Shown piece by piece: positions 1 to 64,000 of a DNA stretch of 64,000 nt (positions are counted from its first letter, which is position 1; each line of letters begins with the position of its first letter). The position numbers were made by a program, and so were the translations under genes. The stretch is from NCBI GenBank assembly GCA_964512985.1, contig CAZELI010000004.1:17782-81781 (forward strand). The letters run 5' to 3'. This DNA comes from an uncultured Gammaproteobacteria bacterium. GTDB lineage: Bacteria; Cyanobacteriota; Vampirovibrionia; LMEP-6097. A model generated the notes under the pieces. That model saw nothing but the letters and a program-made list of their open reading frames with translations. It was not told the DNA's origin and did not search any database.

Positions 1-127
1 GCAGCTTAAGCTTTGTTTGACCTCGCTTGAAGTAATAATTAGCTTCTTGTTTGGGGCTTGTGAAATCTGCTTGAGCTGGTAAAGAAAGACTTATGACGAT
101 TATAATGAGGCTAAATATTTTTAACAT
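1..127 (-). CDS. Partial secreted TPR-like protein (runs off window start)
   Basis: ATG at 127 with GAAGGGAG RBS; translates MLKIFSLIIIVISLSLPAQA (signal peptide) DFTSPKQEANYYFKRG, a TPR-like start. Confidence 0.55.
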   Translation of the reverse strand, partial: MLKIFSLIIIVISLSLPAQADFTSPKQEANYYFKRGQTKLKL

Positions 128-147
128 GATGAACTCCCTTCAGAAAC

Positions 148-177
148 AAAAAATCTCCCACTTGGAGAGATTTTTTT
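148..177. terminator. Probable intrinsic, possibly bidirectional, terminator
   Basis: AAAAAATCTC...GAGATTTTTT inverted repeat with A/T tails on both sides. Confidence 0.55.
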
Positions 178-198
178 AGTTACTTATAGAAAGTAACC

Positions 199-363
199 GG
201 GAGTTTATCAATCGTAACTAGACGACTACTGTAATCTTTAAGCCGGGGCTCTGGACATACATCACAATCTCCCGGCTATAAAACCGGGAGATGCGTTTTT
301 ACGGTCAGCATCTCTGTGACCGCTAGTTACGAGGCGATAAAACCCCAGAGCTATTGCTAGCTC
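199..363 (-). ncRNA. Candidate structured ncRNA, reminiscent of c4/CI-type antisense RNAs
   Basis: Nested stems 199-209/336-346, 212-221/323-332, 267-275/284-292, 302-307/317-322 and 348-353/358-363; promoter upstream and terminator downstream on the - strand. Confidence 0.55.
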
Positions 364-371
364 CATAAATA

Positions 372-401
372 AGAATAGCTTTTATCTAAGTTAAATGACA
401 A
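372..401 (-). promoter_or_regulatory. Sigma70-like promoter for the ncRNA candidate
   Basis: TTGTCA-N18-TATTCT on the - strand. Confidence 0.5.
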
Positions 402-496
402 TAGTAGGATCAAATTGTAATGACCCAATGGGATTGTTAAGCAAATACGAATAGTTCATGGTAGAATTTCAGGCATATAAAAGGAAGGGTTTTCAT

Positions 497-784
497 ATGG
501 TGGATCAGAATCAAAGTAGTAGTAAAGAGAGAAAGTTTTTAAAGCCTCTAAGTATAGCGATTGCTGCTATGTTAACCACAGCTCCGAATGTCGGTGCTTT
601 AGCTCCAATTATGGATAGAGCAAATATTAAAGCTCAACAAACCATCAACAATCAAAAAATAGATTTGACCAATAATCAATTAACCATAGGACCATCAACT
701 AGAACTACAGTAGTAGCTATGCATCAATCTCATTCTTCTCATGTCTCGCATGCTTCTCACCATTCTCATTATTCTGGTAGGTAA
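497..784 (+). CDS. hxsA: His-Xaa-Ser repeat precursor peptide HxsA
   Basis: C-terminal HQSHSSHVSHASHHSHYS; AAGGAAGG RBS before ATG 497; operon context. Confidence 0.9.
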   Translation: MVDQNQSSSKERKFLKPLSIAIAAMLTTAPNVGALAPIMDRANIKAQQTINNQKIDLTNNQLTIGPSTRTTVVAMHQSHSSHVSHASHHSHYSGR

Positions 785-794
785 GGTTTAAGTA

Positions 795-1118
795 ATGTTA
801 TTAGATAATGTCGAGGGCTTTGCGAAGCTATTTTTTTCATTGAATGTATATAGTTTAGAAACTATCAAGAAAGCTGCATATAAGTTTACTGATAAAGCTT
901 CATTCGATTTTATAACTGACAAAAAAGATACTATTGAAGTAAGAATAAATGCAATTGTTGATTTACCATCTATTGAGTTAGATCGCCTTGCTAAACAATT
1001 TAATAATGAGGTATTAGATCAGGATTTACGAGGAATTATTGCAAGTCAAACAGAGGCTACAAGGAATCTTATTTTAGCTCAAGCCTTCTCTAGAACTGAT
1101 CTATTGAATAATGAGTAA
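795..1118 (+). CDS. hxsD: His-Xaa-Ser system protein HxsD
   Basis: YSLETIKKAAYKF and FNNEVLDQDLR...TRNLILAQAFS motifs. Confidence 0.9.
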   Translation: MLLDNVEGFAKLFFSLNVYSLETIKKAAYKFTDKASFDFITDKKDTIEVRINAIVDLPSIELDRLAKQFNNEVLDQDLRGIIASQTEATRNLILAQAFSRTDLLNNE

Positions 1119-2601
1119 GATGTCATCAACAATTACCAAATCTTCTAAATTTAAAAGTTTATCAGAGTATAATCAGGAACCGAATTTAACCTACGAACTC
1201 TTGCCATTTAGATTTATTAAATTAGATGATACACGGTACGTTCTTACGAATGAAGTTGGGGAATTTTTATTACTTGATAGAGAAACTTTAGTTGATTTTG
1301 TACATAGAAAACTAGAGCCAAATTCTTCTATATACAATGATTTGAAATCAAGACATATGTTAATTGATTCTGATTCAAATGTTGCATTAGATTTACTTGC
1401 ACTTAAGTATAGAACTAAGATGCAGTTTGTCGAAAATTTCACAAGCTTACATCTTTTCATAACTACCTTACGTTGTGACCATTCATGTCCTTACTGCCAG
1501 GTTTCTAGACAAAGTGAAGATAGGTTAGCCTTTGATATGACCACCGAAATTGCTGATAAAGGTATTGAGTTTACTTTTCGTAGTCCTTCACCATCAATAA
1601 AAATAGAATTTCAAGGTGGAGAATCTCTTCTTAACTTTGATCTAATCAAATATATTGTATCGAAGGCAAAAGAAAAAAATGAAATTGCACAAAAAGAACT
1701 TGGGTTTGTTATAGCAACAAATCTATCTCAGGTAACAGATGAAATTTTAGAATATTGCCATGAACATAGTATTTTAATTTCTACTTCTTTAGATGGACCG
1801 GAAGATTTACACAATAAGAATAGACCAAGACCTGGTAATGATAGCTATCAAAAAACTATAGAAGGTATTAATAAGGTCAAGGAATTTTTAGGACCAGATC
1901 AAGTCTCAGCATTAATGACAACGACGCTTGCTAGTCTATCCAGACCTAAAGAAATTATAGATGAATATATAAGACAAGGATTCAGATCAATTTTCCTTAG
2001 GTCCCTTTCTCCATATGGCTTTGCTATTAAAACAAAAAGTTATGATTTATACGATACCGATACTTGGCTAGATTTTTATAAAGAGGGGCTTGATTATATA
2101 ATTCAGCTTAATAAGGATGGCTTTTTCTTTGTTGAAGAATACACTTCATTAATTCTAAATAGGATGCTTACGCCTCTAGGCACTGGCTATGTTGATTTAC
2201 AATCCCCTGCTGGAGTTGGTATTAGTGTAATTGTTTTTAATTATGATGGTGATATATATGCTTCTGATGAGTCAAGGATGCTTGCAGAGATGGGTGAGAC
2301 AAAATTTAAGCTAGGTAATTTGCTCAATAACACTTATGAAGAGATTATGCTCTCCGATACTTTACTAGATACCTTGGAATCATCTATAGCTGAAAGCGTT
2401 CCTATGTGTAATGATTGTGGATTTCAACCTTATTGTGGTAGTGAACCTGTTTATCACTATGCAACCCAAAAAGATATTATTGGTAATAAGATGCTTAGTG
2501 GCTTTTGCAAAAAGAATATGACAATATTCAAGCATCTTATAACTCTGTTATCAGATGATAAGGAAGCTCGGGAAATATTAATGAGGTGGATTAGAGTTTA
2601 A
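1111..2601 (+). CDS. hxsB: His-Xaa-Ser system radical SAM maturase HxsB
   Basis: LLPFRF N-terminus; CDHSCPYCQVS radical SAM motif; IEFQGGE; C-terminal CxxCxxxxxC cluster. Confidence 0.92.
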   Translation: MSKMSSTITKSSKFKSLSEYNQEPNLTYELLPFRFIKLDDTRYVLTNEVGEFLLLDRETLVDFVHRKLEPNSSIYNDLKSRHMLIDSDSNVALDLLALKYRTKMQFVENFTSLHLFITTLRCDHSCPYCQVSRQSEDRLAFDMTTEIADKGIEFTFRSPSPSIKIEFQGGESLLNFDLIKYIVSKAKEKNEIAQKELGFVIATNLSQVTDEILEYCHEHSILISTSLDGPEDLHNKNRPRPGNDSYQKTIEGINKVKEFLGPDQVSALMTTTLASLSRPKEIIDEYIRQGFRSIFLRSLSPYGFAIKTKSYDLYDTDTWLDFYKEGLDYIIQLNKDGFFFVEEYTSLILNRMLTPLGTGYVDLQSPAGVGISVIVFNYDGDIYASDESRMLAEMGETKFKLGNLLNNTYEEIMLSDTLLDTLESSIAESVPMCNDCGFQPYCGSEPVYHYATQKDIIGNKMLSGFCKKNMTIFKHLITLLSDDKEAREILMRWIRV

Positions 2602-2604
2602 ATC

Positions 2605-3765
2605 ATGCTTAATCTAGCTACAAAAGATATACGCTCCCTTACTAAAGTCACTTTAGAAGATAGTTTCATTGCTAAGTTAACAACAAACCAACTGGCTCCA
2701 TTACCTCTTAAAGAGAAGCAAATTCTCTTAGTAAAGCCTGAAACTACAATTCAGAAGGGCTATAAAGCATATTTTGTCTTTGAGGATGATGCGATTGCAA
2801 TTGACAACTTTGACGTTGATAATGTTTTTGTACTACCAAATGACCAATACTATCTCGATGATGGAGATGTAATCAAATTTGAGCCACGAGGTTTAAGATT
2901 AAAGTCTATATATAGAAAGAACTCTAACCATAATGCAATGTTAGTAACTGAGCGTTGTAATAATTATTGCTTGATGTGTTCTCAGCCACCAAAAGATATT
3001 AATGATAGTTATATTGTTAATGAACTTTTAGAAGCCATTCCTCTCTTTGATAGAACCACCAAGGAAGTAGGTATCACTGGTGGTGAGCCAACTCTGCTAG
3101 GTGATGACTTACTAAAAATCCTCAATACCTGTAAAAACTATTTGCCAGAGACAGCTTTACATATGCTGTCTAATGGTAGGAATTTCGCAAATATAGGTTT
3201 TGCTGAAAAGATAGCGAGTATTAATCATCATGATTTCATGATTGGGATACCCTTATATTCTGATATATCTAATATTCATGATTATGTAGTCCAGGCTGAT
3301 GGTGCTTTTGATGAAACTATAAGAGGGATTATAAATCTAAAAAAATATGGACAACGAGTCGAGATTAGAGTTGTTATTCATAAGCAAACATATGAACGAT
3401 TACCTCAACTTGCTGAATTTATAACTCGTAATTTGCTCTTTGTGGATCATGTTGCCTTAATGGGTCTTGAAATGATGGGTTTTACCAAAGCCAATATAGA
3501 TGATCTTTGGATTGATCCTATTGAATATCAATCTCAACTAGTACAAGCAGTTGAAACGTTAGCTAGATTTAGAATGAATGTTTCTGTATATAATCATCAG
3601 CTGTGCCTGCTTGATAAAAAGCTTTGGTCCTTTAATCGTAAAAGTATCTCTGATTGGAAAAATGAATATATGCCAGAGTGCGAGCCTTGTACCAAGAAAG
3701 AAGAGTGTGGTGGTTTCTTCAGTTCGGCAAAGCTCAGATATAGTGAATACATTAAACCCTTATGA
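2605..3765 (+). CDS. hxsC: His-Xaa-Ser system radical SAM maturase HxsC
   Basis: TERCNNYCLMCSQPP; ITGGEPT; SISDWKN..C..C....CGGFF. Confidence 0.92.
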   Translation: MLNLATKDIRSLTKVTLEDSFIAKLTTNQLAPLPLKEKQILLVKPETTIQKGYKAYFVFEDDAIAIDNFDVDNVFVLPNDQYYLDDGDVIKFEPRGLRLKSIYRKNSNHNAMLVTERCNNYCLMCSQPPKDINDSYIVNELLEAIPLFDRTTKEVGITGGEPTLLGDDLLKILNTCKNYLPETALHMLSNGRNFANIGFAEKIASINHHDFMIGIPLYSDISNIHDYVVQADGAFDETIRGIINLKKYGQRVEIRVVIHKQTYERLPQLAEFITRNLLFVDHVALMGLEMMGFTKANIDDLWIDPIEYQSQLVQAVETLARFRMNVSVYNHQLCLLDKKLWSFNRKSISDWKNEYMPECEPCTKKEECGGFFSSAKLRYSEYIKPL

Positions 3766-4064
3766 ATAAATACACTGCTGTTGTTATAAGTATTGGCATT
3801 CTAGTTTTATCCTCATTAGGAAAAAGCTATCTTGCGATAAAAGAAAAAGAAATTGATGGTCAAAGAGATGCTCAAAGATATGAATTATTTCTCAATCCAA
3901 ATGTTGGTAGGTTTCAATATTTACTTGATAAGAAAACGGGTAAGGTTTGGCAAGCCACAACATATACTGATATAAAAGGGCAACCTACTGTTTGGGCATA
4001 CATGTCTAAAATTGATAATGATGATCAGTTGATAGAGCTTGCAAGATTAAAAGAAGGACTATGA
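3762..4064 (+). CDS. Small exported or membrane-anchored hypothetical protein
   Basis: N-terminal hydrophobic segment; LLDKKTGKVWQ motif; overlaps the hxsC stop. Confidence 0.65.
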   Translation: MNKYTAVVISIGILVLSSLGKSYLAIKEKEIDGQRDAQRYELFLNPNVGRFQYLLDKKTGKVWQATTYTDIKGQPTVWAYMSKIDNDDQLIELARLKEGL

Positions 4065-4390
4065 AACAATATTATGAGACTCATTCTATGAGAATTAATC
4101 GAAGTGATTGTTTCCCCAAGTGGCTTTTTCGGATAGAAGTTATAGCTTTGTTGATAATACTGAGTAGTTGTTCTACATATCACAATAGTTCTGATCAAGC
4201 ATATGATGATGCGTGGGATGAAACTAAAAATGAAATTCGCTATAAGATTGATCCTAACTATAGGGATAAGTACAACGATGCTGAGGCTGAGCGATATGAA
4301 TACGATCAAGGTTGCTATGATGCTGATAGTTCTAATCCTCCGAAAAGTGATACCGAAATGTACATGCAGGGATACGAAGATTGTAACTAA
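4061..4390 (+). CDS. Putative acidic lipoprotein
   Basis: LLIILSSC lipobox; Y/D/E-rich; overlaps the previous stop. Confidence 0.55.
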   Translation: MKQYYETHSMRINRSDCFPKWLFRIEVIALLIILSSCSTYHNSSDQAYDDAWDETKNEIRYKIDPNYRDKYNDAEAERYEYDQGCYDADSSNPPKSDTEMYMQGYEDCN

Positions 4391-4615
4391 CTACCATAGT
4401 TATATGACATTCCAACATTATTACAAGGGAAAAATGCTAACTCTGCAGAGCTTTTAAGTTGGAAATCGTTGACATTTATAATCATCGCATGAAGATGGTG
4501 AAATCTCGGTTCAAGTTTTTATAAGACCTTAAATTCAGGTACAATACAGACCTTGCGACTTTATGCATCTTTTCAAAATAGCTTGGTGATTAATTTGTGA
4601 TAAGATTCTTCTTTA

Positions 4616-5512
4616 ATGAAAATCAGACTAATACTGTCTTTTATTGTTTTTGTATTTTTTTGCCAAGGATGTTCCAGTCCCGTACTACTCAACAAAGGTA
4701 AGCAACTCATAAAAGAACAAAAGTATTCTGAAGCTATAGCTTTATATACAAATCTGATTAATGAAAATAAATTTATTGCTGATGCATACTGTGATCGCTC
4801 TAAAGCCTATATGCTCTCAAAATCTTTAGATCTTGCATTATTAGATTCTGAAAAATTAGAAGAAATCGAAGGGTTGACCCCTAGGGTACTGTCTCTTAAG
4901 GGACGCATATTAGCAGAAAAAAACTATATGAGTACTGATGCAATTAATCTCTGTAAAGAGTCTCTTCGGAAGGACAAGAAAAATTTTGACGGATACTTAT
5001 GCCTTTATGACATATATTATTTAAAATATGATCTTCCACAGACATTATATTGGTTAGATGAAGGTCTAAAGTATTTTCCGAACAATATTGAACTACTTAC
5101 ACGTAAAGCTAATACTTATACACTTCATCATTTGGATAATGAGAGTATAAAAATTGTCGAACGGATTCTATCACTAAATCAGAAAGATAGTAAAGCTGCT
5201 GCGAGTCTTTCTCTCTTTGGGCATACATTTGTTTCAAAGGCTAATGGGGATTATAATTTATGTATTAAGTACTCTGATTCTGCTATAAAATTATTACCAA
5301 AATTTAAACATGAATATAATTGGAATCCATATTATGACAAGGCGTTGTGTCAAGCTCAGTCAGGCTTATTGGAAGAGGCCTTAGAAACAATAAACGCCTC
5401 TTTTGTAAATGTTAATAATGGACAAATGCTTGCTGACTTATATGAGCTTAGAGCAAGTGTCTATTATAATATTCGTAAAGATAGTGCCACAGTATCTCCC
5501 GAGGTCTTTTAG
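4616..5512 (+). CDS. TPR-repeat lipoprotein
   Basis: Lipobox-like FCQGC; multiple TPR-like helical repeats. Confidence 0.75.
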   Translation: MKIRLILSFIVFVFFCQGCSSPVLLNKGKQLIKEQKYSEAIALYTNLINENKFIADAYCDRSKAYMLSKSLDLALLDSEKLEEIEGLTPRVLSLKGRILAEKNYMSTDAINLCKESLRKDKKNFDGYLCLYDIYYLKYDLPQTLYWLDEGLKYFPNNIELLTRKANTYTLHHLDNESIKIVERILSLNQKDSKAAASLSLFGHTFVSKANGDYNLCIKYSDSAIKLLPKFKHEYNWNPYYDKALCQAQSGLLEEALETINASFVNVNNGQMLADLYELRASVYYNIRKDSATVSPEVF

Positions 5513-5541
5513 TATGATGCCAATATTTCTTTCAAATAAAT

Positions 5542-6807
5542 ATGATTAATCCTGTTACGCTTCTTTTTGATAAATCTTTTTTACAGTCACTAACCGTAGA
5601 TGAATCCGTATGGCTTGATGCCTTTTTTATGACTAATATTTGTCCTTATTTTTATGTCGAAACATTAGCTGATTTAAATAAGGAGAGATGCAAAGATGGA
5701 GCCAAAGCAGAAGTTAAAAAAATTGCTATGAAGTTTCCGGACAAGAATAGTTACCCAAATATTTTTCACATTACTTTATGTGTGAATGAACTATTGGGTC
5801 ATGGAGTCTCAATGAAAGGACAAGTTATAACTTATCCAGCTCGCAAATTTAATAATAATGGTGAGGTTGGCTTCGCTTCAGATTCTTCGCCTGAGAATGA
5901 AGCATTTCTAAGATGGCAAGAGGGGAAATATCTAGAAATCGAACAGGAGCAAGCAAAAAATTGGAGATCTTTAGTAAACTCATTGGATTTGAATAGTATG
6001 GCAAAGTCATTTGAAGTATTTAAAATACAGGAAAAAGTTTGTAAGACACTGGAAGACTGTTATGAACTTGCAAGTATGGTGGTTCATTCCGAAGATTGTA
6101 AATTTGACAGAATGAAACTAGCACTTGATTTTCTTCAAGTAAATGATTCTCTAAGATATAAAATTATGGAAAGATGGAGAATTTATAATTATAAAAATTT
6201 AAAATCCTATGCTCCTTACTTGATATTTGTTTTAAAAATAGAATTATTTTTTCAGATAGCTATAATAAACAGAATTATTGCCCCCGAAAGAAATTCTAAT
6301 CGACTTGATATCAGCTATTTATTTTATTTACCCTTTGTTAAAATTTTTGTATCAAGTGATAAACAACAACTTAAGTGGGGTAAGTTTTTTTTAACAGAGG
6401 ATCAAGAGGTTATCAATGGTAATGATCTTAAAAAAGATCTTGGTGCTCTTAATGAATTTTACAAGAAGACAATTAGTGAAGAAGAAGCTGAAAAAGGCAT
6501 CCTGTCGATTGTTGATGGTCCTCCCGAAAATCGAGAGTTTTTAGTTACGAGATTGTGGGATAAATACTATCCTGGCTGGAAGAAATCTCTAGGCTCAAAT
6601 AAAATTCAAAAATCAAATGAACCATTAGAACGAATATCACAAAATACTAAAAAGCTACTGGAACAAATGGATGATTCATCAATTGATACTCTTGAAGAAT
6701 TTGATCCTGAAAAGCACACTCATATTTATACAAGAAACGTAAGACGTAAGAGGGGTAGTTGGTATCAAGTTGATAAGAGGGTTCCTCCTCGACAACAACA
6801 GGACTAA
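5542..6807 (+). CDS. Hypothetical protein, possible PIN-like N-terminus
   Basis: LLFDKSFLQ start, E in VETLAD, later D..YL and FVSSD, a PIN-like acidic pattern; fold is inferred. Confidence 0.65.
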   Translation: MINPVTLLFDKSFLQSLTVDESVWLDAFFMTNICPYFYVETLADLNKERCKDGAKAEVKKIAMKFPDKNSYPNIFHITLCVNELLGHGVSMKGQVITYPARKFNNNGEVGFASDSSPENEAFLRWQEGKYLEIEQEQAKNWRSLVNSLDLNSMAKSFEVFKIQEKVCKTLEDCYELASMVVHSEDCKFDRMKLALDFLQVNDSLRYKIMERWRIYNYKNLKSYAPYLIFVLKIELFFQIAIINRIIAPERNSNRLDISYLFYLPFVKIFVSSDKQQLKWGKFFLTEDQEVINGNDLKKDLGALNEFYKKTISEEEAEKGILSIVDGPPENREFLVTRLWDKYYPGWKKSLGSNKIQKSNEPLERISQNTKKLLEQMDDSSIDTLEEFDPEKHTHIYTRNVRRKRGSWYQVDKRVPPRQQQD

Positions 6808-6826
6808 GATTGACTCTGATGAGTAA

Positions 6827-7399
6827 TTAAAGGCGAGTTTCAAGTGAGTGACTATAAAGAGCCATACGTTCCTGAATAACGTAAGTAATCATATCTTTGA
6901 TCTGTTGATTAGCGCCAGTTATAAATACCTTACGGTCGAAATGCTCTTGACCAGCAGCAATTACAACTTTAGCTATGGCTTCATCACCAAAAATAGCAGT
7001 CATAATTTTTACACCTCTAAAACTTAATTTGGTAAGTATATTGTTTTTAATATTAGACTTAAGTCTTTCATTTAAAGGTTCTGCTTGGGATCTAGTTTCT
7101 AGAACTTTACCAAATCTATTTGCAACTATAATAGTCTCTTTGCCTGCTATGGGTTGATTGATGTCTTCATGCAATTCAATTTTGCTATCTAAAATTACCT
7201 GTGGATTTTTTACTGTTGGCTCAGCTAATTTTTGTTTCGAATTATTCTTTCTATCTATTTCATCTAGAAGCAAGAAAAATCTAAGTAGTCTATCTTGGTA
7301 TAGTCGTACTTCTTCCTCTGAAATATCACAACCATATACCTCATCGTAATAGGCTTTTAATTTGCTTTTAGTTGATCCTCTATTCATATAAATTTTCAA
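6827..7399 (-). CDS. Hypothetical protein with STAS-like (DUF4325-type) C-terminal domain
   Basis: FGKVLETRSQA...LSFRGVKIMTAIFGDEAI pattern. Confidence 0.55.
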   Translation of the reverse strand: MKIYMNRGSTKSKLKAYYDEVYGCDISEEEVRLYQDRLLRFFLLLDEIDRKNNSKQKLAEPTVKNPQVILDSKIELHEDINQPIAGKETIIVANRFGKVLETRSQAEPLNERLKSNIKNNILTKLSFRGVKIMTAIFGDEAIAKVVIAAGQEHFDRKVFITGANQQIKDMITYVIQERMALYSHSLETRL

Positions 7400-7424
7400 G
7401 AGTCATATTAATCTTTCCAATAAA

Positions 7425-9062
7425 TTATAATTTATTAGGCAAAATCATAGTCATAACTTCATCAAACGTTTCATCAAAAAATTTATTGCCAATAGGTATT
7501 GAAACTCGCTCATAATCATCATTTATAGCTATAAATGAGGCTTTATCAACAGGAGCCGCAAGGTCTTCTAAAGAAAATTTTCTTGTCTTTAATGCATCAA
7601 AATGAATCTCTACTTTATCGAAATCCAAATAGCGAAAAAAGTAATCACTAAGACCTTTCTCCGTTAAAGTTTTTTTGAGTAATTTACTACCTTCTTTATT
7701 ATGAGTTATTAACAAAGAACTGGTTTTATTTAGAACCAAAATTGGAATAATTTTCTTAGTAGTCAATTGAGATAACTGCGTTTCATGATGCTTCAATTGT
7801 TCAACGCCATTTTTAATCATATCTAACTGTTCTTGTATCTTTTCTATATTATTAAAATCAAAAAATACAGAATGATTATTCAGAACTGTTGATTTTACTT
7901 CTAGAATATATATGACTTCATCAAATTCTATTTCAAAGTCAACTTTTTTGACTTTGCTTTTCACATCATCATCATCAACTCTTTTTACAATGTCAGTTCC
8001 GTAAACTTCTTTTAGTATAGTTTCGACATAATTTTGATAAACTCTACCAAAGTAAGATCTAAAATGACGTCTTGGCTTATCCTTATCCTTGAACTTTTCA
8101 GCATAATAATCATCCAAAAAATCAAATAGTCCCTCATCAAATAGTCGTGTATGCAGTAAATGTGGAGAAGACAATAAATATATAGGCCTCTTATTTATAA
8201 GATTTTCCTTAGGACGAATGAAAGGTTTTTTAGTTGAAGGGTTTATTCTTTTAGTCATTTGTTCCAACTTCGAAAAATCTATTGATTGTGAATTTAATTT
8301 TTTATCTAGTTCTCTATATTCCTGATAATTACAGGATAAATAATGTAGGACTGTATTGTATTTTTCTTCTGAAAACAAATCTGGATTTCTAGCTTTTAAG
8401 TCCTCATCAATCCTAATATCAGTCATATAGCCACTGATAACTCCGGTAGCAATATCCGTTTGAAGATATCGAGCGATTACGAAAGATGTCTGTAAATATT
8501 GCTCTATATTCATACCATATTCTTGAACAAAGAGATCTTTAGGCTTTGGTAATAAAGGCTCAACAACTGAGGTATGAGCAAATTCTCTTGAATAAATCAG
8601 GAACGATTTAGCGACAAGAGCCTTAATGTCTAAATTTTGGTAAAGTAATTGAGTTTTATTAAACAAAGTCATAAATTGGATAAGCCAATATTCTGGGTTT
8701 CCCTTATCTTCCTCATTTTCTTTAACTTGCTGAAATTCTTGATCTAATGGAGCGCTCGAAATACCTTCGTAATATAAGCCAGTTATCTGAGTAAGAATTT
8801 TTCCGGCTTGTAAATCCTTACTTAATAAATATCGCTTATGATCAGTAGCACCAGAATGGAGTAGAAGATATGTAGCATAAGCAAGTCCCTCTAATGTTAT
8901 ATGTTCTTTTGCTTGTTTATCGACAAACGCAAAATTATTCTTAACTCTCTCATCATTATTTCTAGAATAGAATATGAGTTGAGAAGCTTTTGATATCTCG
9001 ATTAAAGCATCACGTAGGTTGCATTGTTTCAAAAAGCTTATTAGTGTTTTCTGTTTATTCAT
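7425..9062 (-). CDS. Hypothetical protein with C-terminal PD-(D/E)XK nuclease-like domain
   Basis: FGRVYQNYV...KVDFEIEFDEVIYILEVKS. Confidence 0.65.
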   Translation of the reverse strand: MNKQKTLISFLKQCNLRDALIEISKASQLIFYSRNNDERVKNNFAFVDKQAKEHITLEGLAYATYLLLHSGATDHKRYLLSKDLQAGKILTQITGLYYEGISSAPLDQEFQQVKENEEDKGNPEYWLIQFMTLFNKTQLLYQNLDIKALVAKSFLIYSREFAHTSVVEPLLPKPKDLFVQEYGMNIEQYLQTSFVIARYLQTDIATGVISGYMTDIRIDEDLKARNPDLFSEEKYNTVLHYLSCNYQEYRELDKKLNSQSIDFSKLEQMTKRINPSTKKPFIRPKENLINKRPIYLLSSPHLLHTRLFDEGLFDFLDDYYAEKFKDKDKPRRHFRSYFGRVYQNYVETILKEVYGTDIVKRVDDDDVKSKVKKVDFEIEFDEVIYILEVKSTVLNNHSVFFDFNNIEKIQEQLDMIKNGVEQLKHHETQLSQLTTKKIIPILVLNKTSSLLITHNKEGSKLLKKTLTEKGLSDYFFRYLDFDKVEIHFDALKTRKFSLEDLAAPVDKASFIAINDDYERVSIPIGNKFFDETFDEVMTMILPNKL

Positions 9063-9080
9063 TCATTAGCGGCGATTCTA

Positions 9081-9449
9081 TCACCATAAACAACCCAATG
9101 ATTTTTTTGAAGATTTAATGGCTTTAAGGACCTCATGATCCATCTGAACTTGTTTCTGGGCAGTTTCTAAAATTTCTGCAATAACATTAAACCTCTTTCC
9201 CTGAGAGAATGCTTCTTCTGTCATTCTTAAAATATCCACCCTCGCAGATATTTTTTTTGCATAATATTTTTCTTTTATTCTTAAATCATTACAAGAAGTT
9301 TCCCTAATTCCAGAATATAAGTTTTTAGTAGTATCCTTAGTTTCTTTAACATCATTTGCTTGACAGATATAAGAATAAGTAAGTAATAGTAATAAAGGGA
9401 TAAGCACTACTTTAAAGTTTCTGATAATCATAACAATAGAGTATAACAT
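9081..9449 (-). CDS. Exported hypothetical protein
   Basis: Signal-peptide-like N-terminus; two conserved-looking Cys. Confidence 0.5.
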   Translation of the reverse strand: MLYSIVMIIRNFKVVLIPLLLLLTYSYICQANDVKETKDTTKNLYSGIRETSCNDLRIKEKYYAKKISARVDILRMTEEAFSQGKRFNVIAEILETAQKQVQMDHEVLKAIKSSKKSLGCLW

Positions 9450-9533
9450 CTAGATTTTTGATGAAAATATGAGTGATAAACAGCAGTTTCTTCGGTAAAT
9501 TCATCATTCATATCCTATTGAATTTTAAATGCA

Positions 9534-10649
9534 TTACCACCCCTTCATCGCCTCAACTACCTCATCTTCGCTAGTCATCAAATAACCTTGAGTAGTACTA
9601 AGATCTGAATGCCCAGCAGCGATTCTTAGATGGTTCAAAGGGCATCCCTTATTAGCATTAACGGTTATAAAAGTTCTTCTTAATCCATGTGGAGTAATCT
9701 TGACGCCTGCACTCTCAGCTAATCGGTGAATCTTTCTGGCTATAACTTGATTGTCAAATGGCTGCCCGTATCTTCCAACAAAAAAATATTCAGAGTTAAA
9801 TCGGGACCGAGCTTCTAAGTATTCGATAAGAGTATCTTTTAGTTTGTTAGTCATGCCCACAGACCTGTTCTTGTTTCCCTTGCCTAGATGTACATAAATT
9901 CTTTGTTTCTCGAAATCAACATGCTCTAACTTTAAGTTGCACATTTCAGAGTTACGCAAGCCAGTATTAGCCAGAAATATAATGATGGTTTTAGAGACTA
10001 ATTTATCGTATGGTGGATAACAAGGAATAAAATCAATAGTTTGAATAAATTTATTTAGTTCATCCTCTGTCAGAAATGTTCTCTTAGCCGGAAAAGATGG
10101 TCTCGGTCTTAAGCGTTTTAATTTTTCTAAGAAGGTTACATCCATTTGTTCAATCTCTACTAAATATTTGGAAAAACTTCTAATCGCATCATAGATATTT
10201 CTTCTAGTGCTGTAATGAGCAATGGGGACCCGACCAATCGTTTCCCGAACGTTATTAATTGATATTATGGGAGTACTAGGCCTAGGACCTAGTAAGTCTA
10301 GGTATTTGGTTATATAGAGGTGGTAAATATGAGCTGTCCTTGGTGCTATAGGCTTCCCATTGAGCTTTCCAGTAATGCACCACTCAATCCAGATATCTAT
10401 ATGCTTTAATATCTCAGCTTTACTTAATTCTTTAGTCTTACGTCTATCCCAGGCTATTTCTCCACGTCTAAGACCCTTAAAATGCTCTTGCTTCCATTCG
10501 TAGTAAGCAGCCTCTTCTATCTGATATGTATAGTGGTTATCTAGCCAAATTTGGCGTGCTGGTAAGGCGTCAGACTTACAATATCGCTGTATGGTCCTGT
10601 CGCTCAATCCTAGGTCCTTAGCAACCTCTGAAACGCTCATGTAGTGCAT
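9534..10649 (-). CDS. Tyrosine recombinase/integrase with N-terminal excisionase-like HTH
   Basis: TGLRNSE, GKGNK, PHGLRR, AGHS, TQGY catalytic set; MSVSEVAKDLGLSDRTIQRYC HTH. Confidence 0.93.
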   Translation of the reverse strand: MHYMSVSEVAKDLGLSDRTIQRYCKSDALPARQIWLDNHYTYQIEEAAYYEWKQEHFKGLRRGEIAWDRRKTKELSKAEILKHIDIWIEWCITGKLNGKPIAPRTAHIYHLYITKYLDLLGPRPSTPIISINNVRETIGRVPIAHYSTRRNIYDAIRSFSKYLVEIEQMDVTFLEKLKRLRPRPSFPAKRTFLTEDELNKFIQTIDFIPCYPPYDKLVSKTIIIFLANTGLRNSEMCNLKLEHVDFEKQRIYVHLGKGNKNRSVGMTNKLKDTLIEYLEARSRFNSEYFFVGRYGQPFDNQVIARKIHRLAESAGVKITPHGLRRTFITVNANKGCPLNHLRIAAGHSDLSTTQGYLMTSEDEVVEAMKGW

Positions 10650-10744
10650 ATTTAACTCCTTTTGTTAAGAGTTAATACGACGACATCAACGTCACCTGAA
10701 CTTTCGAGCTATTACTTAAAAGATGTCGGCTAACATTTAAAAGC

Positions 10745-10772
10745 AAAAAAAAGCACCTTGCGGCGCTCTTTT
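10745..10772 (-). terminator. Intrinsic terminator after tRNA-Lys
   Basis: GAGCGCC-GCAA-GGTGCTT followed by a T run on the - strand. Confidence 0.75.
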
Positions 10773-10783
10773 CTTTTATTAAA

Positions 10784-10860
10784 TGGTGCGTCCGGAAGGA
10801 TTTGAACCTTCGACCAATCGGTTAAAAGCCGAGTGCTCTACCAGGCTGAGCTACGGACGC
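10784..10860 (-). tRNA. tRNA-Lys(TTT)
   Basis: GCGTCCG/CGGACGC acceptor stem, anticodon loop CTTTTAA, GTTCAAATC T-loop, encoded CCA. Confidence 0.95.
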
Positions 10861-11035
10861 AAGACGAAATGATTCGCTTACATACGGACGCATGGGCGTT
10901 TCTGGTCGGTCGAAACACCAGTAAAGAAATATATCACGGAACCAAGATCTTGCCTCAAAGACTAAGTTTTATTTAGTTTTTTTGAAGATTGTTATCCATT
11001 AGGGTTTGGCTTCCTTTTAATATAGTATTACCAAT

Positions 11036-12466
11036 CTATGGCTTGATATCAGGAGTTTTGTTCGTGGTGAAGCCTGTGAAAAATTTGGAATTGCTAAACA
11101 GATAACCAAGTAACATGGCAGCAGCACTTGCAAAGAAGCCTACTAGAAGACTAGGTATGTGGACACCTAGGATTAGAACCTTATAGTGCTGAGAGTAGAA
11201 CCAGAAACCTACTCCGCATAGCATTGATAGTTCAGCACCAAGGCTGGAGCTTTGTTTAATCCAGAGACCAGAAACCATTGGCACAAATAATGCAACGAAA
11301 GTTAGCATCGACGATTCACCCACTAGCTGATAAATACTTTTATCAGAGTTTGCTAACAACACTCCGACTAGGGTCATCACAATAACGGATGTTCTGATAA
11401 GCATCAAGAAATGTTTCTCATCTAGTGTATTGATTAATGGTTTAACAATATTCTCAGCTAAGATAGTCGCTGACGCAAGTATAGAACTGCTTGCTGTACT
11501 CATGATTGCTGATAACAATGCTCCAAAGAACAGAACTTGAATAAATAATCCTTCATGCTTGGTAACAGCGTTGACGAGTATCTCTTGACCGTTACGATCA
11601 GCTAGCTCTGGATAAACTGTTACTGCCATGAGCGCAATGATAGATGGTAATAAACCAATAGTTAGATACATTCCTCCACTCATGTAACATGCTCTGACAG
11701 CGGTTTTCTCTGAGTTCGCTGACATCACTCTCTGGAAGAGGTCTTGCTGAGGAAGAGAGCCTAGTCCAATCGTAATCCATGCACAAATATATTCTAGATA
11801 GTGTTCAGCGCTTGGCTTAGGGAAGAAATCAAAGAAACCTGCCGGTTGATTACTAACTACTACACTCCAATCATCTAGTTTATAGAAGAGAGTTACTGCC
11901 ATCGCAAGCAGTCCAACTATGATCACAATGGTTTGTAAGAAGTCTGTAATAGAGATAGCTAACATACCGCCAGCGTAAGTGTAGATTAGTACTATACTTG
12001 CTCCAATGAGGACTCCGTAACCTACATCTATTCCACAGACTGTATTGAGAACTATTCCAAATGCCATGAACTGAGCAGCAGTCCAGCCAAAGTAAGACAT
12101 CATCATGAATACAGCGGCTACTATCTCTACTCGTGGACCAAAACGTTGCTTGAAAAAATCTCCTAAAGTTAAAAGATTCATACTATAAAGTGGGCGTGCA
12201 AAAAACATACCGAGAAGAATTAGACAGAGAGCTGCACCAAATGGATCTTCAATAATCCCTAAAACTCCCTTGTCGACAAACTCTGCGCTTGCACCAATAA
12301 TAGTCTCGGAACCAAACCAAGTAGCAAACAATGCAGATGCCGTTATAAACATTGGCATACGTCTACCAGCCAGGGCATAATCTTTCGAAGAATTAACAAA
12401 CTTACTAGCGATAAAACCTACTAGCAGAGTGAGCATAAGATAGAGAATAATAGATAATGTAAGCAT
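11036..12466 (-). CDS. Sodium:solute symporter family protein
   Basis: DYALAGR, ATWFGSE, QDLFQRV and SAIMSTA motifs; many TM segments. Confidence 0.9.
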   Translation of the reverse strand: MLTLSIILYLMLTLLVGFIASKFVNSSKDYALAGRRMPMFITASALFATWFGSETIIGASAEFVDKGVLGIIEDPFGAALCLILLGMFFARPLYSMNLLTLGDFFKQRFGPRVEIVAAVFMMMSYFGWTAAQFMAFGIVLNTVCGIDVGYGVLIGASIVLIYTYAGGMLAISITDFLQTIVIIVGLLAMAVTLFYKLDDWSVVVSNQPAGFFDFFPKPSAEHYLEYICAWITIGLGSLPQQDLFQRVMSANSEKTAVRACYMSGGMYLTIGLLPSIIALMAVTVYPELADRNGQEILVNAVTKHEGLFIQVLFFGALLSAIMSTASSSILASATILAENIVKPLINTLDEKHFLMLIRTSVIVMTLVGVLLANSDKSIYQLVGESSMLTFVALFVPMVSGLWIKQSSSLGAELSMLCGVGFWFYSQHYKVLILGVHIPSLLVGFFASAAAMLLGYLFSNSKFFTGFTTNKTPDIKP

Positions 12467-12682
12467 TGCTTCTGCAAATTATATAGCCAGACTTTGCTGT
12501 GGGTCAAAAGAAAATTTGTCCTTAACTTCCAGGGGTTTTTTGACCCCCTTGAAAGTGACGCAATAGGCTCGATTTGATTTGCCGGTCCCGAAAGTCTTTA
12601 TTATTCAAGGGATATCAAATAAGTTTCCAGAGGTTTTTTGACCCCTTTCGTTTCGAAGCCAAAGCTAGCATAATCTTGTGCT

Positions 12683-12934
12683 ATGGTCGATTTATTAAGG
12701 TCACTAAAGCATGAGTCAAATACACAGCAGAAGGAATATCTTGCTAATGTTTTTGTGGTTAGCGGAGGAGCCATAATGTTCACTGCTTGGCAAGAGATAT
12801 TTCCTCTAACTATGGATAGATTAAAGTCCTTTGAAACTTGCATGGAGATTAGCGCTTTAATGATTATTAGTTTGTATTTAGTATATTTAGGTTATAATAT
12901 TCAGGAAGATGTACATTATGATGATAATGCCTAA
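12683..12934 (+). CDS. Small 2-TM membrane protein
   Basis: 83 aa with two hydrophobic segments; resembles 16115-16372. Confidence 0.6.
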   Translation: MVDLLRSLKHESNTQQKEYLANVFVVSGGAIMFTAWQEIFPLTMDRLKSFETCMEISALMIISLYLVYLGYNIQEDVHYDDNA

Positions 12935-13049
12935 ACTAATTTTCTATTCTTTTTTTATTATAATTGCTATTTGGGGGACTTATGAAGTCTACTACAAAGG
13001 AAAAGGTAATCATAAACAAGGCAACAAGCCATCCATAGATAAAGCTTAG
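12918..13049 (+). CDS. Small 1-TM protein, 43 aa, not in ORF track
   Basis: MMIMPKLIFYSFFIIIAIWGTYEVYYKGKGNHKQGNKPSIDKA; AGGAAG upstream; overlaps the previous ORF. Confidence 0.5.
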   Translation: MMIMPKLIFYSFFIIIAIWGTYEVYYKGKGNHKQGNKPSIDKA

Positions 13050-13152
13050 TAGTTTAGCTTTAATTAGGATTTTAATTAATAAAGGACAATATAGTGATTC
13101 TGAAAAGAACATCGGAGAAGGCCGTTATCAATGGCTATTCAATTGTAAAAAA

Positions 13153-13227
13153 TGGCTGGGGAGGGAGGATTCGAACCCACGAATGGCGGGACCAAAACCC
13201 ACTGCCTTACCGCTTGGCGACTCCCCA
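13153..13227 (-). tRNA. tRNA-Gln(TTG)
   Basis: TGGGGAG/CTCCCCA acceptor stem, loop TTTTGGT, GTTCGAATC, CCA. Confidence 0.93.
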
Positions 13228-13324
13228 GAGTAACCATACAAACTCAGAGCAGATTCCCAAAGAAACAACTCCAGAGCTTGATATATTTAAGAATACTACA
13301 AGAACTTTACTTAATGCACTAGTA

Positions 13325-15007
13325 TTGATTATTTTTTCATTTTTATGGGAGGGGCAAGCTTTTGCTAATACTAATTATGCTGGCAAATACCAATCTCAAG
13401 TTCTTATTAGTCGTCCCACAGGTACACCTATAGAGCTTGCTAGGTTTTATCGCGATGGAATTCTATACACGAATCAAGGCCAAGTTTACTTTAATAAAGA
13501 TCGAATTGATTTATTGAATTCAGCAGAAGCTGATTTGGGCCTGAAAGTGAATGACATCTATATTGATGCTAAGGATTTTTATTTAGCTACAGATATGGGT
13601 GTGTTTCAAAACTACCGCAGAATTTTTACTAAGGAATCATGCAATCAAGTTATTAAAACATCCAATAAAATTTTCGCGGCATGTTTACGGGGCATATATT
13701 CTGCGGAACTGGAGAAGAATACTTTACAAACAGATTTTAAGTGGCAGTTAGATGAATATAGTCCGCAGAATGCTAATTTCATTATTTTAAATAAATCTCG
13801 AAACAGCGTTGCTTATGCAAGTGCTGATAATGGTTTTTATTACTATGATTCGCGCAAACATAAATGGTTTAATCGAAGTTATGGATTGAAACGAGATTTT
13901 CATGACTCGTTTGGTTTTGGTAGATTTTGGATTGATAAAGTTAGTTCGGTAATTTATTTGCCCACTAGTGGCGGAGTCTATATAAGTACTAATCAAGGAC
14001 AGAACTGGCTTAAATCCAATACTGGATTACAGTCTGATCCAGAAGGCTTCTTCACTATTAGGCAGATCACTAAGGTTGATGATCAATTATTACTGCTTAG
14101 TGCTAATGGTATCTATGTTAGTCAAGTGACTGGAGTTTTGAATTGGAAGCTAATAGATATAAACAATAGCAAGAGTGACAGTGATTATAATCCTAGTTAC
14201 TATTCAGTTGATATTGCTGATACTGATGGCAAAGAAAAACTAATGGTATCTAATTCTCAGGGGCAGATTTTTAGCCTCAGTTTAGTTCCTGTTATTAGTG
14301 GTTCCGTGACCGAAGATACAACGGAAAATACAACGAAAAACGGCAATCTTGCTGCTCCAGTGAATGATTTGGTTTTTAAGGTACTTAAGGCTGAACCAAA
14401 GATTCAAGACTTACATAGAGTTGCTTTAGAGTTTGCTGGTATACCTACTGGGCAGAAATTTAGTGCTTATAAACGACAAGCAAGAATACGTAATATTATT
14501 CCTGATCTGGATGCTTCAGTGAATAAAGCTAACCAGAATTTTTTCTCTATAGAAACCAATGCTAATGATAGTTTCAACTCTGGTACTAGTAGTATTAGTA
14601 GTGATTTTGAGAAGAATAATTTAAACCGAGATGATAATAATGTGAATACTGGAGTTAAGCTGAGTTGGAAGCTCGGTAATCTTATATATGATCCTGAAAT
14701 TAACAATATTAATACCAGTGCCAGAATCACAGCTAATGTACGAGAGAATATATTAACTGAATTAACGCAGATTTATTATGCGCGTAAAGAATTACTTTAT
14801 AGATTATTAGATGAAAGTTTTCATGATGAAATGCAGCAGCTTTTTACCGACAAGCTTAAGCTAGCTGAATATACAGCGCAGCTAGATGCCCGTACTGGTG
14901 CTTGGTTTAGTGCGGAACTTAAGAAGGGTGTGATTGCGATGCTAGATAAAAATAAGGAAGTTAACCCCATAGAGTACGAAAAGCTCTTAGCAGTTTACTC
15001 CGAATAA
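13325..15007 (+). CDS. Exported beta-propeller protein with a C-terminal helical/outer-membrane-like domain; start uncertain
   Basis: Repeated LATDMGVF / LPTSGGVYIS..G.NW blades; the ORF-track start overlaps the tRNA, so the true start is downstream. Confidence 0.7.
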   Translation: MIIFSFLWEGQAFANTNYAGKYQSQVLISRPTGTPIELARFYRDGILYTNQGQVYFNKDRIDLLNSAEADLGLKVNDIYIDAKDFYLATDMGVFQNYRRIFTKESCNQVIKTSNKIFAACLRGIYSAELEKNTLQTDFKWQLDEYSPQNANFIILNKSRNSVAYASADNGFYYYDSRKHKWFNRSYGLKRDFHDSFGFGRFWIDKVSSVIYLPTSGGVYISTNQGQNWLKSNTGLQSDPEGFFTIRQITKVDDQLLLLSANGIYVSQVTGVLNWKLIDINNSKSDSDYNPSYYSVDIADTDGKEKLMVSNSQGQIFSLSLVPVISGSVTEDTTENTTKNGNLAAPVNDLVFKVLKAEPKIQDLHRVALEFAGIPTGQKFSAYKRQARIRNIIPDLDASVNKANQNFFSIETNANDSFNSGTSSISSDFEKNNLNRDDNNVNTGVKLSWKLGNLIYDPEINNINTSARITANVRENILTELTQIYYARKELLYRLLDESFHDEMQQLFTDKLKLAEYTAQLDARTGAWFSAELKKGVIAMLDKNKEVNPIEYEKLLAVYSE

Positions 15008-15023
15008 AATAAAAGGAAAAGAA

Positions 15024-16115
15024 ATGAAAAAGAAAAATCATATTATACTGTTGCTATTCTTGATTTTAGTATCATCTGTTGTTATGGTACAAGCTCGTAA
15101 GCGTCATCCGATTCCTGATCCTATTGTTAATGGTTTTGATGCTACGCAGATTAGTCCTGGCAATATAGTTGCTGTTCGGGGACAGGGATTTATTAAGGGC
15201 TGGCCAGAAGCGCATCAAGTATGGCTTATAGATTCAGACTTAAATTACATAAGGGTTCGTGTACTTGCTGCTACTGCTACGGAATTACAAATCCTAATAC
15301 CAAATGATATTGCGCTAGGTGATTATGATCTATCAGTAAAAATTCAAACCAAATTACTTGCTAGTCGTAAATCCCAAGCTCCTCAACCATTATTAATCAG
15401 ACCAGTTGCGCCAGCTAGCCCTAAATTAAACTATGATGTCATTGCCGAGTTGCATGAATTTGATGAATTACTTACTGAGACAGCTTCTCAGGGGCATGAA
15501 CTATTCTATGAGCTTGATGATGATATCAAGATAGGTATAAATCAGGTGAGGGCTTATTATACACAAGATTCATATCGTAGTATTAAGAGCGAACCCGTTA
15601 GTTTTCATTATTTACCTAAGTCAGATTTTGAAAATCAACTCAATATAGAATCTGAGTCACCGCTTAAATCTTTTGCCATAAGTAAAAGTGATTTGCTTGA
15701 AAACGGTTCTAGGATTAGTTATGATGTTAGCCCTATTACCCAGAAAGAAACAGAAGACTTATCTAAGAGTTTTTACTTACATACTCCTTTAGAGCCAAGG
15801 TATTTAGAGCGCACTATTAAACTTAAGCCCTTATTTATTGAAGCAATTCATGTTCTAGAACCAGAAGCTGCAATTATTCGTAATCGTTCTAATAAGGATT
15901 TGGGCTTTAGCAAGTGCAGTCTCTCAGATAGTCTTAAAGAGTATTTTAAATTCACTACAGAGAAAGTTCTCGCTCATAGTTCTATTACCATTAATAAAAA
16001 CCTAGGATTAAACAATACCACTCCTGATAGCCTGATCTTCACTTGTAATGGTGAAATTCTAGATCAGTTTGATTACGATAAGGTTGATGCAGCTGGCTTG
16101 GGGATTAGGATATAG
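15024..16115 (+). CDS. Exported protein with IPT/TIG-like and lamin-tail-like domains
   Basis: Signal peptide; PGNIVAVRGQGF; C-terminal LNNTTPDSL..GEILDQFDY. Confidence 0.65.
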   Translation: MKKKNHIILLLFLILVSSVVMVQARKRHPIPDPIVNGFDATQISPGNIVAVRGQGFIKGWPEAHQVWLIDSDLNYIRVRVLAATATELQILIPNDIALGDYDLSVKIQTKLLASRKSQAPQPLLIRPVAPASPKLNYDVIAELHEFDELLTETASQGHELFYELDDDIKIGINQVRAYYTQDSYRSIKSEPVSFHYLPKSDFENQLNIESESPLKSFAISKSDLLENGSRISYDVSPITQKETEDLSKSFYLHTPLEPRYLERTIKLKPLFIEAIHVLEPEAAIIRNRSNKDLGFSKCSLSDSLKEYFKFTTEKVLAHSSITINKNLGLNNTTPDSLIFTCNGEILDQFDYDKVDAAGLGIRI

Positions 16116-16372
16116 TGAAGAACTTTGTAAAAGAGCAGTCATTTCGCTATATGGCGACAATTTGCCAGATTGCTGGAATAGCCTGCTCTTCAGGGCTGGC
16201 ATCTACAGCACATGAAGTAATTATTAGTGGAGATCTGGGAAAGCTGGATATTCAGTCACCTAGTTTTAGATATAGTTGTATAATGTCAATTATTGGGATT
16301 GTATTACTTGTGCTTGGGTGGTATATAATGTATATCCTTGATAAGGATAAGTCAGATTTAGGAGATCAATAA
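16115..16372 (+). CDS. Small 2-TM membrane protein
   Basis: 85 aa with two hydrophobic segments. Confidence 0.6.
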   Translation: MKNFVKEQSFRYMATICQIAGIACSSGLASTAHEVIISGDLGKLDIQSPSFRYSCIMSIIGIVLLVLGWYIMYILDKDKSDLGDQ

Positions 16373-16373
16373 T

Positions 16374-16508
16374 ATGGAAACAGTAATTAATTGGATAGCT
16401 TTTTTATTTCCAATGGTTTTTTTGATAATGCTGATTTCAGTTTTAGTTTTCACTCCTTGGGAAAACTTAGGTAAGAAGAAAAAACAAGACATCATTATGC
16501 TGTCTTAG
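16374..16508 (+). CDS. Small 1-TM protein, 44 aa, not in ORF track
   Basis: AGGAGA RBS; [44 protein letters not shown]. Confidence 0.55.
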
Positions 16509-17832
16509 TTTGAGGCTTAGTTTTAACAGTCTCAGCAGTTTCTATAGCTTTCTTCGCATCCATAGGAATTACTTCAGCTAAGTTAACATTGTCAACCATT
16601 GCTTGAGTAATAGTAACTTTCTTAATGTCTTTCTGTGAAGGGATTTCGTACATCATATCTTTCATTATTGTTTCTACGATACTGCGTAAGGCTCTTGCAC
16701 CCATCTTACGTTTCTGAGCTTTATGAGCGATGGCTTCTATGGCAGCTTCTTCAAACTCTAGTTCTACACCATCCATTTCCAGTAATTTTTTATATTGTTT
16801 AATAAGAGAACTTTTAGGCTTAGTTAGTATAAGTTTAAGAGTTTCTATATCTGGTGCTTCTAGGTTGCTTACTATCGGCATCCTACCGACAAACTCTGGA
16901 ATTAATCCGTAATGTACTAAATCTTCTGCTTCTACGTATTTAAAAGATTCCGTTAAACGTTTAGCACTCTCGTCTTCAGTTGGGCTTAGCGAGCCAAAGC
17001 CAACAGTAGCCTGGGATTTCATACGACGCTTATCTATGATCTTCTCTAGCCCCACAAACGCACCACCACAAATAAATAATATATTATGCGTGTTCATTTC
17101 TATCATATCCATCTGTGGATGTTTACGATTGCCATGTGCAGGAATATTTGCTTTAGTACCTTCTATGAGTTTGAGTAAAGCCTGCTGTACACCTTCTCCT
17201 GATACGTCTCTAGTGATAGAAGGATTTTCAGACTTGCGCGATATTTTATCGATCTCATCAATATAGACTATGCCTTTCTCTGCTTTCTCTAAATTGCTAC
17301 CAGCGTTTTGATAAAGTCTCTGAAGAATATTCTCAGCATCATCACCGACGTATCCAGCTTCGGTGATAGTTGTAGCATCAGCTATTGCAAAGGGCACATT
17401 TAAGAATCTAGCGAGAGTTTCAACGATATGAGTCTTGCCACTACCAGTAGGTCCAATAAGTAGAATATTAGACTTCTGGATTTCTACATCGCCATTCTTC
17501 TTATTACCAAAGTTATGAAAAATCCTCTTGTAATGGTTGTAAACTGCAACCGCAAGGGTCTTTTTAGCTTCATTACTACCAATTACGTAGTCATCTAAAT
17601 TAGTTTTGATCTCTTTAGGAGTAGGGATTTTTTGTGAATCAAATATATCTGAACTGGTAGCTTCCTCTTCGATTAGATCTGGATTAATACCTTCGTCAAT
17701 TAATATTTCATTACATAGATGAATACATTCATCACATATATAGATGCCAGGGCCTGCAATCAGTTTTAAGACCTGGTCCTGTGTTTTACCACAAAATGAG
17801 CACTGTAGTAATGGGGCGTCTTTCTTTGGCAT
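16495..17832 (-). CDS. clpX: ATP-dependent Clp protease ATP-binding subunit
   Basis: CSFCGK zinc finger, [29 protein letters not shown]. Confidence 0.98.
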
Positions 17833-17900
17833 TAGTGATATTAATTATAGTACAGATTAATTAAACGTAACTACTCACCCATTTAAATAATATTTTCTAT

Positions 17901-18046
17901 TAAAAATCCTTCAGACCAGGATGGGAAGGGGTTCCGCCGCTTCGCGGCGTTTGCGCTGCGCGCGGCGGAATGAAAGAAATTATTTAGCAGTCCGCAGGAC
18001 GAACCGCGCCGAAGGCGCGTAACCACAAGAAAAAATGAAATTTAGA
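17901..18046 (+). repeat. Palindromic repeat family B, copy 1
   Basis: GTTCCGCCGCTTCGCGGCG...GTCCGCAGGAC...GCGCCGAAGGCGC, shared with copies at 34094, 35537 and 27611. Confidence 0.9.
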
Positions 18047-18742
18047 CTAATTATTACCAGCGTCTATATCAGTAGGTCTTTTCACTACAACTTGATCAAT
18101 TAGACCATATTCTTTCGCTTGAGTTGGAGTCATGATGTTGTCACGATCAGTGTCTTTTTCGACTCTGTCGTAAGGTTGACCACAATTATCAGCCAGCACT
18201 TGATTTAACATTTTTTTCAACCTAAGAATTTCTTTTGCTTGAATTTCGATATCAGAAGCTTGCCCTTGAGCGCCACCTAGAGGTTGGTGAATAAGAATTC
18301 TAGAGTGAGGTAATGCCATACGTTTACCTTTTTGACCAGAACTTAATAAGAATGCTCCCATACTTGCGCATTGTCCAAGGCAGATAGTAACTATATCCGC
18401 GCGCACATGTTGCATAGTGTCGTACATTGCTAAACCTGCAGTAACTGAACCGCCTGGACTATTAATATAGAAATAAATATCCTTAGAAGCATCTTCTGAA
18501 TCTAATAAAAGAAGTTGTCCAACGATGATACTTGATACTACATCGTTTACTTCTGATGTGAGGAATACTATTCTCTCTCTGAGTAACCTTGAAAACAAAT
18601 CAAAACTTCTCTCACCGCGCGGTGTAGTTTCTATAACGCTAGGCACATATGAATAAACATCAAAGGGGTTTGGTAATCTCAAATCCTGTGTTATTGCTCT
18701 TATGTCAGCTTTAGTCTCAATCTTAATATCTTTGTATTCCAT
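18047..18742 (-). CDS. clpP: Clp protease proteolytic subunit
   Basis: [28 protein letters not shown]. Confidence 0.98.
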
Positions 18743-18822
18743 AGTTAAAAATGTACCACAAATCTACTAACTAATCACAAGGCTGAAAATGACGTTGTAT
18801 TATTAATATCACCTTCCTTATT

Positions 18823-19980
18823 ATGTCTTTACTCTCACGAAAAATTAACGAACATTTAGAAAAGAATTTTATTGCTTTTCATAGTCCCGCTCATGCCGGT
18901 TCTCTTAATCCTCGTGATTTAACAGAGTTAGATGGTTTAGACGATTTGCAATATCCAGAGTCAGTATTAAAAGAGTCTCAAGAGTTTGTAGCTAATTTGT
19001 TTGGAGCGAAAGCAAGTTACTTTTTGATTAATGGAGCGAGTGTGGGTATGCAAGCTGCTTGCATTGCTCTGAAAATATATCTCAATTCTATAAACGATAA
19101 GCGTCCAGTTTTAGTCGCTCGTAATGTACATAAATCAGTGATTGCAGGAATCATTCTTGCTGGGCTAGAGATAGAGTGGTTAGAGCCAGAGTGGCGTGCA
19201 GACTTAGGACTCTTTACCGCCATTGCGTGGAATTATATAAAAACTCATTCAGCTTTGATTATTACTAACCCCACTTACGAAGGCTTCTATAGTGAGATCC
19301 CAGAGCTTGATATTCCCCTAATAGTAGATGAGGCACATGGAGCGCATTATCACTTCTCTGATCAACTTCCCAAGCCAGCTTTAGCATATGGTGCTGACGT
19401 CGTGGTGCAATCTTGGCATAAGACCCTCGGAAGCTTGACACAGACTGGAGTGATGCATATTTCTTATAATTCCAAAATCTCAGCAATCTTAGTGCAAGAT
19501 GCTTTGAGATTACTGCAAACTACTAGTCCTAGTTATTTATTAATGGAGAGTATAACTAAAGTAGCAGAGCTTTATGCTCAGCGTGGTACCGAGATAGTAG
19601 AACGTACTATTGAATTGAGTAAGAGTATAGAAGTTTCTGGTCGCGTTTTAAACAATGATCCATATCGTTTATTAATTCAAGGACCAGGTTATAAGATAGA
19701 AGAATTATTGAAAGAGCATAATATTCTTATCGAAGCCTCTGGCACTAATTATGCATTGGCTTTTATTAACCCTGGTCACAAATTTGACGAAGTGAAAAGT
19801 GTGACACTTCTTAAATCAGAAATAGAAACATTAATCCAAGAGCATAAATTAGAACCTATTTCTAAACCAGAATTTACCAAACAAAATGATTCTATTCGAG
19901 AAGCCTTCTTTAGTGGAGATACTGAAATATATGCACCATGCCCGCCAGGGATAGCGCTGAGGGTGCCAGGGCAGAATTAA
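18823..19980 (+). CDS. PLP-dependent Orn/Lys/Arg decarboxylase family protein
   Basis: FHSPAH, VARNVHKS, VDEAHGAH, QSWHKTL, TTSPSY. Confidence 0.9.
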   Translation: MSLLSRKINEHLEKNFIAFHSPAHAGSLNPRDLTELDGLDDLQYPESVLKESQEFVANLFGAKASYFLINGASVGMQAACIALKIYLNSINDKRPVLVARNVHKSVIAGIILAGLEIEWLEPEWRADLGLFTAIAWNYIKTHSALIITNPTYEGFYSEIPELDIPLIVDEAHGAHYHFSDQLPKPALAYGADVVVQSWHKTLGSLTQTGVMHISYNSKISAILVQDALRLLQTTSPSYLLMESITKVAELYAQRGTEIVERTIELSKSIEVSGRVLNNDPYRLLIQGPGYKIEELLKEHNILIEASGTNYALAFINPGHKFDEVKSVTLLKSEIETLIQEHKLEPISKPEFTKQNDSIREAFFSGDTEIYAPCPPGIALRVPGQN

Positions 19981-19981
19981 A

Positions 19982-20974
19982 ATGCAACTTGAGCAACCAC
20001 CACATCTCACAAACCTCCAAGCACAACGCTTTCATAAGCTTATTATTGGTGCGGCGTTGAAGGATTATAAAACGATAGAAGAATATGCTTATCTCTTCAC
20101 TCATGCAGGGGCTGATGCTATAGATATCTCAGCGTTTCCGCATTCTGTCATCTCTGCTAAGAAAGGAATCAGGCAAGCAATTCAAGAAGATCCTAGGCTT
20201 ACTGAACCGCTCATTATGGTTAGTGTCAATATTGGAGAAGATCCACATTTCAGGCGTATAACATTAAACCAAGAGAATTGTACTGAATGTTTAGCTTGTA
20301 TACCGAGTTGTCCATCTCAGGCTTTTGAGGTTATTGAGAATAAGTTTAATTATGATGAGAATCTTTGCTTTGGTTGTTCGGCTTGCCTGCCTACTTGTAG
20401 CTTTGATGCTTTAAGCTTTGTAAGCTGGTCAGCATTTGACTTTCAGTCTTTAGGTGAATTAACAGGGCTTGGAGCTAGTGCAATCGAAATCCATCTTAAT
20501 AATGATCTAGATGCTTTCTCTGAGTTTTATAGAAATATGCATACAATGTTTAAACTAGAATCGTTTTGTATTGGTTCAGGGCAAATGGATACAGAGGAAT
20601 TGAAAGCTGCTGCTAGCAAGATTATTGAAGAAGTAAACCGTAAACATGGCGCAGATCATCCCTTCATTATTCAGTGTGATGGTAGTCCTATGTCAGGTGC
20701 TAGAGACTTGGGTCTAGATATTGATATGCAGAGCATAAACAACGCTGCAATAGTTTTAGAACTAATTAAAACAAGCTATCCGAATAGAAACAATATCTAT
20801 GTCCAATTAGCAGGAGGTATTACGGAAGCTAGTCTAGCAAAGGCTCTTAATCATAATGTACAGGTGCATGGGGTGGCTATAGGTTCTTATGCTCGTAAAA
20901 AACTTTCAGAGATTGATTCTAAAGAAGATCAAATTAAATTAACCAAGGAGATCTTGCCAGCCAGTGTCATTTAA
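19982..20974 (+). CDS. ldpA: LdpA-like 2x[4Fe-4S] protein
   Basis: KLIIGA, MVSVNIGEDPHFR, two CxxCxxCxxxC motifs, AIEIH, DGSPMSG, VQLAGG and GSYAR match LdpA motifs. Confidence 0.85.
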   Translation: MQLEQPPHLTNLQAQRFHKLIIGAALKDYKTIEEYAYLFTHAGADAIDISAFPHSVISAKKGIRQAIQEDPRLTEPLIMVSVNIGEDPHFRRITLNQENCTECLACIPSCPSQAFEVIENKFNYDENLCFGCSACLPTCSFDALSFVSWSAFDFQSLGELTGLGASAIEIHLNNDLDAFSEFYRNMHTMFKLESFCIGSGQMDTEELKAAASKIIEEVNRKHGADHPFIIQCDGSPMSGARDLGLDIDMQSINNAAIVLELIKTSYPNRNNIYVQLAGGITEASLAKALNHNVQVHGVAIGSYARKKLSEIDSKEDQIKLTKEILPASVI

Positions 20975-21869
20975 ACAAGCTCATCTTGAATATATATTAA
21001 AGGATATAACCCAAAATCCTAAGGAGTTTATTGCTATAGTCGGTCCTACTTGTACGGGTAAGACGGATCTTTCCCTTGCTCTAGCTCAAGAATTGCAAGT
21101 TCCGATTATCAATGCTGATAGTCGTTTGATTTATGATGAGATGAATATTGGTACTGCCAAGCCCACTTTACATGAGTTAAACTTGGCTACTCATTACTTA
21201 GTTAATATCAGAAAGCCAAACGAATCCTATTCAGCAGGAGATTACAGAAGAGATTTTGATCAGATTGTTAGTAAGCTAGAACAAACGCCTAAAGCCATAG
21301 TAGTCGGTGGTACTGGATTGTATCTAAGGTCTGCACTAGAGAATCTAGAGATGCCAGCGATTAATAGAGACGAAGCTTTGAGAGGGGAATTAAAGAATAA
21401 AAGTTTAGAAGAGTTGATTTCGATGCTTAATGAACTAGATCCTAAGGCACAAGAACAAATTGATACACAAAACAAAATTAGAATTATTAGAGCTATAGAA
21501 ATTATTCAGCATAGCGGTAAAGCTCTCTTGGATAATAGATCTAAAACTTCTGAAAACCGTTATAGTACGGCTTTCTACGGTTTGAATTTTCATAATAGGG
21601 AAACTCTGTACGATCTGATTAATACAAGGGTCATTAGAATGATTGATCAAGGATTGATAGCAGAAGTTGAATCTTTAATAAAACAATACGGAGTAACTAC
21701 AACTATGCTCGCTACTATTGGTTACAAGGAAATTATTGCTTACCAGCAGGATCAATGTAGTCTTGCTGATGCTATAGCTTTCATACAACAGCGCACACGT
21801 AATTACGCTAAGAGACAATTAACTTGGTTTAGAGCTAACCAAGAAATTCAATGGTTATATCATGATTAA
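20964..21869 (+). CDS. miaA: tRNA dimethylallyltransferase
   Basis: GPTCTGKT, IGTAKP, VGGTGLY, TRNYAKRQLTWF. Confidence 0.97.
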   Translation: MSFKQAHLEYILKDITQNPKEFIAIVGPTCTGKTDLSLALAQELQVPIINADSRLIYDEMNIGTAKPTLHELNLATHYLVNIRKPNESYSAGDYRRDFDQIVSKLEQTPKAIVVGGTGLYLRSALENLEMPAINRDEALRGELKNKSLEELISMLNELDPKAQEQIDTQNKIRIIRAIEIIQHSGKALLDNRSKTSENRYSTAFYGLNFHNRETLYDLINTRVIRMIDQGLIAEVESLIKQYGVTTTMLATIGYKEIIAYQQDQCSLADAIAFIQQRTRNYAKRQLTWFRANQEIQWLYHD

Positions 21870-23146
21870 TTTATAGGATTAGCTCTTCTGCGCGTGCTTC
21901 CACTATTGAGAGCAATCTTTCCTAAATCATTTTCGGACTGGGTTATATAGAGCTGACTATTATGATTACGAGAGAATATGAAGATGTTTTTCTTAGTACC
22001 ATCATAACTAGATTCTACTAGTGAACTGAATCCATAATCACTATATTTATCAAAGCTATAAGCAAAACGTAATTCATGTAAAGGTAGGGGCTTAGAAGCT
22101 CCCCAGTCTATACTAATAGTATTTCCATTAATGAAGACTTTTGTTGCTTGTGGTAATTGATTAAAATAGAAGGCTTCAAGCTCAGCTTTAAGATATAAAT
22201 AATTAGAAATAACATCTATGGTTGGTTTGCCCGCAGATGCTTTACAGTAAATCAGCTCACCATCAGCATTATAGGTCTCTGTTAAATAATTAAACCCATT
22301 ATAATTAAATTTAGTTTTACGTACTACTTCATTGTTGGCATTGATTTCTTCTAGTAAGACAATGGCTTTCATCTGTGGATCGTAATCAAGTCTATGTTTG
22401 CTTACTTGTCCTGATGTGAATGAAGAGTTGAATTTAACTTCGTATTGATTAGGATTAGCGCTTGATTGAACCTTGGCACCTAAAGCTAAGGCACCACCAT
22501 AAAAATTTACAATCTCATTTTTAACATCATTAACTTTGGAACTTGCAGTGAGTGTATAATCATCTGCAATATTAACTGTTTGGCTTATATGATTATTACC
22601 CTTGTTGTCTGCATAGATAAGATTTGCATGATGAGCTTTATCAAATTCAATTCCTGTAAGCCTTCTTTCATGATCTATTTTATGTATTATGCCATCTGCC
22701 AGAGTCAATCCATATTCACGATTAAAAGCCAAGACATAAGTCTGATTTACATGTCCCTCTGCTACTCTGTTTGCTACTTCAAAAATCACCGTACGTCCAT
22801 CTGGAGAAACATCTTTGATCTTAGAGAAATTATCAACTAAGCTTGATTTATAAATATCATAAATATTACCTGTACGGAGGCTCTTCAACTGTAGTACTTG
22901 ATCTTGAGCTACCTTGAGTTCTCTAAAAGCAAATTCTTGATTAGAAGGAGCTTTAGTCCAATTATCAAGATTCAAATTTTTACTTTTGAATTTAACTAAT
23001 TTTTCTATAGAAAGATTTGGATTGTTATAAGTAGGGTTATTAATAGAAGCTATAACTTTAGCCCCTATATTAGTATAAAACAGCAGTAAAACCACCCCAA
23101 TGGCATTAACTCGCCCGCGTAACATACCCGATCCCCCATAACACAA
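21866..23146 (-). CDS. Hypothetical protein; start uncertain
   Basis: Long ORF with no recognised family. Confidence 0.6.
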   Translation of the reverse strand: MCYGGSGMLRGRVNAIGVVLLLFYTNIGAKVIASINNPTYNNPNLSIEKLVKFKSKNLNLDNWTKAPSNQEFAFRELKVAQDQVLQLKSLRTGNIYDIYKSSLVDNFSKIKDVSPDGRTVIFEVANRVAEGHVNQTYVLAFNREYGLTLADGIIHKIDHERRLTGIEFDKAHHANLIYADNKGNNHISQTVNIADDYTLTASSKVNDVKNEIVNFYGGALALGAKVQSSANPNQYEVKFNSSFTSGQVSKHRLDYDPQMKAIVLLEEINANNEVVRKTKFNYNGFNYLTETYNADGELIYCKASAGKPTIDVISNYLYLKAELEAFYFNQLPQATKVFINGNTISIDWGASKPLPLHELRFAYSFDKYSDYGFSSLVESSYDGTKKNIFIFSRNHNSQLYITQSENDLGKIALNSGSTRRRANPIN

Positions 23147-23224
23147 GAGCCTAAAAATAAACTAACCTGCGTTAGAAACTATATGCACGGACTTGGTTAA
23201 GAGATGGTTATAATAATTACAGCT

Positions 23225-24238
23225 ATGCGCATTGCTTTTATTGCTGATGAGATTACGACATTTATTAAAGACCATGATAGTACTTGGGCAATGATGCTGG
23301 CTGCGTTTGCGGCTAGGGATGAGGTGTTTTATGCGCATGCAGCTAGTCTTAAAGTTATAGCTAAGAATCCAGCTGCTGATTTTATTAAAATAGAGCAAGA
23401 GTTTTTTATACATCAAAGCATTTCTAAAATTAATTTATTAGAATTTCCAGGTAATAGAAGAGTTCCTAGCTCAATCAATCTTGATGAATTTGATCTGGTG
23501 TTTATGAGAAAGGATCCTCCAGTAGATATCAACTATCTCAATGCTTGTCAGATATTAATGCTCTGCAAGAAAGCTCTAGTAGTCAATGATCCAGGCAGCA
23601 TTATCAAGTTTAATGAAAAGCTTTCTACTTTAAATTTCCCTGAATTAACTCCTATAACTTTGGTTAGTAGAAGCCGTGAAGAGATTAAAGAGTTTCTTGC
23701 TAGGCATCAGAAGATCGTAATTAAGCCTATTGATCAGATGGGTGGTAGAGGAGTGTTTTCAATAGAGCTGGGTGATGAGAATGTAGATGCTTTGGTAAAT
23801 ACTGCAACTAATCAGGCTAATAATCTTGTAATAGTCCAAAAATACTTACCAGAAATCAAGACTGAAGGTGATAAGCGTATCATTATGATTAATGGTAAGG
23901 CGAGAGGAGCTATGTTAAGAATCCCTCCAGCACATGATTTCAGGGCTAACCTTGCTGCTGGTGGTTCTTATGCTGAATATGATTTAACTTCTAAGGATCT
24001 AGAGATCTGCGCCCAGCTAGAAAAATTCTTGGTGGATAATGGTATATATTTTGCTGGTATTGATTTAATAGGAACTAAGCTCACGGAGATCAATATTACC
24101 TCGCCAACGGGTTTGCATGAAATAAGCCGCACCCAAGGACTTGAGGGCGAGAATAAACTTGAAGCGATACTATTAAGAGAACTTAAGTCGCAATGTCATC
24201 CTGAGGGAGGGCGAAGCCCGACCGTAAGGATCCACTAA
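23225..24238 (+). CDS. gshB: Glutathione synthetase; C-terminal 14 aa supplied by repeat A
   Basis: DST, MRKDPP, NEKL, GDKRI, FRANLAAGG, EINITSPTG. Confidence 0.95.
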   Translation: MRIAFIADEITTFIKDHDSTWAMMLAAFAARDEVFYAHAASLKVIAKNPAADFIKIEQEFFIHQSISKINLLEFPGNRRVPSSINLDEFDLVFMRKDPPVDINYLNACQILMLCKKALVVNDPGSIIKFNEKLSTLNFPELTPITLVSRSREEIKEFLARHQKIVIKPIDQMGGRGVFSIELGDENVDALVNTATNQANNLVIVQKYLPEIKTEGDKRIIMINGKARGAMLRIPPAHDFRANLAAGGSYAEYDLTSKDLEICAQLEKFLVDNGIYFAGIDLIGTKLTEINITSPTGLHEISRTQGLEGENKLEAILLRELKSQCHPEGGRSPTVRIH

Positions 24239-24297
24239 ACAACAGTAGTTAATAGTGGATCCTTACGTCGCAACCTACGGTTGCTCCTCAGGATGAC
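24195..24297. repeat. Palindromic repeat family A, copy 1
   Basis: GTCATCCTGAG-hairpin-GTAAGGATCCACT...AGTGGATCCTTAC-hairpin-CTCAGGATGAC. Confidence 0.92.
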
Positions 24298-24317
24298 GAC
24301 TACATTTCACAATATTT

Positions 24318-26552
24318 TTATAGCACACTAAAGTCACCCATCTCCGATAATATTGAGTGAGCATAGCTAACTAAAGCTTGGCGATTGGCTTTGATCTTTT
24401 CGTCTTGTGCATTGACTAAAACATTATCAAAGAAGTCATTGATAGGTTTAATGATGTTCAGTATCACTGTTGCACTTAATATCGGTTCATATGCAAGGTT
24501 TTGTTGTTGCAAGGCTTGCATTGAATCAATCGCTTCAAGGAATTTAGTTTCATATTCACCTTCAAACAATGCTGTATTAATCTGGCTACGTTCTACTTTA
24601 GATGATTTGCTAGCTATATTAGCGATTCTGTTAACAGCTTCTACAAGTTTACTGTGATCAGCAGGACGTTCTTTAGTAGAGAGTATCAAGTGGATCATCA
24701 TATGAGATTTGTTTAGTTCTACAAGTACATTTGGTCTACTGATTGCAGCCTTATTAACAACTGCATCTTTATGGTATATGTCTAATACAAATGGTAAGCG
24801 AGATTCAATGAATTCTTTCACCTTAGTATTGCAGCCTTCCCAATTAAGCTCTGGAACTTTTACTTCTTTGCGATCTTCGCCTCTGCCACGAATCTTGGTG
24901 ATTATATCTCCATCACCAAATTCTTCTCTTTGTAAGTTCACAACGTAATCTACTAAAGCATCTACATTAATAATCAAATGTCCATGAAGAATAGTTTCTA
25001 ACATGCCATTAGCCTGCCTACGTAATGCAAACGGATCAGCAGAACCGCTTGGTATATTACCCAAAGCAAAAGCACAAACTATGTTATCAAGCTTATCTGC
25101 GACAGCTAGAAGCTTGCCGCCAATGCTAGGTGCTTCTTTATCACCAGAGAATCGTGGTTGATAATGCTCAGCAATGCTTGTTGCAATAATTGGATCTAGT
25201 CCTTCTTTTAGTGCATAAACACCACCTACTTCACCTTGAAGCTCAGTAAACTCAAACACTAGATTGGTAGTCAGGTCAGCTTTACAAAGTAAAGCAGCTT
25301 GGAGAATGGATTCTGCGATTTGATCGTTAAGAATATTGTGAGAACCTTTATGGGGGTTACGTGGGTAAGTTTCTTTAATTTCCTCTAGAAGATATTTAAC
25401 TATTTTTACTAGTCTTTTGGACTTTTGTAACATAGTACCTTTCGTAGAATTGAGCTTCTCTAGTTTAGCTACTCGGTCAGCTAATGTCGTCTTACTGTCC
25501 TCTGTAACGAAGAACTCTGCATCCTTGAATCTTGGTACTATAACTTTCTCGTTACCAGATTTAATATTGGTGCGAGCTTCTTCTCTTGGATTATTACTAA
25601 TAGCTATGAAATACGGTAATAAACGATGTTCGCTTACACCATTAATATCATCAGCTACATAGTTCACTTCTATAGGTATGTATCTTTGATGATGAATCAT
25701 AACTGTCTTGAGTACACAGTCTGGGATCTCTAAAAACTTGTGATCAAAGCTACAAAGAATCGGTGAAGGGTTTTCTGTGATTTGTACTACTTCGTCTAGT
25801 AAGTCATCATCTATAACTATCTTACCGTCTATGGTCTTAGCTAATTTCTCTGCTTCACTAAGAATTTTTTCGCGGCGTTTGACTGGATCGATGTAGCAGC
25901 CTTGTTTTTCAAGTTGAGAAACATATTGTTCCTTAGAATGAATTTCAAATTTCTCTGGACCTAAGAAACGATGTCCATAGCTGATAGAGCCAGCTTTAAG
26001 TCCTTCTATATCAATATCTAATACCTCTCTACCTTTAGCAGAAATTATTAAAGCTGCAATCCATTGCAGTGGGCGCGCGAACTTCAGATCACCATTAGCC
26101 CAGCGCATAAATCTGGTGCCTGTAGTGCTAGCAATAATTAAAGGTATTTTCTCTTCAAGTACAGCCTTAGGTGTCTGACCATGCACTTTCTGTCTAGTAT
26201 GTAAGTAACCATCTTTAAAATACAGATCCTTATCAGTTACATTGTTTTTCTTCGCAAAGCCAAGTGCAGCTTGAGTTAGAGAGCCATCTGTAGCTTTAGC
26301 AATAGTCTCAGGTGGTCCTTTGATTTCTAATTCTTTATCTATGGTATCTAATGGCAAGTCATCTATATAAAAAAACAAACGACGAGGAGTACAGTAAGTC
26401 TCTACTACTAAGTTGCTACTAATGCTGGCATCGCTTAAAGCTTTAGTAAGTCCTTCTTTGATATGATTAGTTATAGAAGTAATCTGACCTGCTGGTAATT
26501 CTTCAGCTCCTATCTCCAAGAAAAATGCACCTATGTTCTCATTAGTCATCAA
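24318..26552 (-). CDS. glyS: Glycine-tRNA ligase beta subunit
   Basis: [35 protein letters not shown]. Confidence 0.97.
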
Positions 26553-26754
26553 GAAAACAATTCTAACACTAATTAAGTTTTATCAAGCTACAGCTGGATT
26601 TCGCCAGCCTTGCTGTAGATATACTCCTACCTGTTCTCAATATGCATTAGAAGCTTTGGATAAATATGGAATTATCAAAGGATTAGGTTTAAGTTTTAAG
26701 CGAGTGGTTTCTTGTCATCCCTTCGGTAGTTCTGGATATGATCCAGTAGAATGA
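26533..26754 (+). CDS. yidD: Membrane protein insertion efficiency factor
   Basis: [11 protein letters not shown]...[13 protein letters not shown]. Confidence 0.95.
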
Positions 26755-26771
26755 GCTAATATATATTCCTG

Positions 26772-27584
26772 ATGAAATTTAAAGCAGCAGTAATTCAACT
26801 CAATTCAGGTATCAACAAGCATGAAAATCTTGTGAAGGTAGAAAAATTCATACTTGAAGCTTGCTCTAATCAGGCTCAGTTTATAGCTCTACCCGAAGTA
26901 TTTAATTTAAGAGGTATTCATGATGAGAGTAGTGAGAATGCTGAGAATATGAATGTTGGAGAAACTATTCAATTACTAAAAAAACTTGCCGGTGAGAATA
27001 AAGTATGGATACTAGCAGGTAGTATGATGATTAAAGCTCCTCAGGGACTGCCTTACAATACTTCTTTACTGGTTTCGCCTGAAGGTGAGATTAATGCTAC
27101 TTATAAAAAAATACACTTGTTTGATATGCTACAAGGAACGACGCAGATACGTGAATCAGATAGAAACCAATCTGGGACTAATTCTCAAGTGGCGACTTTT
27201 AATATTGGAGGACATGATTATAAACTTGGTATGAGTATTTGTTACGACTTGAGATTCCCTGAACTATATCGAGAATATACTAAGGATCGTGTAGAGCTGA
27301 TAACTATTCCAAGTGCTTTCACTCATTACACTGGTCAAGCTCATTGGCAAGTTCTTTGTAGAGCTAGGGCTATAGAAAATCAAGCTTATGTCATTGCTCC
27401 TAATCAATGTGGTAGCGGCGGTACAGTGCGAAGCTATGGACATTCATTGATAATAGATCCTTGGGGAGAGATACTTGCTGAAGCTTCTGGAGATAAGGAA
27501 GAAGTTATTTATGCTGACATAGACCTTACTAGATTGCAAGAAATACGTAGTAAATTGCCAGTACTAGAGCATAGGAAGCTATAA
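26772..27584 (+). CDS. Carbon-nitrogen hydrolase (Nit1 / deaminated glutathione amidase-like)
   Basis: LPE, YKKIHLFD, ICYDLRFPE, RARAIENQ. Confidence 0.92.
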   Translation: MKFKAAVIQLNSGINKHENLVKVEKFILEACSNQAQFIALPEVFNLRGIHDESSENAENMNVGETIQLLKKLAGENKVWILAGSMMIKAPQGLPYNTSLLVSPEGEINATYKKIHLFDMLQGTTQIRESDRNQSGTNSQVATFNIGGHDYKLGMSICYDLRFPELYREYTKDRVELITIPSAFTHYTGQAHWQVLCRARAIENQAYVIAPNQCGSGGTVRSYGHSLIIDPWGEILAEASGDKEEVIYADIDLTRLQEIRSKLPVLEHRKL

Positions 27585-27712
27585 AAAGTGTCCAGTAGAT
27601 CAATTTTTTATTAAATCCTGAATCGAGATGAGAGTGTTCTGCCGCGCCGAAGGCGCGGAACCACAATAAAAATGGAATTTTAGAAATAATTTTATAAAAA
27701 GTGTCCAGTAGA
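27580..27712 (+). repeat. Internally deleted repeat B copy flanked by a 20-bp direct repeat
   Basis: TATAAAAAGTGTCCAGTAGA at 27580-27599 and 27693-27712 around GCGCCGAAGGCGCGGAACC. Confidence 0.8.
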
Positions 27713-27815
27713 GGCCGGGGGCAAAACGGACACTTTTGCTTATCTTAATTCAAAGCTTAAAATAAACTAACTACTCAGGTACATTAACCTTATCGTTATA
27801 GAATCTATAAAGCGC

Positions 27816-28931
27816 ATGGACATATCTGATATTACATATTTAATTTTTATACCGCTTCTTAACTCGATTCATGAATTAACTCAGAGCTTTGGTTTGCAAA
27901 GTTTTGGTTGGTCTATTGTGTTCCTTACTGCTGCAGTCAAACTGATTCTCACTCCCCTCACTTATAAACAAATTAAGAGTACTAGAAAAATGCAGAAGGT
28001 GCAGCCTCTGATGAAAAAACTTCAAGAGGACTTCAAGAAGAAAGAAGAGAAACTTAAAGACGATCCAACTAAGCTCCAAGCAGCGAGAATGGAGTTCCAG
28101 CAGAAGATGATGGGTTTCTATAAAGAAAACGAGATTAATCCGCTTGGTGGCTGTTTACCATTATTGATTCAGATGCCGATATTGATTGGTTTGTTCTGGA
28201 CCTTTTCTGGAGCGCCTTTCAAGGCTAAGCCAATTTACGTGGATGTGAAAGTTGTTTCTCAAGCTGAAGCTCATAAGAAAGAAGTTAAGCCTTGTGGTTG
28301 CGGCGAGATATTCGTAGATGCTCAAGGTAGAAAAGCAAGAATATTGCTTAATGCTAAGAAGGTTACCTTGGTTGAGGGAGAAGAGTTTAAGATTACTGCG
28401 GCTCGTTCTACTGGTGAAGCTGAGTTTAATCCTAAGCAAATTCATTGGAGCTTCTTCAATCAGGCTACTAGTAATGAGTTTGCTAATTTAGTTGTAAACG
28501 AAGATGGCTCTGCAATAGTGAAAGCTGTTAAGGCTGGTGGTACAGCTAAAGTAGAAGCCGATCTACCACAAACACTTAAGAATGATAGTTTCCTTTTCAT
28601 TGATGATTTTGGTGATACTGGAATTTATAATAAGGAAGCTAATAAAATTAATATCGATATTCTAATTCTAGTTGCATTATTTGGATTGAGTATTTGGCTG
28701 TCCACAGCACTGAATTCTCCTAAGCTACCACCACTTAAACCTGGTGAAGTAGAAGATCCACAGACAGCAATGCAAAGAAGCATGTCTACTATGATGCCAA
28801 TCATGATGACAGGCATGATGCTCATTATCCCTCTTCCTGCAGGGGCCTTGCTCTACATGATAGTTTCAGGCTTTATACAAGCTGGACAAACTTACTTTGC
28901 GATGAAGCGATATGACAAGAAGTTAGCTTAA
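27816..28931 (+). CDS. yidC: Membrane protein insertase YidC with an extracytoplasmic insertion
   Basis: LILTPLT.KQ, NPLGGCLPLLIQMPILIGLF, LPAGALLY. Confidence 0.95.
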   Translation: MDISDITYLIFIPLLNSIHELTQSFGLQSFGWSIVFLTAAVKLILTPLTYKQIKSTRKMQKVQPLMKKLQEDFKKKEEKLKDDPTKLQAARMEFQQKMMGFYKENEINPLGGCLPLLIQMPILIGLFWTFSGAPFKAKPIYVDVKVVSQAEAHKKEVKPCGCGEIFVDAQGRKARILLNAKKVTLVEGEEFKITAARSTGEAEFNPKQIHWSFFNQATSNEFANLVVNEDGSAIVKAVKAGGTAKVEADLPQTLKNDSFLFIDDFGDTGIYNKEANKINIDILILVALFGLSIWLSTALNSPKLPPLKPGEVEDPQTAMQRSMSTMMPIMMTGMMLIIPLPAGALLYMIVSGFIQAGQTYFAMKRYDKKLA

Positions 28932-29008
28932 GAGTAATCATTTAAGAAAACGAGTACCCGTAATCCTTACAATTATGAGCATAGGCGTCAATTTAAGCGG
29001 AAAATCTC

Positions 29009-29113
29009 GTCATCCTGAGGAGGAGCCGAAGGCGACGACGTAAGGATCCACTACTACGAATAGTCTATTAGTAAGAGTGGATCCTTACGACCGCTTCGCG
29101 GTCTCAGGATGAC
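29009..29113. repeat. Repeat family A copy 2, nested inside an outer IR (28955-28966 / 29114-29125)
   Basis: Same arms as copy 1; outer TACCCGTAATCC / GGATTACGGGTA. Confidence 0.92.
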
Positions 29114-29131
29114 GGATTACGGGTATCGGTT

Positions 29132-30574
29132 TTAATTGAAGGCTGTTGAAACTGCTCTAAAATGCACCCTATTACCACCAAACAGATGCACTTCAGCACC
29201 TTTATCAGGCATGTCACAAGAGCATTGAATTATACTCCATTGCCCGGCTTGGCGTAATTGGATAATAAAATTATCCTCCGCAATATTATTTACGGTCTGG
29301 AAACTAAGTATAAGAAGATTAGCATAAGCATTCAAAAACTCTAGCGAAGTTTCTTTACCAGTGAATTTATAACAATCAAGTTTAAAAATATTTTTGATAA
29401 TGTCAAGTTCCAGCTTAGGATGATCGTAAATTAATACTGCTGTAGAGCCTTCTCTAAGTAGCTCACGGATTTCATTTATAGGCTTAGACCACTCTATCGC
29501 GCTTTCAATAATCTTGAGCATTTTAGAATTCTTATTGTTGATGTCATTGATTGGCATACCAGGCTTAGGCTGCCATTGATAACCATTAAGTAATTCTATG
29601 CTGCGATAATAAGCATCATAAAGTGCTTTATTGTTTTCGCGTGCTTGATCATTAAGATAGCGACTAGCCTGCAAAGCATCATCTAGATTGGTATTCCAGG
29701 TGACTAGGTTATTACCGGCTTCTATCATTCTCTTCGCCAGTTCTGGATAGCTACCATATTGAGCTAGGGCTTTCATGGTGATCTCATCACTGATAACTAA
29801 TCCTTTAAACCCTAAGCTCGTTCTTAATTCTTCTTGAATAAGCTTGGCTGAAATGCTTGCAGGTAATTCTTGAGAATCATAATCTGTCTTACTTATAAGA
29901 TGTGCTGACATCACTGACTCAGCGCCGCAGTCTATTGCAGCGATAAATGGTTTAAGGTGTTCAAGGTACTCGTTAAGAGTATAGTTCTGTACAGGCAACG
30001 CTAGATGTGAATCTATACTAGTATCACCATGACCAGGGAAATGTTTAACACAGGATTTAATACCATATTCTCTATAAGTTTGAATAATCACTTTAAGCTG
30101 CTCAGAGACTATATTAGGATCAGCTCCCAGGCTGCGGGTGCCAATAATAGGATTAAGTGGATTGGTAGAGAGGTCTGCACAAGGAGCTAAGACTAAGTTA
30201 AACCCAAGTTCAGCAATCTCATTAGCTAAGATACTACTATGGTCTATTAAAGGTTCACGAGCAAACAATAAGCCTTGCTCCCTTCCCATATTAATGCTGG
30301 CTCTGCCTAAGGCTTGCAAGCTGGGTAAGCTAGTATTAATCTTACGTAAGCGTTCCACCTTACCGCCTTCTTGATCGACGGTAATAATTAAATTATCACC
30401 AAGTAAATTCTTAAGTGAATTAATTAATTCTTGAACTTGTGCTTTAGATTCAATATTAGTATCATAGAAAATTACTCCAGCTGGATTAATCTCCCTAAGT
30501 TTCTCTTCTATATCTTTAGTAAGTTTAATCCCCTCAAAACCAATAACAAAGAGCTTTCCAAAGTTAGGGTCCAT
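29132..30574 (-). CDS. nagZ: GH3 beta-N-acetylhexosaminidase
   Basis: VDQEGG, KHFPGHG.T..DSH, ISDEITM. Confidence 0.9.
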   Translation of the reverse strand: MDPNFGKLFVIGFEGIKLTKDIEEKLREINPAGVIFYDTNIESKAQVQELINSLKNLLGDNLIITVDQEGGKVERLRKINTSLPSLQALGRASINMGREQGLLFAREPLIDHSSILANEIAELGFNLVLAPCADLSTNPLNPIIGTRSLGADPNIVSEQLKVIIQTYREYGIKSCVKHFPGHGDTSIDSHLALPVQNYTLNEYLEHLKPFIAAIDCGAESVMSAHLISKTDYDSQELPASISAKLIQEELRTSLGFKGLVISDEITMKALAQYGSYPELAKRMIEAGNNLVTWNTNLDDALQASRYLNDQARENNKALYDAYYRSIELLNGYQWQPKPGMPINDINNKNSKMLKIIESAIEWSKPINEIRELLREGSTAVLIYDHPKLELDIIKNIFKLDCYKFTGKETSLEFLNAYANLLILSFQTVNNIAEDNFIIQLRQAGQWSIIQCSCDMPDKGAEVHLFGGNRVHFRAVSTAFN

Positions 30575-31434
30575 TAGATTAGCTCCAATTCCCTGAGGTA
30601 GGTATCGAATAATTCTAATGAAGCTTGATGATTAATGGTGAAGTCATAATTTAGATTATTGAAATATTTTACTAAGGTAGATTTAGGTAGACCAGTAGAT
30701 TTATAGGCTTCTATAATGAGATCTGGAAAATAATCATTAAGACCTTTTTGCTTTAAGTCCACAAAAAACCTGCTTAATTCTTCTCTATCAAGATTAGATT
30801 GTTTATTCAGTGCCCAGACTCCAAACACCATTGGTAGACCATAGCTTATTTCGTTCCATTCTCTGCCAAGATCAATCACCGTCTCATATTCATGAGCAGT
30901 AGAGTTTTCTATTAAGGCTTCATCTCCAATTAATAGTTTGATTTCCATATCATTGTTATTATCAATAAATGGAATAAACTCGACGAGTTCACCTCGGGAA
31001 TTATAAAAATTATTATCTCTGTAATGATAGCCGTATTTTTTTACGAGAATAATTTTTAGAAGATTCACTGAGCTAGCACTTTTATTAGTAACAAATATCT
31101 CCCGTGCCATAAATAAATTACCACTTGCACCTTTAATGAAGACTAAAACGCTGTCAGCATCTCTAATACTACTAATAGATAATCCATCAATAAGTTCGTA
31201 TTGGTTACGATTTTTTAAATACTCATAACTGGAAATCGGAGCTAAATCAAGCTCTGCATTTCTCAGTTTCTGGTTTAAATCTGCTGGAAACGAATTGATA
31301 GTTTGAATAGAGAAAGGTCTTAGTTCACAACGATTTAAAGCATAATTAATAGGTAAACAATTAACGAAACTGATCTCACCAAGGCGAAGTAGTTTAGTTG
31401 CTGATTCAGGATTATCAATGAAAACAGGCTGCAC
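30574..31434 (-). CDS. mqnA: Chorismate dehydratase, futalosine menaquinone pathway
   Basis: ISFVNCLP, ISSYEY, SASSVNL, LLIGDEAL, DLGREW..GLPMVFGVW. Confidence 0.88.
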   Translation of the reverse strand: MQPVFIDNPESATKLLRLGEISFVNCLPINYALNRCELRPFSIQTINSFPADLNQKLRNAELDLAPISSYEYLKNRNQYELIDGLSISSIRDADSVLVFIKGASGNLFMAREIFVTNKSASSVNLLKIILVKKYGYHYRDNNFYNSRGELVEFIPFIDNNNDMEIKLLIGDEALIENSTAHEYETVIDLGREWNEISYGLPMVFGVWALNKQSNLDREELSRFFVDLKQKGLNDYFPDLIIEAYKSTGLPKSTLVKYFNNLNYDFTINHQASLELFDTYLRELELI

Positions 31435-31453
31435 AAGTCAATTATAACGTAAA

Positions 31454-33259
31454 TTAATTCAGCAAACCAGCATAAGCCTGATCTTTCGCGACTAATTCAT
31501 CATGAGTACCTGCTTCAATAATGTTTCCGCCTTGTAAATAAACAATGCGATTACAAGATTTAATAGTACTAAGACGATGAGCAATAATAATTACAGTACG
31601 GTCTTGCATTAGCTTATTAATAGACTTATAGATATACTCTTGAGATTCATTGTCTAAAGCACTTGTGGGTTCGTCAAGGATAATGATAGGAGCTTTACTG
31701 ATAAAGGCTCTGGCTAGTGATATGCGCTGCTTCTGTCCTATGGATAGTTTAGAGCCTGCTTCCCCAATATTAGTATCTAATCCTTGTTCAAGCTTATCTG
31801 CAAACTCCATAACAAACGAATCTTGAGCTGCTTTAATGATGTCCTGAGCGTTTGGATTATGGGTACCCAAAGCAATATTTTCTCTGATAGTGCCAGTGAA
31901 TAATAATGGTTCTTGGGTTACTATGGCGATTTGTTTACGTAAATCATTTAGACTAAGCTCAGCAGTATTTATTCCGTCGATTAAAATTTCTCCAGAACTG
32001 ATCTCATAGAAGCGTGGGATTAAGCTCACCAGGCTGGTTTTACCGCCACCACTAGGTCCTACTAAGGCTAGGCTGGATTTAGCTGGTATCTTGAGATTTA
32101 AATTAGTGAATAACTGAGTATCTTCATATTTGAAATTTACATTTCTAAATTCTAGTTCTCCTCTTACTGGTTTAGAAAACTTAGCTGTTGCTTGGCGAGA
32201 TATCTCGTCTAACTGAGTTGGCTCGTCTAGTAATGCATAAACCCTATCTGCAACGCCCAATGCGGATTGCACTATAGTGGCTACTCGTCCAAGGCGTTTC
32301 ACTGGATCATAAAGTAAGATCGAAGTAACGAAGAAAGAAGAAAACTCACCTACAGTAAGCACACCGTCTTTCACAGAGCTCAACCCTATGAAGAGAATAG
32401 TTGAGATGCCTATGGCACCTATGACATTGGTCACAGGAGAAACAAGCGCCATAAAAAACGTCCAGCGTTTATGAAGCTTGTAAAGATTATCAGATTCGAT
32501 AGTGAATTTATCCTCTCTCCAAGACTCTAGATTAAAGGCTTTAATAATAGTTTGGTTGCGTAATGTCTCTGAAACAAAGCTACTCATAGTACCAACGTAG
32601 TCTTGTCCAAGTTTAGAATAATTGCGGATGCCCTTGCCAAGCTTGATTACAGGGATAGCGAACAAAGGAATGGTTACTAGAGAAAGTAAGGTTAGCTTTA
32701 CATCTAGAATTAATAACCAAGCGAATAAAAATAAAGCAACAATTCCTTCATTGAAAAGATTCATAATGCTTTCAGCGAGCCACGACTGTAAGCTGTTTAG
32801 ATCGCTGCTTATTACCGAGATAAGAGAACCTGAATCGAATTTTCTTTGTCTTGATAAAGAAAGTAAACTAAGGTGATTATGAAATTCTTCTCTCAGTTTT
32901 TTGACTACTAATAAACCAAGCTTGCGAGAGTTGTATTGAAAGAAGAATTTCAGCACGGCTTCTATCGCAAAGACTGCAACTATCGCTAAGGGTAATACTA
33001 TATGTAAATTACTAGAATCTAGATTAGTGAGACTTGAATTAGCTAGCCATGCAGGTATATAAGGCTCTACTTGTTTAGGAATAACACTAAAGGTCTTAAA
33101 ACCATGCTCCAGAGCGGTAATTCCGTCTACTGCAATCTTAACGAACCAAGAAGGCAACACACTAGCTAGTCCGCTAAAGAGCATGCAAAACAGAGTAAAG
33201 AAAAATAAGCCTTGAAAAGGCTTGGCTGTATTGATTAATTTCTTCGTAGTAGGATTCAT
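31454..33259 (-). CDS. MsbA-like ABC exporter, permease plus ATPase
   Basis: N-terminal TM domain; GPSGGGKT; LSIGQKQR; LDEPTSALD; IAHRLST. Confidence 0.92.
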   Translation of the reverse strand: MNPTTKKLINTAKPFQGLFFFTLFCMLFSGLASVLPSWFVKIAVDGITALEHGFKTFSVIPKQVEPYIPAWLANSSLTNLDSSNLHIVLPLAIVAVFAIEAVLKFFFQYNSRKLGLLVVKKLREEFHNHLSLLSLSRQRKFDSGSLISVISSDLNSLQSWLAESIMNLFNEGIVALFLFAWLLILDVKLTLLSLVTIPLFAIPVIKLGKGIRNYSKLGQDYVGTMSSFVSETLRNQTIIKAFNLESWREDKFTIESDNLYKLHKRWTFFMALVSPVTNVIGAIGISTILFIGLSSVKDGVLTVGEFSSFFVTSILLYDPVKRLGRVATIVQSALGVADRVYALLDEPTQLDEISRQATAKFSKPVRGELEFRNVNFKYEDTQLFTNLNLKIPAKSSLALVGPSGGGKTSLVSLIPRFYEISSGEILIDGINTAELSLNDLRKQIAIVTQEPLLFTGTIRENIALGTHNPNAQDIIKAAQDSFVMEFADKLEQGLDTNIGEAGSKLSIGQKQRISLARAFISKAPIIILDEPTSALDNESQEYIYKSINKLMQDRTVIIIAHRLSTIKSCNRIVYLQGGNIIEAGTHDELVAKDQAYAGLLN

Positions 33260-33468
33260 ATTACAAGAACAGGGTTTATTGTAGCTTATTTATATAATTC
33301 GGTATTACTGGTTTGTTCTGAAAAATCATAATAGCTATTCATCATTTTTATTAAAGTAAGAATCAGAGAATTAGGTAAAAATTAGGCAGCATGAATGTCA
33401 CAAGTAGTATAATTATTTAGAAAATATTAAGACAAATGACTGAAAAATAACTGATAAATAAATCAAAA

Positions 33469-34086
33469 ATGAACACTGTTGAACTAAAAACTGAGAAGTC
33501 CAAACAAACTAGAGCAAAAATTCTTAAGATAGCTAAGGATGTTTTTGCAAATAAGGGGTTTAATCACACAACGGTTAAAGATGTCACCCATGCTGCTGGT
33601 TTAGGCTATGGAACTTTTTATTTATATTTTAAAGACAAGAAAGATGTTTTCTATGCCTTAGTTGAGCAAGTAGAAGATGATCTTTATACAGCTTCTAAGG
33701 ATGGAAGTGATTTAGATGTGGATTACGCTAGAGGTCTGAGTTCGTATCGTGCACTGCGGAAGGATTTGAAAGCTATCTTTCAGAGCTTCAGAAATCATTC
33801 TAGTATTTTGAAGTTTAGTAAGGAGCTTGCTGTCTTGGATCCAGCATTTGGTAAGCGTTATGAAGCAATGAGAGCTAGGCTTATTCAACGCACTAAACAA
33901 ATTCTTGAGAAGAGTACTTTAGACAATGTTGACTATAATGTAGCAGCCATCGCTATTGCAGGTATGATTGAATCTGTTGCTAATGAATGGAATAATCATG
34001 ACAGCTCATCCAGCCTTAAGAGCGATGCAGACATCGACGCAATTCTACCGACAGTAACTAAACTTTATTTTAAAGCAGTATCATAA
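33469..34086 (+). CDS. TetR family regulator
   Basis: FANKGFNHTTVKDVTHAAGLGYGTFYLYFKDK. Confidence 0.93.
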   Translation: MNTVELKTEKSKQTRAKILKIAKDVFANKGFNHTTVKDVTHAAGLGYGTFYLYFKDKKDVFYALVEQVEDDLYTASKDGSDLDVDYARGLSSYRALRKDLKAIFQSFRNHSSILKFSKELAVLDPAFGKRYEAMRARLIQRTKQILEKSTLDNVDYNVAAIAIAGMIESVANEWNNHDSSSSLKSDADIDAILPTVTKLYFKAVS

Positions 34087-34093
34087 GAATTAT

Positions 34094-34242
34094 TTCTAAA
34101 TCTCTTTTTATATTGTATGGTTCCGCGCCTTCGGCGCGGTTTGTCCTGCGGACGGCTAATTTTTATCTTCATTATAAGCCGCGCGCAGCGCAACCGCCGC
34201 GAAGCGGCGGAACCCATAATCTATCCTCGTTAGAGATTTTAA
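34094..34242 (-). repeat. Repeat family B copy 2, inverted
   Basis: Reverse complement of the 17901 and 35537 elements. Confidence 0.9.
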
Positions 34243-34271
34243 GTAAAAATATAAGTTAAGTAATTGCGTTT

Positions 34272-35435
34272 CTAAACAAGCTCAACTATAGTCGCAATCC
34301 CTTGTCCAAAGCCAATACACATAGAAAGTAGTCCACGTTTTTTGCCGCGTCTTTCTAGCTCATTGACTAGGGTTGTAAGAATTCTTGCACCAGAACAACC
34401 TAATGGATGACCTAGAGCAATAGCACCACCATTAACGTTAAGCTTGTCCATTGGTATATTAAGTTCTTTTACAGCTGCAAGTACTACTGAAGCAAAGGCT
34501 TCATTGATCTCTACTAGATCAATGTCATTCATAGTCATACCCGTAAGCTCTAGAACTTTCTTGATAGAAGGAATAGGTCCAGTGAGTTGTATCTCTGGAT
34601 CAGTTCCGCAAACATAAGTTCTAATAATTTTAGCTCTTGCTTTGAGATTATACTTCTGTAGAGCTTTCTTGCTAGCTACTATTACTGCAGCAGCTCCGTC
34701 AGTGATTTGAGAAGCGCTCGCTGCTGTAACTACACCACCATCTTTAAACGGCGTTGGTAGAGTTGACATCTTAGCCTTATCGATTTGTCCGCGTATACCT
34801 TCATCCTTATCTACTAAACCGAAACTCGGTGTCTGTACTGGAATGATTTCATTCTTGAAGTAGCCTTTCTCTTGCGCTGCGAAGGCTTTCTTGTGAGATT
34901 CGATACTAAAATCATCAAGCTCATCTCTAGTAAATCCCCATTTCTCTGCAATCATCTCTGCTGATTGACCCATAGACTTAACTGAATATTTTTTTAAATA
35001 ATTTTCTGAGAGTGTAGTGCCTTGATTTGGTGACATAGGTAATGGCAAACCATCTATGCCCATTGGCACTCTGCTCATATGCTCTACACCACCAGCAATA
35101 ATCAGATCATAATCACCTGCACGAATTGCCTGCGAAGCGAACTCAATAGATTGCATACCTGAGCTGCACATTCTATTGATTTGCACACCTGGAACAGATT
35201 CATCTAATGCCATTAAAGCAATTAATCTTGCGATGTTCATGCCTTGCTCTCCTACTGGAGTAACGCAACCATAAATTAAATCTTCAACAACTTTCGGGTC
35301 TAATTTATTTCTTTCTATAAGAGCTTTAACTGGAACCGCTCCTAAATCTACTGGATGGATTTCTGATAGTGAGCAACCCATCTTGCCTCTACCCATAGGC
35401 GTTCTTACTAAATCAACAATATATGCTTCTGACAT
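34272..35435 (-). CDS. Acetyl-CoA acyltransferase (thiolase)
   Basis: NRMCSSG, NEAFA, GAIALGHPLG, MCIGFG. Confidence 0.96.
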   Translation of the reverse strand: MSEAYIVDLVRTPMGRGKMGCSLSEIHPVDLGAVPVKALIERNKLDPKVVEDLIYGCVTPVGEQGMNIARLIALMALDESVPGVQINRMCSSGMQSIEFASQAIRAGDYDLIIAGGVEHMSRVPMGIDGLPLPMSPNQGTTLSENYLKKYSVKSMGQSAEMIAEKWGFTRDELDDFSIESHKKAFAAQEKGYFKNEIIPVQTPSFGLVDKDEGIRGQIDKAKMSTLPTPFKDGGVVTAASASQITDGAAAVIVASKKALQKYNLKARAKIIRTYVCGTDPEIQLTGPIPSIKKVLELTGMTMNDIDLVEINEAFASVVLAAVKELNIPMDKLNVNGGAIALGHPLGCSGARILTTLVNELERRGKKRGLLSMCIGFGQGIATIVELV

Positions 35436-35536
35436 ATTGTTTATATACCCGCGCGCATAGCCAGGCAATAACTAATGTTTAACCTAATAGCATCAAGAGT
35501 ATTATCTGCATGAGATTGTTAATGAACTAGTAATTT

Positions 35537-35672
35537 TAAAATCCTTCAAACCAGGTTGGGGTCAGTTCCGCCGCTGCGCGGCGGTTGCGCTGCGCGCGGC
35601 TTAATAAAGTTTATCAGCCGTCCGCAGGACAACCGCGCCGAAGGCGCGGAACCATAAATAATGAGATTTAGA
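35537..35672 (+). repeat. Repeat family B copy 3
   Basis: AAAATCCTTCAAACCAGG...GTCCGCAGGAC...GCGCCGAAGGCGC...GAGATTTAGA. Confidence 0.9.
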
Positions 35673-35744
35673 ATTAAAGTATTATTTGATAAGTATCTAA
35701 TTAATAATATTATGACCAACTTCAAGGGTATAATTTTAGTAACT

Positions 35745-36275
35745 ATGACATCAGAATCAATAGAAGAAGAAATGAAAATAATGACTGAGGATACTCTCAA
35801 TAGCGGTAATATAGCTGCTGGTATTGATATAGAAGATCCTATTAGAGTTCTTCAATTAGATCATGTGATTTCTGTTAAAACTGGCACATTACTTGCAGAC
35901 GTTGTTAAAACTTTAAATAGCAATCATATTGGTTGTGTAACTATAGTAGATAACTCTGGAGCTACAGTGGGTATTTTTACTGAGAGAGATATACTCAGAA
36001 AAATTATTGGTAAGAACTTAGATCTAAGTAAAGAAACAGTTGATACTTATATGACCCCTAATCCAGAAGTGCTTTCAGAAAACGATCCTATTGCATTTGC
36101 TCTGAATCGTATGTCTGGTGGTGGTTTTAGACATATACCTATCAGCAGAAATAACGAAGTGAAATTTATGCTTTCTATTAAAGACATCGTTGATCAAATT
36201 GCAATTACTTATCGTAAGAAAGTTCTGAACCTGCCGCCAGATCTGAAACAACAAACGTCGCAATATGGCGGATAG
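35745..36275 (+). CDS. CBS-domain protein
   Basis: GIFTERDIL, YMTPNPE, GFRHIPI. Confidence 0.9.
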   Translation: MTSESIEEEMKIMTEDTLNSGNIAAGIDIEDPIRVLQLDHVISVKTGTLLADVVKTLNSNHIGCVTIVDNSGATVGIFTERDILRKIIGKNLDLSKETVDTYMTPNPEVLSENDPIAFALNRMSGGGFRHIPISRNNEVKFMLSIKDIVDQIAITYRKKVLNLPPDLKQQTSQYGG

Positions 36276-36279
36276 TTTC

Positions 36280-36388
36280 GTCATCCTGAGGAGCAACCGT
36301 AGGTTGCGACGTAAGGATCCACTACTACGAATAGTCTATTAATAAGAGTGGATCCTTACGGTCGGGCTTCGCCCTCCCTCAGGATGAC
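36280..36388. repeat. Repeat family A copy 3
   Basis: Arms are those of copy 1 inverted; spacer nearly identical to copy 2. Confidence 0.92.
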
Positions 36389-36407
36389 GAATTTGATTGC
36401 TCGATTA

Positions 36408-38309
36408 TTATAACGGTCTTTTAAACACTATATCCCCAATTTTTAATTCCGCTTTATCCCAATTGTTGACGGGTTTTGGAGTCCAGGTTTTGGAAGCAAG
36501 GCTGTTGGATTTTTGGATATTACATTCTTGGCAGCAAGCATATAAATTACGGGTGTCTTTGTTTAATTCAGGAAACTTAGAGGCTGGTAAGTGATGATCG
36601 TAGCTTGCTAAATGGCTATTTAATAAAGCAGGGTCAGAACACTTACTTAGAGCTTGTTTCACAGTATTAGGATGCAATAATAATTTGCCGCAATAAACAC
36701 AAGTGTAATGATCTTTCTGCCAGATTTCTTCTAACTGTTGTAGATTAGGTTTGGATTGAGGTCTAGAACTAAGAGTTTTATTCGCTTTAACTTTGAAATT
36801 AGTTTCTAATAGTTCTCGTTTAAGTATGTCTTGTCCTAAGCTATGTAAGAAGGCTAGATAGCTCTCCTTAAGCCAGTTCTCACCGATAAAGTCCCCTCTG
36901 ATAATTACTGATTGTTCGTTAGATTCTGGATCATTAATGACAATCTCGAAATTAGTTTTATTGCCAAGAGAGTTGATTATAGTTTTCAATCCCTTCGTTA
37001 AAGTGATAGAAATATCGACAGAGCCAAACCTAGAAATAAATTTCCTCGCGTCTGCGCTTAGTCTATCTTCTGGTGATGAATAAACAAAGTCATCACGATA
37101 GCTTTTTCGAGGTTCTAGATCGTTGAAGTTTTCATCTACTAGTTCCATCGCGACCTCTTCTTGAACGGTTTTTAGGATGCTCGATTTAAAATTTAGGTCG
37201 TTTTTATTGGCACGTAAGTAATGTTCACTGTTACTGATTAAAGCACTATTGAAACTACTATCGGCTAAGCTAGTTTGACTTAGCTCATAATCTTTCATGC
37301 TAGGTTGGAATGATTTATTAGATTGATAATGACTGTCAGAGAGTGCTTTGGCTACCGCATCACCTACAAGAGTATATATTTTATTGGTTTCGTGATATTT
37401 TACTTCCTGTTTATTAGGATGAACATTTACATCCACATCTTCCTTAGGTAATTCTAGATGTATTACAGCGATGGGGTATTTTCCAGTACCTAGTATATCC
37501 TTGTAGACCGCTTCTACAGCGGAACGAAGGATGTAACACTTGAGGATGCGATTGTTTACTATAGTGAATATTCCGCGTTTGTCAGAGCGGAAGACGTAAG
37601 CCTTACTACTATAGCCAGTAACTTTAAGAGGTCCTCTTGAAAGACTAACTTCTACTAATCCATCACAGATCTCATCAGAGAAGATCTCCGCTAAGACTGT
37701 TTTAATATTATTACTCCCAGAAGTTTTAAGGTTGGATTTGTGATCTATAGTTAAGCTGAAAGCCACTGCTGGATTAGCAATAGCTAAAGATCTTACTGTA
37801 TCGATAATATTAGTACGTTCTTTATTATTAGATTTAAGAAACTTAAGTCTGGCAGGTGTATTGAAGAAAAGATCATCTATAACTATATTGGTACCATTAC
37901 TAGCACCTGTCATAGTGATATCTTCTTTACCGTTTTCTATATAAATTTTAGTTGCGTGCTTATCTTCTTTTCTTTTACTAATACAAGTTAGTTTAGATAC
38001 GGCTGCAATACTAGCGAGCGCTTCACCGCGAAAGCCATTAGTCATTAAGGCATGTAAATCTTCTATAGTGGAGATCTTACTAGTGGCATGACGTTTAAAA
38101 GCCAGAGATAATTCATCAGGAGAGATACCAGAACCATTATCTACAACTTGGATCTTAAGTAATTGCTTAGAAACATCTATGTCTATCTTGCTAGCTTGGG
38201 CATCTATGCTATTCTCTACTAATTCTTTAATGATCGAACTAGGGCCTTCTACGACTTCACCTGCAGCGATTTGATTAGCGATATGTTCAGGCAATACTAT
38301 AATTGGCAC
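36408..38309 (-). CDS. mutL: MutL GHKL ATPase fused to a C-terminal HNH nuclease domain
   Basis: IAAGEVV, KELVENSIDA, RHATSKI, GFRGEALASI, DVNVHPNK.EV; C-terminal CVYC...DHHLP...NLYACCQECNIQK; GTG start. Confidence 0.92.
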   Translation of the reverse strand: MPIIVLPEHIANQIAAGEVVEGPSSIIKELVENSIDAQASKIDIDVSKQLLKIQVVDNGSGISPDELSLAFKRHATSKISTIEDLHALMTNGFRGEALASIAAVSKLTCISKRKEDKHATKIYIENGKEDITMTGASNGTNIVIDDLFFNTPARLKFLKSNNKERTNIIDTVRSLAIANPAVAFSLTIDHKSNLKTSGSNNIKTVLAEIFSDEICDGLVEVSLSRGPLKVTGYSSKAYVFRSDKRGIFTIVNNRILKCYILRSAVEAVYKDILGTGKYPIAVIHLELPKEDVDVNVHPNKQEVKYHETNKIYTLVGDAVAKALSDSHYQSNKSFQPSMKDYELSQTSLADSSFNSALISNSEHYLRANKNDLNFKSSILKTVQEEVAMELVDENFNDLEPRKSYRDDFVYSSPEDRLSADARKFISRFGSVDISITLTKGLKTIINSLGNKTNFEIVINDPESNEQSVIIRGDFIGENWLKESYLAFLHSLGQDILKRELLETNFKVKANKTLSSRPQSKPNLQQLEEIWQKDHYTCVYCGKLLLHPNTVKQALSKCSDPALLNSHLASYDHHLPASKFPELNKDTRNLYACCQECNIQKSNSLASKTWTPKPVNNWDKAELKIGDIVFKRPL

Positions 38310-38334
38310 AATATTAATTTTAGCGTAAATGCAC

Positions 38335-38447
38335 GTCATCCTGAGGAGCCTACGAAGTAGGCGACGTCAGGATCCACTTCTCATAAAGTTACTTTCAATA
38401 AATAGTGGATCCTTACGTCGCAACCTACGGTTGCTCCTCAGGATGAC
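38335..38447. repeat. Repeat family A copy 4, between divergent mutL and uvrB
   Basis: GTCATCCTGAG...CTCAGGATGAC. Confidence 0.92.
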
Positions 38448-38482
38448 GGGATTTGAATACTCTGCTTGCTATAATTTCTATA

Positions 38483-40576
38483 GTGCCTAATATAGAGACC
38501 AAACATCAGTTCAAAGTTACTAGTAAGTTTAAACCTGCTGGCGAGCAGCCGCATGCAATAGCAGAGATCTCTGAGAGAATAGATCAAGGTGTAAATAAAC
38601 AAATTTTGTTAGGAATCACTGGATCAGGTAAAACTTTTACGGTGGCTAATATTATAGAGAAAACTCAGAAACCAGCACTGGTATTGGCTCATAACAAAAC
38701 TCTAGCTGGACAGCTTTGTAATGAGTTTAAAGAGTTTTTCCCAGAGAATAAGGTAGAGTATTTTATTAGTTATTATGATTATTATCAACCAGAGAGCTAT
38801 ATCCCACACTCTGACACATATATAGAGAAGACAGCGAAGGTTAATGATGATATAGATAGATTGCGCTATTCCACGACTAGAGCGATTTTTGAGCGTAATG
38901 ATGTGATAGTAGTAGCTTCTGTGAGTTGCATTTATGGTCTAGGTATTCCAGAGCTATATTATGAATCGGCTATTAGTTTAGAGATAGGCATGGAAATAGA
39001 TCTCAAGCGCTTCTTAGATAAATTAGTAGCAGTTCAATATAGGCGTAATGATATTCAGTTAGCGCGTGGTTTATTTAGGGTCCGAGGCGAGATAGTAGAA
39101 ATTCACCAACCTGATGAAGAAAGGATCTTACGTATAGAATTCTTTGGTGATGAGATAGAAAGGTTATCTCATCTGGATCCTCTGACAGGTGAGATTCTTG
39201 AAACTCTGGATAGCGTAAAGGTCTTTCCTGCTAAGCATTATGTCACTGATGAAGAGACCTTAGAGAAAGCGATTGAGCAGATCGAGAAAGAATTGCATGA
39301 ACGATTAAACGAATTGAAAAAATATGGTAAGGATGTAGAGGCTCAAAGATTATTACAAAGAACTAAATATGATATCGAGATGATGCGTGAAGTCGGTTAT
39401 TGTACGGGCATTGAAAACTATTCCAGAATATTAGAGAATAGGGCTCCAGGCACTGCGCCGCAGGTGCTAATCGATTATATGAACCGTCGTTATGGTGAGG
39501 ATGGTTGGACTTGTTTTATAGATGAATCACATATGACCTTACCTCAGTTAAGAGCTATGTATCATGGGGATTTTAGTCGTAAGTCAGTATTAGTAGATTA
39601 TGGATTCCGTTTACCATGCGCTATAGACAATAGACCGCTTAAATATGATGAGTTTAGTGCGCGAGTTAAGAATATTGTTTACATCTCTGCTACACCTGGT
39701 AATGAAGAATTAGAAGCTTGCCCTAATCCAACAGAATTAATCATTCGTCCGACTGGACTCTTAGATCCAGTGTTAGAGATAGTTCCGACTACAGGACAAA
39801 TAGACCGCTTAATGGAAGAGATTAATCTTAATATTAATAAGAAATTGAATCTTGAACAATGTGACATAGATCCAGGTACCTATTACCCTAAAAATGAAAA
39901 AGTTATTGTTAATACTTTGACTAAAAAAATGGCAGAAGATTTAAGTGAGTATTTGTTCGAGCATGATATTAAAGCTAGATACTTACATAGTGAAATTAAA
40001 TCCTTAGAGAGAATGAAGATACTTAATGATCTACGAAAGGATGAATATGATGTACTTGTGGGTGTTAATCTTCTCAGGGAAGGTATTGATCTTCCAGAGG
40101 TATCCTTGGTTTGCATTATGGATGCTGATAAAGAGGGCTTCTTAAGAAATCATCGTACTTTAATTCAGATGATTGGTCGTGCAGCGCGTAACGTCAATGC
40201 TAGGGTATTGCTGTTCGCTGATAGGATCACAGATAGCATGGCTAAAGCAATAGATGAAACTAATAGACGAAGAGAATTGCAAATTCAATACAACTTAGAG
40301 CATGATATCACTCCTAAGACTATTCTTAAGTCGGTTTCTAATCCACTTCTGGAGGCTTTTGATAAACTTGATGAAGAAGAGAGAGTAGCAGCTGATGCGT
40401 TAATGCAAAGCATCTCTAATAAACCTATTGGACAAATGTCTAAGAAAGATTTAATTCGTGCGATTGATCGTATGGAAGAAGAGATGCATAATTCTGCTAA
40501 GCTTTTAGACTTTGAGAATGCTGCTAAATATAGAGATCAATTAAGATCATTGCGTGAAAAGTTAGAGGAGAAATGA
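38483..40576 (+). CDS. uvrB: Excinuclease ABC subunit B
   Basis: GITGSGKT, YYDYYQPE, DESH, NLLREG, QMIGRAAR, C-terminal UVR domain. Confidence 0.98.
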   Translation: MPNIETKHQFKVTSKFKPAGEQPHAIAEISERIDQGVNKQILLGITGSGKTFTVANIIEKTQKPALVLAHNKTLAGQLCNEFKEFFPENKVEYFISYYDYYQPESYIPHSDTYIEKTAKVNDDIDRLRYSTTRAIFERNDVIVVASVSCIYGLGIPELYYESAISLEIGMEIDLKRFLDKLVAVQYRRNDIQLARGLFRVRGEIVEIHQPDEERILRIEFFGDEIERLSHLDPLTGEILETLDSVKVFPAKHYVTDEETLEKAIEQIEKELHERLNELKKYGKDVEAQRLLQRTKYDIEMMREVGYCTGIENYSRILENRAPGTAPQVLIDYMNRRYGEDGWTCFIDESHMTLPQLRAMYHGDFSRKSVLVDYGFRLPCAIDNRPLKYDEFSARVKNIVYISATPGNEELEACPNPTELIIRPTGLLDPVLEIVPTTGQIDRLMEEINLNINKKLNLEQCDIDPGTYYPKNEKVIVNTLTKKMAEDLSEYLFEHDIKARYLHSEIKSLERMKILNDLRKDEYDVLVGVNLLREGIDLPEVSLVCIMDADKEGFLRNHRTLIQMIGRAARNVNARVLLFADRITDSMAKAIDETNRRRELQIQYNLEHDITPKTILKSVSNPLLEAFDKLDEEERVAADALMQSISNKPIGQMSKKDLIRAIDRMEEEMHNSAKLLDFENAAKYRDQLRSLREKLEEK

Positions 40577-40594
40577 AATTTTATTCTCAAGAGC

Positions 40595-41356
40595 TTAATC
40601 ACCTACTCCAGCACCAACTGGTGCTATCGTTTCTGTTTCCTCTCTAGCATTATCGTTCCTATGGCTACTTCTTTCTGCCTTAGAGCTGCTAGAGTCTTCT
40701 TTAGCCGCCGCCGCATCAGCTGCATTCTTATCTATTAGACTTGATATTTTTTGTAGACCTTCTTTAATTGGATTATAGAAAGTTCTACTTATTAAGCCTG
40801 ATTGATTTTCATCCTTAGTTAAATTATCAGCAACAGTTTTAAAGTCAGCGATAAGTTTTGTTATATCTTCGTCTTTGACGGGTTTACCTTCACTTAAACT
40901 ATCTTGAGCAGAAGCAATCCTACCAATTAATGACTGCATTTCACTTTGTCGTTCTCTACTCACACCAACCTTCTCTAGCGCGTCCGCTGACGAGATTGCA
41001 GCTTCTTCCCTGGCATCGGCTACTTCAGTCTTAGCTTGGTTTACTTGAGCTAGAGTTGCTTGCCGTTGGGCCTTTAAATCTTGAAGAGCTGCCTGGTCAA
41101 CTACAGTTTTAGTTTTACCACATGCTCCTCCATCCACCTCTTTGGTTGGTGGAGTACCTATCTTTTCATTGACACTATCTAAGTTTAATTGTTTTGTTTC
41201 TAGTAAACTTTCTTTGGCAGAAATTGCATTTTGAGCTTGAGCAGCCTTAGAAGCTGCTAGATCAGAAGCTAAATTTCCATTTGAAATTTCAGAACTTTTA
41301 GCACTTACGTCCTGTATAGCTTGCTTTAATTGTGATTTGATACTTGTTTCTACCAT
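40595..41356 (-). CDS. Orphan Ala/Gln/Ser-rich coiled-coil protein, paralogous to the N-half of 43524-44984
   Basis: Shared PPTK.V......TKTVVD motif; RBS present. Confidence 0.75.
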   Translation of the reverse strand: MVETSIKSQLKQAIQDVSAKSSEISNGNLASDLAASKAAQAQNAISAKESLLETKQLNLDSVNEKIGTPPTKEVDGGACGKTKTVVDQAALQDLKAQRQATLAQVNQAKTEVADAREEAAISSADALEKVGVSRERQSEMQSLIGRIASAQDSLSEGKPVKDEDITKLIADFKTVADNLTKDENQSGLISRTFYNPIKEGLQKISSLIDKNAADAAAAKEDSSSSKAERSSHRNDNAREETETIAPVGAGVGD

Positions 41357-41368
41357 TATTTCCCGTCC

Positions 41369-42859
41369 CTATGCTTGTCCGTTTGGTACAGCGTCTGCTG
41401 CTGATCCTCCTAAGATATCAGTACTTTGTCTAATCAGACCACGAGCTTGATCTAAAGTTACTGAAGAATTGATACTATTTTTAAACTGAGTAAAGGCATC
41501 ACTTGATCTACCACTTGTGTCAGTATTGGTTGGACTAGTGGGACCTCTACCACTATGATCCTCTTGAGGACCAACATAATTATAGATAGTTCCACCTTGA
41601 TTTAAACCAAGCTCAGTGAGTGCGTTTTGGCTTCTTTGGATAGCTAATTGATATGACTCAATACCTTTGCCTCTTGGATCTTTTCCTCCGCCTATATCAT
41701 CAAATGATTCAAAAATTCCAGTAGGAGTGAAGCGTCCAAAGTTTGCTGAGTTTGGATCTAAATCATATTCCCCTTTTTGAAAACCAGGTACTCCATTATC
41801 TTCAGAATAGTGTAGAGGTGCTGGTGCTTTTCCACTAGCAATATCACTAACATTAGTCTTGAATATTAAATCTACAAACTCTTCTAAATGTGCTTTATTC
41901 GTTAAATCATATGGCACACTCATTGCATGGCCGTCAGCATCAAACTCGGTCGTAGTCAGTCCACCAGACATTTTTTTTAGTTCATCTACAAATCTAAACT
42001 TGACATCTAATAGATCTTTAAGATCTCCATCTTCAACTTTGGTACCTAAATGACCACTCTCTTTGTCAATTTTAATTAATGGTTCACCTTCTGCACCTTT
42101 AATAGGATCGCCATTCTCATCCCGAGGTACTTCAAGCATGAAGTAATCATCACCTTCTTTGATAAAAAATTGAGTACCTAATTTTTTACCATCTTTATCT
42201 TGAAGTCCTTCTACTTCCATGACTCCATCGTTTAGTAGAGCCTTGGCTCCGTCTTGCATGAACTTATCAAAGTTCTGGGTGAATTTTACTTTCAATTCTT
42301 GAAGTTGCTTCTCTGATAAATTTGGATTTTCGATACCAAGCTCGTTAAGCATTTGTCTTAGAACCTGAATCTTAGCTTCAAACACACGAGATCTAGACAT
42401 CTCTTTCTGAGCGACTTTGGCTTCCTGCTTACCCATAATACTATGCCTAGTTGCTTCTTCTAAAGCTTGCTCTGCAAGACCAAGAAGCTTCTTGCCTTGG
42501 TTTCTATCAATAGCACCTTCAGCTACTTTCTCTACGCCTTTAACCATCATCTTGAGTCCTGGACCTTGAACAAAAGGTAGCGCCATCATCGCTGCACCCA
42601 TAGCAATAAACCCCATTCCTACACCAGTTTTGATCGAACCAGTCATCATGAAGGTTTGACCTTGTTGTTTATTCTGTTCAGCACCACTAGCCATATATTT
42701 AGCTACAGCTTGTTGTCTCTCTTGACTTTCTTTTGCAACATCTGCAAGAAAAGCACTTTGGTCTTTTAGATCTTGGTAAGATTGAATTGTACCTTCTTGG
42801 CTCAATCTACTGTTTGAACTAATTGCTTGTGTTGCTTGCTCTTGTATGCTGTTTCCCAT
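41369..42859 (-). CDS. Orphan protein with a Gly/Met-rich hydrophobic segment between coiled coils
   Basis: TGVGMGFIAMGAAMMALPFV; AAGGAG RBS. Confidence 0.75.
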   Translation of the reverse strand: MGNSIQEQATQAISSNSRLSQEGTIQSYQDLKDQSAFLADVAKESQERQQAVAKYMASGAEQNKQQGQTFMMTGSIKTGVGMGFIAMGAAMMALPFVQGPGLKMMVKGVEKVAEGAIDRNQGKKLLGLAEQALEEATRHSIMGKQEAKVAQKEMSRSRVFEAKIQVLRQMLNELGIENPNLSEKQLQELKVKFTQNFDKFMQDGAKALLNDGVMEVEGLQDKDGKKLGTQFFIKEGDDYFMLEVPRDENGDPIKGAEGEPLIKIDKESGHLGTKVEDGDLKDLLDVKFRFVDELKKMSGGLTTTEFDADGHAMSVPYDLTNKAHLEEFVDLIFKTNVSDIASGKAPAPLHYSEDNGVPGFQKGEYDLDPNSANFGRFTPTGIFESFDDIGGGKDPRGKGIESYQLAIQRSQNALTELGLNQGGTIYNYVGPQEDHSGRGPTSPTNTDTSGRSSDAFTQFKNSINSSVTLDQARGLIRQSTDILGGSAADAVPNGQA

Positions 42860-42883
42860 GTCTTGCTCCTTGACTAATGTACC

Positions 42884-43519
42884 TTAAGAAAAATATGTTT
42901 CTGCAACTAAACCTCTATCTATCATTGCTTTAGCTATGCTTTTTGCATTTTTGAAACTAGTTCCTTCCCATAAAAATTTAAAGGTATTAATATAGTCTCT
43001 AAATACTTTTTTGTAGGCTTTAATATGCCAGATAATGAATCTAGCTGCTGTATCTGAATCTAAGTGATATAGAGGAATATGCTTGAGAACATAGTCATTC
43101 TTAAACATTTCTTTGGCTAAGCGTAGAGTCCTAACATCTTTCAAGTTTATATCTATTGAATTAGATGCTTGAATTTGAATTGCTTTTATTTCTGCTTCTG
43201 ATAATTTTTCTTTATCCCTGATATATTTATCGTTAGGCATACTGAAGATATTGATATGATTAGCTTCTTCGTCAAGGCAATTATAAATAACTTTGCCATG
43301 GTCAACTTCTATCGTTACCATCCAGAACCCGGTCTTATCGTCATTCTCGGCACTAATCATTACTGTGCCACTGTTTAAATCTGCTCCCTTGCGAAAATGT
43401 TCTTCTTGAGCCACTGCTGCTCTTAAAACTTCCATGATATTAGGCTTGCCAGAATAAATCTCTAGAAGCTTCTCTTCATATAGTTTAGTTTTTTGTAGAT
43501 ATGTTGTTAATGTTACCAT
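42884..43519 (-). CDS. Hypothetical cytoplasmic protein
   Basis: In operon with tight spacing to neighbours. Confidence 0.7.
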   Translation of the reverse strand: MVTLTTYLQKTKLYEEKLLEIYSGKPNIMEVLRAAVAQEEHFRKGADLNSGTVMISAENDDKTGFWMVTIEVDHGKVIYNCLDEEANHINIFSMPNDKYIRDKEKLSEAEIKAIQIQASNSIDINLKDVRTLRLAKEMFKNDYVLKHIPLYHLDSDTAARFIIWHIKAYKKVFRDYINTFKFLWEGTSFKNAKSIAKAMIDRGLVAETYFS

Positions 43520-43523
43520 GTTA

Positions 43524-44984
43524 TTACCTTCTTCCTCCTCTCGCTAATGGTGAGTTTGCATACTGACCACCGTACCCAGAACCCACTCCTGTACCTGCTC
43601 CTACAGCACTACCTGAGTTTGTTGAAGCTAGTCCATAGTTTTCTGACAATGTATCTACCAACACATTAGTATCATCTATTAATAATTTCACATCGTCATC
43701 AGAAACTGAACCACCACTACTTAGAACTTGATCCATTACTCTTAGTCTCTCTCCAATAGCATTCAAGGCTTTATGATCTATATCAGTAAGTCCTTTAAAG
43801 TTGTTAGGATTTGCGATAGCTGCAACTCTGCCTGCAACATCATTAAATCCATCTAGGTTACCAGTTTGTCCACTACGAGTTAAGTTCTTAACAATAGATT
43901 CGGCATGAGTTGACATAGTATCAAACTCTATAGTCAGTAAGCTATTGAAATCTCCTCCACCAGAGGATAGAGTAGTACCTAACGCACTACTATCATTAAT
44001 TAGTTTGCTAATATCTTCAGCTGTGATATCTCTGTTTCTATTTACATTGTTGATCAAGTTATTAACCTGATCCATTACTTTAGTCATCTTCGCTTCATCT
44101 TCAGTATTGAAAGCTCCTAAGAACTTAGCATCTGGACTATTTGGTGAGTGTTTCGCAATATTAATCTGAGCATCTTGAAGTAGTGATTTGGTTACACCGT
44201 CAATAATTGGATCTGATCCATCTGGCCCTGGACTAGACAATCTATCGATTAGAGTAGTCATGCCTTGATCATAATCTTCAAAGAATTTTGAATAGTTTGA
44301 TGACTTATCTCCAGCAGGAATGGTATAAGCAGATGGAGTTGTTGCTTTAACGAATTTATCCTGGATCTCAGTCATGCCACCAGTTACTTCTTTCCAGAAG
44401 TCAGCTAACTGCGTGTTTGCTGCATCTGGTAACTCTTCTCCAAGAACACCAATTTGCTCTACTGCAGTTTTAAGTTTGTCTTGGAATTCATCTCCTTCCA
44501 AATTAGTTTGTGGATCATCAGCCATGGTTTTGAGTTGTGACATTAAATCAGACAGGTCACTCATAGAGTTTTGTTGATCCTCGCTAATTCCAGCTCCCTC
44601 TAAAGCTTGTGAAGTTAATCGTTCTGCTTCAGCTCTAGCGTCCTCTACTGTTTGCTTAGCTTGTTGAATTTGTACGTCAGCAGCTCTTACTTGAGCTTGT
44701 AATTTATCTTTCTCAACTTCATCTACTACTGTTTTAGTACCACCCTTCTTCCTCTCTGATTGAACTTGTTTGGTAGGAGGAGGTGATAATTTATCTTCAG
44801 CTTGATTCTTAGTCATTTCTGCACTAGTCACAGAAGCTTCTGAAGATTTAACTCTGTCATTAGCAGCTTGAATTTGTGAATCTAAAATTCTTTGATCTCT
44901 GTCACTAGCCGTGGCCTCATCAACCTTACCTTGGGCTTTGGTTATAGCCGATTTGATGTCAGAGATTGATACTTTTATTGGCAT
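43524..44984 (-). CDS. Orphan acidic coiled-coil protein
   Basis: AGAGGA RBS before ATG 44984; no signal peptide; Cys-free. Confidence 0.75.
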   Translation of the reverse strand: MPIKVSISDIKSAITKAQGKVDEATASDRDQRILDSQIQAANDRVKSSEASVTSAEMTKNQAEDKLSPPPTKQVQSERKKGGTKTVVDEVEKDKLQAQVRAADVQIQQAKQTVEDARAEAERLTSQALEGAGISEDQQNSMSDLSDLMSQLKTMADDPQTNLEGDEFQDKLKTAVEQIGVLGEELPDAANTQLADFWKEVTGGMTEIQDKFVKATTPSAYTIPAGDKSSNYSKFFEDYDQGMTTLIDRLSSPGPDGSDPIIDGVTKSLLQDAQINIAKHSPNSPDAKFLGAFNTEDEAKMTKVMDQVNNLINNVNRNRDITAEDISKLINDSSALGTTLSSGGGDFNSLLTIEFDTMSTHAESIVKNLTRSGQTGNLDGFNDVAGRVAAIANPNNFKGLTDIDHKALNAIGERLRVMDQVLSSGGSVSDDDVKLLIDDTNVLVDTLSENYGLASTNSGSAVGAGTGVGSGYGGQYANSPLARGGRR

Positions 44985-45002
44985 ATCTAGTCCTCTTGCA
45001 AA

Positions 45003-45055
45003 TACCAATCTCTAGAGATTGGTACCCTGGACTATAATTAACCTATGTAGGTTAA
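45003..45055. promoter_or_regulatory. Two palindromes upstream of the orphan operon
   Basis: Perfect 22-bp TACCAATCTCTAGAGATTGGTA (45003-45024); TTAACCTA-TG-TAGGTTAA (45038-45055). Confidence 0.45.
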
Positions 45056-45129
45056 GCCTTGGTTAAGTATTTGAACAATATTTGAAATATCCTGAATTCA
45101 TGTAGCTATTTAACTTATAATCTGTCAAT

Positions 45130-45285
45130 TTAAGGAGACCGATACCCGTTGCTGTCATTGCGAGGAGCGCGCAGCGCGACGAAGCAATCCACTCTACGGC
45201 GAGTATGATTATGGCTTTAGAGTGGATTGCTTCGCTCCACTTCGTTCCGCTCGCAATGACGGATTACGGGTATCGGTTCCCTTAA
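45130..45285. repeat. Repeat family A variant (45154-45260) inside an outer IR shell
   Basis: GTCATTGCGAG...GCAATCCACT / AGTGGATTGC...CTCGCAATGAC; flanks ACCGATACCCGT / ACGGGTATCGGT. Confidence 0.9.
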
Positions 45286-45312
45286 GGTGATCTATATAAA
45301 AATGAAAAGTAG

Positions 45313-46722
45313 TTACTTGTGTGACATTATCCTTGGTTCTGGCTTATTTCTTTCCTGAAATTCTGTAACCCTCGAGCTTAGATTTTGCCAATTCTTTTCA
45401 GTAAAAGGCATATCATTAACTAATTCCTCAAGAGCAATAGAAATATTAGTAAGCGAGTTTTCTTCTACTATCTTAATAGGAAGCTTCTTGCTTTCCGATA
45501 TTTTGAAGATTTTGGCATCGGGTTGTGAATAGCTTTTAAGTGCAAATATTATATCTGCTTCGTCTAAACTATTAACTACCCTAAGGTCCATTTCTGATAC
45601 AGAAGCAAAGGCTCTTTTTAGTAGAGACTTGCTAATAGCATATGGATAAATAGCAATCGCTTTACCATCTTTACTGAAAGGAATACCAGCAAACGCTTCT
45701 TTCTCGGTTTCGCTAGCTCTCTCAAGTATAGTAACTTCATCTGTTTCTTTATCACGTTTCCTGAGTTCAGGATGTATAGGATGTTCGTTAAGAATAGAAT
45801 CCACGCTTGCTGCTACATTCTTATGAACATTCACAGTGTACTTATCAATGATCTCCACGCAAATATCAAAAGTAGGCTTAGAAGCTCTTTCTAAGATAGA
45901 TTTGCGAGTGCCGCGTTTCTTAGCTTCTTCGTCACCGAGAGTTACAGTTTCAATACCACCAACTAAATCACTTAAGGTTGGATTCTGAATAACGTTCTCA
46001 ATACTAATACCATGAGCAGTAGCTACTAGATTGACACCACGCTCAGCAATAGTTCTTGCGGCTTCTGCCTCTTCCTTAGTACCTATCTCATCGATAACTA
46101 TGACTTCTGGCGTATGATTCTCTACTGCTTCAATCATAACGTCGTGTTGTTTCTTGTCGAATGGTAATTGCATGCGACGTGATCTACCAATAGCAGGGTG
46201 AGGTATATCACCATCACCAGCGATCTCATTAGATGTATCAATAACGACGACTCTTTGTTCTCTTTGAGTAGAAAGGAAATGAGCAATCTCTCTAAGCATA
46301 GTAGTTTTACCTACACCTGGGGGACCTAATAATAGAACGGATTTGTTTTGTTCTAAATAGTCCTTGATAATTTCAATGGTTCCAAAAATAGATCTACCAA
46401 TTCTCATGGTGAGTCCAATGATTTCATTAGATTTATTTTTTACACAGCTAATTCTATGAAGTGTGCCTTCTAAACCAGCTCTATTGGAATAATCGAAACT
46501 ACCAACTTGTTTTACTATCGCTTCGATAGTTGCTCTAGTTGCACTTTGGTCTCCTAATATTATGGTTTTATTTTTTGCGAATCTGGCTTCGGGGATTCTC
46601 CCTACATCGACTACGATTTCTATTAATCTTGATAAATCATGTTCTTTGATTGTTTTCTGGAAGTTTGACGGTAAAAGTTGAATAATCTCGTACGCGTCAT
46701 CATTTCTAATGTCTACCATCAA
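45313..46722 (-). CDS. Ycf45/SpoIIIAA-family AAA ATPase
   Basis: TLHRIS, GPPGVGKTT, DTSNEIAGDGDIPHP, EAVENHTPE, ATAHG. Confidence 0.92.
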   Translation of the reverse strand: MMVDIRNDDAYEIIQLLPSNFQKTIKEHDLSRLIEIVVDVGRIPEARFAKNKTIILGDQSATRATIEAIVKQVGSFDYSNRAGLEGTLHRISCVKNKSNEIIGLTMRIGRSIFGTIEIIKDYLEQNKSVLLLGPPGVGKTTMLREIAHFLSTQREQRVVVIDTSNEIAGDGDIPHPAIGRSRRMQLPFDKKQHDVMIEAVENHTPEVIVIDEIGTKEEAEAARTIAERGVNLVATAHGISIENVIQNPTLSDLVGGIETVTLGDEEAKKRGTRKSILERASKPTFDICVEIIDKYTVNVHKNVAASVDSILNEHPIHPELRKRDKETDEVTILERASETEKEAFAGIPFSKDGKAIAIYPYAISKSLLKRAFASVSEMDLRVVNSLDEADIIFALKSYSQPDAKIFKISESKKLPIKIVEENSLTNISIALEELVNDMPFTEKNWQNLSSRVTEFQERNKPEPRIMSHK

Positions 46723-46752
46723 TGTGAGGGTTCTCCTTTTTTTGTTCTGCCG

Positions 46753-46876
46753 AAACTTGTTCCAAAATCGTCCATAACTGTGTTACGCTCGTCCCTCGCC
46801 ATCCTCATTTACGCCCAGTAAACTGCGGTGGCTCGGGACTCGCAAGCCTTGTTCTGAACGATTTTGAAACAAGTTT
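46753..46876 (-). repeat. RPE-like structured element family C, intergenic copy
   Basis: 22-bp terminal IR; core GCGAGTCCCGAG...GAGGGACGAGC.TAAC shared with the coding copies. Confidence 0.85.
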
Positions 46877-47097
46877 AATGAAAATGATTTAAGAAATTTT
46901 TCTTTTGATTTAATATTTAATTTGATAATTTTACGGTGAGCTATCATCTCTTAGTAATATTCTACCTCTAGTTTTCTAAATTGTAACTAATATCAGATCC
47001 ACATCATCTAGTCCAAAAGGTTTAAATAACGCCAAAATTAGGTTCTTCCACCTAACTCAGATAAAATTTAATTATGCTAAAAAATTGTTCCGCAGAA

Positions 47098-48171
47098 CTA
47101 GCTCAGTAATTCAGGTCTAATGTAATGCTTATCTTTAGTGTTAGCAAGCAGAAAACCAGCTGCTTCTAAATAATTATTTACTACTCGGTGAGGGATATTA
47201 AACATGGTCGCTGGTTCATCAAGACTCGTAGTATTGTTCTTAACGCAAAGTACTGTGATCTCATGTCTATGAGCTTCGATTGCTGGAGTACTATTGCAAC
47301 AATCAAACGGCATTACTATGTTAGCTAAATCAGATACAACTATATCTCCAGGCTTACGCTTCAAACCTAAATCAGCAGCGCTAGTGTAAATGTTACTAAG
47401 AATTTTATGAGCGGCATCGAGAGGAATGATTTGTGGTGAATATTGTAAGCATTTAAATACAGAAGCTAAGAAGCTATCACTGAGATACTCTGCGGCTACT
47501 TTAGGGGAGACAAGTTTAGCCTCCTGGTTCTTTTGAGTTCTTCTGATTATGGGTGCATGTGCAGAAGGTTTAATAAAAATACTTGAAACTAAATGCGAGA
47601 TCTTCGCTTCTATGATTCCGATTGGATCAAGTCCTTTGGCTTCGGTATAGTTAATAACAGCAGATGAATCTTGATCTTCATTCAGTACTGCTAAGACAGC
47701 AAGAGCTGTGGCTCCCTTATCTACAGCTCGTTTGCAGGCTTGTAACAAAGTCGTTTGATTTTTGATATTGGTTAAGTCATTAGCTTCGACTGATTCTTCA
47801 GTATAAAAGACCTCTTCCAGAATATCTATGCCATAAACAGTTCTAGCTGCATTAATGCAATTCTCAGTTAAGATTCTCTCCTCTTCATTGGCTGCGGCAT
47901 CAACTATTACTGCAATGCGATGTTTAACATTTAATCTGAGGGCTATTTGTTCTGCAAAGAAACGATCGAGTAAGTATCCTTCTACCACTGCTACATTATG
48001 AGGAATATCAGTAAGCAAAGCGCCATTAACTACATTGGGGTGTGTGATAAGCAGATCTGAAGCTTTAGCAAGTAATCTACAAGCGGGATTCGCATCAGCA
48101 GCATAGCCACCTATACTGGCACCGATCCCAGTGGGTACTATCATGCAATTTATGTTTCGATAGTGATGCAT
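47098..48171 (-). CDS. DUF3326 family protein
   Basis: IVPTGIGASIGGYAADA, ITHPNVVNGA, EAKISHL, AHAP, NYLEAAG. Confidence 0.88.
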   Translation of the reverse strand: MHHYRNINCMIVPTGIGASIGGYAADANPACRLLAKASDLLITHPNVVNGALLTDIPHNVAVVEGYLLDRFFAEQIALRLNVKHRIAVIVDAAANEEERILTENCINAARTVYGIDILEEVFYTEESVEANDLTNIKNQTTLLQACKRAVDKGATALAVLAVLNEDQDSSAVINYTEAKGLDPIGIIEAKISHLVSSIFIKPSAHAPIIRRTQKNQEAKLVSPKVAAEYLSDSFLASVFKCLQYSPQIIPLDAAHKILSNIYTSAADLGLKRKPGDIVVSDLANIVMPFDCCNSTPAIEAHRHEITVLCVKNNTTSLDEPATMFNIPHRVVNNYLEAAGFLLANTKDKHYIRPELLS

Positions 48172-48177
48172 ATGACC

Positions 48178-49506
48178 TTATTTAAACAACGAGGTCTCTT
48201 TAATATTGAAGGCTCGAACACAAGTAAACAATAAAGTCTTAGTAATAAAGAGTGAGCTAAATAAACTTAAAGCAACACCTATCAGTAGTGTAATCGCAAA
48301 TCCTTTAACAATACCAGTGCTAAACATGATGAGGATCAGGCAAACCATGGAAGTATTCATGTTCGAATCGAAAATACTACTATAAGCTTTCTCGACACCA
48401 TCGCGCAGACCGACAAATACAGACTTGCCTTGGTTCATCTCTTCCTTGGCACGTTCAAATATAAGAATATTAGCGTCTACTGCCATACCTATACTAAGAA
48501 TAAATCCAGCGAGTCCAGCGAGTGTCAATGTTATATTCTCCTGGAAAGCATAGAGTGCCATAAGAACATAGATACTCAGTGCGACAGACGCAATTAATCC
48601 AGGTAGTCTATAGATGGCTATCATAAAAATAACTACAGCTAGCATACCCCAGAGACCAGCCTTGACACTCTTAGCGATAGATTCTTGTCCTAGAGTCGCA
48701 CCAATAGATCTCTCTTGAAGAATCTTCACGGGCACAGGAAGCGCACCAGCATTGAGTTGTACGGCTAGGTCTTGTGCTTCATCGACAGTAAAGTTACCAG
48801 TAATCTGTCCACTACCAGCAGTAATCGCTGTCCTAACACTAGGCGCAGAGATAATATTGCCATCTAGAGAAATGCCTAAAGGTTTATTGATTAATCTTGC
48901 TGTAAGATCACCAAAAGCCTTCGCTGCTTCAGGTTTAAGTTCAAAGTCTATTGCCCAAGCACCACCACCAGCAGTACTTACAGATGCTCTCTTAAGATCA
49001 GCACCAGAGATACCTGTGCTAACCCACTCTCCTTCAGGTGTCTCCGTATTAGCTTCACTGCCAGGCTTAGCGATAAATTCTTTAAACTCAAGATGAGCTG
49101 TTCTTAGTAATCTACGTTTCACTGCAGTCGGGTCTGCTCCAGGAACTTCTACCGAAATACGATCCTTACCTACTTGTTGTACTGTTGCTTCAGTAGTACC
49201 AGAAGCATTAACACGGTTCTCAAATACTTTAACCAAACCTCTCATTACTTGCGGAGTGATCTCTTTAACTTGGTCTGTTGGTAAAGCTTGAAACTCGAAT
49301 TGTGAACCGCCTATTAGATCTAATCCTAATTTCATCTTTGTGAAAATATTTAAACCATCTTTACTGTAGACTAATTGCTTTTTGAGCTTGTCATAAACTG
49401 GAGCTTCTGAAGCTGCTGTCCTTTTTATTTCAAATAAACCTTTAATAGCAAAAACTGTAATTGCTATAACAAGTAAAATTTTCCAATTCTCTTTAATAAA
49501 TTGCAT
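48178..49506 (-). CDS. secD: Protein translocase subunit SecD
   Basis: LGLDLIGG, LNAGALPVP, IGATLG, SIGMAVDANILIFER. Confidence 0.97.
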   Translation of the reverse strand: MQFIKENWKILLVIAITVFAIKGLFEIKRTAASEAPVYDKLKKQLVYSKDGLNIFTKMKLGLDLIGGSQFEFQALPTDQVKEITPQVMRGLVKVFENRVNASGTTEATVQQVGKDRISVEVPGADPTAVKRRLLRTAHLEFKEFIAKPGSEANTETPEGEWVSTGISGADLKRASVSTAGGGAWAIDFELKPEAAKAFGDLTARLINKPLGISLDGNIISAPSVRTAITAGSGQITGNFTVDEAQDLAVQLNAGALPVPVKILQERSIGATLGQESIAKSVKAGLWGMLAVVIFMIAIYRLPGLIASVALSIYVLMALYAFQENITLTLAGLAGFILSIGMAVDANILIFERAKEEMNQGKSVFVGLRDGVEKAYSSIFDSNMNTSMVCLILIMFSTGIVKGFAITLLIGVALSLFSSLFITKTLLFTCVRAFNIKETSLFK

Positions 49507-49565
49507 GTAGAAAAGTATATAACATCGTGTTTACTCATCTCATGGACTCTCCCACTCTCTAAAAA

Positions 49566-49704
49566 TATCAAATGTATTTGATAAATATCGGTTAATTTAG
49601 TATTAATATCAATTTCTTTTGATATTAATACTGATTTGCATTAAAATTATAAATATATTTGATATTTTGTTGGATATTGTGGTAAATATCAAATATAATT
49701 GATT
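49566..49704. promoter_or_regulatory. Four TATCA-N8-TGATA operator-like sites upstream of hipA
   Basis: Sites start at 49566, 49607, 49647 (degenerate) and 49687. Confidence 0.7.
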
Positions 49705-49705
49705 T

Positions 49706-50896
49706 ATGGCAGTGAATAATTGGGCTAAGGTTTATTTTCAAGACAGTTTTGCTGGTATCTTAGAGCAAAGACCAGGGGGTGATTATTTATTTAGTTACGA
49801 CGAAGAGTTTCAAAAGAAACAAATATCAATTTCAGCTCAACTGCCTATAAGTAAAAAGGAACACCTTAACAAAAATAACTTGCATCCATTTTTTGATAAC
49901 TTGGTTGCAGAGGGTTCCTTAGCAAAAATACAAGCAAAGTCAATCGGAGCGAACGAAACTGATCGTTTTAAATTATTAATAGCCTTTGGTTCTGATTTAA
50001 TCGGTGCCGTAACAATCGTTGACCCTAATCCTAATTACGAAATAAAAATTGATCCAGAAGATTATTTACAAGAACTTAGCTTACGTTCTAAAGCTTCGAT
50101 ATCTGGTGTTCAGCCAAAACTACTTGCAGTGAAGAAAGGAGCTGATTTCTATCCAGCTAATTACCAAGAAGCTTCTACCCATATCGCAAAATTGCCAGGG
50201 CAGTTTCCATTAATAGTTGAGAATGAATTTTTAACGATGAAAGCAACAGAGATACTTTTATTTAATGACAAAGTTGCTGAAGTTGAAATAGCGGAACTTA
50301 AAGGATTAGGACAGGCACTCTTGGTAAAAAGATTTGATAGAAGAGAAAATGGAGAAAAATTACATTTTGAAGAGTTTACTCAGCTACTAAATGAAATATC
50401 TGATGATAAATATTTTGGCAGTTATAAGGATATGGCTGATTATATTAGTAAGAGTCGCTTATGTGATGAACGTGAGATAGAAAAACTACTTAGAAGAGTA
50501 CTGGCTTGTATTTTATTTGGTAACACTGATGCGCATATGAAAAACTTTGCTATGTTTCGCCAAAGAGATGCTCTGAATCTTACACCAATTTACGATATGG
50601 TTTTTGTAAGATATTACAAGGATCTTGCTAATGAAATGGCTTTAGATTTCGTTCCAAAATTGAAGCCAAGGATTCAAGAGCTAAAACCAAAGCATCTTAA
50701 GATTTTAGCTGAAGAAGGTTTTGGCTTTAACGAGAAAGTACTTTGGAATATAAAAAACGATTTTGAGAAGCGCTTAAATTTAATTTATGAATTCATAGAA
50801 GCTGAAACGCAGATCGATTCACACTTAAGAGAAAAATTTAAGGAGCATATAGAAAAAAGATGGAACGGATTATTCAAAAATATTGGTCAAAAGTAG
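49706..50896 (+). CDS. hipA: HipA family kinase toxin with N-terminal couple_hipA domain
   Basis: LHPFFDNLVAEG, SISGVQPKL, LVKRFDR, GNTDAHMKNF, LTPIYD. Confidence 0.93.
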   Translation: MAVNNWAKVYFQDSFAGILEQRPGGDYLFSYDEEFQKKQISISAQLPISKKEHLNKNNLHPFFDNLVAEGSLAKIQAKSIGANETDRFKLLIAFGSDLIGAVTIVDPNPNYEIKIDPEDYLQELSLRSKASISGVQPKLLAVKKGADFYPANYQEASTHIAKLPGQFPLIVENEFLTMKATEILLFNDKVAEVEIAELKGLGQALLVKRFDRRENGEKLHFEEFTQLLNEISDDKYFGSYKDMADYISKSRLCDEREIEKLLRRVLACILFGNTDAHMKNFAMFRQRDALNLTPIYDMVFVRYYKDLANEMALDFVPKLKPRIQELKPKHLKILAEEGFGFNEKVLWNIKNDFEKRLNLIYEFIEAETQIDSHLREKFKEHIEKRWNGLFKNIGQK

Positions 50897-51381
50897 TAGC
50901 TAAAGTTAAAGCTAAAAGAAAAGCGAAAGATCTAACTCAAAGCAATCTTTCCGCAATAGCTGGAATAAGTTTTCAGACAATTTCAAGATTTGAACAAGCG
51001 GACGAGAATATTCAACTTTCTACTGCGCTTGGGATCTGTGATAGCTTAGGTTTACGTCTAGATATTCAAGAATCATATTCTTTTCGTTTAATGATTTTTA
51101 AAATGCTTGTTGATGGAGTAAAAAAAGATCCTTATTTTTTTTCTGCTATGCTTCATAATGCAGATCCAGGGCATCCAGTGTATTTATTTGGTTCTAAGAA
51201 TGAAAAATATTCTTTTCCAGAGGATGATAATGAGAACAAAAATCCTGTCTTTCAATTTATGAAAAGTATTTCAGAAGATATGCTAGAATATGGGGATCTT
51301 TGGGAAAAATATCCTCCTATACAAACCTGGCAAGAGTTTTGCGAGTTAATATATTCAAGTTATAAGAATAGATTCAATTAG
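50860..51381 (+). CDS. XRE/HipB-like HTH antitoxin with an extra C-terminal domain
   Basis: RKAKDLTQSNLSAIAGISFQTISRFE; overlaps the hipA end. Confidence 0.8.
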   Translation: MERIIQKYWSKVVAKVKAKRKAKDLTQSNLSAIAGISFQTISRFEQADENIQLSTALGICDSLGLRLDIQESYSFRLMIFKMLVDGVKKDPYFFSAMLHNADPGHPVYLFGSKNEKYSFPEDDNENKNPVFQFMKSISEDMLEYGDLWEKYPPIQTWQEFCELIYSSYKNRFN

Positions 51382-51458
51382 AAAAACTCAAATTCATAGT
51401 TGAGTTGCGAAAAGTGTAAATGCTACTGCTAATGCTAACATTAGTTTAGCTATACTAC

Positions 51459-53390
51459 ATGAAAAAGCAAATATACAATATTGAGCAGGCTCTCCCGGGC
51501 TTAGCCAAAGGCTCAGATTTAGAGGCATTGCCCCCAGATGGTGGTAAACATTGGAATAGATTGGTATTTGAATCAAGTCCTTATTTATTACAACATGCTG
51601 CTAATCCAGTAGACTGGTTCCCTTGGTCAGAAGCAGCTTTCACTAAAGCTCAGATCGAGAATAAACCAGTGATGCTTTCCGTCGGCTATGCCACTTGTCA
51701 TTGGTGTCATGTTATGGAGAAAGAATGCTTTGAAGACGATGAAGTTGCAGAGTTACTCAATAAATATTTCATTACGATTAAAGTAGACCGAGAAGAAAGA
51801 CCTGATCTGGATAATTTATATATGGGCATAGCTCAATCCCTGGTGGGGCGCGGAGGCTGGCCTCTTAATGTGTTCCTCACACCTGATAAAGAAGTGTTTT
51901 ATGCTGGCACTTACATTCCTAAGCACAGTAGAAACTATGGCAATGGCAAACTTGCAGGAATGCTAGAACTTATTCCTTACCTTGGTGAACTTTGGCAAAA
52001 ACAACGTAATCAAATAGTAGAGTCCGCTCAAGACATTATGCAAAGCTTCTCTAAATACATGGTGACGAATGCTAAAGAAACAGAGTCAGAACTAAATGCA
52101 CAAGCCATACAAACCTTATCCGAACACTGTTTTAAACAATTGGAAACTAAGTTTGATCATCAAAATGGTGGTTTTGGTTCAGCACCTAAGTTTCCTTCAC
52201 CGCATGTGTTTAGCTTCTTATTAAATTATTACAAACGTACCAAGAATAATAATGCATTAAATATGATAGAAACCACTCTTAAAGCAATGCGCAGAGGTGG
52301 GGTCTTTGATCAAATAGGACTTGGCTTTCATCGTTATTCTACTGATAGAGAGTGGCTACTACCGCATTTTGAGAAGATGCTTTATGATCAAGCATTATTA
52401 ATGCTAGCTTATGCTCGCTGTTACTCTATAACTCAGAATGCTTTCTACAAGAGGGTTACAGATGAAATATATCAATATCTGACTAGAGATATGTGCAATT
52501 CTGATCATTTATTTTATAGCGCCGAAGATGCGGATAGTGAAGGCGAAGAAGGGAAATTCCACACTTGGACTTACGAGGAACTCAAACAAGCACTTAAGCC
52601 AGAAGAATTAAGCAAGATAGGGAAGCTCTATAATCTCAGTCCTCAAGGGAATTTCAAGGATGAAGCTACACATCAGCTGAATGGAAGAAATATTTTCCAT
52701 CTTAGCCATGATCAAGAGTTAGCTAGTGATACTCAAACTATACTTAATCACCTATATGAAGTTCGAGAGCAACGAATCCATCCATTAAAAGACGATAAGA
52801 TACTCACAGATTGGAATTCATTAATTATAGTAGCCCTTGCGACTAGTTATAGTTGTACTCAAGAATCTAAGTATCTAGATCTTGCAGAGCAAGCCATGAA
52901 AAGCTTACAGAGTCTAATGTTAAGTGATGATATGAAACTTTGTAAATCTGCAAGATCGGGGAAGCTTTCTAAAGCTCCTGGCACTATTGCTGATTATGCT
53001 TTTTTTATTTGGGCATTAATTGAACTGTTTCAAGTCACTTGTAAGTCTGAATATATAGATTTAGCAATGAAACTTGTAAGATATACCATAGATCAATTCT
53101 GGGATAAAAATACCGGAGGCTTCTTTTATTCATCTCAAAGTAATCTTGATCTGCCTATCAACACCAAGGAACTCTATGATGGTGCTATTCCTTCTGCTAA
53201 TTCAATAATGGCAGCTAATTTATATTTCTGTTATCAATATTCTGGTGATGAAGAATTACAAAGAATCTTAAAACAACAAAACACTTTAATGTATCAGCAT
53301 TGTAAATCCTACCCAAGTGGACATACACAATTCATTAGCTTCTTGGAATCCAGTCTGGAACCATTTGTGATGGCATGTCAAATTAAATAA
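51459..53390 (+). CDS. YyaL/DUF255 thioredoxin-domain protein
   Basis: NRL...[39 protein letters not shown]. Confidence 0.93.
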
Positions 53391-53411
53391 TACCTAGTAT
53401 AATTAAGCCCC

Positions 53412-55043
53412 ATGTCGTCCAAGAAGGCTTTACTATATTCAATTCTAATCAGCTTAGCGATTGCTTTAGTGGTCGAACATCGAGTATTTTACGATCTTAC
53501 TGCTATTAATGATGACGTGCGTAATCAAATCTACTGGATGGCAAGATTCATAGATCCAAATTACTTCTCTAATGATTACGTTGCTTCCTACTTCACTCAA
53601 TCCAGCATGATCTCTCCGCTATTAAGTTGGATTTATCAATTCTTCAGTCAGTGGGTTGACCCAAAAGTAATTACTCAGTTCTTACCTTTCCCGATTATTA
53701 TACTTACGACGATATTTTTGTTTAAAGCAACGGAGATTCACGGAAGATCTCAGATCCTATTCACAAAGCTCCCAGATGCGAGGCATGCGAGTCCCGAGAA
53801 CGCGGAGTTGACTGATACGTCAATGAGCAGTTCGAGGGACGAGCATAACAAAGCAGATGGGACTTTGTGGACAGGATCTAAGTATGCGTTGTGGGTTTGC
53901 TATGTCTTTAATTTATACATCTGGACTATGAAATATACGGCAGGAGGTTTACCAAGATCCTTCTTTTATTTATTGTTCTTTCTTTTCTTATGGATATTTG
54001 CTGCTAAGCGCTGGAAGTGGCTCATACCCTGCTTTATACTACAAGCCTTGATATATCCTACAGCTTTCTTTATATCTCTTATGACTTTAATCGTTGAAAT
54101 GGTTTGGACAAAGCTTCAGCAAATCAAATCTAGTAAAAGACAAACCTTCTTTACATTGATAGCACTTGCTGCAGGTATATTTGTACTTTATTTACGTTAT
54201 ATAGTAGACCATACCCCTAATGCATTTGGGCGCATGACTAGTCTTAAAGAGGCTATTAAGATGCCAGAATTTTACATAGATGGACGAGCTTGTGTATTTA
54301 TTGTGCCATTTAATTTCAACTTATCCTTTAAGTACTTTCCATGTATATTAGTTTGTCTATTAGTGATTTGGGGAGCATATTATTTACTTAAAAAACTTAT
54401 CAGTAAACGAGTATCAATAGTTACTATACCAAGATATATTTGGAGCAGTAGTATTGCTTCCATCATACTGCTGGTCATAGCATACTTAGTTTTATTCTAT
54501 TTATACTTGCCGCATAGATATATCGCTTATATTCTTCCACTAATACCTATATTCTTACTGGGATCAATACTATACGACATTGACCTTGCTTTACCTAAAA
54601 GACCTATCGCGGTTTGGTTAATTACTCTTCTTGCTTTATTACTTATTGCGCCTCACTGGAATGATGATCTAATTGAAGTATCCGCCCCTGAACAAAAACT
54701 ACATCAATTCTTGAAAACCATTCCTAGTGACGCTTTGATAGCAGCACCATTAAAGCTTGCAAGTAATATTCCAGCATTCTCCTATCGTAGTGTGTTAGTT
54801 AGTTCCGAAACTAATATCCCCTTTCATGTAGATTATTACAAGGAAATTAAAGCCGATACTAAAGCAATAGATCTAATTTATAACTCAAATGATCCTATAG
54901 AAATAACCAAGATTATTAATCAATATGGCATTGACTATGTTGTATTGGATCTTAAATCAAATGGTGACAGTATCTTGCCAAGTATTCCAAGTAATAAAGT
55001 AATTTATTCTACTAAAAGATTTATAGTAATAAAGGCAAAGTAG
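53412..55043 (+). CDS. Polytopic membrane protein (GT-C-like) carrying an in-frame family C insertion
   Basis: NDD motif after TM1; many TMs; C-terminal YGIDYVV. Confidence 0.75.
   Translation: MSSKKALLYSILISLAIALVVEHRVFYDLTAINDDVRNQIYWMARFIDPNYFSNDYVASYFTQSSMISPLLSWIYQFFSQWVDPKVITQFLPFPIIILTTIFLFKATEIHGRSQILFTKLPDARHASPENAELTDTSMSSSRDEHNKADGTLWTGSKYALWVCYVFNLYIWTMKYTAGGLPRSFFYLLFFLFLWIFAAKRWKWLIPCFILQALIYPTAFFISLMTLIVEMVWTKLQQIKSSKRQTFFTLIALAAGIFVLYLRYIVDHTPNAFGRMTSLKEAIKMPEFYIDGRACVFIVPFNFNLSFKYFPCILVCLLVIWGAYYLLKKLISKRVSIVTIPRYIWSSSIASIILLVIAYLVLFYLYLPHRYIAYILPLIPIFLLGSILYDIDLALPKRPIAVWLITLLALLLIAPHWNDDLIEVSAPEQKLHQFLKTIPSDALIAAPLKLASNIPAFSYRSVLVSSETNIPFHVDYYKEIKADTKAIDLIYNSNDPIEITKIINQYGIDYVVLDLKSNGDSILPSIPSNKVIYSTKRFIVIKAK
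53752..53879 (+). repeat. RPE-like family C element, in frame in a CDS
   Basis: Terminal IR AGATCCTATTCACAAAG / CTTTGTGGACAGGATCT; encodes KLPDARHASPENAELTDTSMSSSRDEHNKADGT. Confidence 0.92.
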
Positions 55044-55048
55044 AGTTG

Positions 55049-55537
55049 TTATTCTCGAAGCTTTAAAATTTCATAGCTGACACTTGCAACACCAGCTCTT
55101 AAGAAATCCAAAACTTTAGCTGCTGCTTCAGAAACATCAATCTCTCTACCTTGAATAAAAGGACCTCTGTCATTGACCCTCACTATTACTTGTTTACCAT
55201 TCGTTTTATTAGTAACAAGAACATGAGTCCCAATTGGGAGAGTTTTATGTGCCGCTGATAAACCATTAGAGTCAAAGATCTCATTAGCGGCAGTTTTTCT
55301 ACCATCGAACTTTCCGCCATACCAGCTTGCTTTAGTTTCAAAAATTTCTTCAGAATGCTCAAGCTTCATCTTCTTGATTTTTTTATCAATATTAATTTCG
55401 TCATCTTCATCTAGATACTCTTCAATAGTATTAGTAACTTCATCTTCAGCTTGAACTGATAAGTTTAAATTGAACAAACAAAAAATCAGAGAACCTATCA
55501 AGCATGCTTTAATAAATTCTCTGATTTTCTTTGACAT
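55049..55537 (-). CDS. rlpA: Septal ring lytic transglycosylase RlpA family
   Basis: ASWYG, AAHKTLP, VRVNDRGPF, IDVS. Confidence 0.93.
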   Translation of the reverse strand: MSKKIREFIKACLIGSLIFCLFNLNLSVQAEDEVTNTIEEYLDEDDEINIDKKIKKMKLEHSEEIFETKASWYGGKFDGRKTAANEIFDSNGLSAAHKTLPIGTHVLVTNKTNGKQVIVRVNDRGPFIQGREIDVSEAAAKVLDFLRAGVASVSYEILKLRE

Positions 55538-55547
55538 AGTTCTGTAA

Positions 55548-55619
55548 TTATTTCTTTTTAGATGCCTTAGGCTTTTTCTTGCTACCTTTGTCTTTGCCTT
55601 TGTCTTGACTTTTTCCCAT
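55548..55619 (-). CDS. 23-aa Lys-rich micropeptide, not in ORF track
   Basis: AAAGGAG RBS; MGKSQDKGKDKGSKKKPKASKKK*. Confidence 0.6.
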   Translation of the reverse strand: MGKSQDKGKDKGSKKKPKASKKK

Positions 55620-55741
55620 TATATATTCTCCTTTGATTAAATTACCACATTGATAATTTTATACTAATTTTAGCGTAGCATGAATTTCTTGGATGTGTAA
55701 CCACTCACTATTAAGCACATAAGAGATCACCACGTCGTGCC

Positions 55742-55865
55742 GTCATCCTGAGACCGCGAAGCGGTCGTAAGGATCCACTATTCATGAGGTTTCTTAGTAG
55801 TGGATCCTTATCCTGACGCTACGCTCAGGACAGGCTTGCAACCTTCGGCTCCTCCTCAGGATGAC
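55742..55865. repeat. Repeat family A copy 5 with an inserted mini-hairpin
   Basis: Arms are those of copy 2 inverted; TCCTGACGCTACGCTCAGGA inserted in the right arm. Confidence 0.88.
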
Positions 55866-55951
55866 GAACTTTTCGACTTAAGTTAACCAATATGCTCATG
55901 ATTGTATGGCAAAAAACATGCTAATCTGAGACTAAATATTCGTCTATTGTA

Positions 55952-57016
55952 ATGATAATTAAAGTACTAAAATCAATATCATCTTTAAAGTTAACTGTTC
56001 TATGTATATTCTTGCTTGGGGTTTTAATATTCTGGGGTACTCTTGATCAAATCGAGCATGGGCTCTATTTAGCGCAGGAACGTTTTTTTAATTCCTTATT
56101 TGTTTTTCTTGGTCCAATACCTATCCCTAGTGTAAGAATCATTATCTGGGTGTTATTTTTTAATTTATTAGCTGCACTTGGTTTTAGATTTAGATATAGC
56201 TTGAATAATATTGGATTGGTGATAACGCATGTTGGGCTTGTAATGCTCTTGGTGAGTGGGTTTCTGACACTTCATTTTAGTCAAGAGTACTCTATGAATT
56301 TGTATGAGGGAGAGTCAAGTAATATAGCTGCTGATTGTATGAATTGGGAATTAGTAATAATTCAAGAAGATAAGGGACGGATTAGTAAGGTAAGTATCGA
56401 TGAGCAGGACTTAATTCCAGGTAAACCCATTACAGTAAATGGTTTAGCATTACCTCTACAGCTTAAGTCTAAATATATAAATTCGCACTATTTTGATACT
56501 CCTTATGCAGGCAGGATCCTAAAAGAAATGCCCTTAGAAAAAGACTATGAGAAGAATGTACGAGCATTAATTCTGGATTGGAATGAGGATGAGGTTAAAT
56601 TACAAGGTGATGATGAGCCTAGTTATGGTTTACATTATCAGGATATAGATTATGTTTTATTACTCAGGAGAAAACAATATAAGTTACCTTTTATGATTGA
56701 ACTTGTAGATGTTAGTAGAGAATTGCATCCTGGCACCGATAAGGCTAAAGCTTATCAAAGTAAGGTTATTATTCATGAAACTGGTCTTACTCGTGAACTT
56801 ACTATCTCTATGAATAAACCTTTTCGTTCTGGCTTGTATACTGCTTATCAAGCGTCCTTTGGAGTGGATGCTGATGATAAGGAGATGACGGTGCTCGCTG
56901 TAGTTAAGAATCTTAATTATACTTTGCCTTATATTGCTAGTTTGATTTGTTCACTAGGTTTGTTTTGGCATTTTGGTCAAATGTTCTTGGTTAATGTGAG
57001 GAAACGTGATGAATAA
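55952..57016 (+). CDS. Cytochrome c biogenesis ResB/CcsB-like protein
   Basis: SSLKLTV, ITHVGL, HPGT....YQS, ISMNKPFR..YQASF. Confidence 0.85.
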   Translation: MIIKVLKSISSLKLTVLCIFLLGVLIFWGTLDQIEHGLYLAQERFFNSLFVFLGPIPIPSVRIIIWVLFFNLLAALGFRFRYSLNNIGLVITHVGLVMLLVSGFLTLHFSQEYSMNLYEGESSNIAADCMNWELVIIQEDKGRISKVSIDEQDLIPGKPITVNGLALPLQLKSKYINSHYFDTPYAGRILKEMPLEKDYEKNVRALILDWNEDEVKLQGDDEPSYGLHYQDIDYVLLLRRKQYKLPFMIELVDVSRELHPGTDKAKAYQSKVIIHETGLTRELTISMNKPFRSGLYTAYQASFGVDADDKEMTVLAVVKNLNYTLPYIASLICSLGLFWHFGQMFLVNVRKRDE

Positions 57017-59018
57017 AATTAAAATGTTGAAGTGGATTGCTTGCTTCGCATTCCTCGCAATGACGATTAACAATGCTAGTGCTGCTACTAAATCATTGAA
57101 CTTGAATGAGTTCAAAAAAATCATTATCGTAGAACAAGGGCGACTCAAGCCCCTAGATACTTATGCAAGAAATCTTGCGCTTAAGTTCTCTGGTAGATCT
57201 AAGGTCAATGGTAAGGAAGCTATTTATTGGTTTGCTGAATTGCTGTTTAAACCAGAGAAGACATATGATACTAAGGTATTTCTTATTAATAATCCCGAAG
57301 TACTAGAGGCTATCGGTATAGAGCCTGATAAACATAGGCGCTATAGCTTTAAGGAATTGGAGCCTGGGATTGAGAAGCTACATAAATATGCTGCTAGCGC
57401 TTTAGAGAAAGAAGAGGCTGATAGAACTCCGATAGAGAAAGAGTTTTTGCGAGTATTTAATAATTTCCATAATTATATTCAGTTAATTAACAGTTTACAG
57501 TTTAATGCTAAGCATAGTGACTTTGGTGTGGAGAATGAGGAGACGCGGACTCGCTTGTCACTAAAATACAATGGGAATAGTTTATTCCAGATTATTCAGA
57601 AATCTGAGCAGTTAGAGTTATTGATGTCTCAGTTTAGCTCTAGATCTGAGAACCAGCTCAGGGGGAGTGATAGAGATATAGTGAGATTAGCTTTTAATTT
57701 ATATCGCTGGATTGAGAATCATCGTTCATATACAAGTGCTTTTGGGTTAGAAGATAAGCTTGCGATTATTCCAGTCCAAGCTGAAGATGCTTCTTTAGAA
57801 TGGATATCTCCTTGGGAGCTTTTACTTAGACCTGAGGTGACTTATAAACAAGAGTTATTTGATTTGAATATAATGTATAAGGCTTATAATGCTGCTAATC
57901 AAGAGGCTTTTAATAAGATAGTTAGTGATTTTAGGCTAAATATTAGTAAGAAATTACTAAAGTATAATATCGCAGCACCCAAAATTAATACAGAAATCTT
58001 TTATAATAATCTCAACCCGTTTGGGAATGCAAAATTCCTATATGGATTTGCGTTCTTATTAAGTATGATTGCTAGTTTGGTTTGGACTAGATATTCCAAT
58101 CTAGCTGCTTTAGTTTTACTTGTAAGTGGCTTCTTAATTCATACTATAGGAATAATATCTAGGATAATAATATTATCCAAGCCACCAGTCACTAATCTGT
58201 TTGAGACGTTTATTTTTGTTTCTTGGATAGTTGTTTTATTGGGCTTGATTATTTATTTACTTGATCGCAAATCTAATCTAGGATTGATATTAGCAAGCTT
58301 CTCTGGTCTTGTTCTCTTGCTTATCTCCGGCAAGTTTGCTGCAGATGGTGATACTATGCAAGTGCTTATTGCAGTACTTAATTCTAATTTCTGGCTTTCA
58401 ACGCATGTGATCTGCGTTACTATTGGTTATGCGGGTGTCTTTGCTGCGGGTATAGTTGGACATATATATCTTATTCAAAAAATTACCTTAATATTAACGA
58501 GGAGCCTATCCGAAAAGCTCCCAGATGCAAGGCATGCGAGTTCCGAGAACGCGGAGTTGACTGATATGTCAATGAGCAGTTCGAGGAACGAGCATAACAC
58601 AGCAGATGGGACTTTTCGGATAGGCTCGATTCTTGGAATATTAGGTTTTGGCCTATGTTTTAGTTTCCTAGGAACCATGCTCGGTGGTATTTGGGCTGAT
58701 CAAAGTTGGGGACGTTTCTGGGGTTGGGATCCTAAGGAGAATGGGGCCTTATTAATTGTATTGTGGTCAGTGATTATATTCCATGCAAGAATGGCAGGGC
58801 TAATTAAAGAGACTGGTATCGCGATAGCGAGTGTCTTTGGTTGTGTAGTAGTTATGACTTCTTGGTTTGGTATTAATTTACTTGGAGTAGGTTTACACTC
58901 CTATGGCTTTACTCAAGGTGTAGCACTCTGGTTATATAGTTTCTATGCTTTTGAATTAGTTTTTATACTGGTGAGTATTTTTATTCTATCGCGCTTTAAG
59001 TCCAAGGTCGTTAGCTAG
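57006..59018 (+). CDS. ccsA: Cytochrome c biogenesis protein CcsA (system II), carrying a family C insertion
   Basis: GRLKPLDT, PPVTNLFE, WLSTHV, WWD motif GGIWADQSWGRFWGWDPKE, GLHSYG. Confidence 0.93.
   Translation: MMNKIKMLKWIACFAFLAMTINNASAATKSLNLNEFKKIIIVEQGRLKPLDTYARNLALKFSGRSKVNGKEAIYWFAELLFKPEKTYDTKVFLINNPEVLEAIGIEPDKHRRYSFKELEPGIEKLHKYAASALEKEEADRTPIEKEFLRVFNNFHNYIQLINSLQFNAKHSDFGVENEETRTRLSLKYNGNSLFQIIQKSEQLELLMSQFSSRSENQLRGSDRDIVRLAFNLYRWIENHRSYTSAFGLEDKLAIIPVQAEDASLEWISPWELLLRPEVTYKQELFDLNIMYKAYNAANQEAFNKIVSDFRLNISKKLLKYNIAAPKINTEIFYNNLNPFGNAKFLYGFAFLLSMIASLVWTRYSNLAALVLLVSGFLIHTIGIISRIIILSKPPVTNLFETFIFVSWIVVLLGLIIYLLDRKSNLGLILASFSGLVLLLISGKFAADGDTMQVLIAVLNSNFWLSTHVICVTIGYAGVFAAGIVGHIYLIQKITLILTRSLSEKLPDARHASSENAELTDMSMSSSRNEHNTADGTFRIGSILGILGFGLCFSFLGTMLGGIWADQSWGRFWGWDPKENGALLIVLWSVIIFHARMAGLIKETGIAIASVFGCVVVMTSWFGINLLGVGLHSYGFTQGVALWLYSFYAFELVFILVSIFILSRFKSKVVS
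58502..58627 (+). repeat. RPE-like family C element, in frame in ccsA
   Basis: Terminal IR GAGCCTATCCGAAAAG / CTTTTCGGATAGGCTC; encodes KLPDARHASSENAELTDMSMSSSRNEHNTADGT. Confidence 0.92.
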
Positions 59019-59990
59019 ATTTAAATTACCAACGAGTTCAGTGATTTTTAATCCAAAGCTATCATCAATAGCAACGACTTCACCTCTTGCGACTAATTGA
59101 TTATGAGCATAAAGGTCGACAGATTGGCTGCAAGGTCTGTCTAATTCGATTGCAGAACCCTTAGTGAGCCTGAGAACATCTTTCATCATCATTTCTGAAC
59201 GACCGAGTTCTAAAATTAATTCTATATTGATATCACGAATAAACTTGAGATTTCTCTTCTCATTAATCTCATACTCTGAGCCTGAATTTACTATAGCTGT
59301 AGTATCTTCAGATTCATCAGAATCTTCGGAATCATTATTTGTAGTGGCTGATTGATATTCTTGATTAACAGCTAGAGAGAATCGATCTTCATCAAGTTCA
59401 TTTATAATGGTATATAATTCTTCCACCAGAAATTCAATTGCTTTAGAATTAAGCTCTATCTGTAATGGACTATCAAGTTTAGCAATCTTAATTTTAAGAC
59501 CAATTCCAACTGAATCCTCAATGTTGTTTGGTAGCTTTAAGCTAGGTTCTTGGATGGCTTTTAAGGCTCTTGCTTCCTGCTCACCAGTGGTTAGATTGAG
59601 GCCTTCTTTTAATTTACATAATCGTGCTATTGCTGAATTAATTACTGAATTAACTGTCTCTGCAAATGTTTTTTCGTTATCCTCACTTGGAGCTACGGTC
59701 TCTGCTGCATCACCGTCACCGCCAGTAGCTAGTTCTGCAATAACTACTACTTGTTGATTACTTGCTATCACAGATATCGGACCCAAATTGTTAGTCGTAA
59801 TTGGTATGCTAACTAAGAAAGAATCTTTCTTAATTGAGATTTTTTTATTGGCCATCATTGAGTCAATTAATCGCGAATAAGAAACCGTTGCACTACAGTT
59901 CAATATGGAGGATAATTTAGCTGAAATTTCAATAGCAAGGACTTTGGCTATTTTGCTGAATTTTTCTTCTATTGCTTGATCTAAAGACAT
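58986..59990 (-). CDS. Flagellar motor switch FliN/FliY-like protein
   Basis: C-terminal SpoA domain DINIELILELG...GSAIELDR...ARGEVVAIDDSFGLKI. Confidence 0.85.
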   Translation of the reverse strand: MSLDQAIEEKFSKIAKVLAIEISAKLSSILNCSATVSYSRLIDSMMANKKISIKKDSFLVSIPITTNNLGPISVIASNQQVVVIAELATGGDGDAAETVAPSEDNEKTFAETVNSVINSAIARLCKLKEGLNLTTGEQEARALKAIQEPSLKLPNNIEDSVGIGLKIKIAKLDSPLQIELNSKAIEFLVEELYTIINELDEDRFSLAVNQEYQSATTNNDSEDSDESEDTTAIVNSGSEYEINEKRNLKFIRDINIELILELGRSEMMMKDVLRLTKGSAIELDRPCSQSVDLYAHNQLVARGEVVAIDDSFGLKITELVGNLNLANDLGLKAR

Positions 59991-60070
59991 AACTACTTAT
60001 ATGCCTTATGCCTCATAAACTCCGTATGGCATATCCATTCAATAGACTAGTCTGAATAGGGGAGAAGTAC

Positions 60071-60442
60071 TTAAGCCATCCAAAAACTAGTAATGTAATT
60101 GGTTAATCGTAATATTATAAAAACCATTGCGATTGCCTTGTGTGTAGGTAATTTGCTTCTATCTATAATGGTTTTGGCACCAGTGATTCCCAAAGCTATA
60201 TAGCAAAGAATAACCAGCAGAGAAACGCAAGCATGAAAAATCACGAAGGCGCTAGGACTAGGCGCTACAACCTCTCCTATAACCTTCTCTACTGCGTGTC
60301 GCTGTAATTCAATAATTAATACTAACGCCACATCAATAACAAAAGCGCTAAGCATAATTGGTATGTGTACTTCAAGCTTACGATGAAACACAATACCAAC
60401 AGTAATTAAACAGACTACAAAACTAGAAACAAGAATTAGCAT
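60071..60442 (-). CDS. Small membrane protein, DUF420-like
   Basis: Four TMs with spaced His residues. Confidence 0.7.
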   Translation of the reverse strand: MLILVSSFVVCLITVGIVFHRKLEVHIPIMLSAFVIDVALVLIIELQRHAVEKVIGEVVAPSPSAFVIFHACVSLLVILCYIALGITGAKTIIDRSKLPTHKAIAMVFIILRLTNYITSFWMA

Positions 60443-60460
60443 TCTTATAATGTATCACAA

Positions 60461-61909
60461 CTAAGCTGCGTGTGCGTGCATTGATGCTGCATGTGGATCT
60501 TTAGACTCTTTCTGAGCTTCCACTTTATGTCCTTCTGATGAAATTAGAGGGTTAGGAAATTTTGCCAACATGTCTTCTCGACTCATGACCATTTTATGTG
60601 AACCTAGGTTTTTTAAATTAGGCATAGGTTTTTTTATTTCTGCTTGATAGGCTGCTTCAATATCAGCAGCTTTAGTTGGACCAACTAATTTTTGGGTTAA
60701 GAAGTGACCTTGTTCATATATAGTTTTATGCTGATCCCTGACTTCAATCGTAACTCGGCCACCATATGTTTTATCTCTTAAAGCAATTTCTGCTGGTATT
60801 TGGAATAATGCTCGTTCTAAATCTTTAAACTCTTTATTCCTGACTTGATGCATTTCTATAAAGATTTTAGATGTTGGTTTTCCTCCCCAACCAAGTATGC
60901 TATTTCCATATCGTGAAAGAGAAGATGCATTATCATATGTATTCTGATCCTGAACTTCTCCTTTCTCATTAAGTTTCATATAATTTACCTGAACTGTGCC
61001 TAGTACTTCCTCTCCATTCTTAATTTCAAAAACATCCATCTTCGTTGCTTCATCATGAATTTTAGTGACTTTGGCTTCTATGGAAGTTCCATCTGATTTG
61101 GTTAGTTTAACTTTGCCTTCCGTGAAGTCTTTCTGTGCATCTTTATTTTGCTTGGCATCAAAAATAGGAGCTTTATTGATTTCCGCTTTCCATTGCTTAC
61201 GAGCACTTCTTGGTAAGTACATCATTATACAATCACTAATTTCTTGAGTTTCTTTATTTGCTATAGCTGCATCACACTTCTTGGGTGATCTATCTATACG
61301 GCGAGATTCATCTTTAAATTCAAAACCTTGTTCACGATGTCGCTTAGCGGTACCCAAGCTACTATTTAACTCTGCTCCGCCTTCAAATTTAATGTTTTTG
61401 GCAGCTTCGAGTTCTCTCATTCGCTGTGCCACAATTCCATTAAACGCTTTAAGCACTCCACCAAAACGATTAGGATCTTTTACAGCAACGAATTCTAAGG
61501 AAATTTTAGAACTATCTTTTTTATTCTTGGCATCAGCTATATGAATTTTAATTTCACGAAATGCAATTACTTTTCCATCTGCAACTAATTTATAAGTTTC
61601 CTGACCATCGTCTTGTTTAGAGCTAACTACATCTACTTTAACGTTCTTGCCAGCCTTTTTATCACGTAGAGAAACTTGTCCTATATTCTCACCTTCAGCT
61701 GAATCAAATTGTTTTAAGTGTCCTAAGTTAATTACTGGTTTTAAATTTGAAGTTTGTGTAGTTTTAGCTTCATGTATAGCAGCTATCTCCTTATCACCTA
61801 CTTTGGAGATAATATCAGGTTGATTTGTACTATGAGCTTTTTCTGGCCCTGAATTATGCTTGGGAGCTTCGGGTTTTTCTGTTGGTTTATGGCTAACTGC
61901 TAATGACAT
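60461..61909 (-). CDS. Orphan protein with a tandem duplicated domain
   Basis: Two similar halves; disordered N-terminus. Confidence 0.7.
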   Translation of the reverse strand: MSLAVSHKPTEKPEAPKHNSGPEKAHSTNQPDIISKVGDKEIAAIHEAKTTQTSNLKPVINLGHLKQFDSAEGENIGQVSLRDKKAGKNVKVDVVSSKQDDGQETYKLVADGKVIAFREIKIHIADAKNKKDSSKISLEFVAVKDPNRFGGVLKAFNGIVAQRMRELEAAKNIKFEGGAELNSSLGTAKRHREQGFEFKDESRRIDRSPKKCDAAIANKETQEISDCIMMYLPRSARKQWKAEINKAPIFDAKQNKDAQKDFTEGKVKLTKSDGTSIEAKVTKIHDEATKMDVFEIKNGEEVLGTVQVNYMKLNEKGEVQDQNTYDNASSLSRYGNSILGWGGKPTSKIFIEMHQVRNKEFKDLERALFQIPAEIALRDKTYGGRVTIEVRDQHKTIYEQGHFLTQKLVGPTKAADIEAAYQAEIKKPMPNLKNLGSHKMVMSREDMLAKFPNPLISSEGHKVEAQKESKDPHAASMHAHAA

Positions 61910-61960
61910 ATTAATATATTGTTAATGATATCAGTAGTTAGTCGTAAATACAAGATGTTT

Positions 61961-62938
61961 CTAAAAATTAACTATTTGCTTACTCGGCTCATACCCAAGC
62001 TTCTCTTGCATAGCCTGAATCATAGGTTCTATTCTTGCAAGTAATTCAGCGTTTTTCTTCCATTTATCAGGATTAGGTTTGGTGTTAGTAGAAACTACAG
62101 GAAGGTCTTCGGCTTGTTTCTGAATCTCTCCAGCATAAGGTATATCTATAAACATACAAAGTTCACGAATATGTTTCTCAGGATTAGCTATGAGATCTTC
62201 ATATCTAACTTGCATTACTCTCTTAGGATCGAGCTTGGAGAAAGACTCCTGAGCATACTTGTGTGCTGATAACCACTGAAACGCACAAACTTCTTCTAGG
62301 CTCTTACCTGTTAGATAGTCTTCCCAACCTGGAGGGTTCGTGAACTTCCAAACCTTACCGTTATAACCTTTAATATTAAGGCGTTTATTATAATCCCAGA
62401 ACTTACGGAAGCTGAAATTGAAACGTTTCTCAGAGCGCCATCCCTCAATCAGAGAGCTGATATTAGTCTTACCTTCTCTTACTATATAGATGAACTTCGC
62501 ATCGGGATAGGCTTTGGCAAGATACGAAACTCGATAAGTATTAGGTGGAGTCTTGTCTAGTATTCTATATTGATTCACCCAAAGCGATTTAATAGGCTTA
62601 ACAATGATCTCAGAGAACGCTTCATGTAAGGGTTTGAGCTGAGCTTTTAAGCTGTTGTTTAAAAATACATAGCGAATAAGATCCGCGCAGAATTTATTAT
62701 TAAAGGTGAATTTATGATATTGATTATCGAGGTATTTTTTATCTTCTTCCTTATAATCAGCTTCACCCATATACATGGAGAATATCCAATCACGCGGATC
62801 TGGTAGGAATTTTTCCCAGAGGTAATGGGACTCTCTGTATGATGCCCAGAGTTCAGGACTACTGCCCAATATGGTAGAGAGCAGTGTAGTACCAGACCGC
62901 GGGCAACCAATGATAAAAATAGGATCTTTAATTTGCAT
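61961..62938 (-). CDS. Sulfotransferase
   Basis: PIFIIGCPRSGTT, DKTP, VRYEDL. Confidence 0.92.
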   Translation of the reverse strand: MQIKDPIFIIGCPRSGTTLLSTILGSSPELWASYRESHYLWEKFLPDPRDWIFSMYMGEADYKEEDKKYLDNQYHKFTFNNKFCADLIRYVFLNNSLKAQLKPLHEAFSEIIVKPIKSLWVNQYRILDKTPPNTYRVSYLAKAYPDAKFIYIVREGKTNISSLIEGWRSEKRFNFSFRKFWDYNKRLNIKGYNGKVWKFTNPPGWEDYLTGKSLEEVCAFQWLSAHKYAQESFSKLDPKRVMQVRYEDLIANPEKHIRELCMFIDIPYAGEIQKQAEDLPVVSTNTKPNPDKWKKNAELLARIEPMIQAMQEKLGYEPSKQIVNF

Positions 62939-62943
62939 ATATT

Positions 62944-63948
62944 TTAATTTATCACATGAAAAACTACTCTCACGAATTTACGCCAGCTTATGAGTAAGTA
63001 TTCGCCAGCGATTTTTAGTTTTTGAGGAGGGGTTAGTTTAGTCTCTGGTACTGAATAAGCGAGTTCTAGGAGGGGTCTTCTGAGAACATAATTAAGGATA
63101 GCTTGATCATCTTTACTAAGTTCTTTAGACCAAGCACCAATTCTGCTAGAGTCTAGATCTTGTCTGGATTTGTGTTTCCATGAGCTTTCCCATGGTGAGA
63201 ATATTTCTACATCAGATTGAGATTCTTGGAGAATTTTAGGTTCAAACTTCTCGCCAATAAACTCGCAAATTTGTTTTAGACTAAGAGTTGGTTCATTGAG
63301 TAATTCTTCGTACTTGATGGTTAGTAAATTATCAGGAAGATCACCAGCTTGTTTTCTTAGATCCTGACCGAGTTTGATGTATTGAATCCAGAATCTTGCA
63401 TTGTTAACTAAACCATCTGGTCTCCAAGGCATTTTCAGGAGAGAGTTAACAGTATCTCTACCATCTCTGATTAAATGAATAAACTTAGCTTGAGGATAGA
63501 GTTTTAAAATTTCTTGAACGTTATAAAGATGCTGAGGAGTTTTTTCACAGAAACGAGTTTTGTGTCTTTTCTCTAGCAGGCTGTTCATGAGAAGATCAAA
63601 AACCTGCTTTTTATAAAAGTCATCTGGATCTAAATTAGATTGTGTTTTATCAGTAGTATTTTCTATGAATTTTTGTATTAGAGTTTCTTCTTCAGCTTTA
63701 ATTAGGCTAGTGAAGTCATTGATTCTTGATTCTTCTAGTAAGCGTTTAAAAGTATTAAGATCAAAATGCTTCCAGTCGTAATTGTTCTTAGAGACAAAAT
63801 TAAAGAAATGAGTTTCAGTAGCTGAAGCAATCTTCGAGTGACGATTAAGAATTGACGCAAGGACAGTGGTGCCAGAACGCGGGCAACCAACGATAAATAT
63901 AGGGTTTTCACATTTAATTTGAGTCTTAACCATATCCCTATTAGTCAT
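62944..63948 (-). CDS. Sulfotransferase
   Basis: PIFIVGCPRSGTT, EKTP, RDGRD, IKYEEL. Confidence 0.93.
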   Translation of the reverse strand: MTNRDMVKTQIKCENPIFIVGCPRSGTTVLASILNRHSKIASATETHFFNFVSKNNYDWKHFDLNTFKRLLEESRINDFTSLIKAEEETLIQKFIENTTDKTQSNLDPDDFYKKQVFDLLMNSLLEKRHKTRFCEKTPQHLYNVQEILKLYPQAKFIHLIRDGRDTVNSLLKMPWRPDGLVNNARFWIQYIKLGQDLRKQAGDLPDNLLTIKYEELLNEPTLSLKQICEFIGEKFEPKILQESQSDVEIFSPWESSWKHKSRQDLDSSRIGAWSKELSKDDQAILNYVLRRPLLELAYSVPETKLTPPQKLKIAGEYLLISWRKFVRVVFHVIN

Positions 63949-64000
63949 TATACATTATTATATAATTGGGGCTCAAAATCCTCATTATTACGTGGAAGAC

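Follow-up and report, generated by a model that had tools for sequence, protein, structure and literature searches.

A MutL protein of Vampirovibrionia with an HNH domain in place of the canonical C-terminal endonuclease region

The window analysed here, a stretch of 64,000 nucleotides from a metagenome-type assembly, carries a gene for a MutL protein with an unusual C-terminal half. The GHKL ATPase and the transducer of MutL are present, yet the MutL_C region appears to have given way to two modules unrelated to it: a small alpha/beta domain, predicted to dimerise, and a tethered HNH nuclease domain which is probably stabilised by zinc. In mismatch repair by MutS and MutL the established routes of incision are MutH or the C-terminal endonuclease of MutL itself. 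We think it probable that the protein, which we call MutL-HNH, is the mismatch repair MutL of its clade and that the HNH domain acts as the incision nuclease. The initial annotation of the locus knew of no description of this architecture, and we found none in the literature.

The reading frame can be opened at two start codons. The first ATG at position 38339 gives an open reading frame (36408..38339, minus strand) of 643 amino acids, and all residue numbers in this work are counted from this ATG. Translation from the GTG at 38309 yields a protein starting with MPIIVLPEH, the same N-terminus as in the relatives, and the ATG is located within a dispersed palindromic repeat. Thus, positions 36408-38309, as originally annotated, are probably the true coding sequence (Table 1). 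The second copy of the repeat has a very high depth among contigs. As initially described, the gene lies among housekeeping genes (uvrB, CBS, thiolase, TetR and ABC). The head-to-head arrangement with uvrB is real at this locus according to Pfam but is not kept in the relatives, where none of 31 loci was found to have uvrB within 6 kb; we therefore discarded the linkage to uvrB as a functional clue. Across these 31 related loci no partner gene is conserved beside mutL-HNH, and neither the neighbours in the window nor the related loci form a conserved defence-type neighbourhood.

Table 1. The mutL-HNH locus and the parts of its protein, with positions in the window and residues of the 643-residue version
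Feature	Residues	Positions	Strand	Remarks
mutL-HNH coding sequence		36408..38309	-	probable GTG start at 38309; stop codon 36408-36410
MutL N-terminal half, GHKL ATPase and transducer	13-340	37320..38303	-	Pfam, TIGR00585, invariant columns
Variable linker, probably disordered	341-430	37050..37319	-	alignment gappy and unconserved; lengths vary among relatives
New conserved alpha/beta domain, 88 residues	431-518	36786..37049	-	predicted homodimerisation domain
Short flexible tether	519-530	36750..36785	-	S-R-P motif 525-527, nearly invariant
HNH (beta-beta-alpha-metal) nuclease domain	531-643	36411..36749	-	profile, motif and model evidence
Palindromic dispersed repeat, mutL-uvrB intergenic region		38334..38448		context only, outside the protein; supplies the upstream ATG
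Second copy of the palindromic repeat		36279..36388		just 3' of the mutL stop codon; contig 54060-54169
uvrB, divergent neighbour		38453..40576	+	context only; Pfam UvrB_inter, UvrB, Helicase_C, UVR

The N-terminal half is that of a genuine MutL. Its Pfam domains are HATPase_c_3 (residues 35-135, E = 1.2e-14) and the DNA_mis_repair transducer (PF01119, residues 217-333), which at 103.7 bits exceeds its cut-off of 26. NCBIfam gives 410.5 bits for TIGR00585 (mutl; cut-off 180), but the match is confined to model positions 1-353 of 555, and the full-length PRK00095 equivalog or subfamily models all stay below their own cut-offs (7 of 7). The ATPase and the transducer had thus been correctly called intact. 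In the alignment of the relatives E28, N43, the motif D67-G71 (D67, G69 and G71), GFRGEAL at 102-108 and K310 are invariant; the functional roles of these motif residues are known from E. coli MutL. All top NCBIfam models are MutL models; those for MzaB, sacsin and BbrUII reach merely E = 1e-6 to 7e-3 and cover the Bergerat fold alone. A family-specific GHKL module of the MORC, paraMORC or Tiamat type, combined with a restriction or defence neighbourhood, is not found.

The canonical C-terminal region, on the other hand, is absent. Neither MutL-HNH nor any of 27 family members has a Pfam match to MutL_C (PF08676) at E ≤ 1. A regular expression scan of the protein for DQH, [AS]C[RK] and C[PN]HGR gave no hit, which bears out the original observation that the motifs DQHA(x)2E(x)4E, ACR/SCK and CPHGRP are missing; the same scan found CxxC at 547 and 603 and DH at 581. 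MutL proteins from sister families of the class have DQHIAEER, ACKASVKAG and CPHGRP. A clamp-binding-like motif (Q..[LIM].P or Q[LM].[LF][FL]) is likewise missing from the protein, and therefore the known activation and orientation of the MutL nuclease have no visible counterpart in MutL-HNH. The sequence SFQPS after the transducer was considered as a clamp-binding motif and dropped, since it is conserved only in part of family f1.

The initial annotation described a linker followed by an HNH domain. Both are present, but the conserved domain of residues 431-518 between them had been overlooked. In the AF2 model of the domain alone (pLDDT 90.2, pTM 0.79) it consists of five strands and one long helix. 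Modelled as a homodimer it scores 0.71 compared with 0.11 for the best of three controls, with an interface formed by residues 431-448 and 490-505, a contact agreement between runs of at least 54% and a partner pLDDT of at least 71. Among proteins with solved structures, 20 of 30 that are pairs of one chain reach the mark for a homodimer, and 1 of 23 that are single chains does so; because a custom alignment served here, the two figures are only a rough guide. The dimer which had been proposed for modelling is hence predicted to form through domain 431-518. We rejected the idea that the domain is a remnant of MutL_C, as hhalign against the C-terminal domains of six sister-family proteins gives a probability of 1.6%. 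The only hhalign match to these domains comprises 30 columns and pairs the start of the HNH domain (L..IW..D.YTC.YC), a pattern often seen where HNH domains begin, with the CPHGRP region; we take it as a chance match. A wide VIA-align search with domain 431-518 reached a best Z of 6.0 (LptE, GAF, SecB, beta-lactamase, longin or roadblock-like proteins) and no clear match, Foldseek gave none at E ≤ 0.001, and no MutL C-terminal domain is among the structural matches listed. These searches would be compatible with a distant relationship and with a new fold alike. The ESM Atlas search with residues 428-643 gave no usable match. Within the tether the S, R and P (alignment columns S98, R99 and P100) are each conserved to at least 90%, and pLDDT falls below 50 at model residues 88-98.

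The HNH domain is of the zinc type with the pattern CxxC..DH..N..CxxCN. We propose C547, C550, C603 and C606 as zinc ligands and D581-H582 together with N607 as catalytic residues, whereas N598 would be structural. Invariant in 45 sequences are W540, D543, C547, Y549, C550, H576, D581, H582, N598, C603, C606, N607 and K610. In 65 loci, from sets that overlap in genomes, the motif CxxC..DH..N..CxxCN..K is complete in 64 (40 distinct strings); the exception has Q at the middle N. This is the only motif position that varies, and D-H, the final N and all four cysteines are found in 65/65 loci. The check for non-conserved HNH residues, which had been asked for at the outset, thus turned up none at the DH, N607 and the four cysteines.

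All 27 family members match the Pfam model for HNH (PF01844) at E ≤ 1, the best at 1.7e-5. The protein of the window itself scores 14.1-15.4 bits and stays below the cut-off of 21.4 bits, which two fragments of relatives exceed (22.5 and 23.0 bits). Of the Pfam composition that had been expected, HATPase_c_3 and DNA_mis_repair without MutL_C were therefore recovered, but the HNH domain was sub-threshold in this protein. The PADLOC models for the HNH proteins PDC-M01B and PtuB match residues 571-617 at E = 8.3e-8, that is about 45 residues of the HNH core only, and a PDB profile search aligned DH..N..CN with the Cas9 HNH domain of 4ogc (E = 0.022). In the AF2 model of the domain (pLDDT 85.9) the DH and CN motifs fall on a beta-beta-alpha element. 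With VIA-align the model matches the HNH domains of Cap5 (Z 6.9, rmsd 3.7, 88 aligned) and McrA (Z 6.7, rmsd 2.6, 80 aligned), matches of middling strength with Z below 7. The top Foldseek matches are HNH nucleases and include the Gme HNH nicking endonuclease (E about 0.1). Among 1.84 billion representative sequences the 15 nearest non-MutL matches all hit PF01844 at E ≤ 0.01, 11 of them above 21.4 bits. Five proteins from this search (P0047, P0051, P0053, P0056 and P0061, 166-321 amino acids) could be fragments cut off at contig ends or else C-terminal modules that stand alone. Judged by profiles, invariant residues and structural matches, the zinc-binding HNH module had been rightly recognised, and the model shows the beta-beta-alpha-metal fold with two CxxC zinc knuckles.

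We scored 151 genomes of the class Vampirovibrionia by family (f1-f11). The C-terminal module of MutL-HNH is present in 50 of the 51 genomes of four families (f1 29/29, f2 1/1, f7 9/9 and f8 11/12), and the remaining f8 genome, which is 79% complete, has no MutL match at all. MutL_C is found in 0/51 of these genomes (f1 0/29, f2 0/1, f7 0/9, f8 0/12). In the seven other families 91 of 99 genomes have MutL_C (f3 1/2, f4 24/31, f5 17/17, f6 32/32, f9 2/2, f10 14/14, f11 1/1), as do 59 of 61 genomes of a phylum-wide sample. The HNH module and MutL_C are mutually exclusive by family. In public metagenome-assembled genomes the MutL N-terminal half is located directly upstream of the C-terminal module in 31 of 31 loci, and contigs crossing the junction (1844, 1491 and 1032 nt) come from three runs, each of a different study. 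The concern raised at the start, that the fusion might be absent from relatives or chimeric, is thereby answered: the fusion is real and old. Clade members are annotated in the databases as ordinary 'DNA mismatch repair endonuclease MutL', so that the difference is invisible there.

In a tree of 54 N-terminal halves the MutLs of the class are united in a single clade apart from the outgroup (SH-aLRT 98), and the HNH-type sequences are nested with canonical f3 and f6 sequences (SH-aLRT 85). One change of MutL type suffices on this tree; the branch uniting the HNH type is weakly supported (SH-aLRT 49). The nesting among canonical MutLs points to vertical descent of MutL-HNH with a swap of the C-terminal region.

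The genome of the window (76 contigs, 87% complete) has a single DNA_mis_repair match, which is the mutL-HNH gene, and no MutL_C. A canonical mutL elsewhere, which could have carried out mismatch repair instead, was thus found neither here nor, with MutL_C in 0/51 genomes, in the clade. The genome encodes a canonical MutS of 900 amino acids with domains I-V away from mutL-HNH, and MutS_I is found in 49 of 51 clade genomes (f1 28/29, f2 1/1, f7 8/9, f8 12/12). MutH (PF02976), the other partner suggested for a check, was not found in this 87% complete genome, and the control search detected it in E. coli. NucS_C has one match (39-41 bits) in a protein of 326 amino acids without other NucS features; its first 200 residues have no Pfam family at E ≤ 0.01, and beside it lies a weak match to a Card1-like nuclease, sub-threshold at 20.0 bits (cut-off 26.4; E = 5.3e-4). 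With this atypical protein as the only match, NucS is a poor candidate for an alternative pathway in this 87% complete genome. Two UvrD-type helicases and one DnaN are also encoded.

Endonuclease-proficient bacterial MutL of the B. subtilis or Aquifex type (MutL_C, PF08676) is similar to MutL-HNH in its orthologous GHKL ATPase and transducer, the long flexible linker that follows, a C-terminal region for dimerisation and metal-dependent cleavage (in MutL-HNH by prediction) and the occurrence with MutS and without MutH. The C-terminal region of MutL-HNH, however, is not homologous (hhalign probability 1.6%) and lacks both the endonuclease motifs and the clamp-binding subdomain. The active site of MutL_C forms part of the domain that dimerises, whereas the models of MutL-HNH suggest two separate domains joined by a tether. 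E. coli MutL likewise has no MutL_C-type active site and relies on a different nuclease fold for incision; MutH, however, is a protein of its own, of the PD-(D/E)xK type and directed by hemimethylated GATC, whereas the nuclease of MutL-HNH is fused in cis. An HNH domain at the C-terminus of a core mismatch repair ATPase is also known from MutS7 or octocoral mtMutS, in which it is proposed to supply the incision and to make MutL unnecessary (PMC3166940). MutL-HNH differs as the HNH domain sits on MutL and not on the mismatch sensor MutS, replaces an existing nuclease domain and goes along with a separate full MutS1. Prokaryotic MORC, paraMORC and Tiamat-like ATPases combine a GHKL-S5 module with interchangeable C-terminal nucleases including HNH-like ones (PMC2292703; 10.64898/2026.09.30.754977). 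They are separate GHKL families in restriction or defence neighbourhoods, whereas MutL-HNH is orthologous to MutL, lies among housekeeping genes and occurs with a retained MutS. With McrA, Cap5, PtuB, the HNH domains of Cas9 and IscB and the Gme HNH nickase the domain shares the beta-beta-alpha-metal core, DH..N..N and two CxxC zinc knuckles; the flanking domains differ and sequence similarity is confined to the core of about 45 residues.

Could MutL-HNH have been repurposed for anti-recombination, another type of repair or defence, so that the clade would have lost or changed classical mismatch repair? Swapped nucleases, HNH included, are known from restriction and defence systems, where they are fused to GHKL ATPases of the MORC, paraMORC and Tiamat type or share operons with them (PMC2292703; 10.64898/2026.09.30.754977), and the HNH core is most similar to the defence-system models PDC-M01B and PtuB. 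These PADLOC matches, however, span only about 45 residues, the N-terminal half scores as MutL at equivalog level (TIGR00585, 410 bits) and nests among the canonical MutLs of the class, and the gene is single-copy and replaces the canonical gene instead of adding to it. Moreover, full MutS1 is kept in 49/51 genomes, the neighbours are housekeeping genes and the 31 loci share no conserved partner gene. We consider repurposing unlikely. The initial annotation had left the choice between a mismatch repair nickase and a MutL repurposed for another repair or defence task; the retention of MutS domains I-V, the orthology of the N-terminal half and the lack of a conserved defence neighbourhood favour the nickase.

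Even a MutL of mismatch repair might use its HNH domain merely as a zinc finger for binding DNA or protein, with incision left to another enzyme or to pre-existing nicks such as Okazaki ends. E. coli MutL functions without a nuclease of its own, and the window's protein is sub-threshold for the Pfam HNH model. Catalytically dead HNH-like folds are reported for other GHL ATPases, the Tiamat-like type IV-A proteins (10.64898/2026.09.30.754977). Against this stand the invariance of D-H, the final N and the four cysteines (45 sequences, 65/65 loci), the lack of a MutH match in the 87% complete genome, the poor NucS candidate and the fact that a proven nuclease domain disappeared exactly where another nuclease fold was gained. 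A purely binding role thus seems quite improbable to us. An assembly chimera or annotation artefact, in which the 5' half of mutL was joined to an unrelated HNH gene, would fit a metagenome-type assembly of 76 contigs with repeats flanking the gene. It is hardly conceivable, though, given the identical one-frame fusion in 50/51 genomes of four families and in 31/31 public loci and the junction-spanning contigs of three studies.

We suggest that mismatch repair by MutL-HNH could proceed in the following steps. The canonical MutS would detect the mismatch and recruit the MutL-HNH dimer. Upon ATP binding the GHKL N-terminal domains would close, and this closure could license the tethered HNH domain with its one putative active site (D581-H582 and N607) to nick one strand. 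A UvrD-type helicase, exonucleases, polymerase and ligase would then finish the repair. As a dimer would hold two HNH sites, double-strand breaks could in principle also arise. More tentatively, and with more doubt than confidence, we propose that in the four families of Vampirovibrionia MutS-MutL repair operates with the HNH domain as only incision enzyme. Since the clamp-binding MutL_C was lost along with the old nuclease, activation and the choice of the new strand would in that case differ from both known routes, via MutH and hemimethylation or via the clamp-activated MutL_C. Candidate elements for this activation and strand choice are the predicted dimeriser and the nearly invariant S-R-P motif of the tether.

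MutL-HNH appears to be a natural experiment in which a genuine MutL traded its nuclease and dimerisation region for unrelated parts, and in which a deep clade has kept the outcome together with MutS. If the HNH domain is a nickase, the N-terminal ATPase of MutL would be a general licensing module able to drive a foreign nuclease, and the separable dimeriser, tether and single-site nuclease would offer a simple system for studying the step from the mismatch signal to a nick in one particular strand. This group of non-photosynthetic relatives of the cyanobacteria may thus incise DNA in mismatch repair by a third route.

Judged by its profile matches, the first part of the MutL-HNH protein is unambiguously the N-terminal half of a MutL. 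Pfam places HATPase_c_3 at residues 35-135 and DNA_mis_repair at residues 217-333. The NCBIfam model TIGR00585 ('mutl') scores 410.5 bits (cut-off 180) and aligns over model positions 1-353 of 555 only, and the full-length MutL models of NCBIfam all stay below their own cut-offs. The intact GHKL ATPase and transducer seen in the initial annotation are thus confirmed. Profile searches found no MutL_C (PF08676), the usual C-terminal dimerisation/endonuclease domain, in the protein, in 27 family members or in the same genome, as had been expected; the endonuclease motifs DQH.., [AS]C[RK] and C[PN]HGR were likewise missing from the protein in a regex scan. We count residues from the first ATG. Because this ATG (38339) falls within a palindromic repeat that is dispersed in the genome and a GTG start at 38309 gives an N-terminus (MPIIVLPEH) resembling those of the relatives, the true coding sequence is probably 36408-38309, as first annotated.

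Features of the mutL-HNH locus (A1, alignment of 45 homologues; A2, C-terminal alignment of 27)
Feature	Position	Strand	Basis or remark
mutL-HNH open frame	36408..38339	(-)	643 codons from first ATG
MutL N-terminal half	residues 13-340	(-)	Pfam and NCBIfam matches
Variable linker	residues 341-430		A1, A2
Conserved middle block	residues 431-518		A1, A2; consensus RKFxSRFGSxDIS ... GNKTxFE ... GDFIGENWLKE.YL.FL
Short tether with nearly invariant S-R-P, then HNH block			A1, A2
Palindromic element, ~115 nt	38334-38448 and 36279-36388; partial copy 24251-24298		either side of mutL

The arms of the palindromic element measure 45 nt and are 82% complementary. It has 80 matches over both strands, that is roughly 40 places in the genome, and looks MITE- or REP-like since its sequence is GC-rich whereas the genome is AT-rich. 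Among contigs from a related strain there is a joint at which 177 nt around the upstream copy are left out, a weak hint given that the shorter side of the joint has no more than 20 letters.

The C-terminus had been described as an HNH module. The HNH part of this claim holds, but the alignments reveal two conserved modules and not one. An AlphaFold2 model on the C-terminal alignment (pLDDT 85.9) predicts a five-strand sheet with a long helix, then 11 residues at pLDDT <50 and finally a beta-beta-alpha domain. The assignment of the latter as HNH rests on an invariant motif together with profile and fold comparisons. Invariant in the 45 homologues are W540, D543, C547, Y549, C550, H576, D581, H582, N598, C603, C606, N607 and K610. 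Of 65 loci (two locus sets overlapping in genomes; 40 distinct strings), 64 have the complete pattern CxxC..DH..N..CxxCN..K, and the remaining one has Q in place of the middle N. PF01844 matches all 27 members at E<=1 (best 1.7e-5), whereas the expected Pfam HNH match is sub-threshold for the window protein itself (14-15 bits against 21.4). PADLOC HNH models match residues 571-617 (PDC-M01B, E 8.3e-8; PtuB, E 3.6e-5), and a PDB profile search aligns DH..N..CN with the Cas9 HNH of 4ogc (E 0.022). VIA-align returns the HNH domains of Cap5 (Z 6.9, rmsd 3.7, 88 aligned) and McrA (Z 6.7, rmsd 2.6, 80 aligned); the best Foldseek rows are HNH nucleases including the Gme HNH nicking endonuclease, at only E about 0.1. 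A search of 1.84 billion representatives yields only 37 clusters at E<=1e-3. All 15 clusters that are neither MutL nor MutL fragments match PF01844 at E<=0.01, and 11 of these 15 clear its 21.4-bit cut-off. The tether motif SRPxxKP (36750-36785, residues 519-530), nearly invariant, falls in a low-confidence region of the model and might bind a partner or contact DNA.

Modelled alone, the middle domain reaches pLDDT 90.2 and pTM 0.79. Homology to MutL_C is not detectable (hhalign probability 1.6% against six sister-family C-terminal domains), nor was a clear structural relative found (best VIA Z 6.0; nothing in Foldseek at E<=0.001). Any MutL needs a constitutive C-terminal dimer. Residues 428-643 are predicted to homodimerise, which would fit this requirement. 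The two-copy prediction scores 0.71, and the highest of three controls scores 0.11. Among proteins with solved structures, 20 of 30 one-chain pairs and 1 of 23 single chains attain the mark used, a calibration that is only rough since the alignment was a custom one. At least 54% of contacts are shared between the runs, with a partner pLDDT of at least 71, and the predicted interface coincides exactly with the conserved strand 431-448 and helix 490-505.

We surveyed 151 genomes of the class Vampirovibrionia, grouped into families f1-f11. The new C-terminus occurs in f1 (29/29), f2 (1/1), f7 (9/9) and f8 (11/12), and MutL_C is found in none of the genomes of the same families (0/29, 0/1, 0/9 and 0/12). 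The lone f8 genome lacking the new module has no MutL whatever and is 79% complete. Elsewhere in the class MutL_C is found in f3 (1/2), f4 (24/31), f5 (17/17), f6 (32/32), f9 (2/2), f10 (14/14) and f11 (1/1), and in the phylum sample in 59 of 61 genomes; the two C-termini are mutually exclusive. MutLs of sister families carry DQHIAEER, ACKASVKAG and CPHGRP. The remaining matches to the new C-terminus, in f4, f5 and f6 (E 8e-5 to 9e-4, in 300-480-aa frames), are other HNH proteins. Two genomes, G002 (f4) and G008 (f3), both 91% complete, have MutS_I and no DNA_mis_repair match; their mutL may be lost or unassembled. In the only other phylum-sample genome without a MutL_C match, from another class, the MutL (L129, G175:C12) enters a degenerate C-terminal domain (...LWVVDSAQKGRQRL...) and ends soon afterwards; it may be truncated or decaying. 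A MutL_C match at G183:C23:45805-46218 (L094) lies within a 1398-aa open frame, far above normal MutL length, which may be a fusion or read-through.

A chimeric assembly would leave the fusion absent from relatives or reads. Among named public records, the fusion is present in 31 MAG contigs, with the MutL N-terminal half directly upstream in all 31. Their titles read Melainabacteria, Caenarcaniphilales/Caenarcanales, Vampirovibrionia, Cyanobacteria/Cyanobacteriota or plain 'bacterium'; Gamma- or Proteobacteria titles on 4 of the 31 are taken to be mislabels. The junctions are also spanned in three runs, each from a different study: by a contig of 1844 nt over 36519-38362 without differences (possibly the run of the source sample), by one of 1491 nt over 36364-37854 without differences, and by one of 1032 nt over 36359-37391 that belongs to a relative with about 91% identity. 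We have hardly any doubt that the architecture is real. The fusion is old, and the canonical MutL_C domain was replaced.

For the N-terminal halves we calculated a tree of 54 rows (IQ-TREE quick search, LG+G4) with the window, 19 of the 29 HNH-type loci L005-L033, 4 of the 6 loci L034-L039, 20 further loci and 10 phylum-sample outgroup loci; L009, L012, L014, L021-L025, L028 and L032 were dropped as near-duplicates. The ATPase half is orthologous to that of canonical MutLs: all MutLs of the class are united to the exclusion of the outgroup (SH-aLRT 98), and a clade of 29 holds the HNH type together with canonical sequences of f3 and f6 (SH-aLRT 85). One type change suffices, but the branch joining all HNH rows has a support of only 49; a single C-terminal swap is therefore compatible with the tree, not proven.

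The genome (2.31 Mb, 76 contigs, 87% complete) encodes one MutS (900 aa, domains I-V), two UvrD-type helicases and one DnaN. Its single DNA_mis_repair match is the mutL-HNH gene, so that no second mutL was found, and neither MutH nor a bona fide NucS turned up. The only NucS_C match, a 326-aa protein (L003, G000:C65), was rejected: it has only a C-terminal NucS_C/YhcG-like PD-(D/E)xK domain, and its N-terminal 200 residues match nothing. An adjoining 449-aa ORF resembles Card1-like endonucleases weakly and below threshold (20.0 bits, cut-off 26.4; E 5.3e-4), and L003 may be a small defence locus. MutS is retained alongside MutL-HNH, MutS_I being present in 149 of 151 class genomes and, within the HNH-type families, in f1 28/29, f2 1/1, f7 8/9 and f8 12/12. 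C-terminal clamp-binding motifs can be of the QLxLF type. The MutS of this genome (L040:2777-5479 (-), G000:C21) ends in ...GKLPLFESIL, which we take to resemble such a motif.

The neighbours of mutL in the window are the divergent uvrB and genes for a CBS-domain protein, a thiolase, a TetR regulator and an ABC exporter, with no sign of a defence island. The head-to-head uvrB of the initial annotation is correct for the window, but uvrB is found in none of 31 related loci; 11 of these loci retain all or some of the CBS-thiolase-TetR-ABC run. Downstream of uvrB are two consecutive ORFs, 40595-41356 and 41369-42859 (-); their products (253 and 496 aa) have a high content of A, Q, S, E and K and no Pfam match at E<=1e-4.

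We suggest the following steps. MutS would recognise the mismatch and recruit the MutL dimer. ATP-driven GHKL closure could then license the tethered HNH, with one active site (D581-H582 and N607) and a zinc presumably held by four cysteines, to nick, and UvrD and the replication machinery would finish the repair. Overall, the initial observation is confirmed and its reading as a MutL with an HNH nickase is supported, the nicking itself being what we infer. MutL-HNH would work like an endonuclease-type MutL but without the defining C-terminal features of that subfamily. In the latter the sliding clamp is bound by a domain missing from MutL-HNH (excerpts of PMC4678855); a regex scan of MutL-HNH shows no clamp-type motif.

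The nearest conceptual parallel is MutS7/mtMutS, where the HNH sits on MutS and not on MutL, an arrangement suggested to render repair 'self-contained' (PMC3166940, in part). The consulted passages further describe nuclease-domain swapping on GHKL-S5 ATPases for MORC and paraMORC as well as Tiamat-like defence proteins (PMC2292703; 10.64898/2026.09.30.754977), and the stand-alone HNH protein YisB, once proposed as a Bacillus MutH analogue (PMC5714182). Source records name the fusion proteins plain 'DNA mismatch repair endonuclease MutL'. In the main texts of the freely accessible literature searched, no MutL orthologue with an HNH domain is described, in agreement with the initial annotation.

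In summary, MutS-MutL repair itself is known, and what is new is that it would operate here with a non-homologous, modular C-terminus composed of a dimeriser and an HNH. We consider it rather likely that MutL-HNH is the mismatch-repair incision enzyme of this clade.

Follow-up and report, generated by a model that had tools for sequence, protein, structure and literature searches.

A palindromic repeat of 126 nt lies in frame within two unrelated membrane protein genes of the window (the whole 64-kb stretch of DNA that was analysed), and a diverged member of the same family is located between genes. We consider it probable that these copies represent a new family of palindromic repeats, similar in behaviour to the Rickettsia palindromic elements (RPEs) and to MITEs, which resides in a Melainabacteria-like lineage, is translated as a disordered loop, and has a mobiliser that is not evident. 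An RPE-like, protein-invading element far from Rickettsia had been proposed from an inspection of the nucleotides (the sequence-only reading); the proposal is now supported because the insertion sites are empty in orthologs, the hosts belong to 11 unrelated families, and the base pairing has outlasted the peptide, which drifts.

The repeat unit, its host genes and its hairpin

The features of the window that are relevant to this analysis are the following:

53412..55043, plus strand: host gene 1, for a 543-aa polytopic membrane protein with a GT-C-like predicted fold and an invariant NDDV motif
53753..53878, plus strand: copy A, 126-nt palindromic element, in frame inside the GT-C-like membrane protein gene
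55952-57016: ResB-like gene, upstream of the CcsA host gene
57006..59018, plus strand: host gene 2, for the cytochrome c biogenesis protein CcsA (PF01578, E 3.9e-22)
58502..58627, plus strand: copy B, 126-nt palindromic element, in frame inside the CcsA gene
about 46745..46884, minus strand: copy C, diverged member, intergenic, with the hairpin architecture of copies A and B
29237..29251, minus strand: empty site (residues RQAGQW) in the NagZ-like gene of the window (ORF 29132-30574, minus strand)

Genes of the Cyanobacteria type (LdpA-like, DUF3326) also occur in the window. The previous identification of host 2 as CcsA agrees with its Pfam match. In the case of host 1, the GT-C likeness stands as a weak resemblance of its structural model to GT-C glycosyltransferases (best E 2.7e-4, TM 0.25–0.45), but not as a family assignment, given that searches of Pfam and NCBIfam gave no family for the protein. 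The nearest named homologs of both hosts are found in Cyanobacteria, Melainabacteria and Caenarcaniphilales MAGs, with 43–51% identity, and do not indicate a Rickettsiales origin; the lineage that hosts the element is likely Melainabacteria-like, with the phylum taken from named homologs only.

Copies A and B are identical at 113 of their 126 positions (BLAST E 1e-44), and a 22-nt core common to both occurs exactly twice in the window, versus no occurrence expected from 100 shuffles. The two copies also share the codon phase: in each, the unit begins on the third position of a codon. The sequence-only reading was thus right that the same element, in the same frame and strand, interrupts two unrelated membrane proteins; translation reproduces the peptides it quoted for both copies (the product of copy A is (Q)ILFTKLPDARHASPENAELTDTSMSSSRDEHNKADGTLWTGS), and it located the element properly, although the limits it gave for copy A, 53752-53879, are one base too wide at each end. 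Copy B is placed in the loop of CcsA that precedes the helix leading into the WGxFWGWDPKEN (WWD) segment. GATCT occurs on both sides of copy A, at 53746-53750 and at 53875-53879, with a spacing of 129 nt that equals the net insertion of 43 codons; the right GATCT overlaps the end of the palindrome, and nothing comparable is seen at copy B. From these two copies, A and B, no target-site duplication can be defined.

Each of these copies folds as a single hairpin of 45–46 pairs, with energies of -69.2 kcal/mol for copy A and -73.5 kcal/mol for copy B (z of -8.96 and -10.89, respectively), and none of 200 shuffles folded equally well. Eight of the 13 differences between them form four double-sided compensatory pairs; among the rest, one is G-U compatible, one closes an A-C mismatch and three are unpaired. 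Four or more pairs changed on both sides were obtained in only 10 of 100,000 random placements (P about 1e-4), and the three compensatory examples named in the sequence-only reading are all real. At the protein level, 11 of the 13 changes are non-synonymous, i.e., 11 non-synonymous versus 2 synonymous over 101 and 28 sites, respectively, a ratio near 1 once normalised for sites. Because eight differences form compensatory pairs and 11 are non-synonymous, it is the palindrome that is preserved and not the peptide, as had been argued when the constraint was assigned to the nucleic-acid fold.

Copy C, previously reported as a third copy, is indeed present between two minus-strand genes, its end some 30 nt upstream of where ORF 45313-46722 starts. 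It is recovered by blastn with 77% identity over 73 nt, folds with -59.7 kcal/mol (z -7.9), and is closed in five of its six frames. A covariance model (R1) was built from the three DNA copies and run over the window with the filters off; copy C scored 135 bits, and no further members of the family were found in the window, only weak matches of at most 24.5 bits to other long hairpins. The window also contains other families of intergenic palindromes of about 130 nt; in a second palindrome family the arms are of the form CGTC...GACG.

When the three copies are aligned, 15 of 46 pairs are compensatory, while the internal loops and one G-U pair are invariant in all of them. A related signal is found in the 11 full peptide copies described below, where the first bases of two codons, P/S at position 15 and D/N at position 30, pair with each other; deduced from the amino acids, this pairing could be of the Watson-Crick type in 10 of the 11 copies and a wobble in the other. 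The strand that folds better, by 5–12 kcal/mol, is the transcribed strand in the three DNA copies, an asymmetry for which G-U pair counts do not account; it was dropped as evidence, since three copies are too few for a strand bias.

Empty sites, remnants and other host proteins

The alignment of orthologs, suggested previously as a way to define empty sites, revealed clean gaps at the three genes where it was carried out. Twelve of the 14 host 1 orthologs aligned (out of 40 search matches) show a clean 43-residue (43-column) gap at the insert. The CcsA insert is absent in 12 of 15 aligned homologs, from the 120 listed, and two others of these 15 carry in-frame remnants. In the NagZ-like gene of the window the situation is reversed: the site is empty, and the relative P0126 carries the element precisely there (BLASTP, 393/544 identities; a 41-residue gap coincides exactly with the insert). 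Comparison with solved structures is in agreement, as the insert is an unmatched stretch against PurM, SufS and IleRS, and in CcsA it falls in an unaligned stretch between segments matched to CcsA/CcsBA. On the basis of these alignments the element is an insertion rather than a domain; the clean gaps rule out an ordinary conserved protein domain present in all orthologs.

A search with the inserted peptide among 5.8 billion proteins gave 143 candidates, from which the insert was found in 12 proteins of 11 families. These families are the GT-C-like family (two proteins), CcsA, a ComF-like protein, PurM, GH3/NagZ, SufS, a CCA-adding or poly(A) polymerase-like enzyme, an M3 peptidase, a flavin disulfide oxidoreductase, IleRS and a CobT-like protein. 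Beyond the window, related uncultured bacteria carry the element in no fewer than nine other unrelated genes; the 10 further copies, all non-identical, are found in proteins from NCBI, ENA and JGI. DNA is in hand for three copies, and the other 10 are peptides that were retrieved with a one-frame query. An assembly or chimera artefact is ruled out by three diverged copies in the window and 10 non-identical copies elsewhere.

None of the 11 full peptide copies, not even the most diverged one, P0131, has lost its open frame; when aligned, they share 23 invariant columns out of 43, with a mean pairwise identity of 76%. Three of the six frames of the element are open, and the one in use is the most hydrophilic (GRAVY of -0.9 versus +0.8 and -0.45). 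In structural models the inserts have pLDDT values of 43–47 between confident helices: residues 121–150 of the copy A host show 44–46, between helices with values of 91–92, and residues 504–533 of CcsA are below 50. According to these models, the insert is probably a disordered loop of about 42 residues.

Incomplete copies were also detected. The CcsA proteins P0004 (…KLPDARHA/ILG) and P0007 (…KLPDAR/IGS) keep in-frame remnants, and P0132 retains the 3' half only, also in frame. In the CcsA tree five close relatives form one clade (SH-aLRT 87) and a single origin at this site is not rejected (p-AU 0.19), which fits one old insertion that later decayed. The empty CcsA P0005 and the filled P0124 are possibly on one contig, suggesting that different genomes fill different sites. 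The GT-C-like proteins P0001 and P0123 show another pattern: the same site is filled in both, yet they are not sisters (the AU test rejects the clade, p 1.4e-6), for each of them a closer relative shows the site cleanly empty, and their inserts are identical in 39 of 43 residues versus 67% identity of the hosts. This pattern is not predicted by a simple neutral insertion inherited vertically, and it remains a puzzle.

Searches for relatives and comparison with known elements

Using the 45-aa peptide as query, phmmer gave no matches at E<=0.001 among 1.84 billion cluster representatives; therefore, the element is either uncommon or restricted to a small clade. A scan of 185,579 species genomes for the exact pattern of the conserved stem core returned four matches and no true copy: one in a Halobacteriales archaeon, two in Aquihabitans and one in Limnocylindria, all of them in unrelated, G+C-rich genomes, when about 1–6 would be expected by chance according to our own estimate. 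No match over the element was obtained in Rfam, either at E<=1 (40000-64000) or at the gathering thresholds (whole window), nor by blastn of the element against plasmid and phage collections. The peptides from the three open frames had no NCBIfam match and no relevant Pfam match at E<=10. The first of these collections presumably includes the TIGRFAM models of RPE domains, and the proposed likeness of the core of the third copy to that of RPE-1 was not supported, as these searches showed no similarity to RPE-1. An intein, an intron or a CRISPR can be discarded on anatomy, given the lack of an enzyme domain, of an Rfam match and of an array.

Regarding the mobiliser, no transposase, RAYT, Y1 family protein or IS was found among the scanned ORFs of the 64-kb window, and neither a parent autonomous IS nor a trans-acting transposase was seen within it. 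The sole recombinase in the window is a tyrosine integrase that adjoins a tRNA-Lys. The previous statement that a mobiliser is not evident is therefore correct for the window.

Among known elements, RPEs offer the closest parallel in behaviour. Their size is about 105–146 nt in the pertinent passages of PMC3184786 and about 150 bp in those of PMC10969869, and the window element, with a 126-nt unit in three copies, is likewise a multicopy palindromic repeat of about 100–150 nt. Both enter many unrelated housekeeping genes in frame and give their products a conserved peptide, which for the window element is absent from orthologs, and for neither has an associated transposase been recognised. The presence of several palindrome families per genome is also common to the window and to Rickettsia, as far as the review PMC10969869 covers this point. 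In contrast, comparisons at the peptide and HMM level showed no detectable similarity, and the lineage is Melainabacteria-like instead of Rickettsiales.

The MITEs for which in-frame insertions are described (Coxiella QMITE1/2, pneumococcal BOX/RUP/SPRITE, Bordetella BRE and the Anabaena MITEs) resemble the window element in being small, non-autonomous inverted-repeat sequences; the whole 126-nt unit is an inverted repeat that leaves no room for an internal gene. Some MITEs yield in-frame fusions or internal insertions, according to portions of PMC5896051, PMC3184786 and PMC10969869; nevertheless, they are mostly intergenic or extend the ends of genes, and internal in-frame insertion into core enzymes is exceptional. 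By comparison, two of the three window copies are inside genes, a single peptide search revealed 11 host families, and so far neither a parent IS nor a target-site duplication has been recognised for the window element. With REPINs it shares a long hairpin made of two inverted arms and a spacer; in the relevant part of PMC3116915, compensatory changes are frequent across the REPIN hairpin, and the form proposed to be mobilised is a hairpin of single-stranded nucleic acid. However, REPINs are extragenic, shorter, have a conserved 16-mer and are clustered beside a RAYT gene, whereas two of the three copies described here are intragenic, no RAYT was seen among the scanned ORFs of the window, and no GTAG/CGTC tag is conserved at the ends of copies A and B.

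Proposed explanation and alternatives

In the explanation that we favour, full palindromes of about 126 nt (possibly up to about 140 nt) would spread, or would once have spread, through Melainabacteria-like genomes, presumably as selfish elements mobilised by an enzyme acting in trans, and would insert both between and within genes. Intragenic copies would survive only where their one strongly hydrophilic open frame matches the phase of the host gene and the site is a loop that tolerates them. A surviving copy would be transcribed and translated together with its host, to which it would add a loop of about 42 residues that is probably disordered. The preservation of the hairpin is likely explained by recognition of its single-stranded form, DNA or RNA, in mobilisation, or by correction of one arm by the other, and copies would decay through in-frame deletions inside the palindrome.

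The occupation of the same GT-C-like site in the non-sister proteins P0001 and P0123, with inserts far closer than their hosts, is the reason to contemplate a homing-like, site-specific insertion and/or a scarless excision, with the nucleotide sequence under strong constraint; we see this as possible though doubtful. If true, it would imply an unrecognised mobilisation mechanism that enters and leaves essential genes without damage. These same inserts, more conserved than a neutral insert should be, could also mean that the host has co-opted the hairpin as a signal in RNA (or DNA), with both the nucleotides and the fold under host-level selection rather than kept only through the propagation of the element: a translational pause that aids folding or membrane insertion, an RNase or stability element, or a protein-binding site. 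The 13-residue remnant of P0004, identical to P0002, the invariant internal loops and G-U pair of the three DNA copies, and the better folding of the transcribed strand point in that direction. Nevertheless, most orthologs do not have the element, its hosts are functionally unrelated and comprise soluble and membrane proteins alike, it decays by deletion, and the strand asymmetry, which is not due to the number of G-U pairs, comes from too small a sample; co-option is thus improbable.

Selection could act instead on the peptide, as a binding, targeting or degradation tag for which the palindrome would be incidental. The highly conserved central part of the peptide and the single frame shared by all the copies found would fit this idea, but that frame was built into the peptide query, the amino-acid changes follow base pairing at a normalised substitution ratio near 1, copy C is intergenic and mostly closed, and the peptide lacks Pfam and NCBIfam matches and is modelled with pLDDT below 50, so that a selected module is very improbable. 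Removal of the element from the transcript, as in an intron or a processed intervening sequence, would mean that the proteins never carry the peptide, and a very stable hairpin that joins its own ends could be recognised by a processing enzyme. The sequence-only reading left this option open; it now appears highly improbable, considering that no intron or other family matches in Rfam, that the frame is open in every full copy, even in P0131, and that the one-armed remnants P0004, P0007 and P0132, which no longer form the hairpin, are still in frame. Moreover, the mRNA of essential genes would be lost if the hairpin were cut out and the ends were not rejoined, and no bacterial enzyme is known to excise such a hairpin from mRNA and religate the ends. 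An artefact of assembly or an ordinary domain, already refuted by the diverged copies from several public sources and the clean ortholog gaps, has a negligible probability.

The spread of an RPE-like, MITE-like repeat is therefore the reading that we retain, and its interest lies in that palindromic repeats invading core enzymes in frame have so far been treated as essentially a peculiarity of Rickettsia; where the 2024 MITE review (PMC10969869) deals with other prokaryotes, such an invasion is only 'conceivable'. The window element would be an independent family of a Melainabacteria-like lineage, unrelated in sequence and with the same behaviour, and as such points to convergent evolution. 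It would provide a second system in which to ask by what means these elements move, what keeps a hairpin intact within coding sequence, and how IleRS, PurM, SufS and CcsA tolerate a 42-residue loop. In practical terms, inserts of this kind will pass for lineage-specific domains in the annotation of MAGs and in structure prediction.

Copies and fold of the palindromic element

Three copies of the element were located in the window, two within genes for membrane proteins and a diverged one between genes.

Copies of the palindromic element
53753-53878, plus strand: copy A, 126-nt unit inside the ORF 53412-55043 (P0001, host 1, 543 aa)
58502-58627, plus strand: copy B, 126-nt unit inside the ORF 57006-59018 (P0002, CcsA, 670 aa)
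about 46745-46884, minus strand: copy C, diverged third copy, intergenic

Copies A and B are identical at 113 of 126 positions (blastn E 1e-44) and have a G+C content of 51.6% in a window of 36.3%; a 22-nt core occurs exactly twice in the window and not once in 100 shuffles. In both copies the unit starts at a third codon position, therefore the encoded peptides, ILFTKLPDARHASPENAELTDTSMSSSRDEHNKADGTLWTGS and SLSEKLPDARHASSENAELTDMSMSSSRNEHNTADGTFRIGS, are co-linear. Each copy folds as a single long hairpin of 45-46 pairs, with small internal loops in a matching pattern and folding energies of -69.2 (A) and -73.5 kcal/mol (B) (z -8.96 and -10.89), a stability reached by none of 200 shuffles. 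Copy C, with a minus-strand gene on either side, stops about 30 nt ahead of the start of the ORF 45313-46722; it is 77% identical across 73 nt, has the loop pattern of A and B, and folds with -59.7 kcal/mol (z -7.9). A search of the window with a covariance model of all three copies detected no further members. A candidate flanking direct repeat, GATCT (53746-53750 and 53875-53879; spacing 129 nt, equal to the net 43 codons), was seen for copy A only. The palindromic in-frame feature is genuine and well supported.

Base pairing, and not the peptide, is the conserved property. Eight of the 13 differences between A and B form four pairs altered on both sides, with pairing intact in all of them; one of the others turns U-G into C-G, one closes an A-C mismatch and three are unpaired. 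When 13 changes were placed at random, four or more pairs were changed on both sides in just 10 of 100,000 placements. The same differences include 11 non-synonymous (about 101 sites) and two synonymous changes (about 28 sites), a ratio near 1. With copy C aligned, compensatory changes in one or more copies affect 15 of the 46 consensus pairs. The sequence-only reading had described one element in the same frame and strand of two membrane-protein genes, a third copy, and compensatory differences that place the constraint on the nucleic-acid fold, and all of this is borne out by these data.

Carriers, empty sites and the history of two insertion sites

The two 45-aa peptides were combined in a profile, which was compared with longer proteins in a collection of 5.8 billion clusters; this search, which detects one reading frame only, gave 12 proteins out of 143 candidates.

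Proteins found by the peptide profile search
P0001, P0002: window proteins, GT-C-like and CcsA
P0123: host 1 ortholog
P0124: ComF-like phosphoribosyltransferase
P0125: PurM
P0126: GH3/NagZ enzyme
P0127: SufS
P0128: CCA-adding or poly(A) polymerase-family enzyme
P0129: M3 oligopeptidase
P0130: flavin disulfide oxidoreductase
P0131: IleRS
P0132: CobT-like protein, 3' half of the element only

The 11 full peptide copies have a mean pairwise identity of 76% over 43 residues, with 23 invariant columns. Positions 15 (P, S or F) and 30 (D or N) pair via their first codon bases and, as read from the amino acids, are pair-compatible in all 11 (10 Watson-Crick, one wobble); this covariation may come from a single ancestral double change. 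Five of 11 copies have SQ or Q in front of the element and seven of 11 have K, E or Q behind it, which suggests that it is often a few bases longer than the 126-nt unit; its true ends are therefore known only to within about 9 nt. Three of its six frames are open, and the one used is the most hydrophilic (GRAVY -0.86 and -0.97 versus +0.81 and -0.45 for the other open frames).

Comparison with homologs indicates that the element entered its host genes by insertion. Among the 14 of 40 host 1 homologs that were aligned, 12 have a clean 43-column gap between ...E.H and AG[SP]KY..., and P0001 and P0123 are the only carriers; among 15 aligned CcsA proteins, from 120 homologs listed, the insert is absent from 12. 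The NagZ-like gene of the window (29132-30574, minus strand), with 393 of 544 identities to P0126, is empty (...LRQAGQW..., DNA about 29237-29251) precisely where P0126 carries the element. In comparisons with solved structures the insert is unmatched: residues 216-257 of P0125 are placed at residue 219 of 3m84, residues 110-172 of P0127 correspond to residues 122-125 of 6c9e, and residues 393-461 of P0131 lie at the 359-360 junction of 8c9e; the unmatched stretch exceeds the element length in SufS and IleRS. The ortholog alignments that had been proposed as a check revealed empty sites, and the clean gaps in host 1 contradict a domain conserved in all orthologs. That the element is an artefact or an ordinary domain is scarcely credible.

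P0002 is assigned to CcsA by PF01578 (E 3.9e-22). The earlier label 'GT-C-like' for host 1 receives moderate support from the AlphaFold model of P0001, which matches the GT-C glycosyltransferases DPY19, STT3, AftA, PglB and ArnT (best E 2.7e-4; five matches at E<=0.001; TM 0.25-0.45). The host 1 family (53412-55043, plus strand) has an invariant AINDDV.NQIYW motif close to the N-terminus and no Pfam or NCBIfam model; among the 40 homologs found, those named are Cyanobacteria or Melainabacteria MAG proteins. The models of P0001 and P0002 rest on small ortholog alignments and have a mean pLDDT of 70.7 and 78.0. The P0001 insert (residues 121-150) has a pLDDT of 44-46, against 91-92 in the neighbouring helices, and residues 504-533 of P0002, below 50, form a coil between two long helices; low values are expected for any insert absent from the alignment, so that the models show a tolerated loop position and do not prove disorder. 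The WWD segment of CcsA-type proteins faces outward, and with this topology the CcsA insert would occupy a cytoplasmic loop.

At the CcsA site, the five close relatives group in one clade (SH-aLRT 87); the tree test does not reject a single origin of the element (p-AU 0.19), in keeping with one old insertion that was later lost in part or completely. Two CcsA homologs, P0004 (...RSLSEKLPDARHA joined to ILGIL) and P0007 (...SLFKKLPDAR joined to IGS...), carry in-frame internal deletions of the element, whose junctions would lie at 2-3-nt direct repeats if their DNA resembles copy B. In the GT-C-like tree, P0123 groups with P0134 and P0136, both empty (support 100/100), a grouping suspected from the alignment ahead of the tree, and the nearest relative of P0001 is P0133, also empty; a tree constrained to unite P0001 with P0123 is worse by 122.6 log-likelihood units (p-AU 1.4e-6). 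The flanks of the insert agree with the host tree. The inserts of P0001 and P0123 are identical at 39 of 43 residues, in hosts that are 67% identical, and are mutual closest relatives among the 11 copies. Either strong nucleotide-level constraint was combined with at least two scarless losses, or the element entered one site repeatedly; these are two ways to account for one property of the family, a site filled in non-sister lineages with an insert conserved more than its host.

Other repeats and loci in the window

Two other palindrome families are intergenic.

Further palindromes
24200-24298, 28997-29122, 36268-36399, 38326-38456, 55763-55866 (partial): second family, about 130 nt
45140-45275: variant copy of the second family
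17931-18046, 27642-27684, 34115-34215, 35565-35675: third family, very G+C-rich

The second family is built of outer arms CGTCATCCTGAGGAG...CTCCTCAGGATGACG, two side hairpins that are small and rich in G+C, and a central stem CGTAAGGATCCACT...AGTGGATCCTTACG (fold z -6 to -10). With its CGTC...GACG ends it is reminiscent of REP or REPIN-type repeats that carry a CGTC tag; no RAYT gene was seen in the window. The third reads GGTTCCGCGCC-TTCG-GCGCGG... / CCGCCGCGAAGCGGCGGAACC, in surroundings of 36% G+C. A second insertion in P0126, 28 residues long (about 235-262; KLEAAHYALDQDSIEDPKELGLKEMQVK), is missing from the window ORF 29132-30574 (minus strand) and bears no relation to the element; this insertion may come from another repeat family.

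HxsB and HxsC radical SAM maturases of a His-Xaa-Ser system (E 2e-190 and 1e-125) are encoded at 1111-3765 (plus strand); the small ORFs 458-784 and 795-1118 immediately upstream could be other Hxs components. A tyrosine recombinase gene (9534-10860, minus strand) adjoins tRNA-Lys(ttt) and is followed by four family-less ORFs (4616-9062); this region may be an integrated element. At 49706-51381 (plus strand), the ORF of an HTH_3 regulator shares 37 nt with the ORF upstream of it, which has a HipA N-terminal domain, and the two look like a toxin-antitoxin-like pair. Two tandem sulfotransferase paralogs (61961-63948, minus strand) have a common 43-nt repeat (62886-62928 and 63866-63908, 84%), for which gene duplication is the simplest explanation.

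Proposed spread of the element and its relation to known repeats

The element is probably a selfish, MITE-like palindrome. It would be spread by a trans-acting enzyme encoded outside the window; neither a transposase nor a RAYT was present among the window ORFs scanned. Intragenic insertions would persist only where the hydrophilic open frame meets a permissive loop, and a surviving copy would then be translated within the host protein. The hairpin would be kept as a folded single strand that is the substrate of mobilisation, or through mutual correction of its arms, and copies would decay via in-frame deletions. A hairpin co-opted by the host as an RNA or DNA signal is unlikely; the peptide as a selected module, against which the ratio of coding changes near 1 speaks, is more doubtful, and removal of the element at the RNA level is slightly less probable again.

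No match to the element peptide was found with phmmer among 1.84 billion cluster representatives, and 185,579 species genomes scanned for an exact pattern gave only four matches, all in unrelated G+C-rich organisms; therefore the family seems limited to a small, poorly sampled clade. Named homologs of the host proteins, at 43-51% identity, belong to Cyanobacteria, Melainabacteria and Caenarcaniphilales MAGs, and the closest relatives are 67-81% identical; from these named homologs and the cyanobacteria-type genes also present in the window, and from these only, we infer the host lineage. P0005 (CcsA, empty) and P0124 (filled) have the same value, 291,080 bases, for their longest contig, which suggests that filled sites differ between genomes.

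RPEs of Rickettsia comprise several families of 105-150 nt that are frequently inserted in frame in unrelated metabolic genes, according to PMC10969869 (a 2024 review of MITEs) and PMC3184786 (Delihas 2011). The window element resembles them in behaviour and belongs to a different lineage. In every open frame its peptide lacks a match at E<=10 in Pfam or in NCBIfam, which presumably contains RPE domain models; of the proposal of an RPE-like element in a distant lineage, the behaviour is retained, whereas membership by homology appears to fail. REPINs share the hairpin and compensatory changes (PMC3116915) but are extragenic and tied to RAYT genes, and occasional in-frame insertions are described for Coxiella QMITEs and other MITEs (PMC5896051). 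For Melainabacteria or non-photosynthetic cyanobacteria, the literature search returned no description of an element of this type. The kind of repeat is known, and the element represents a new family of it in a new lineage.
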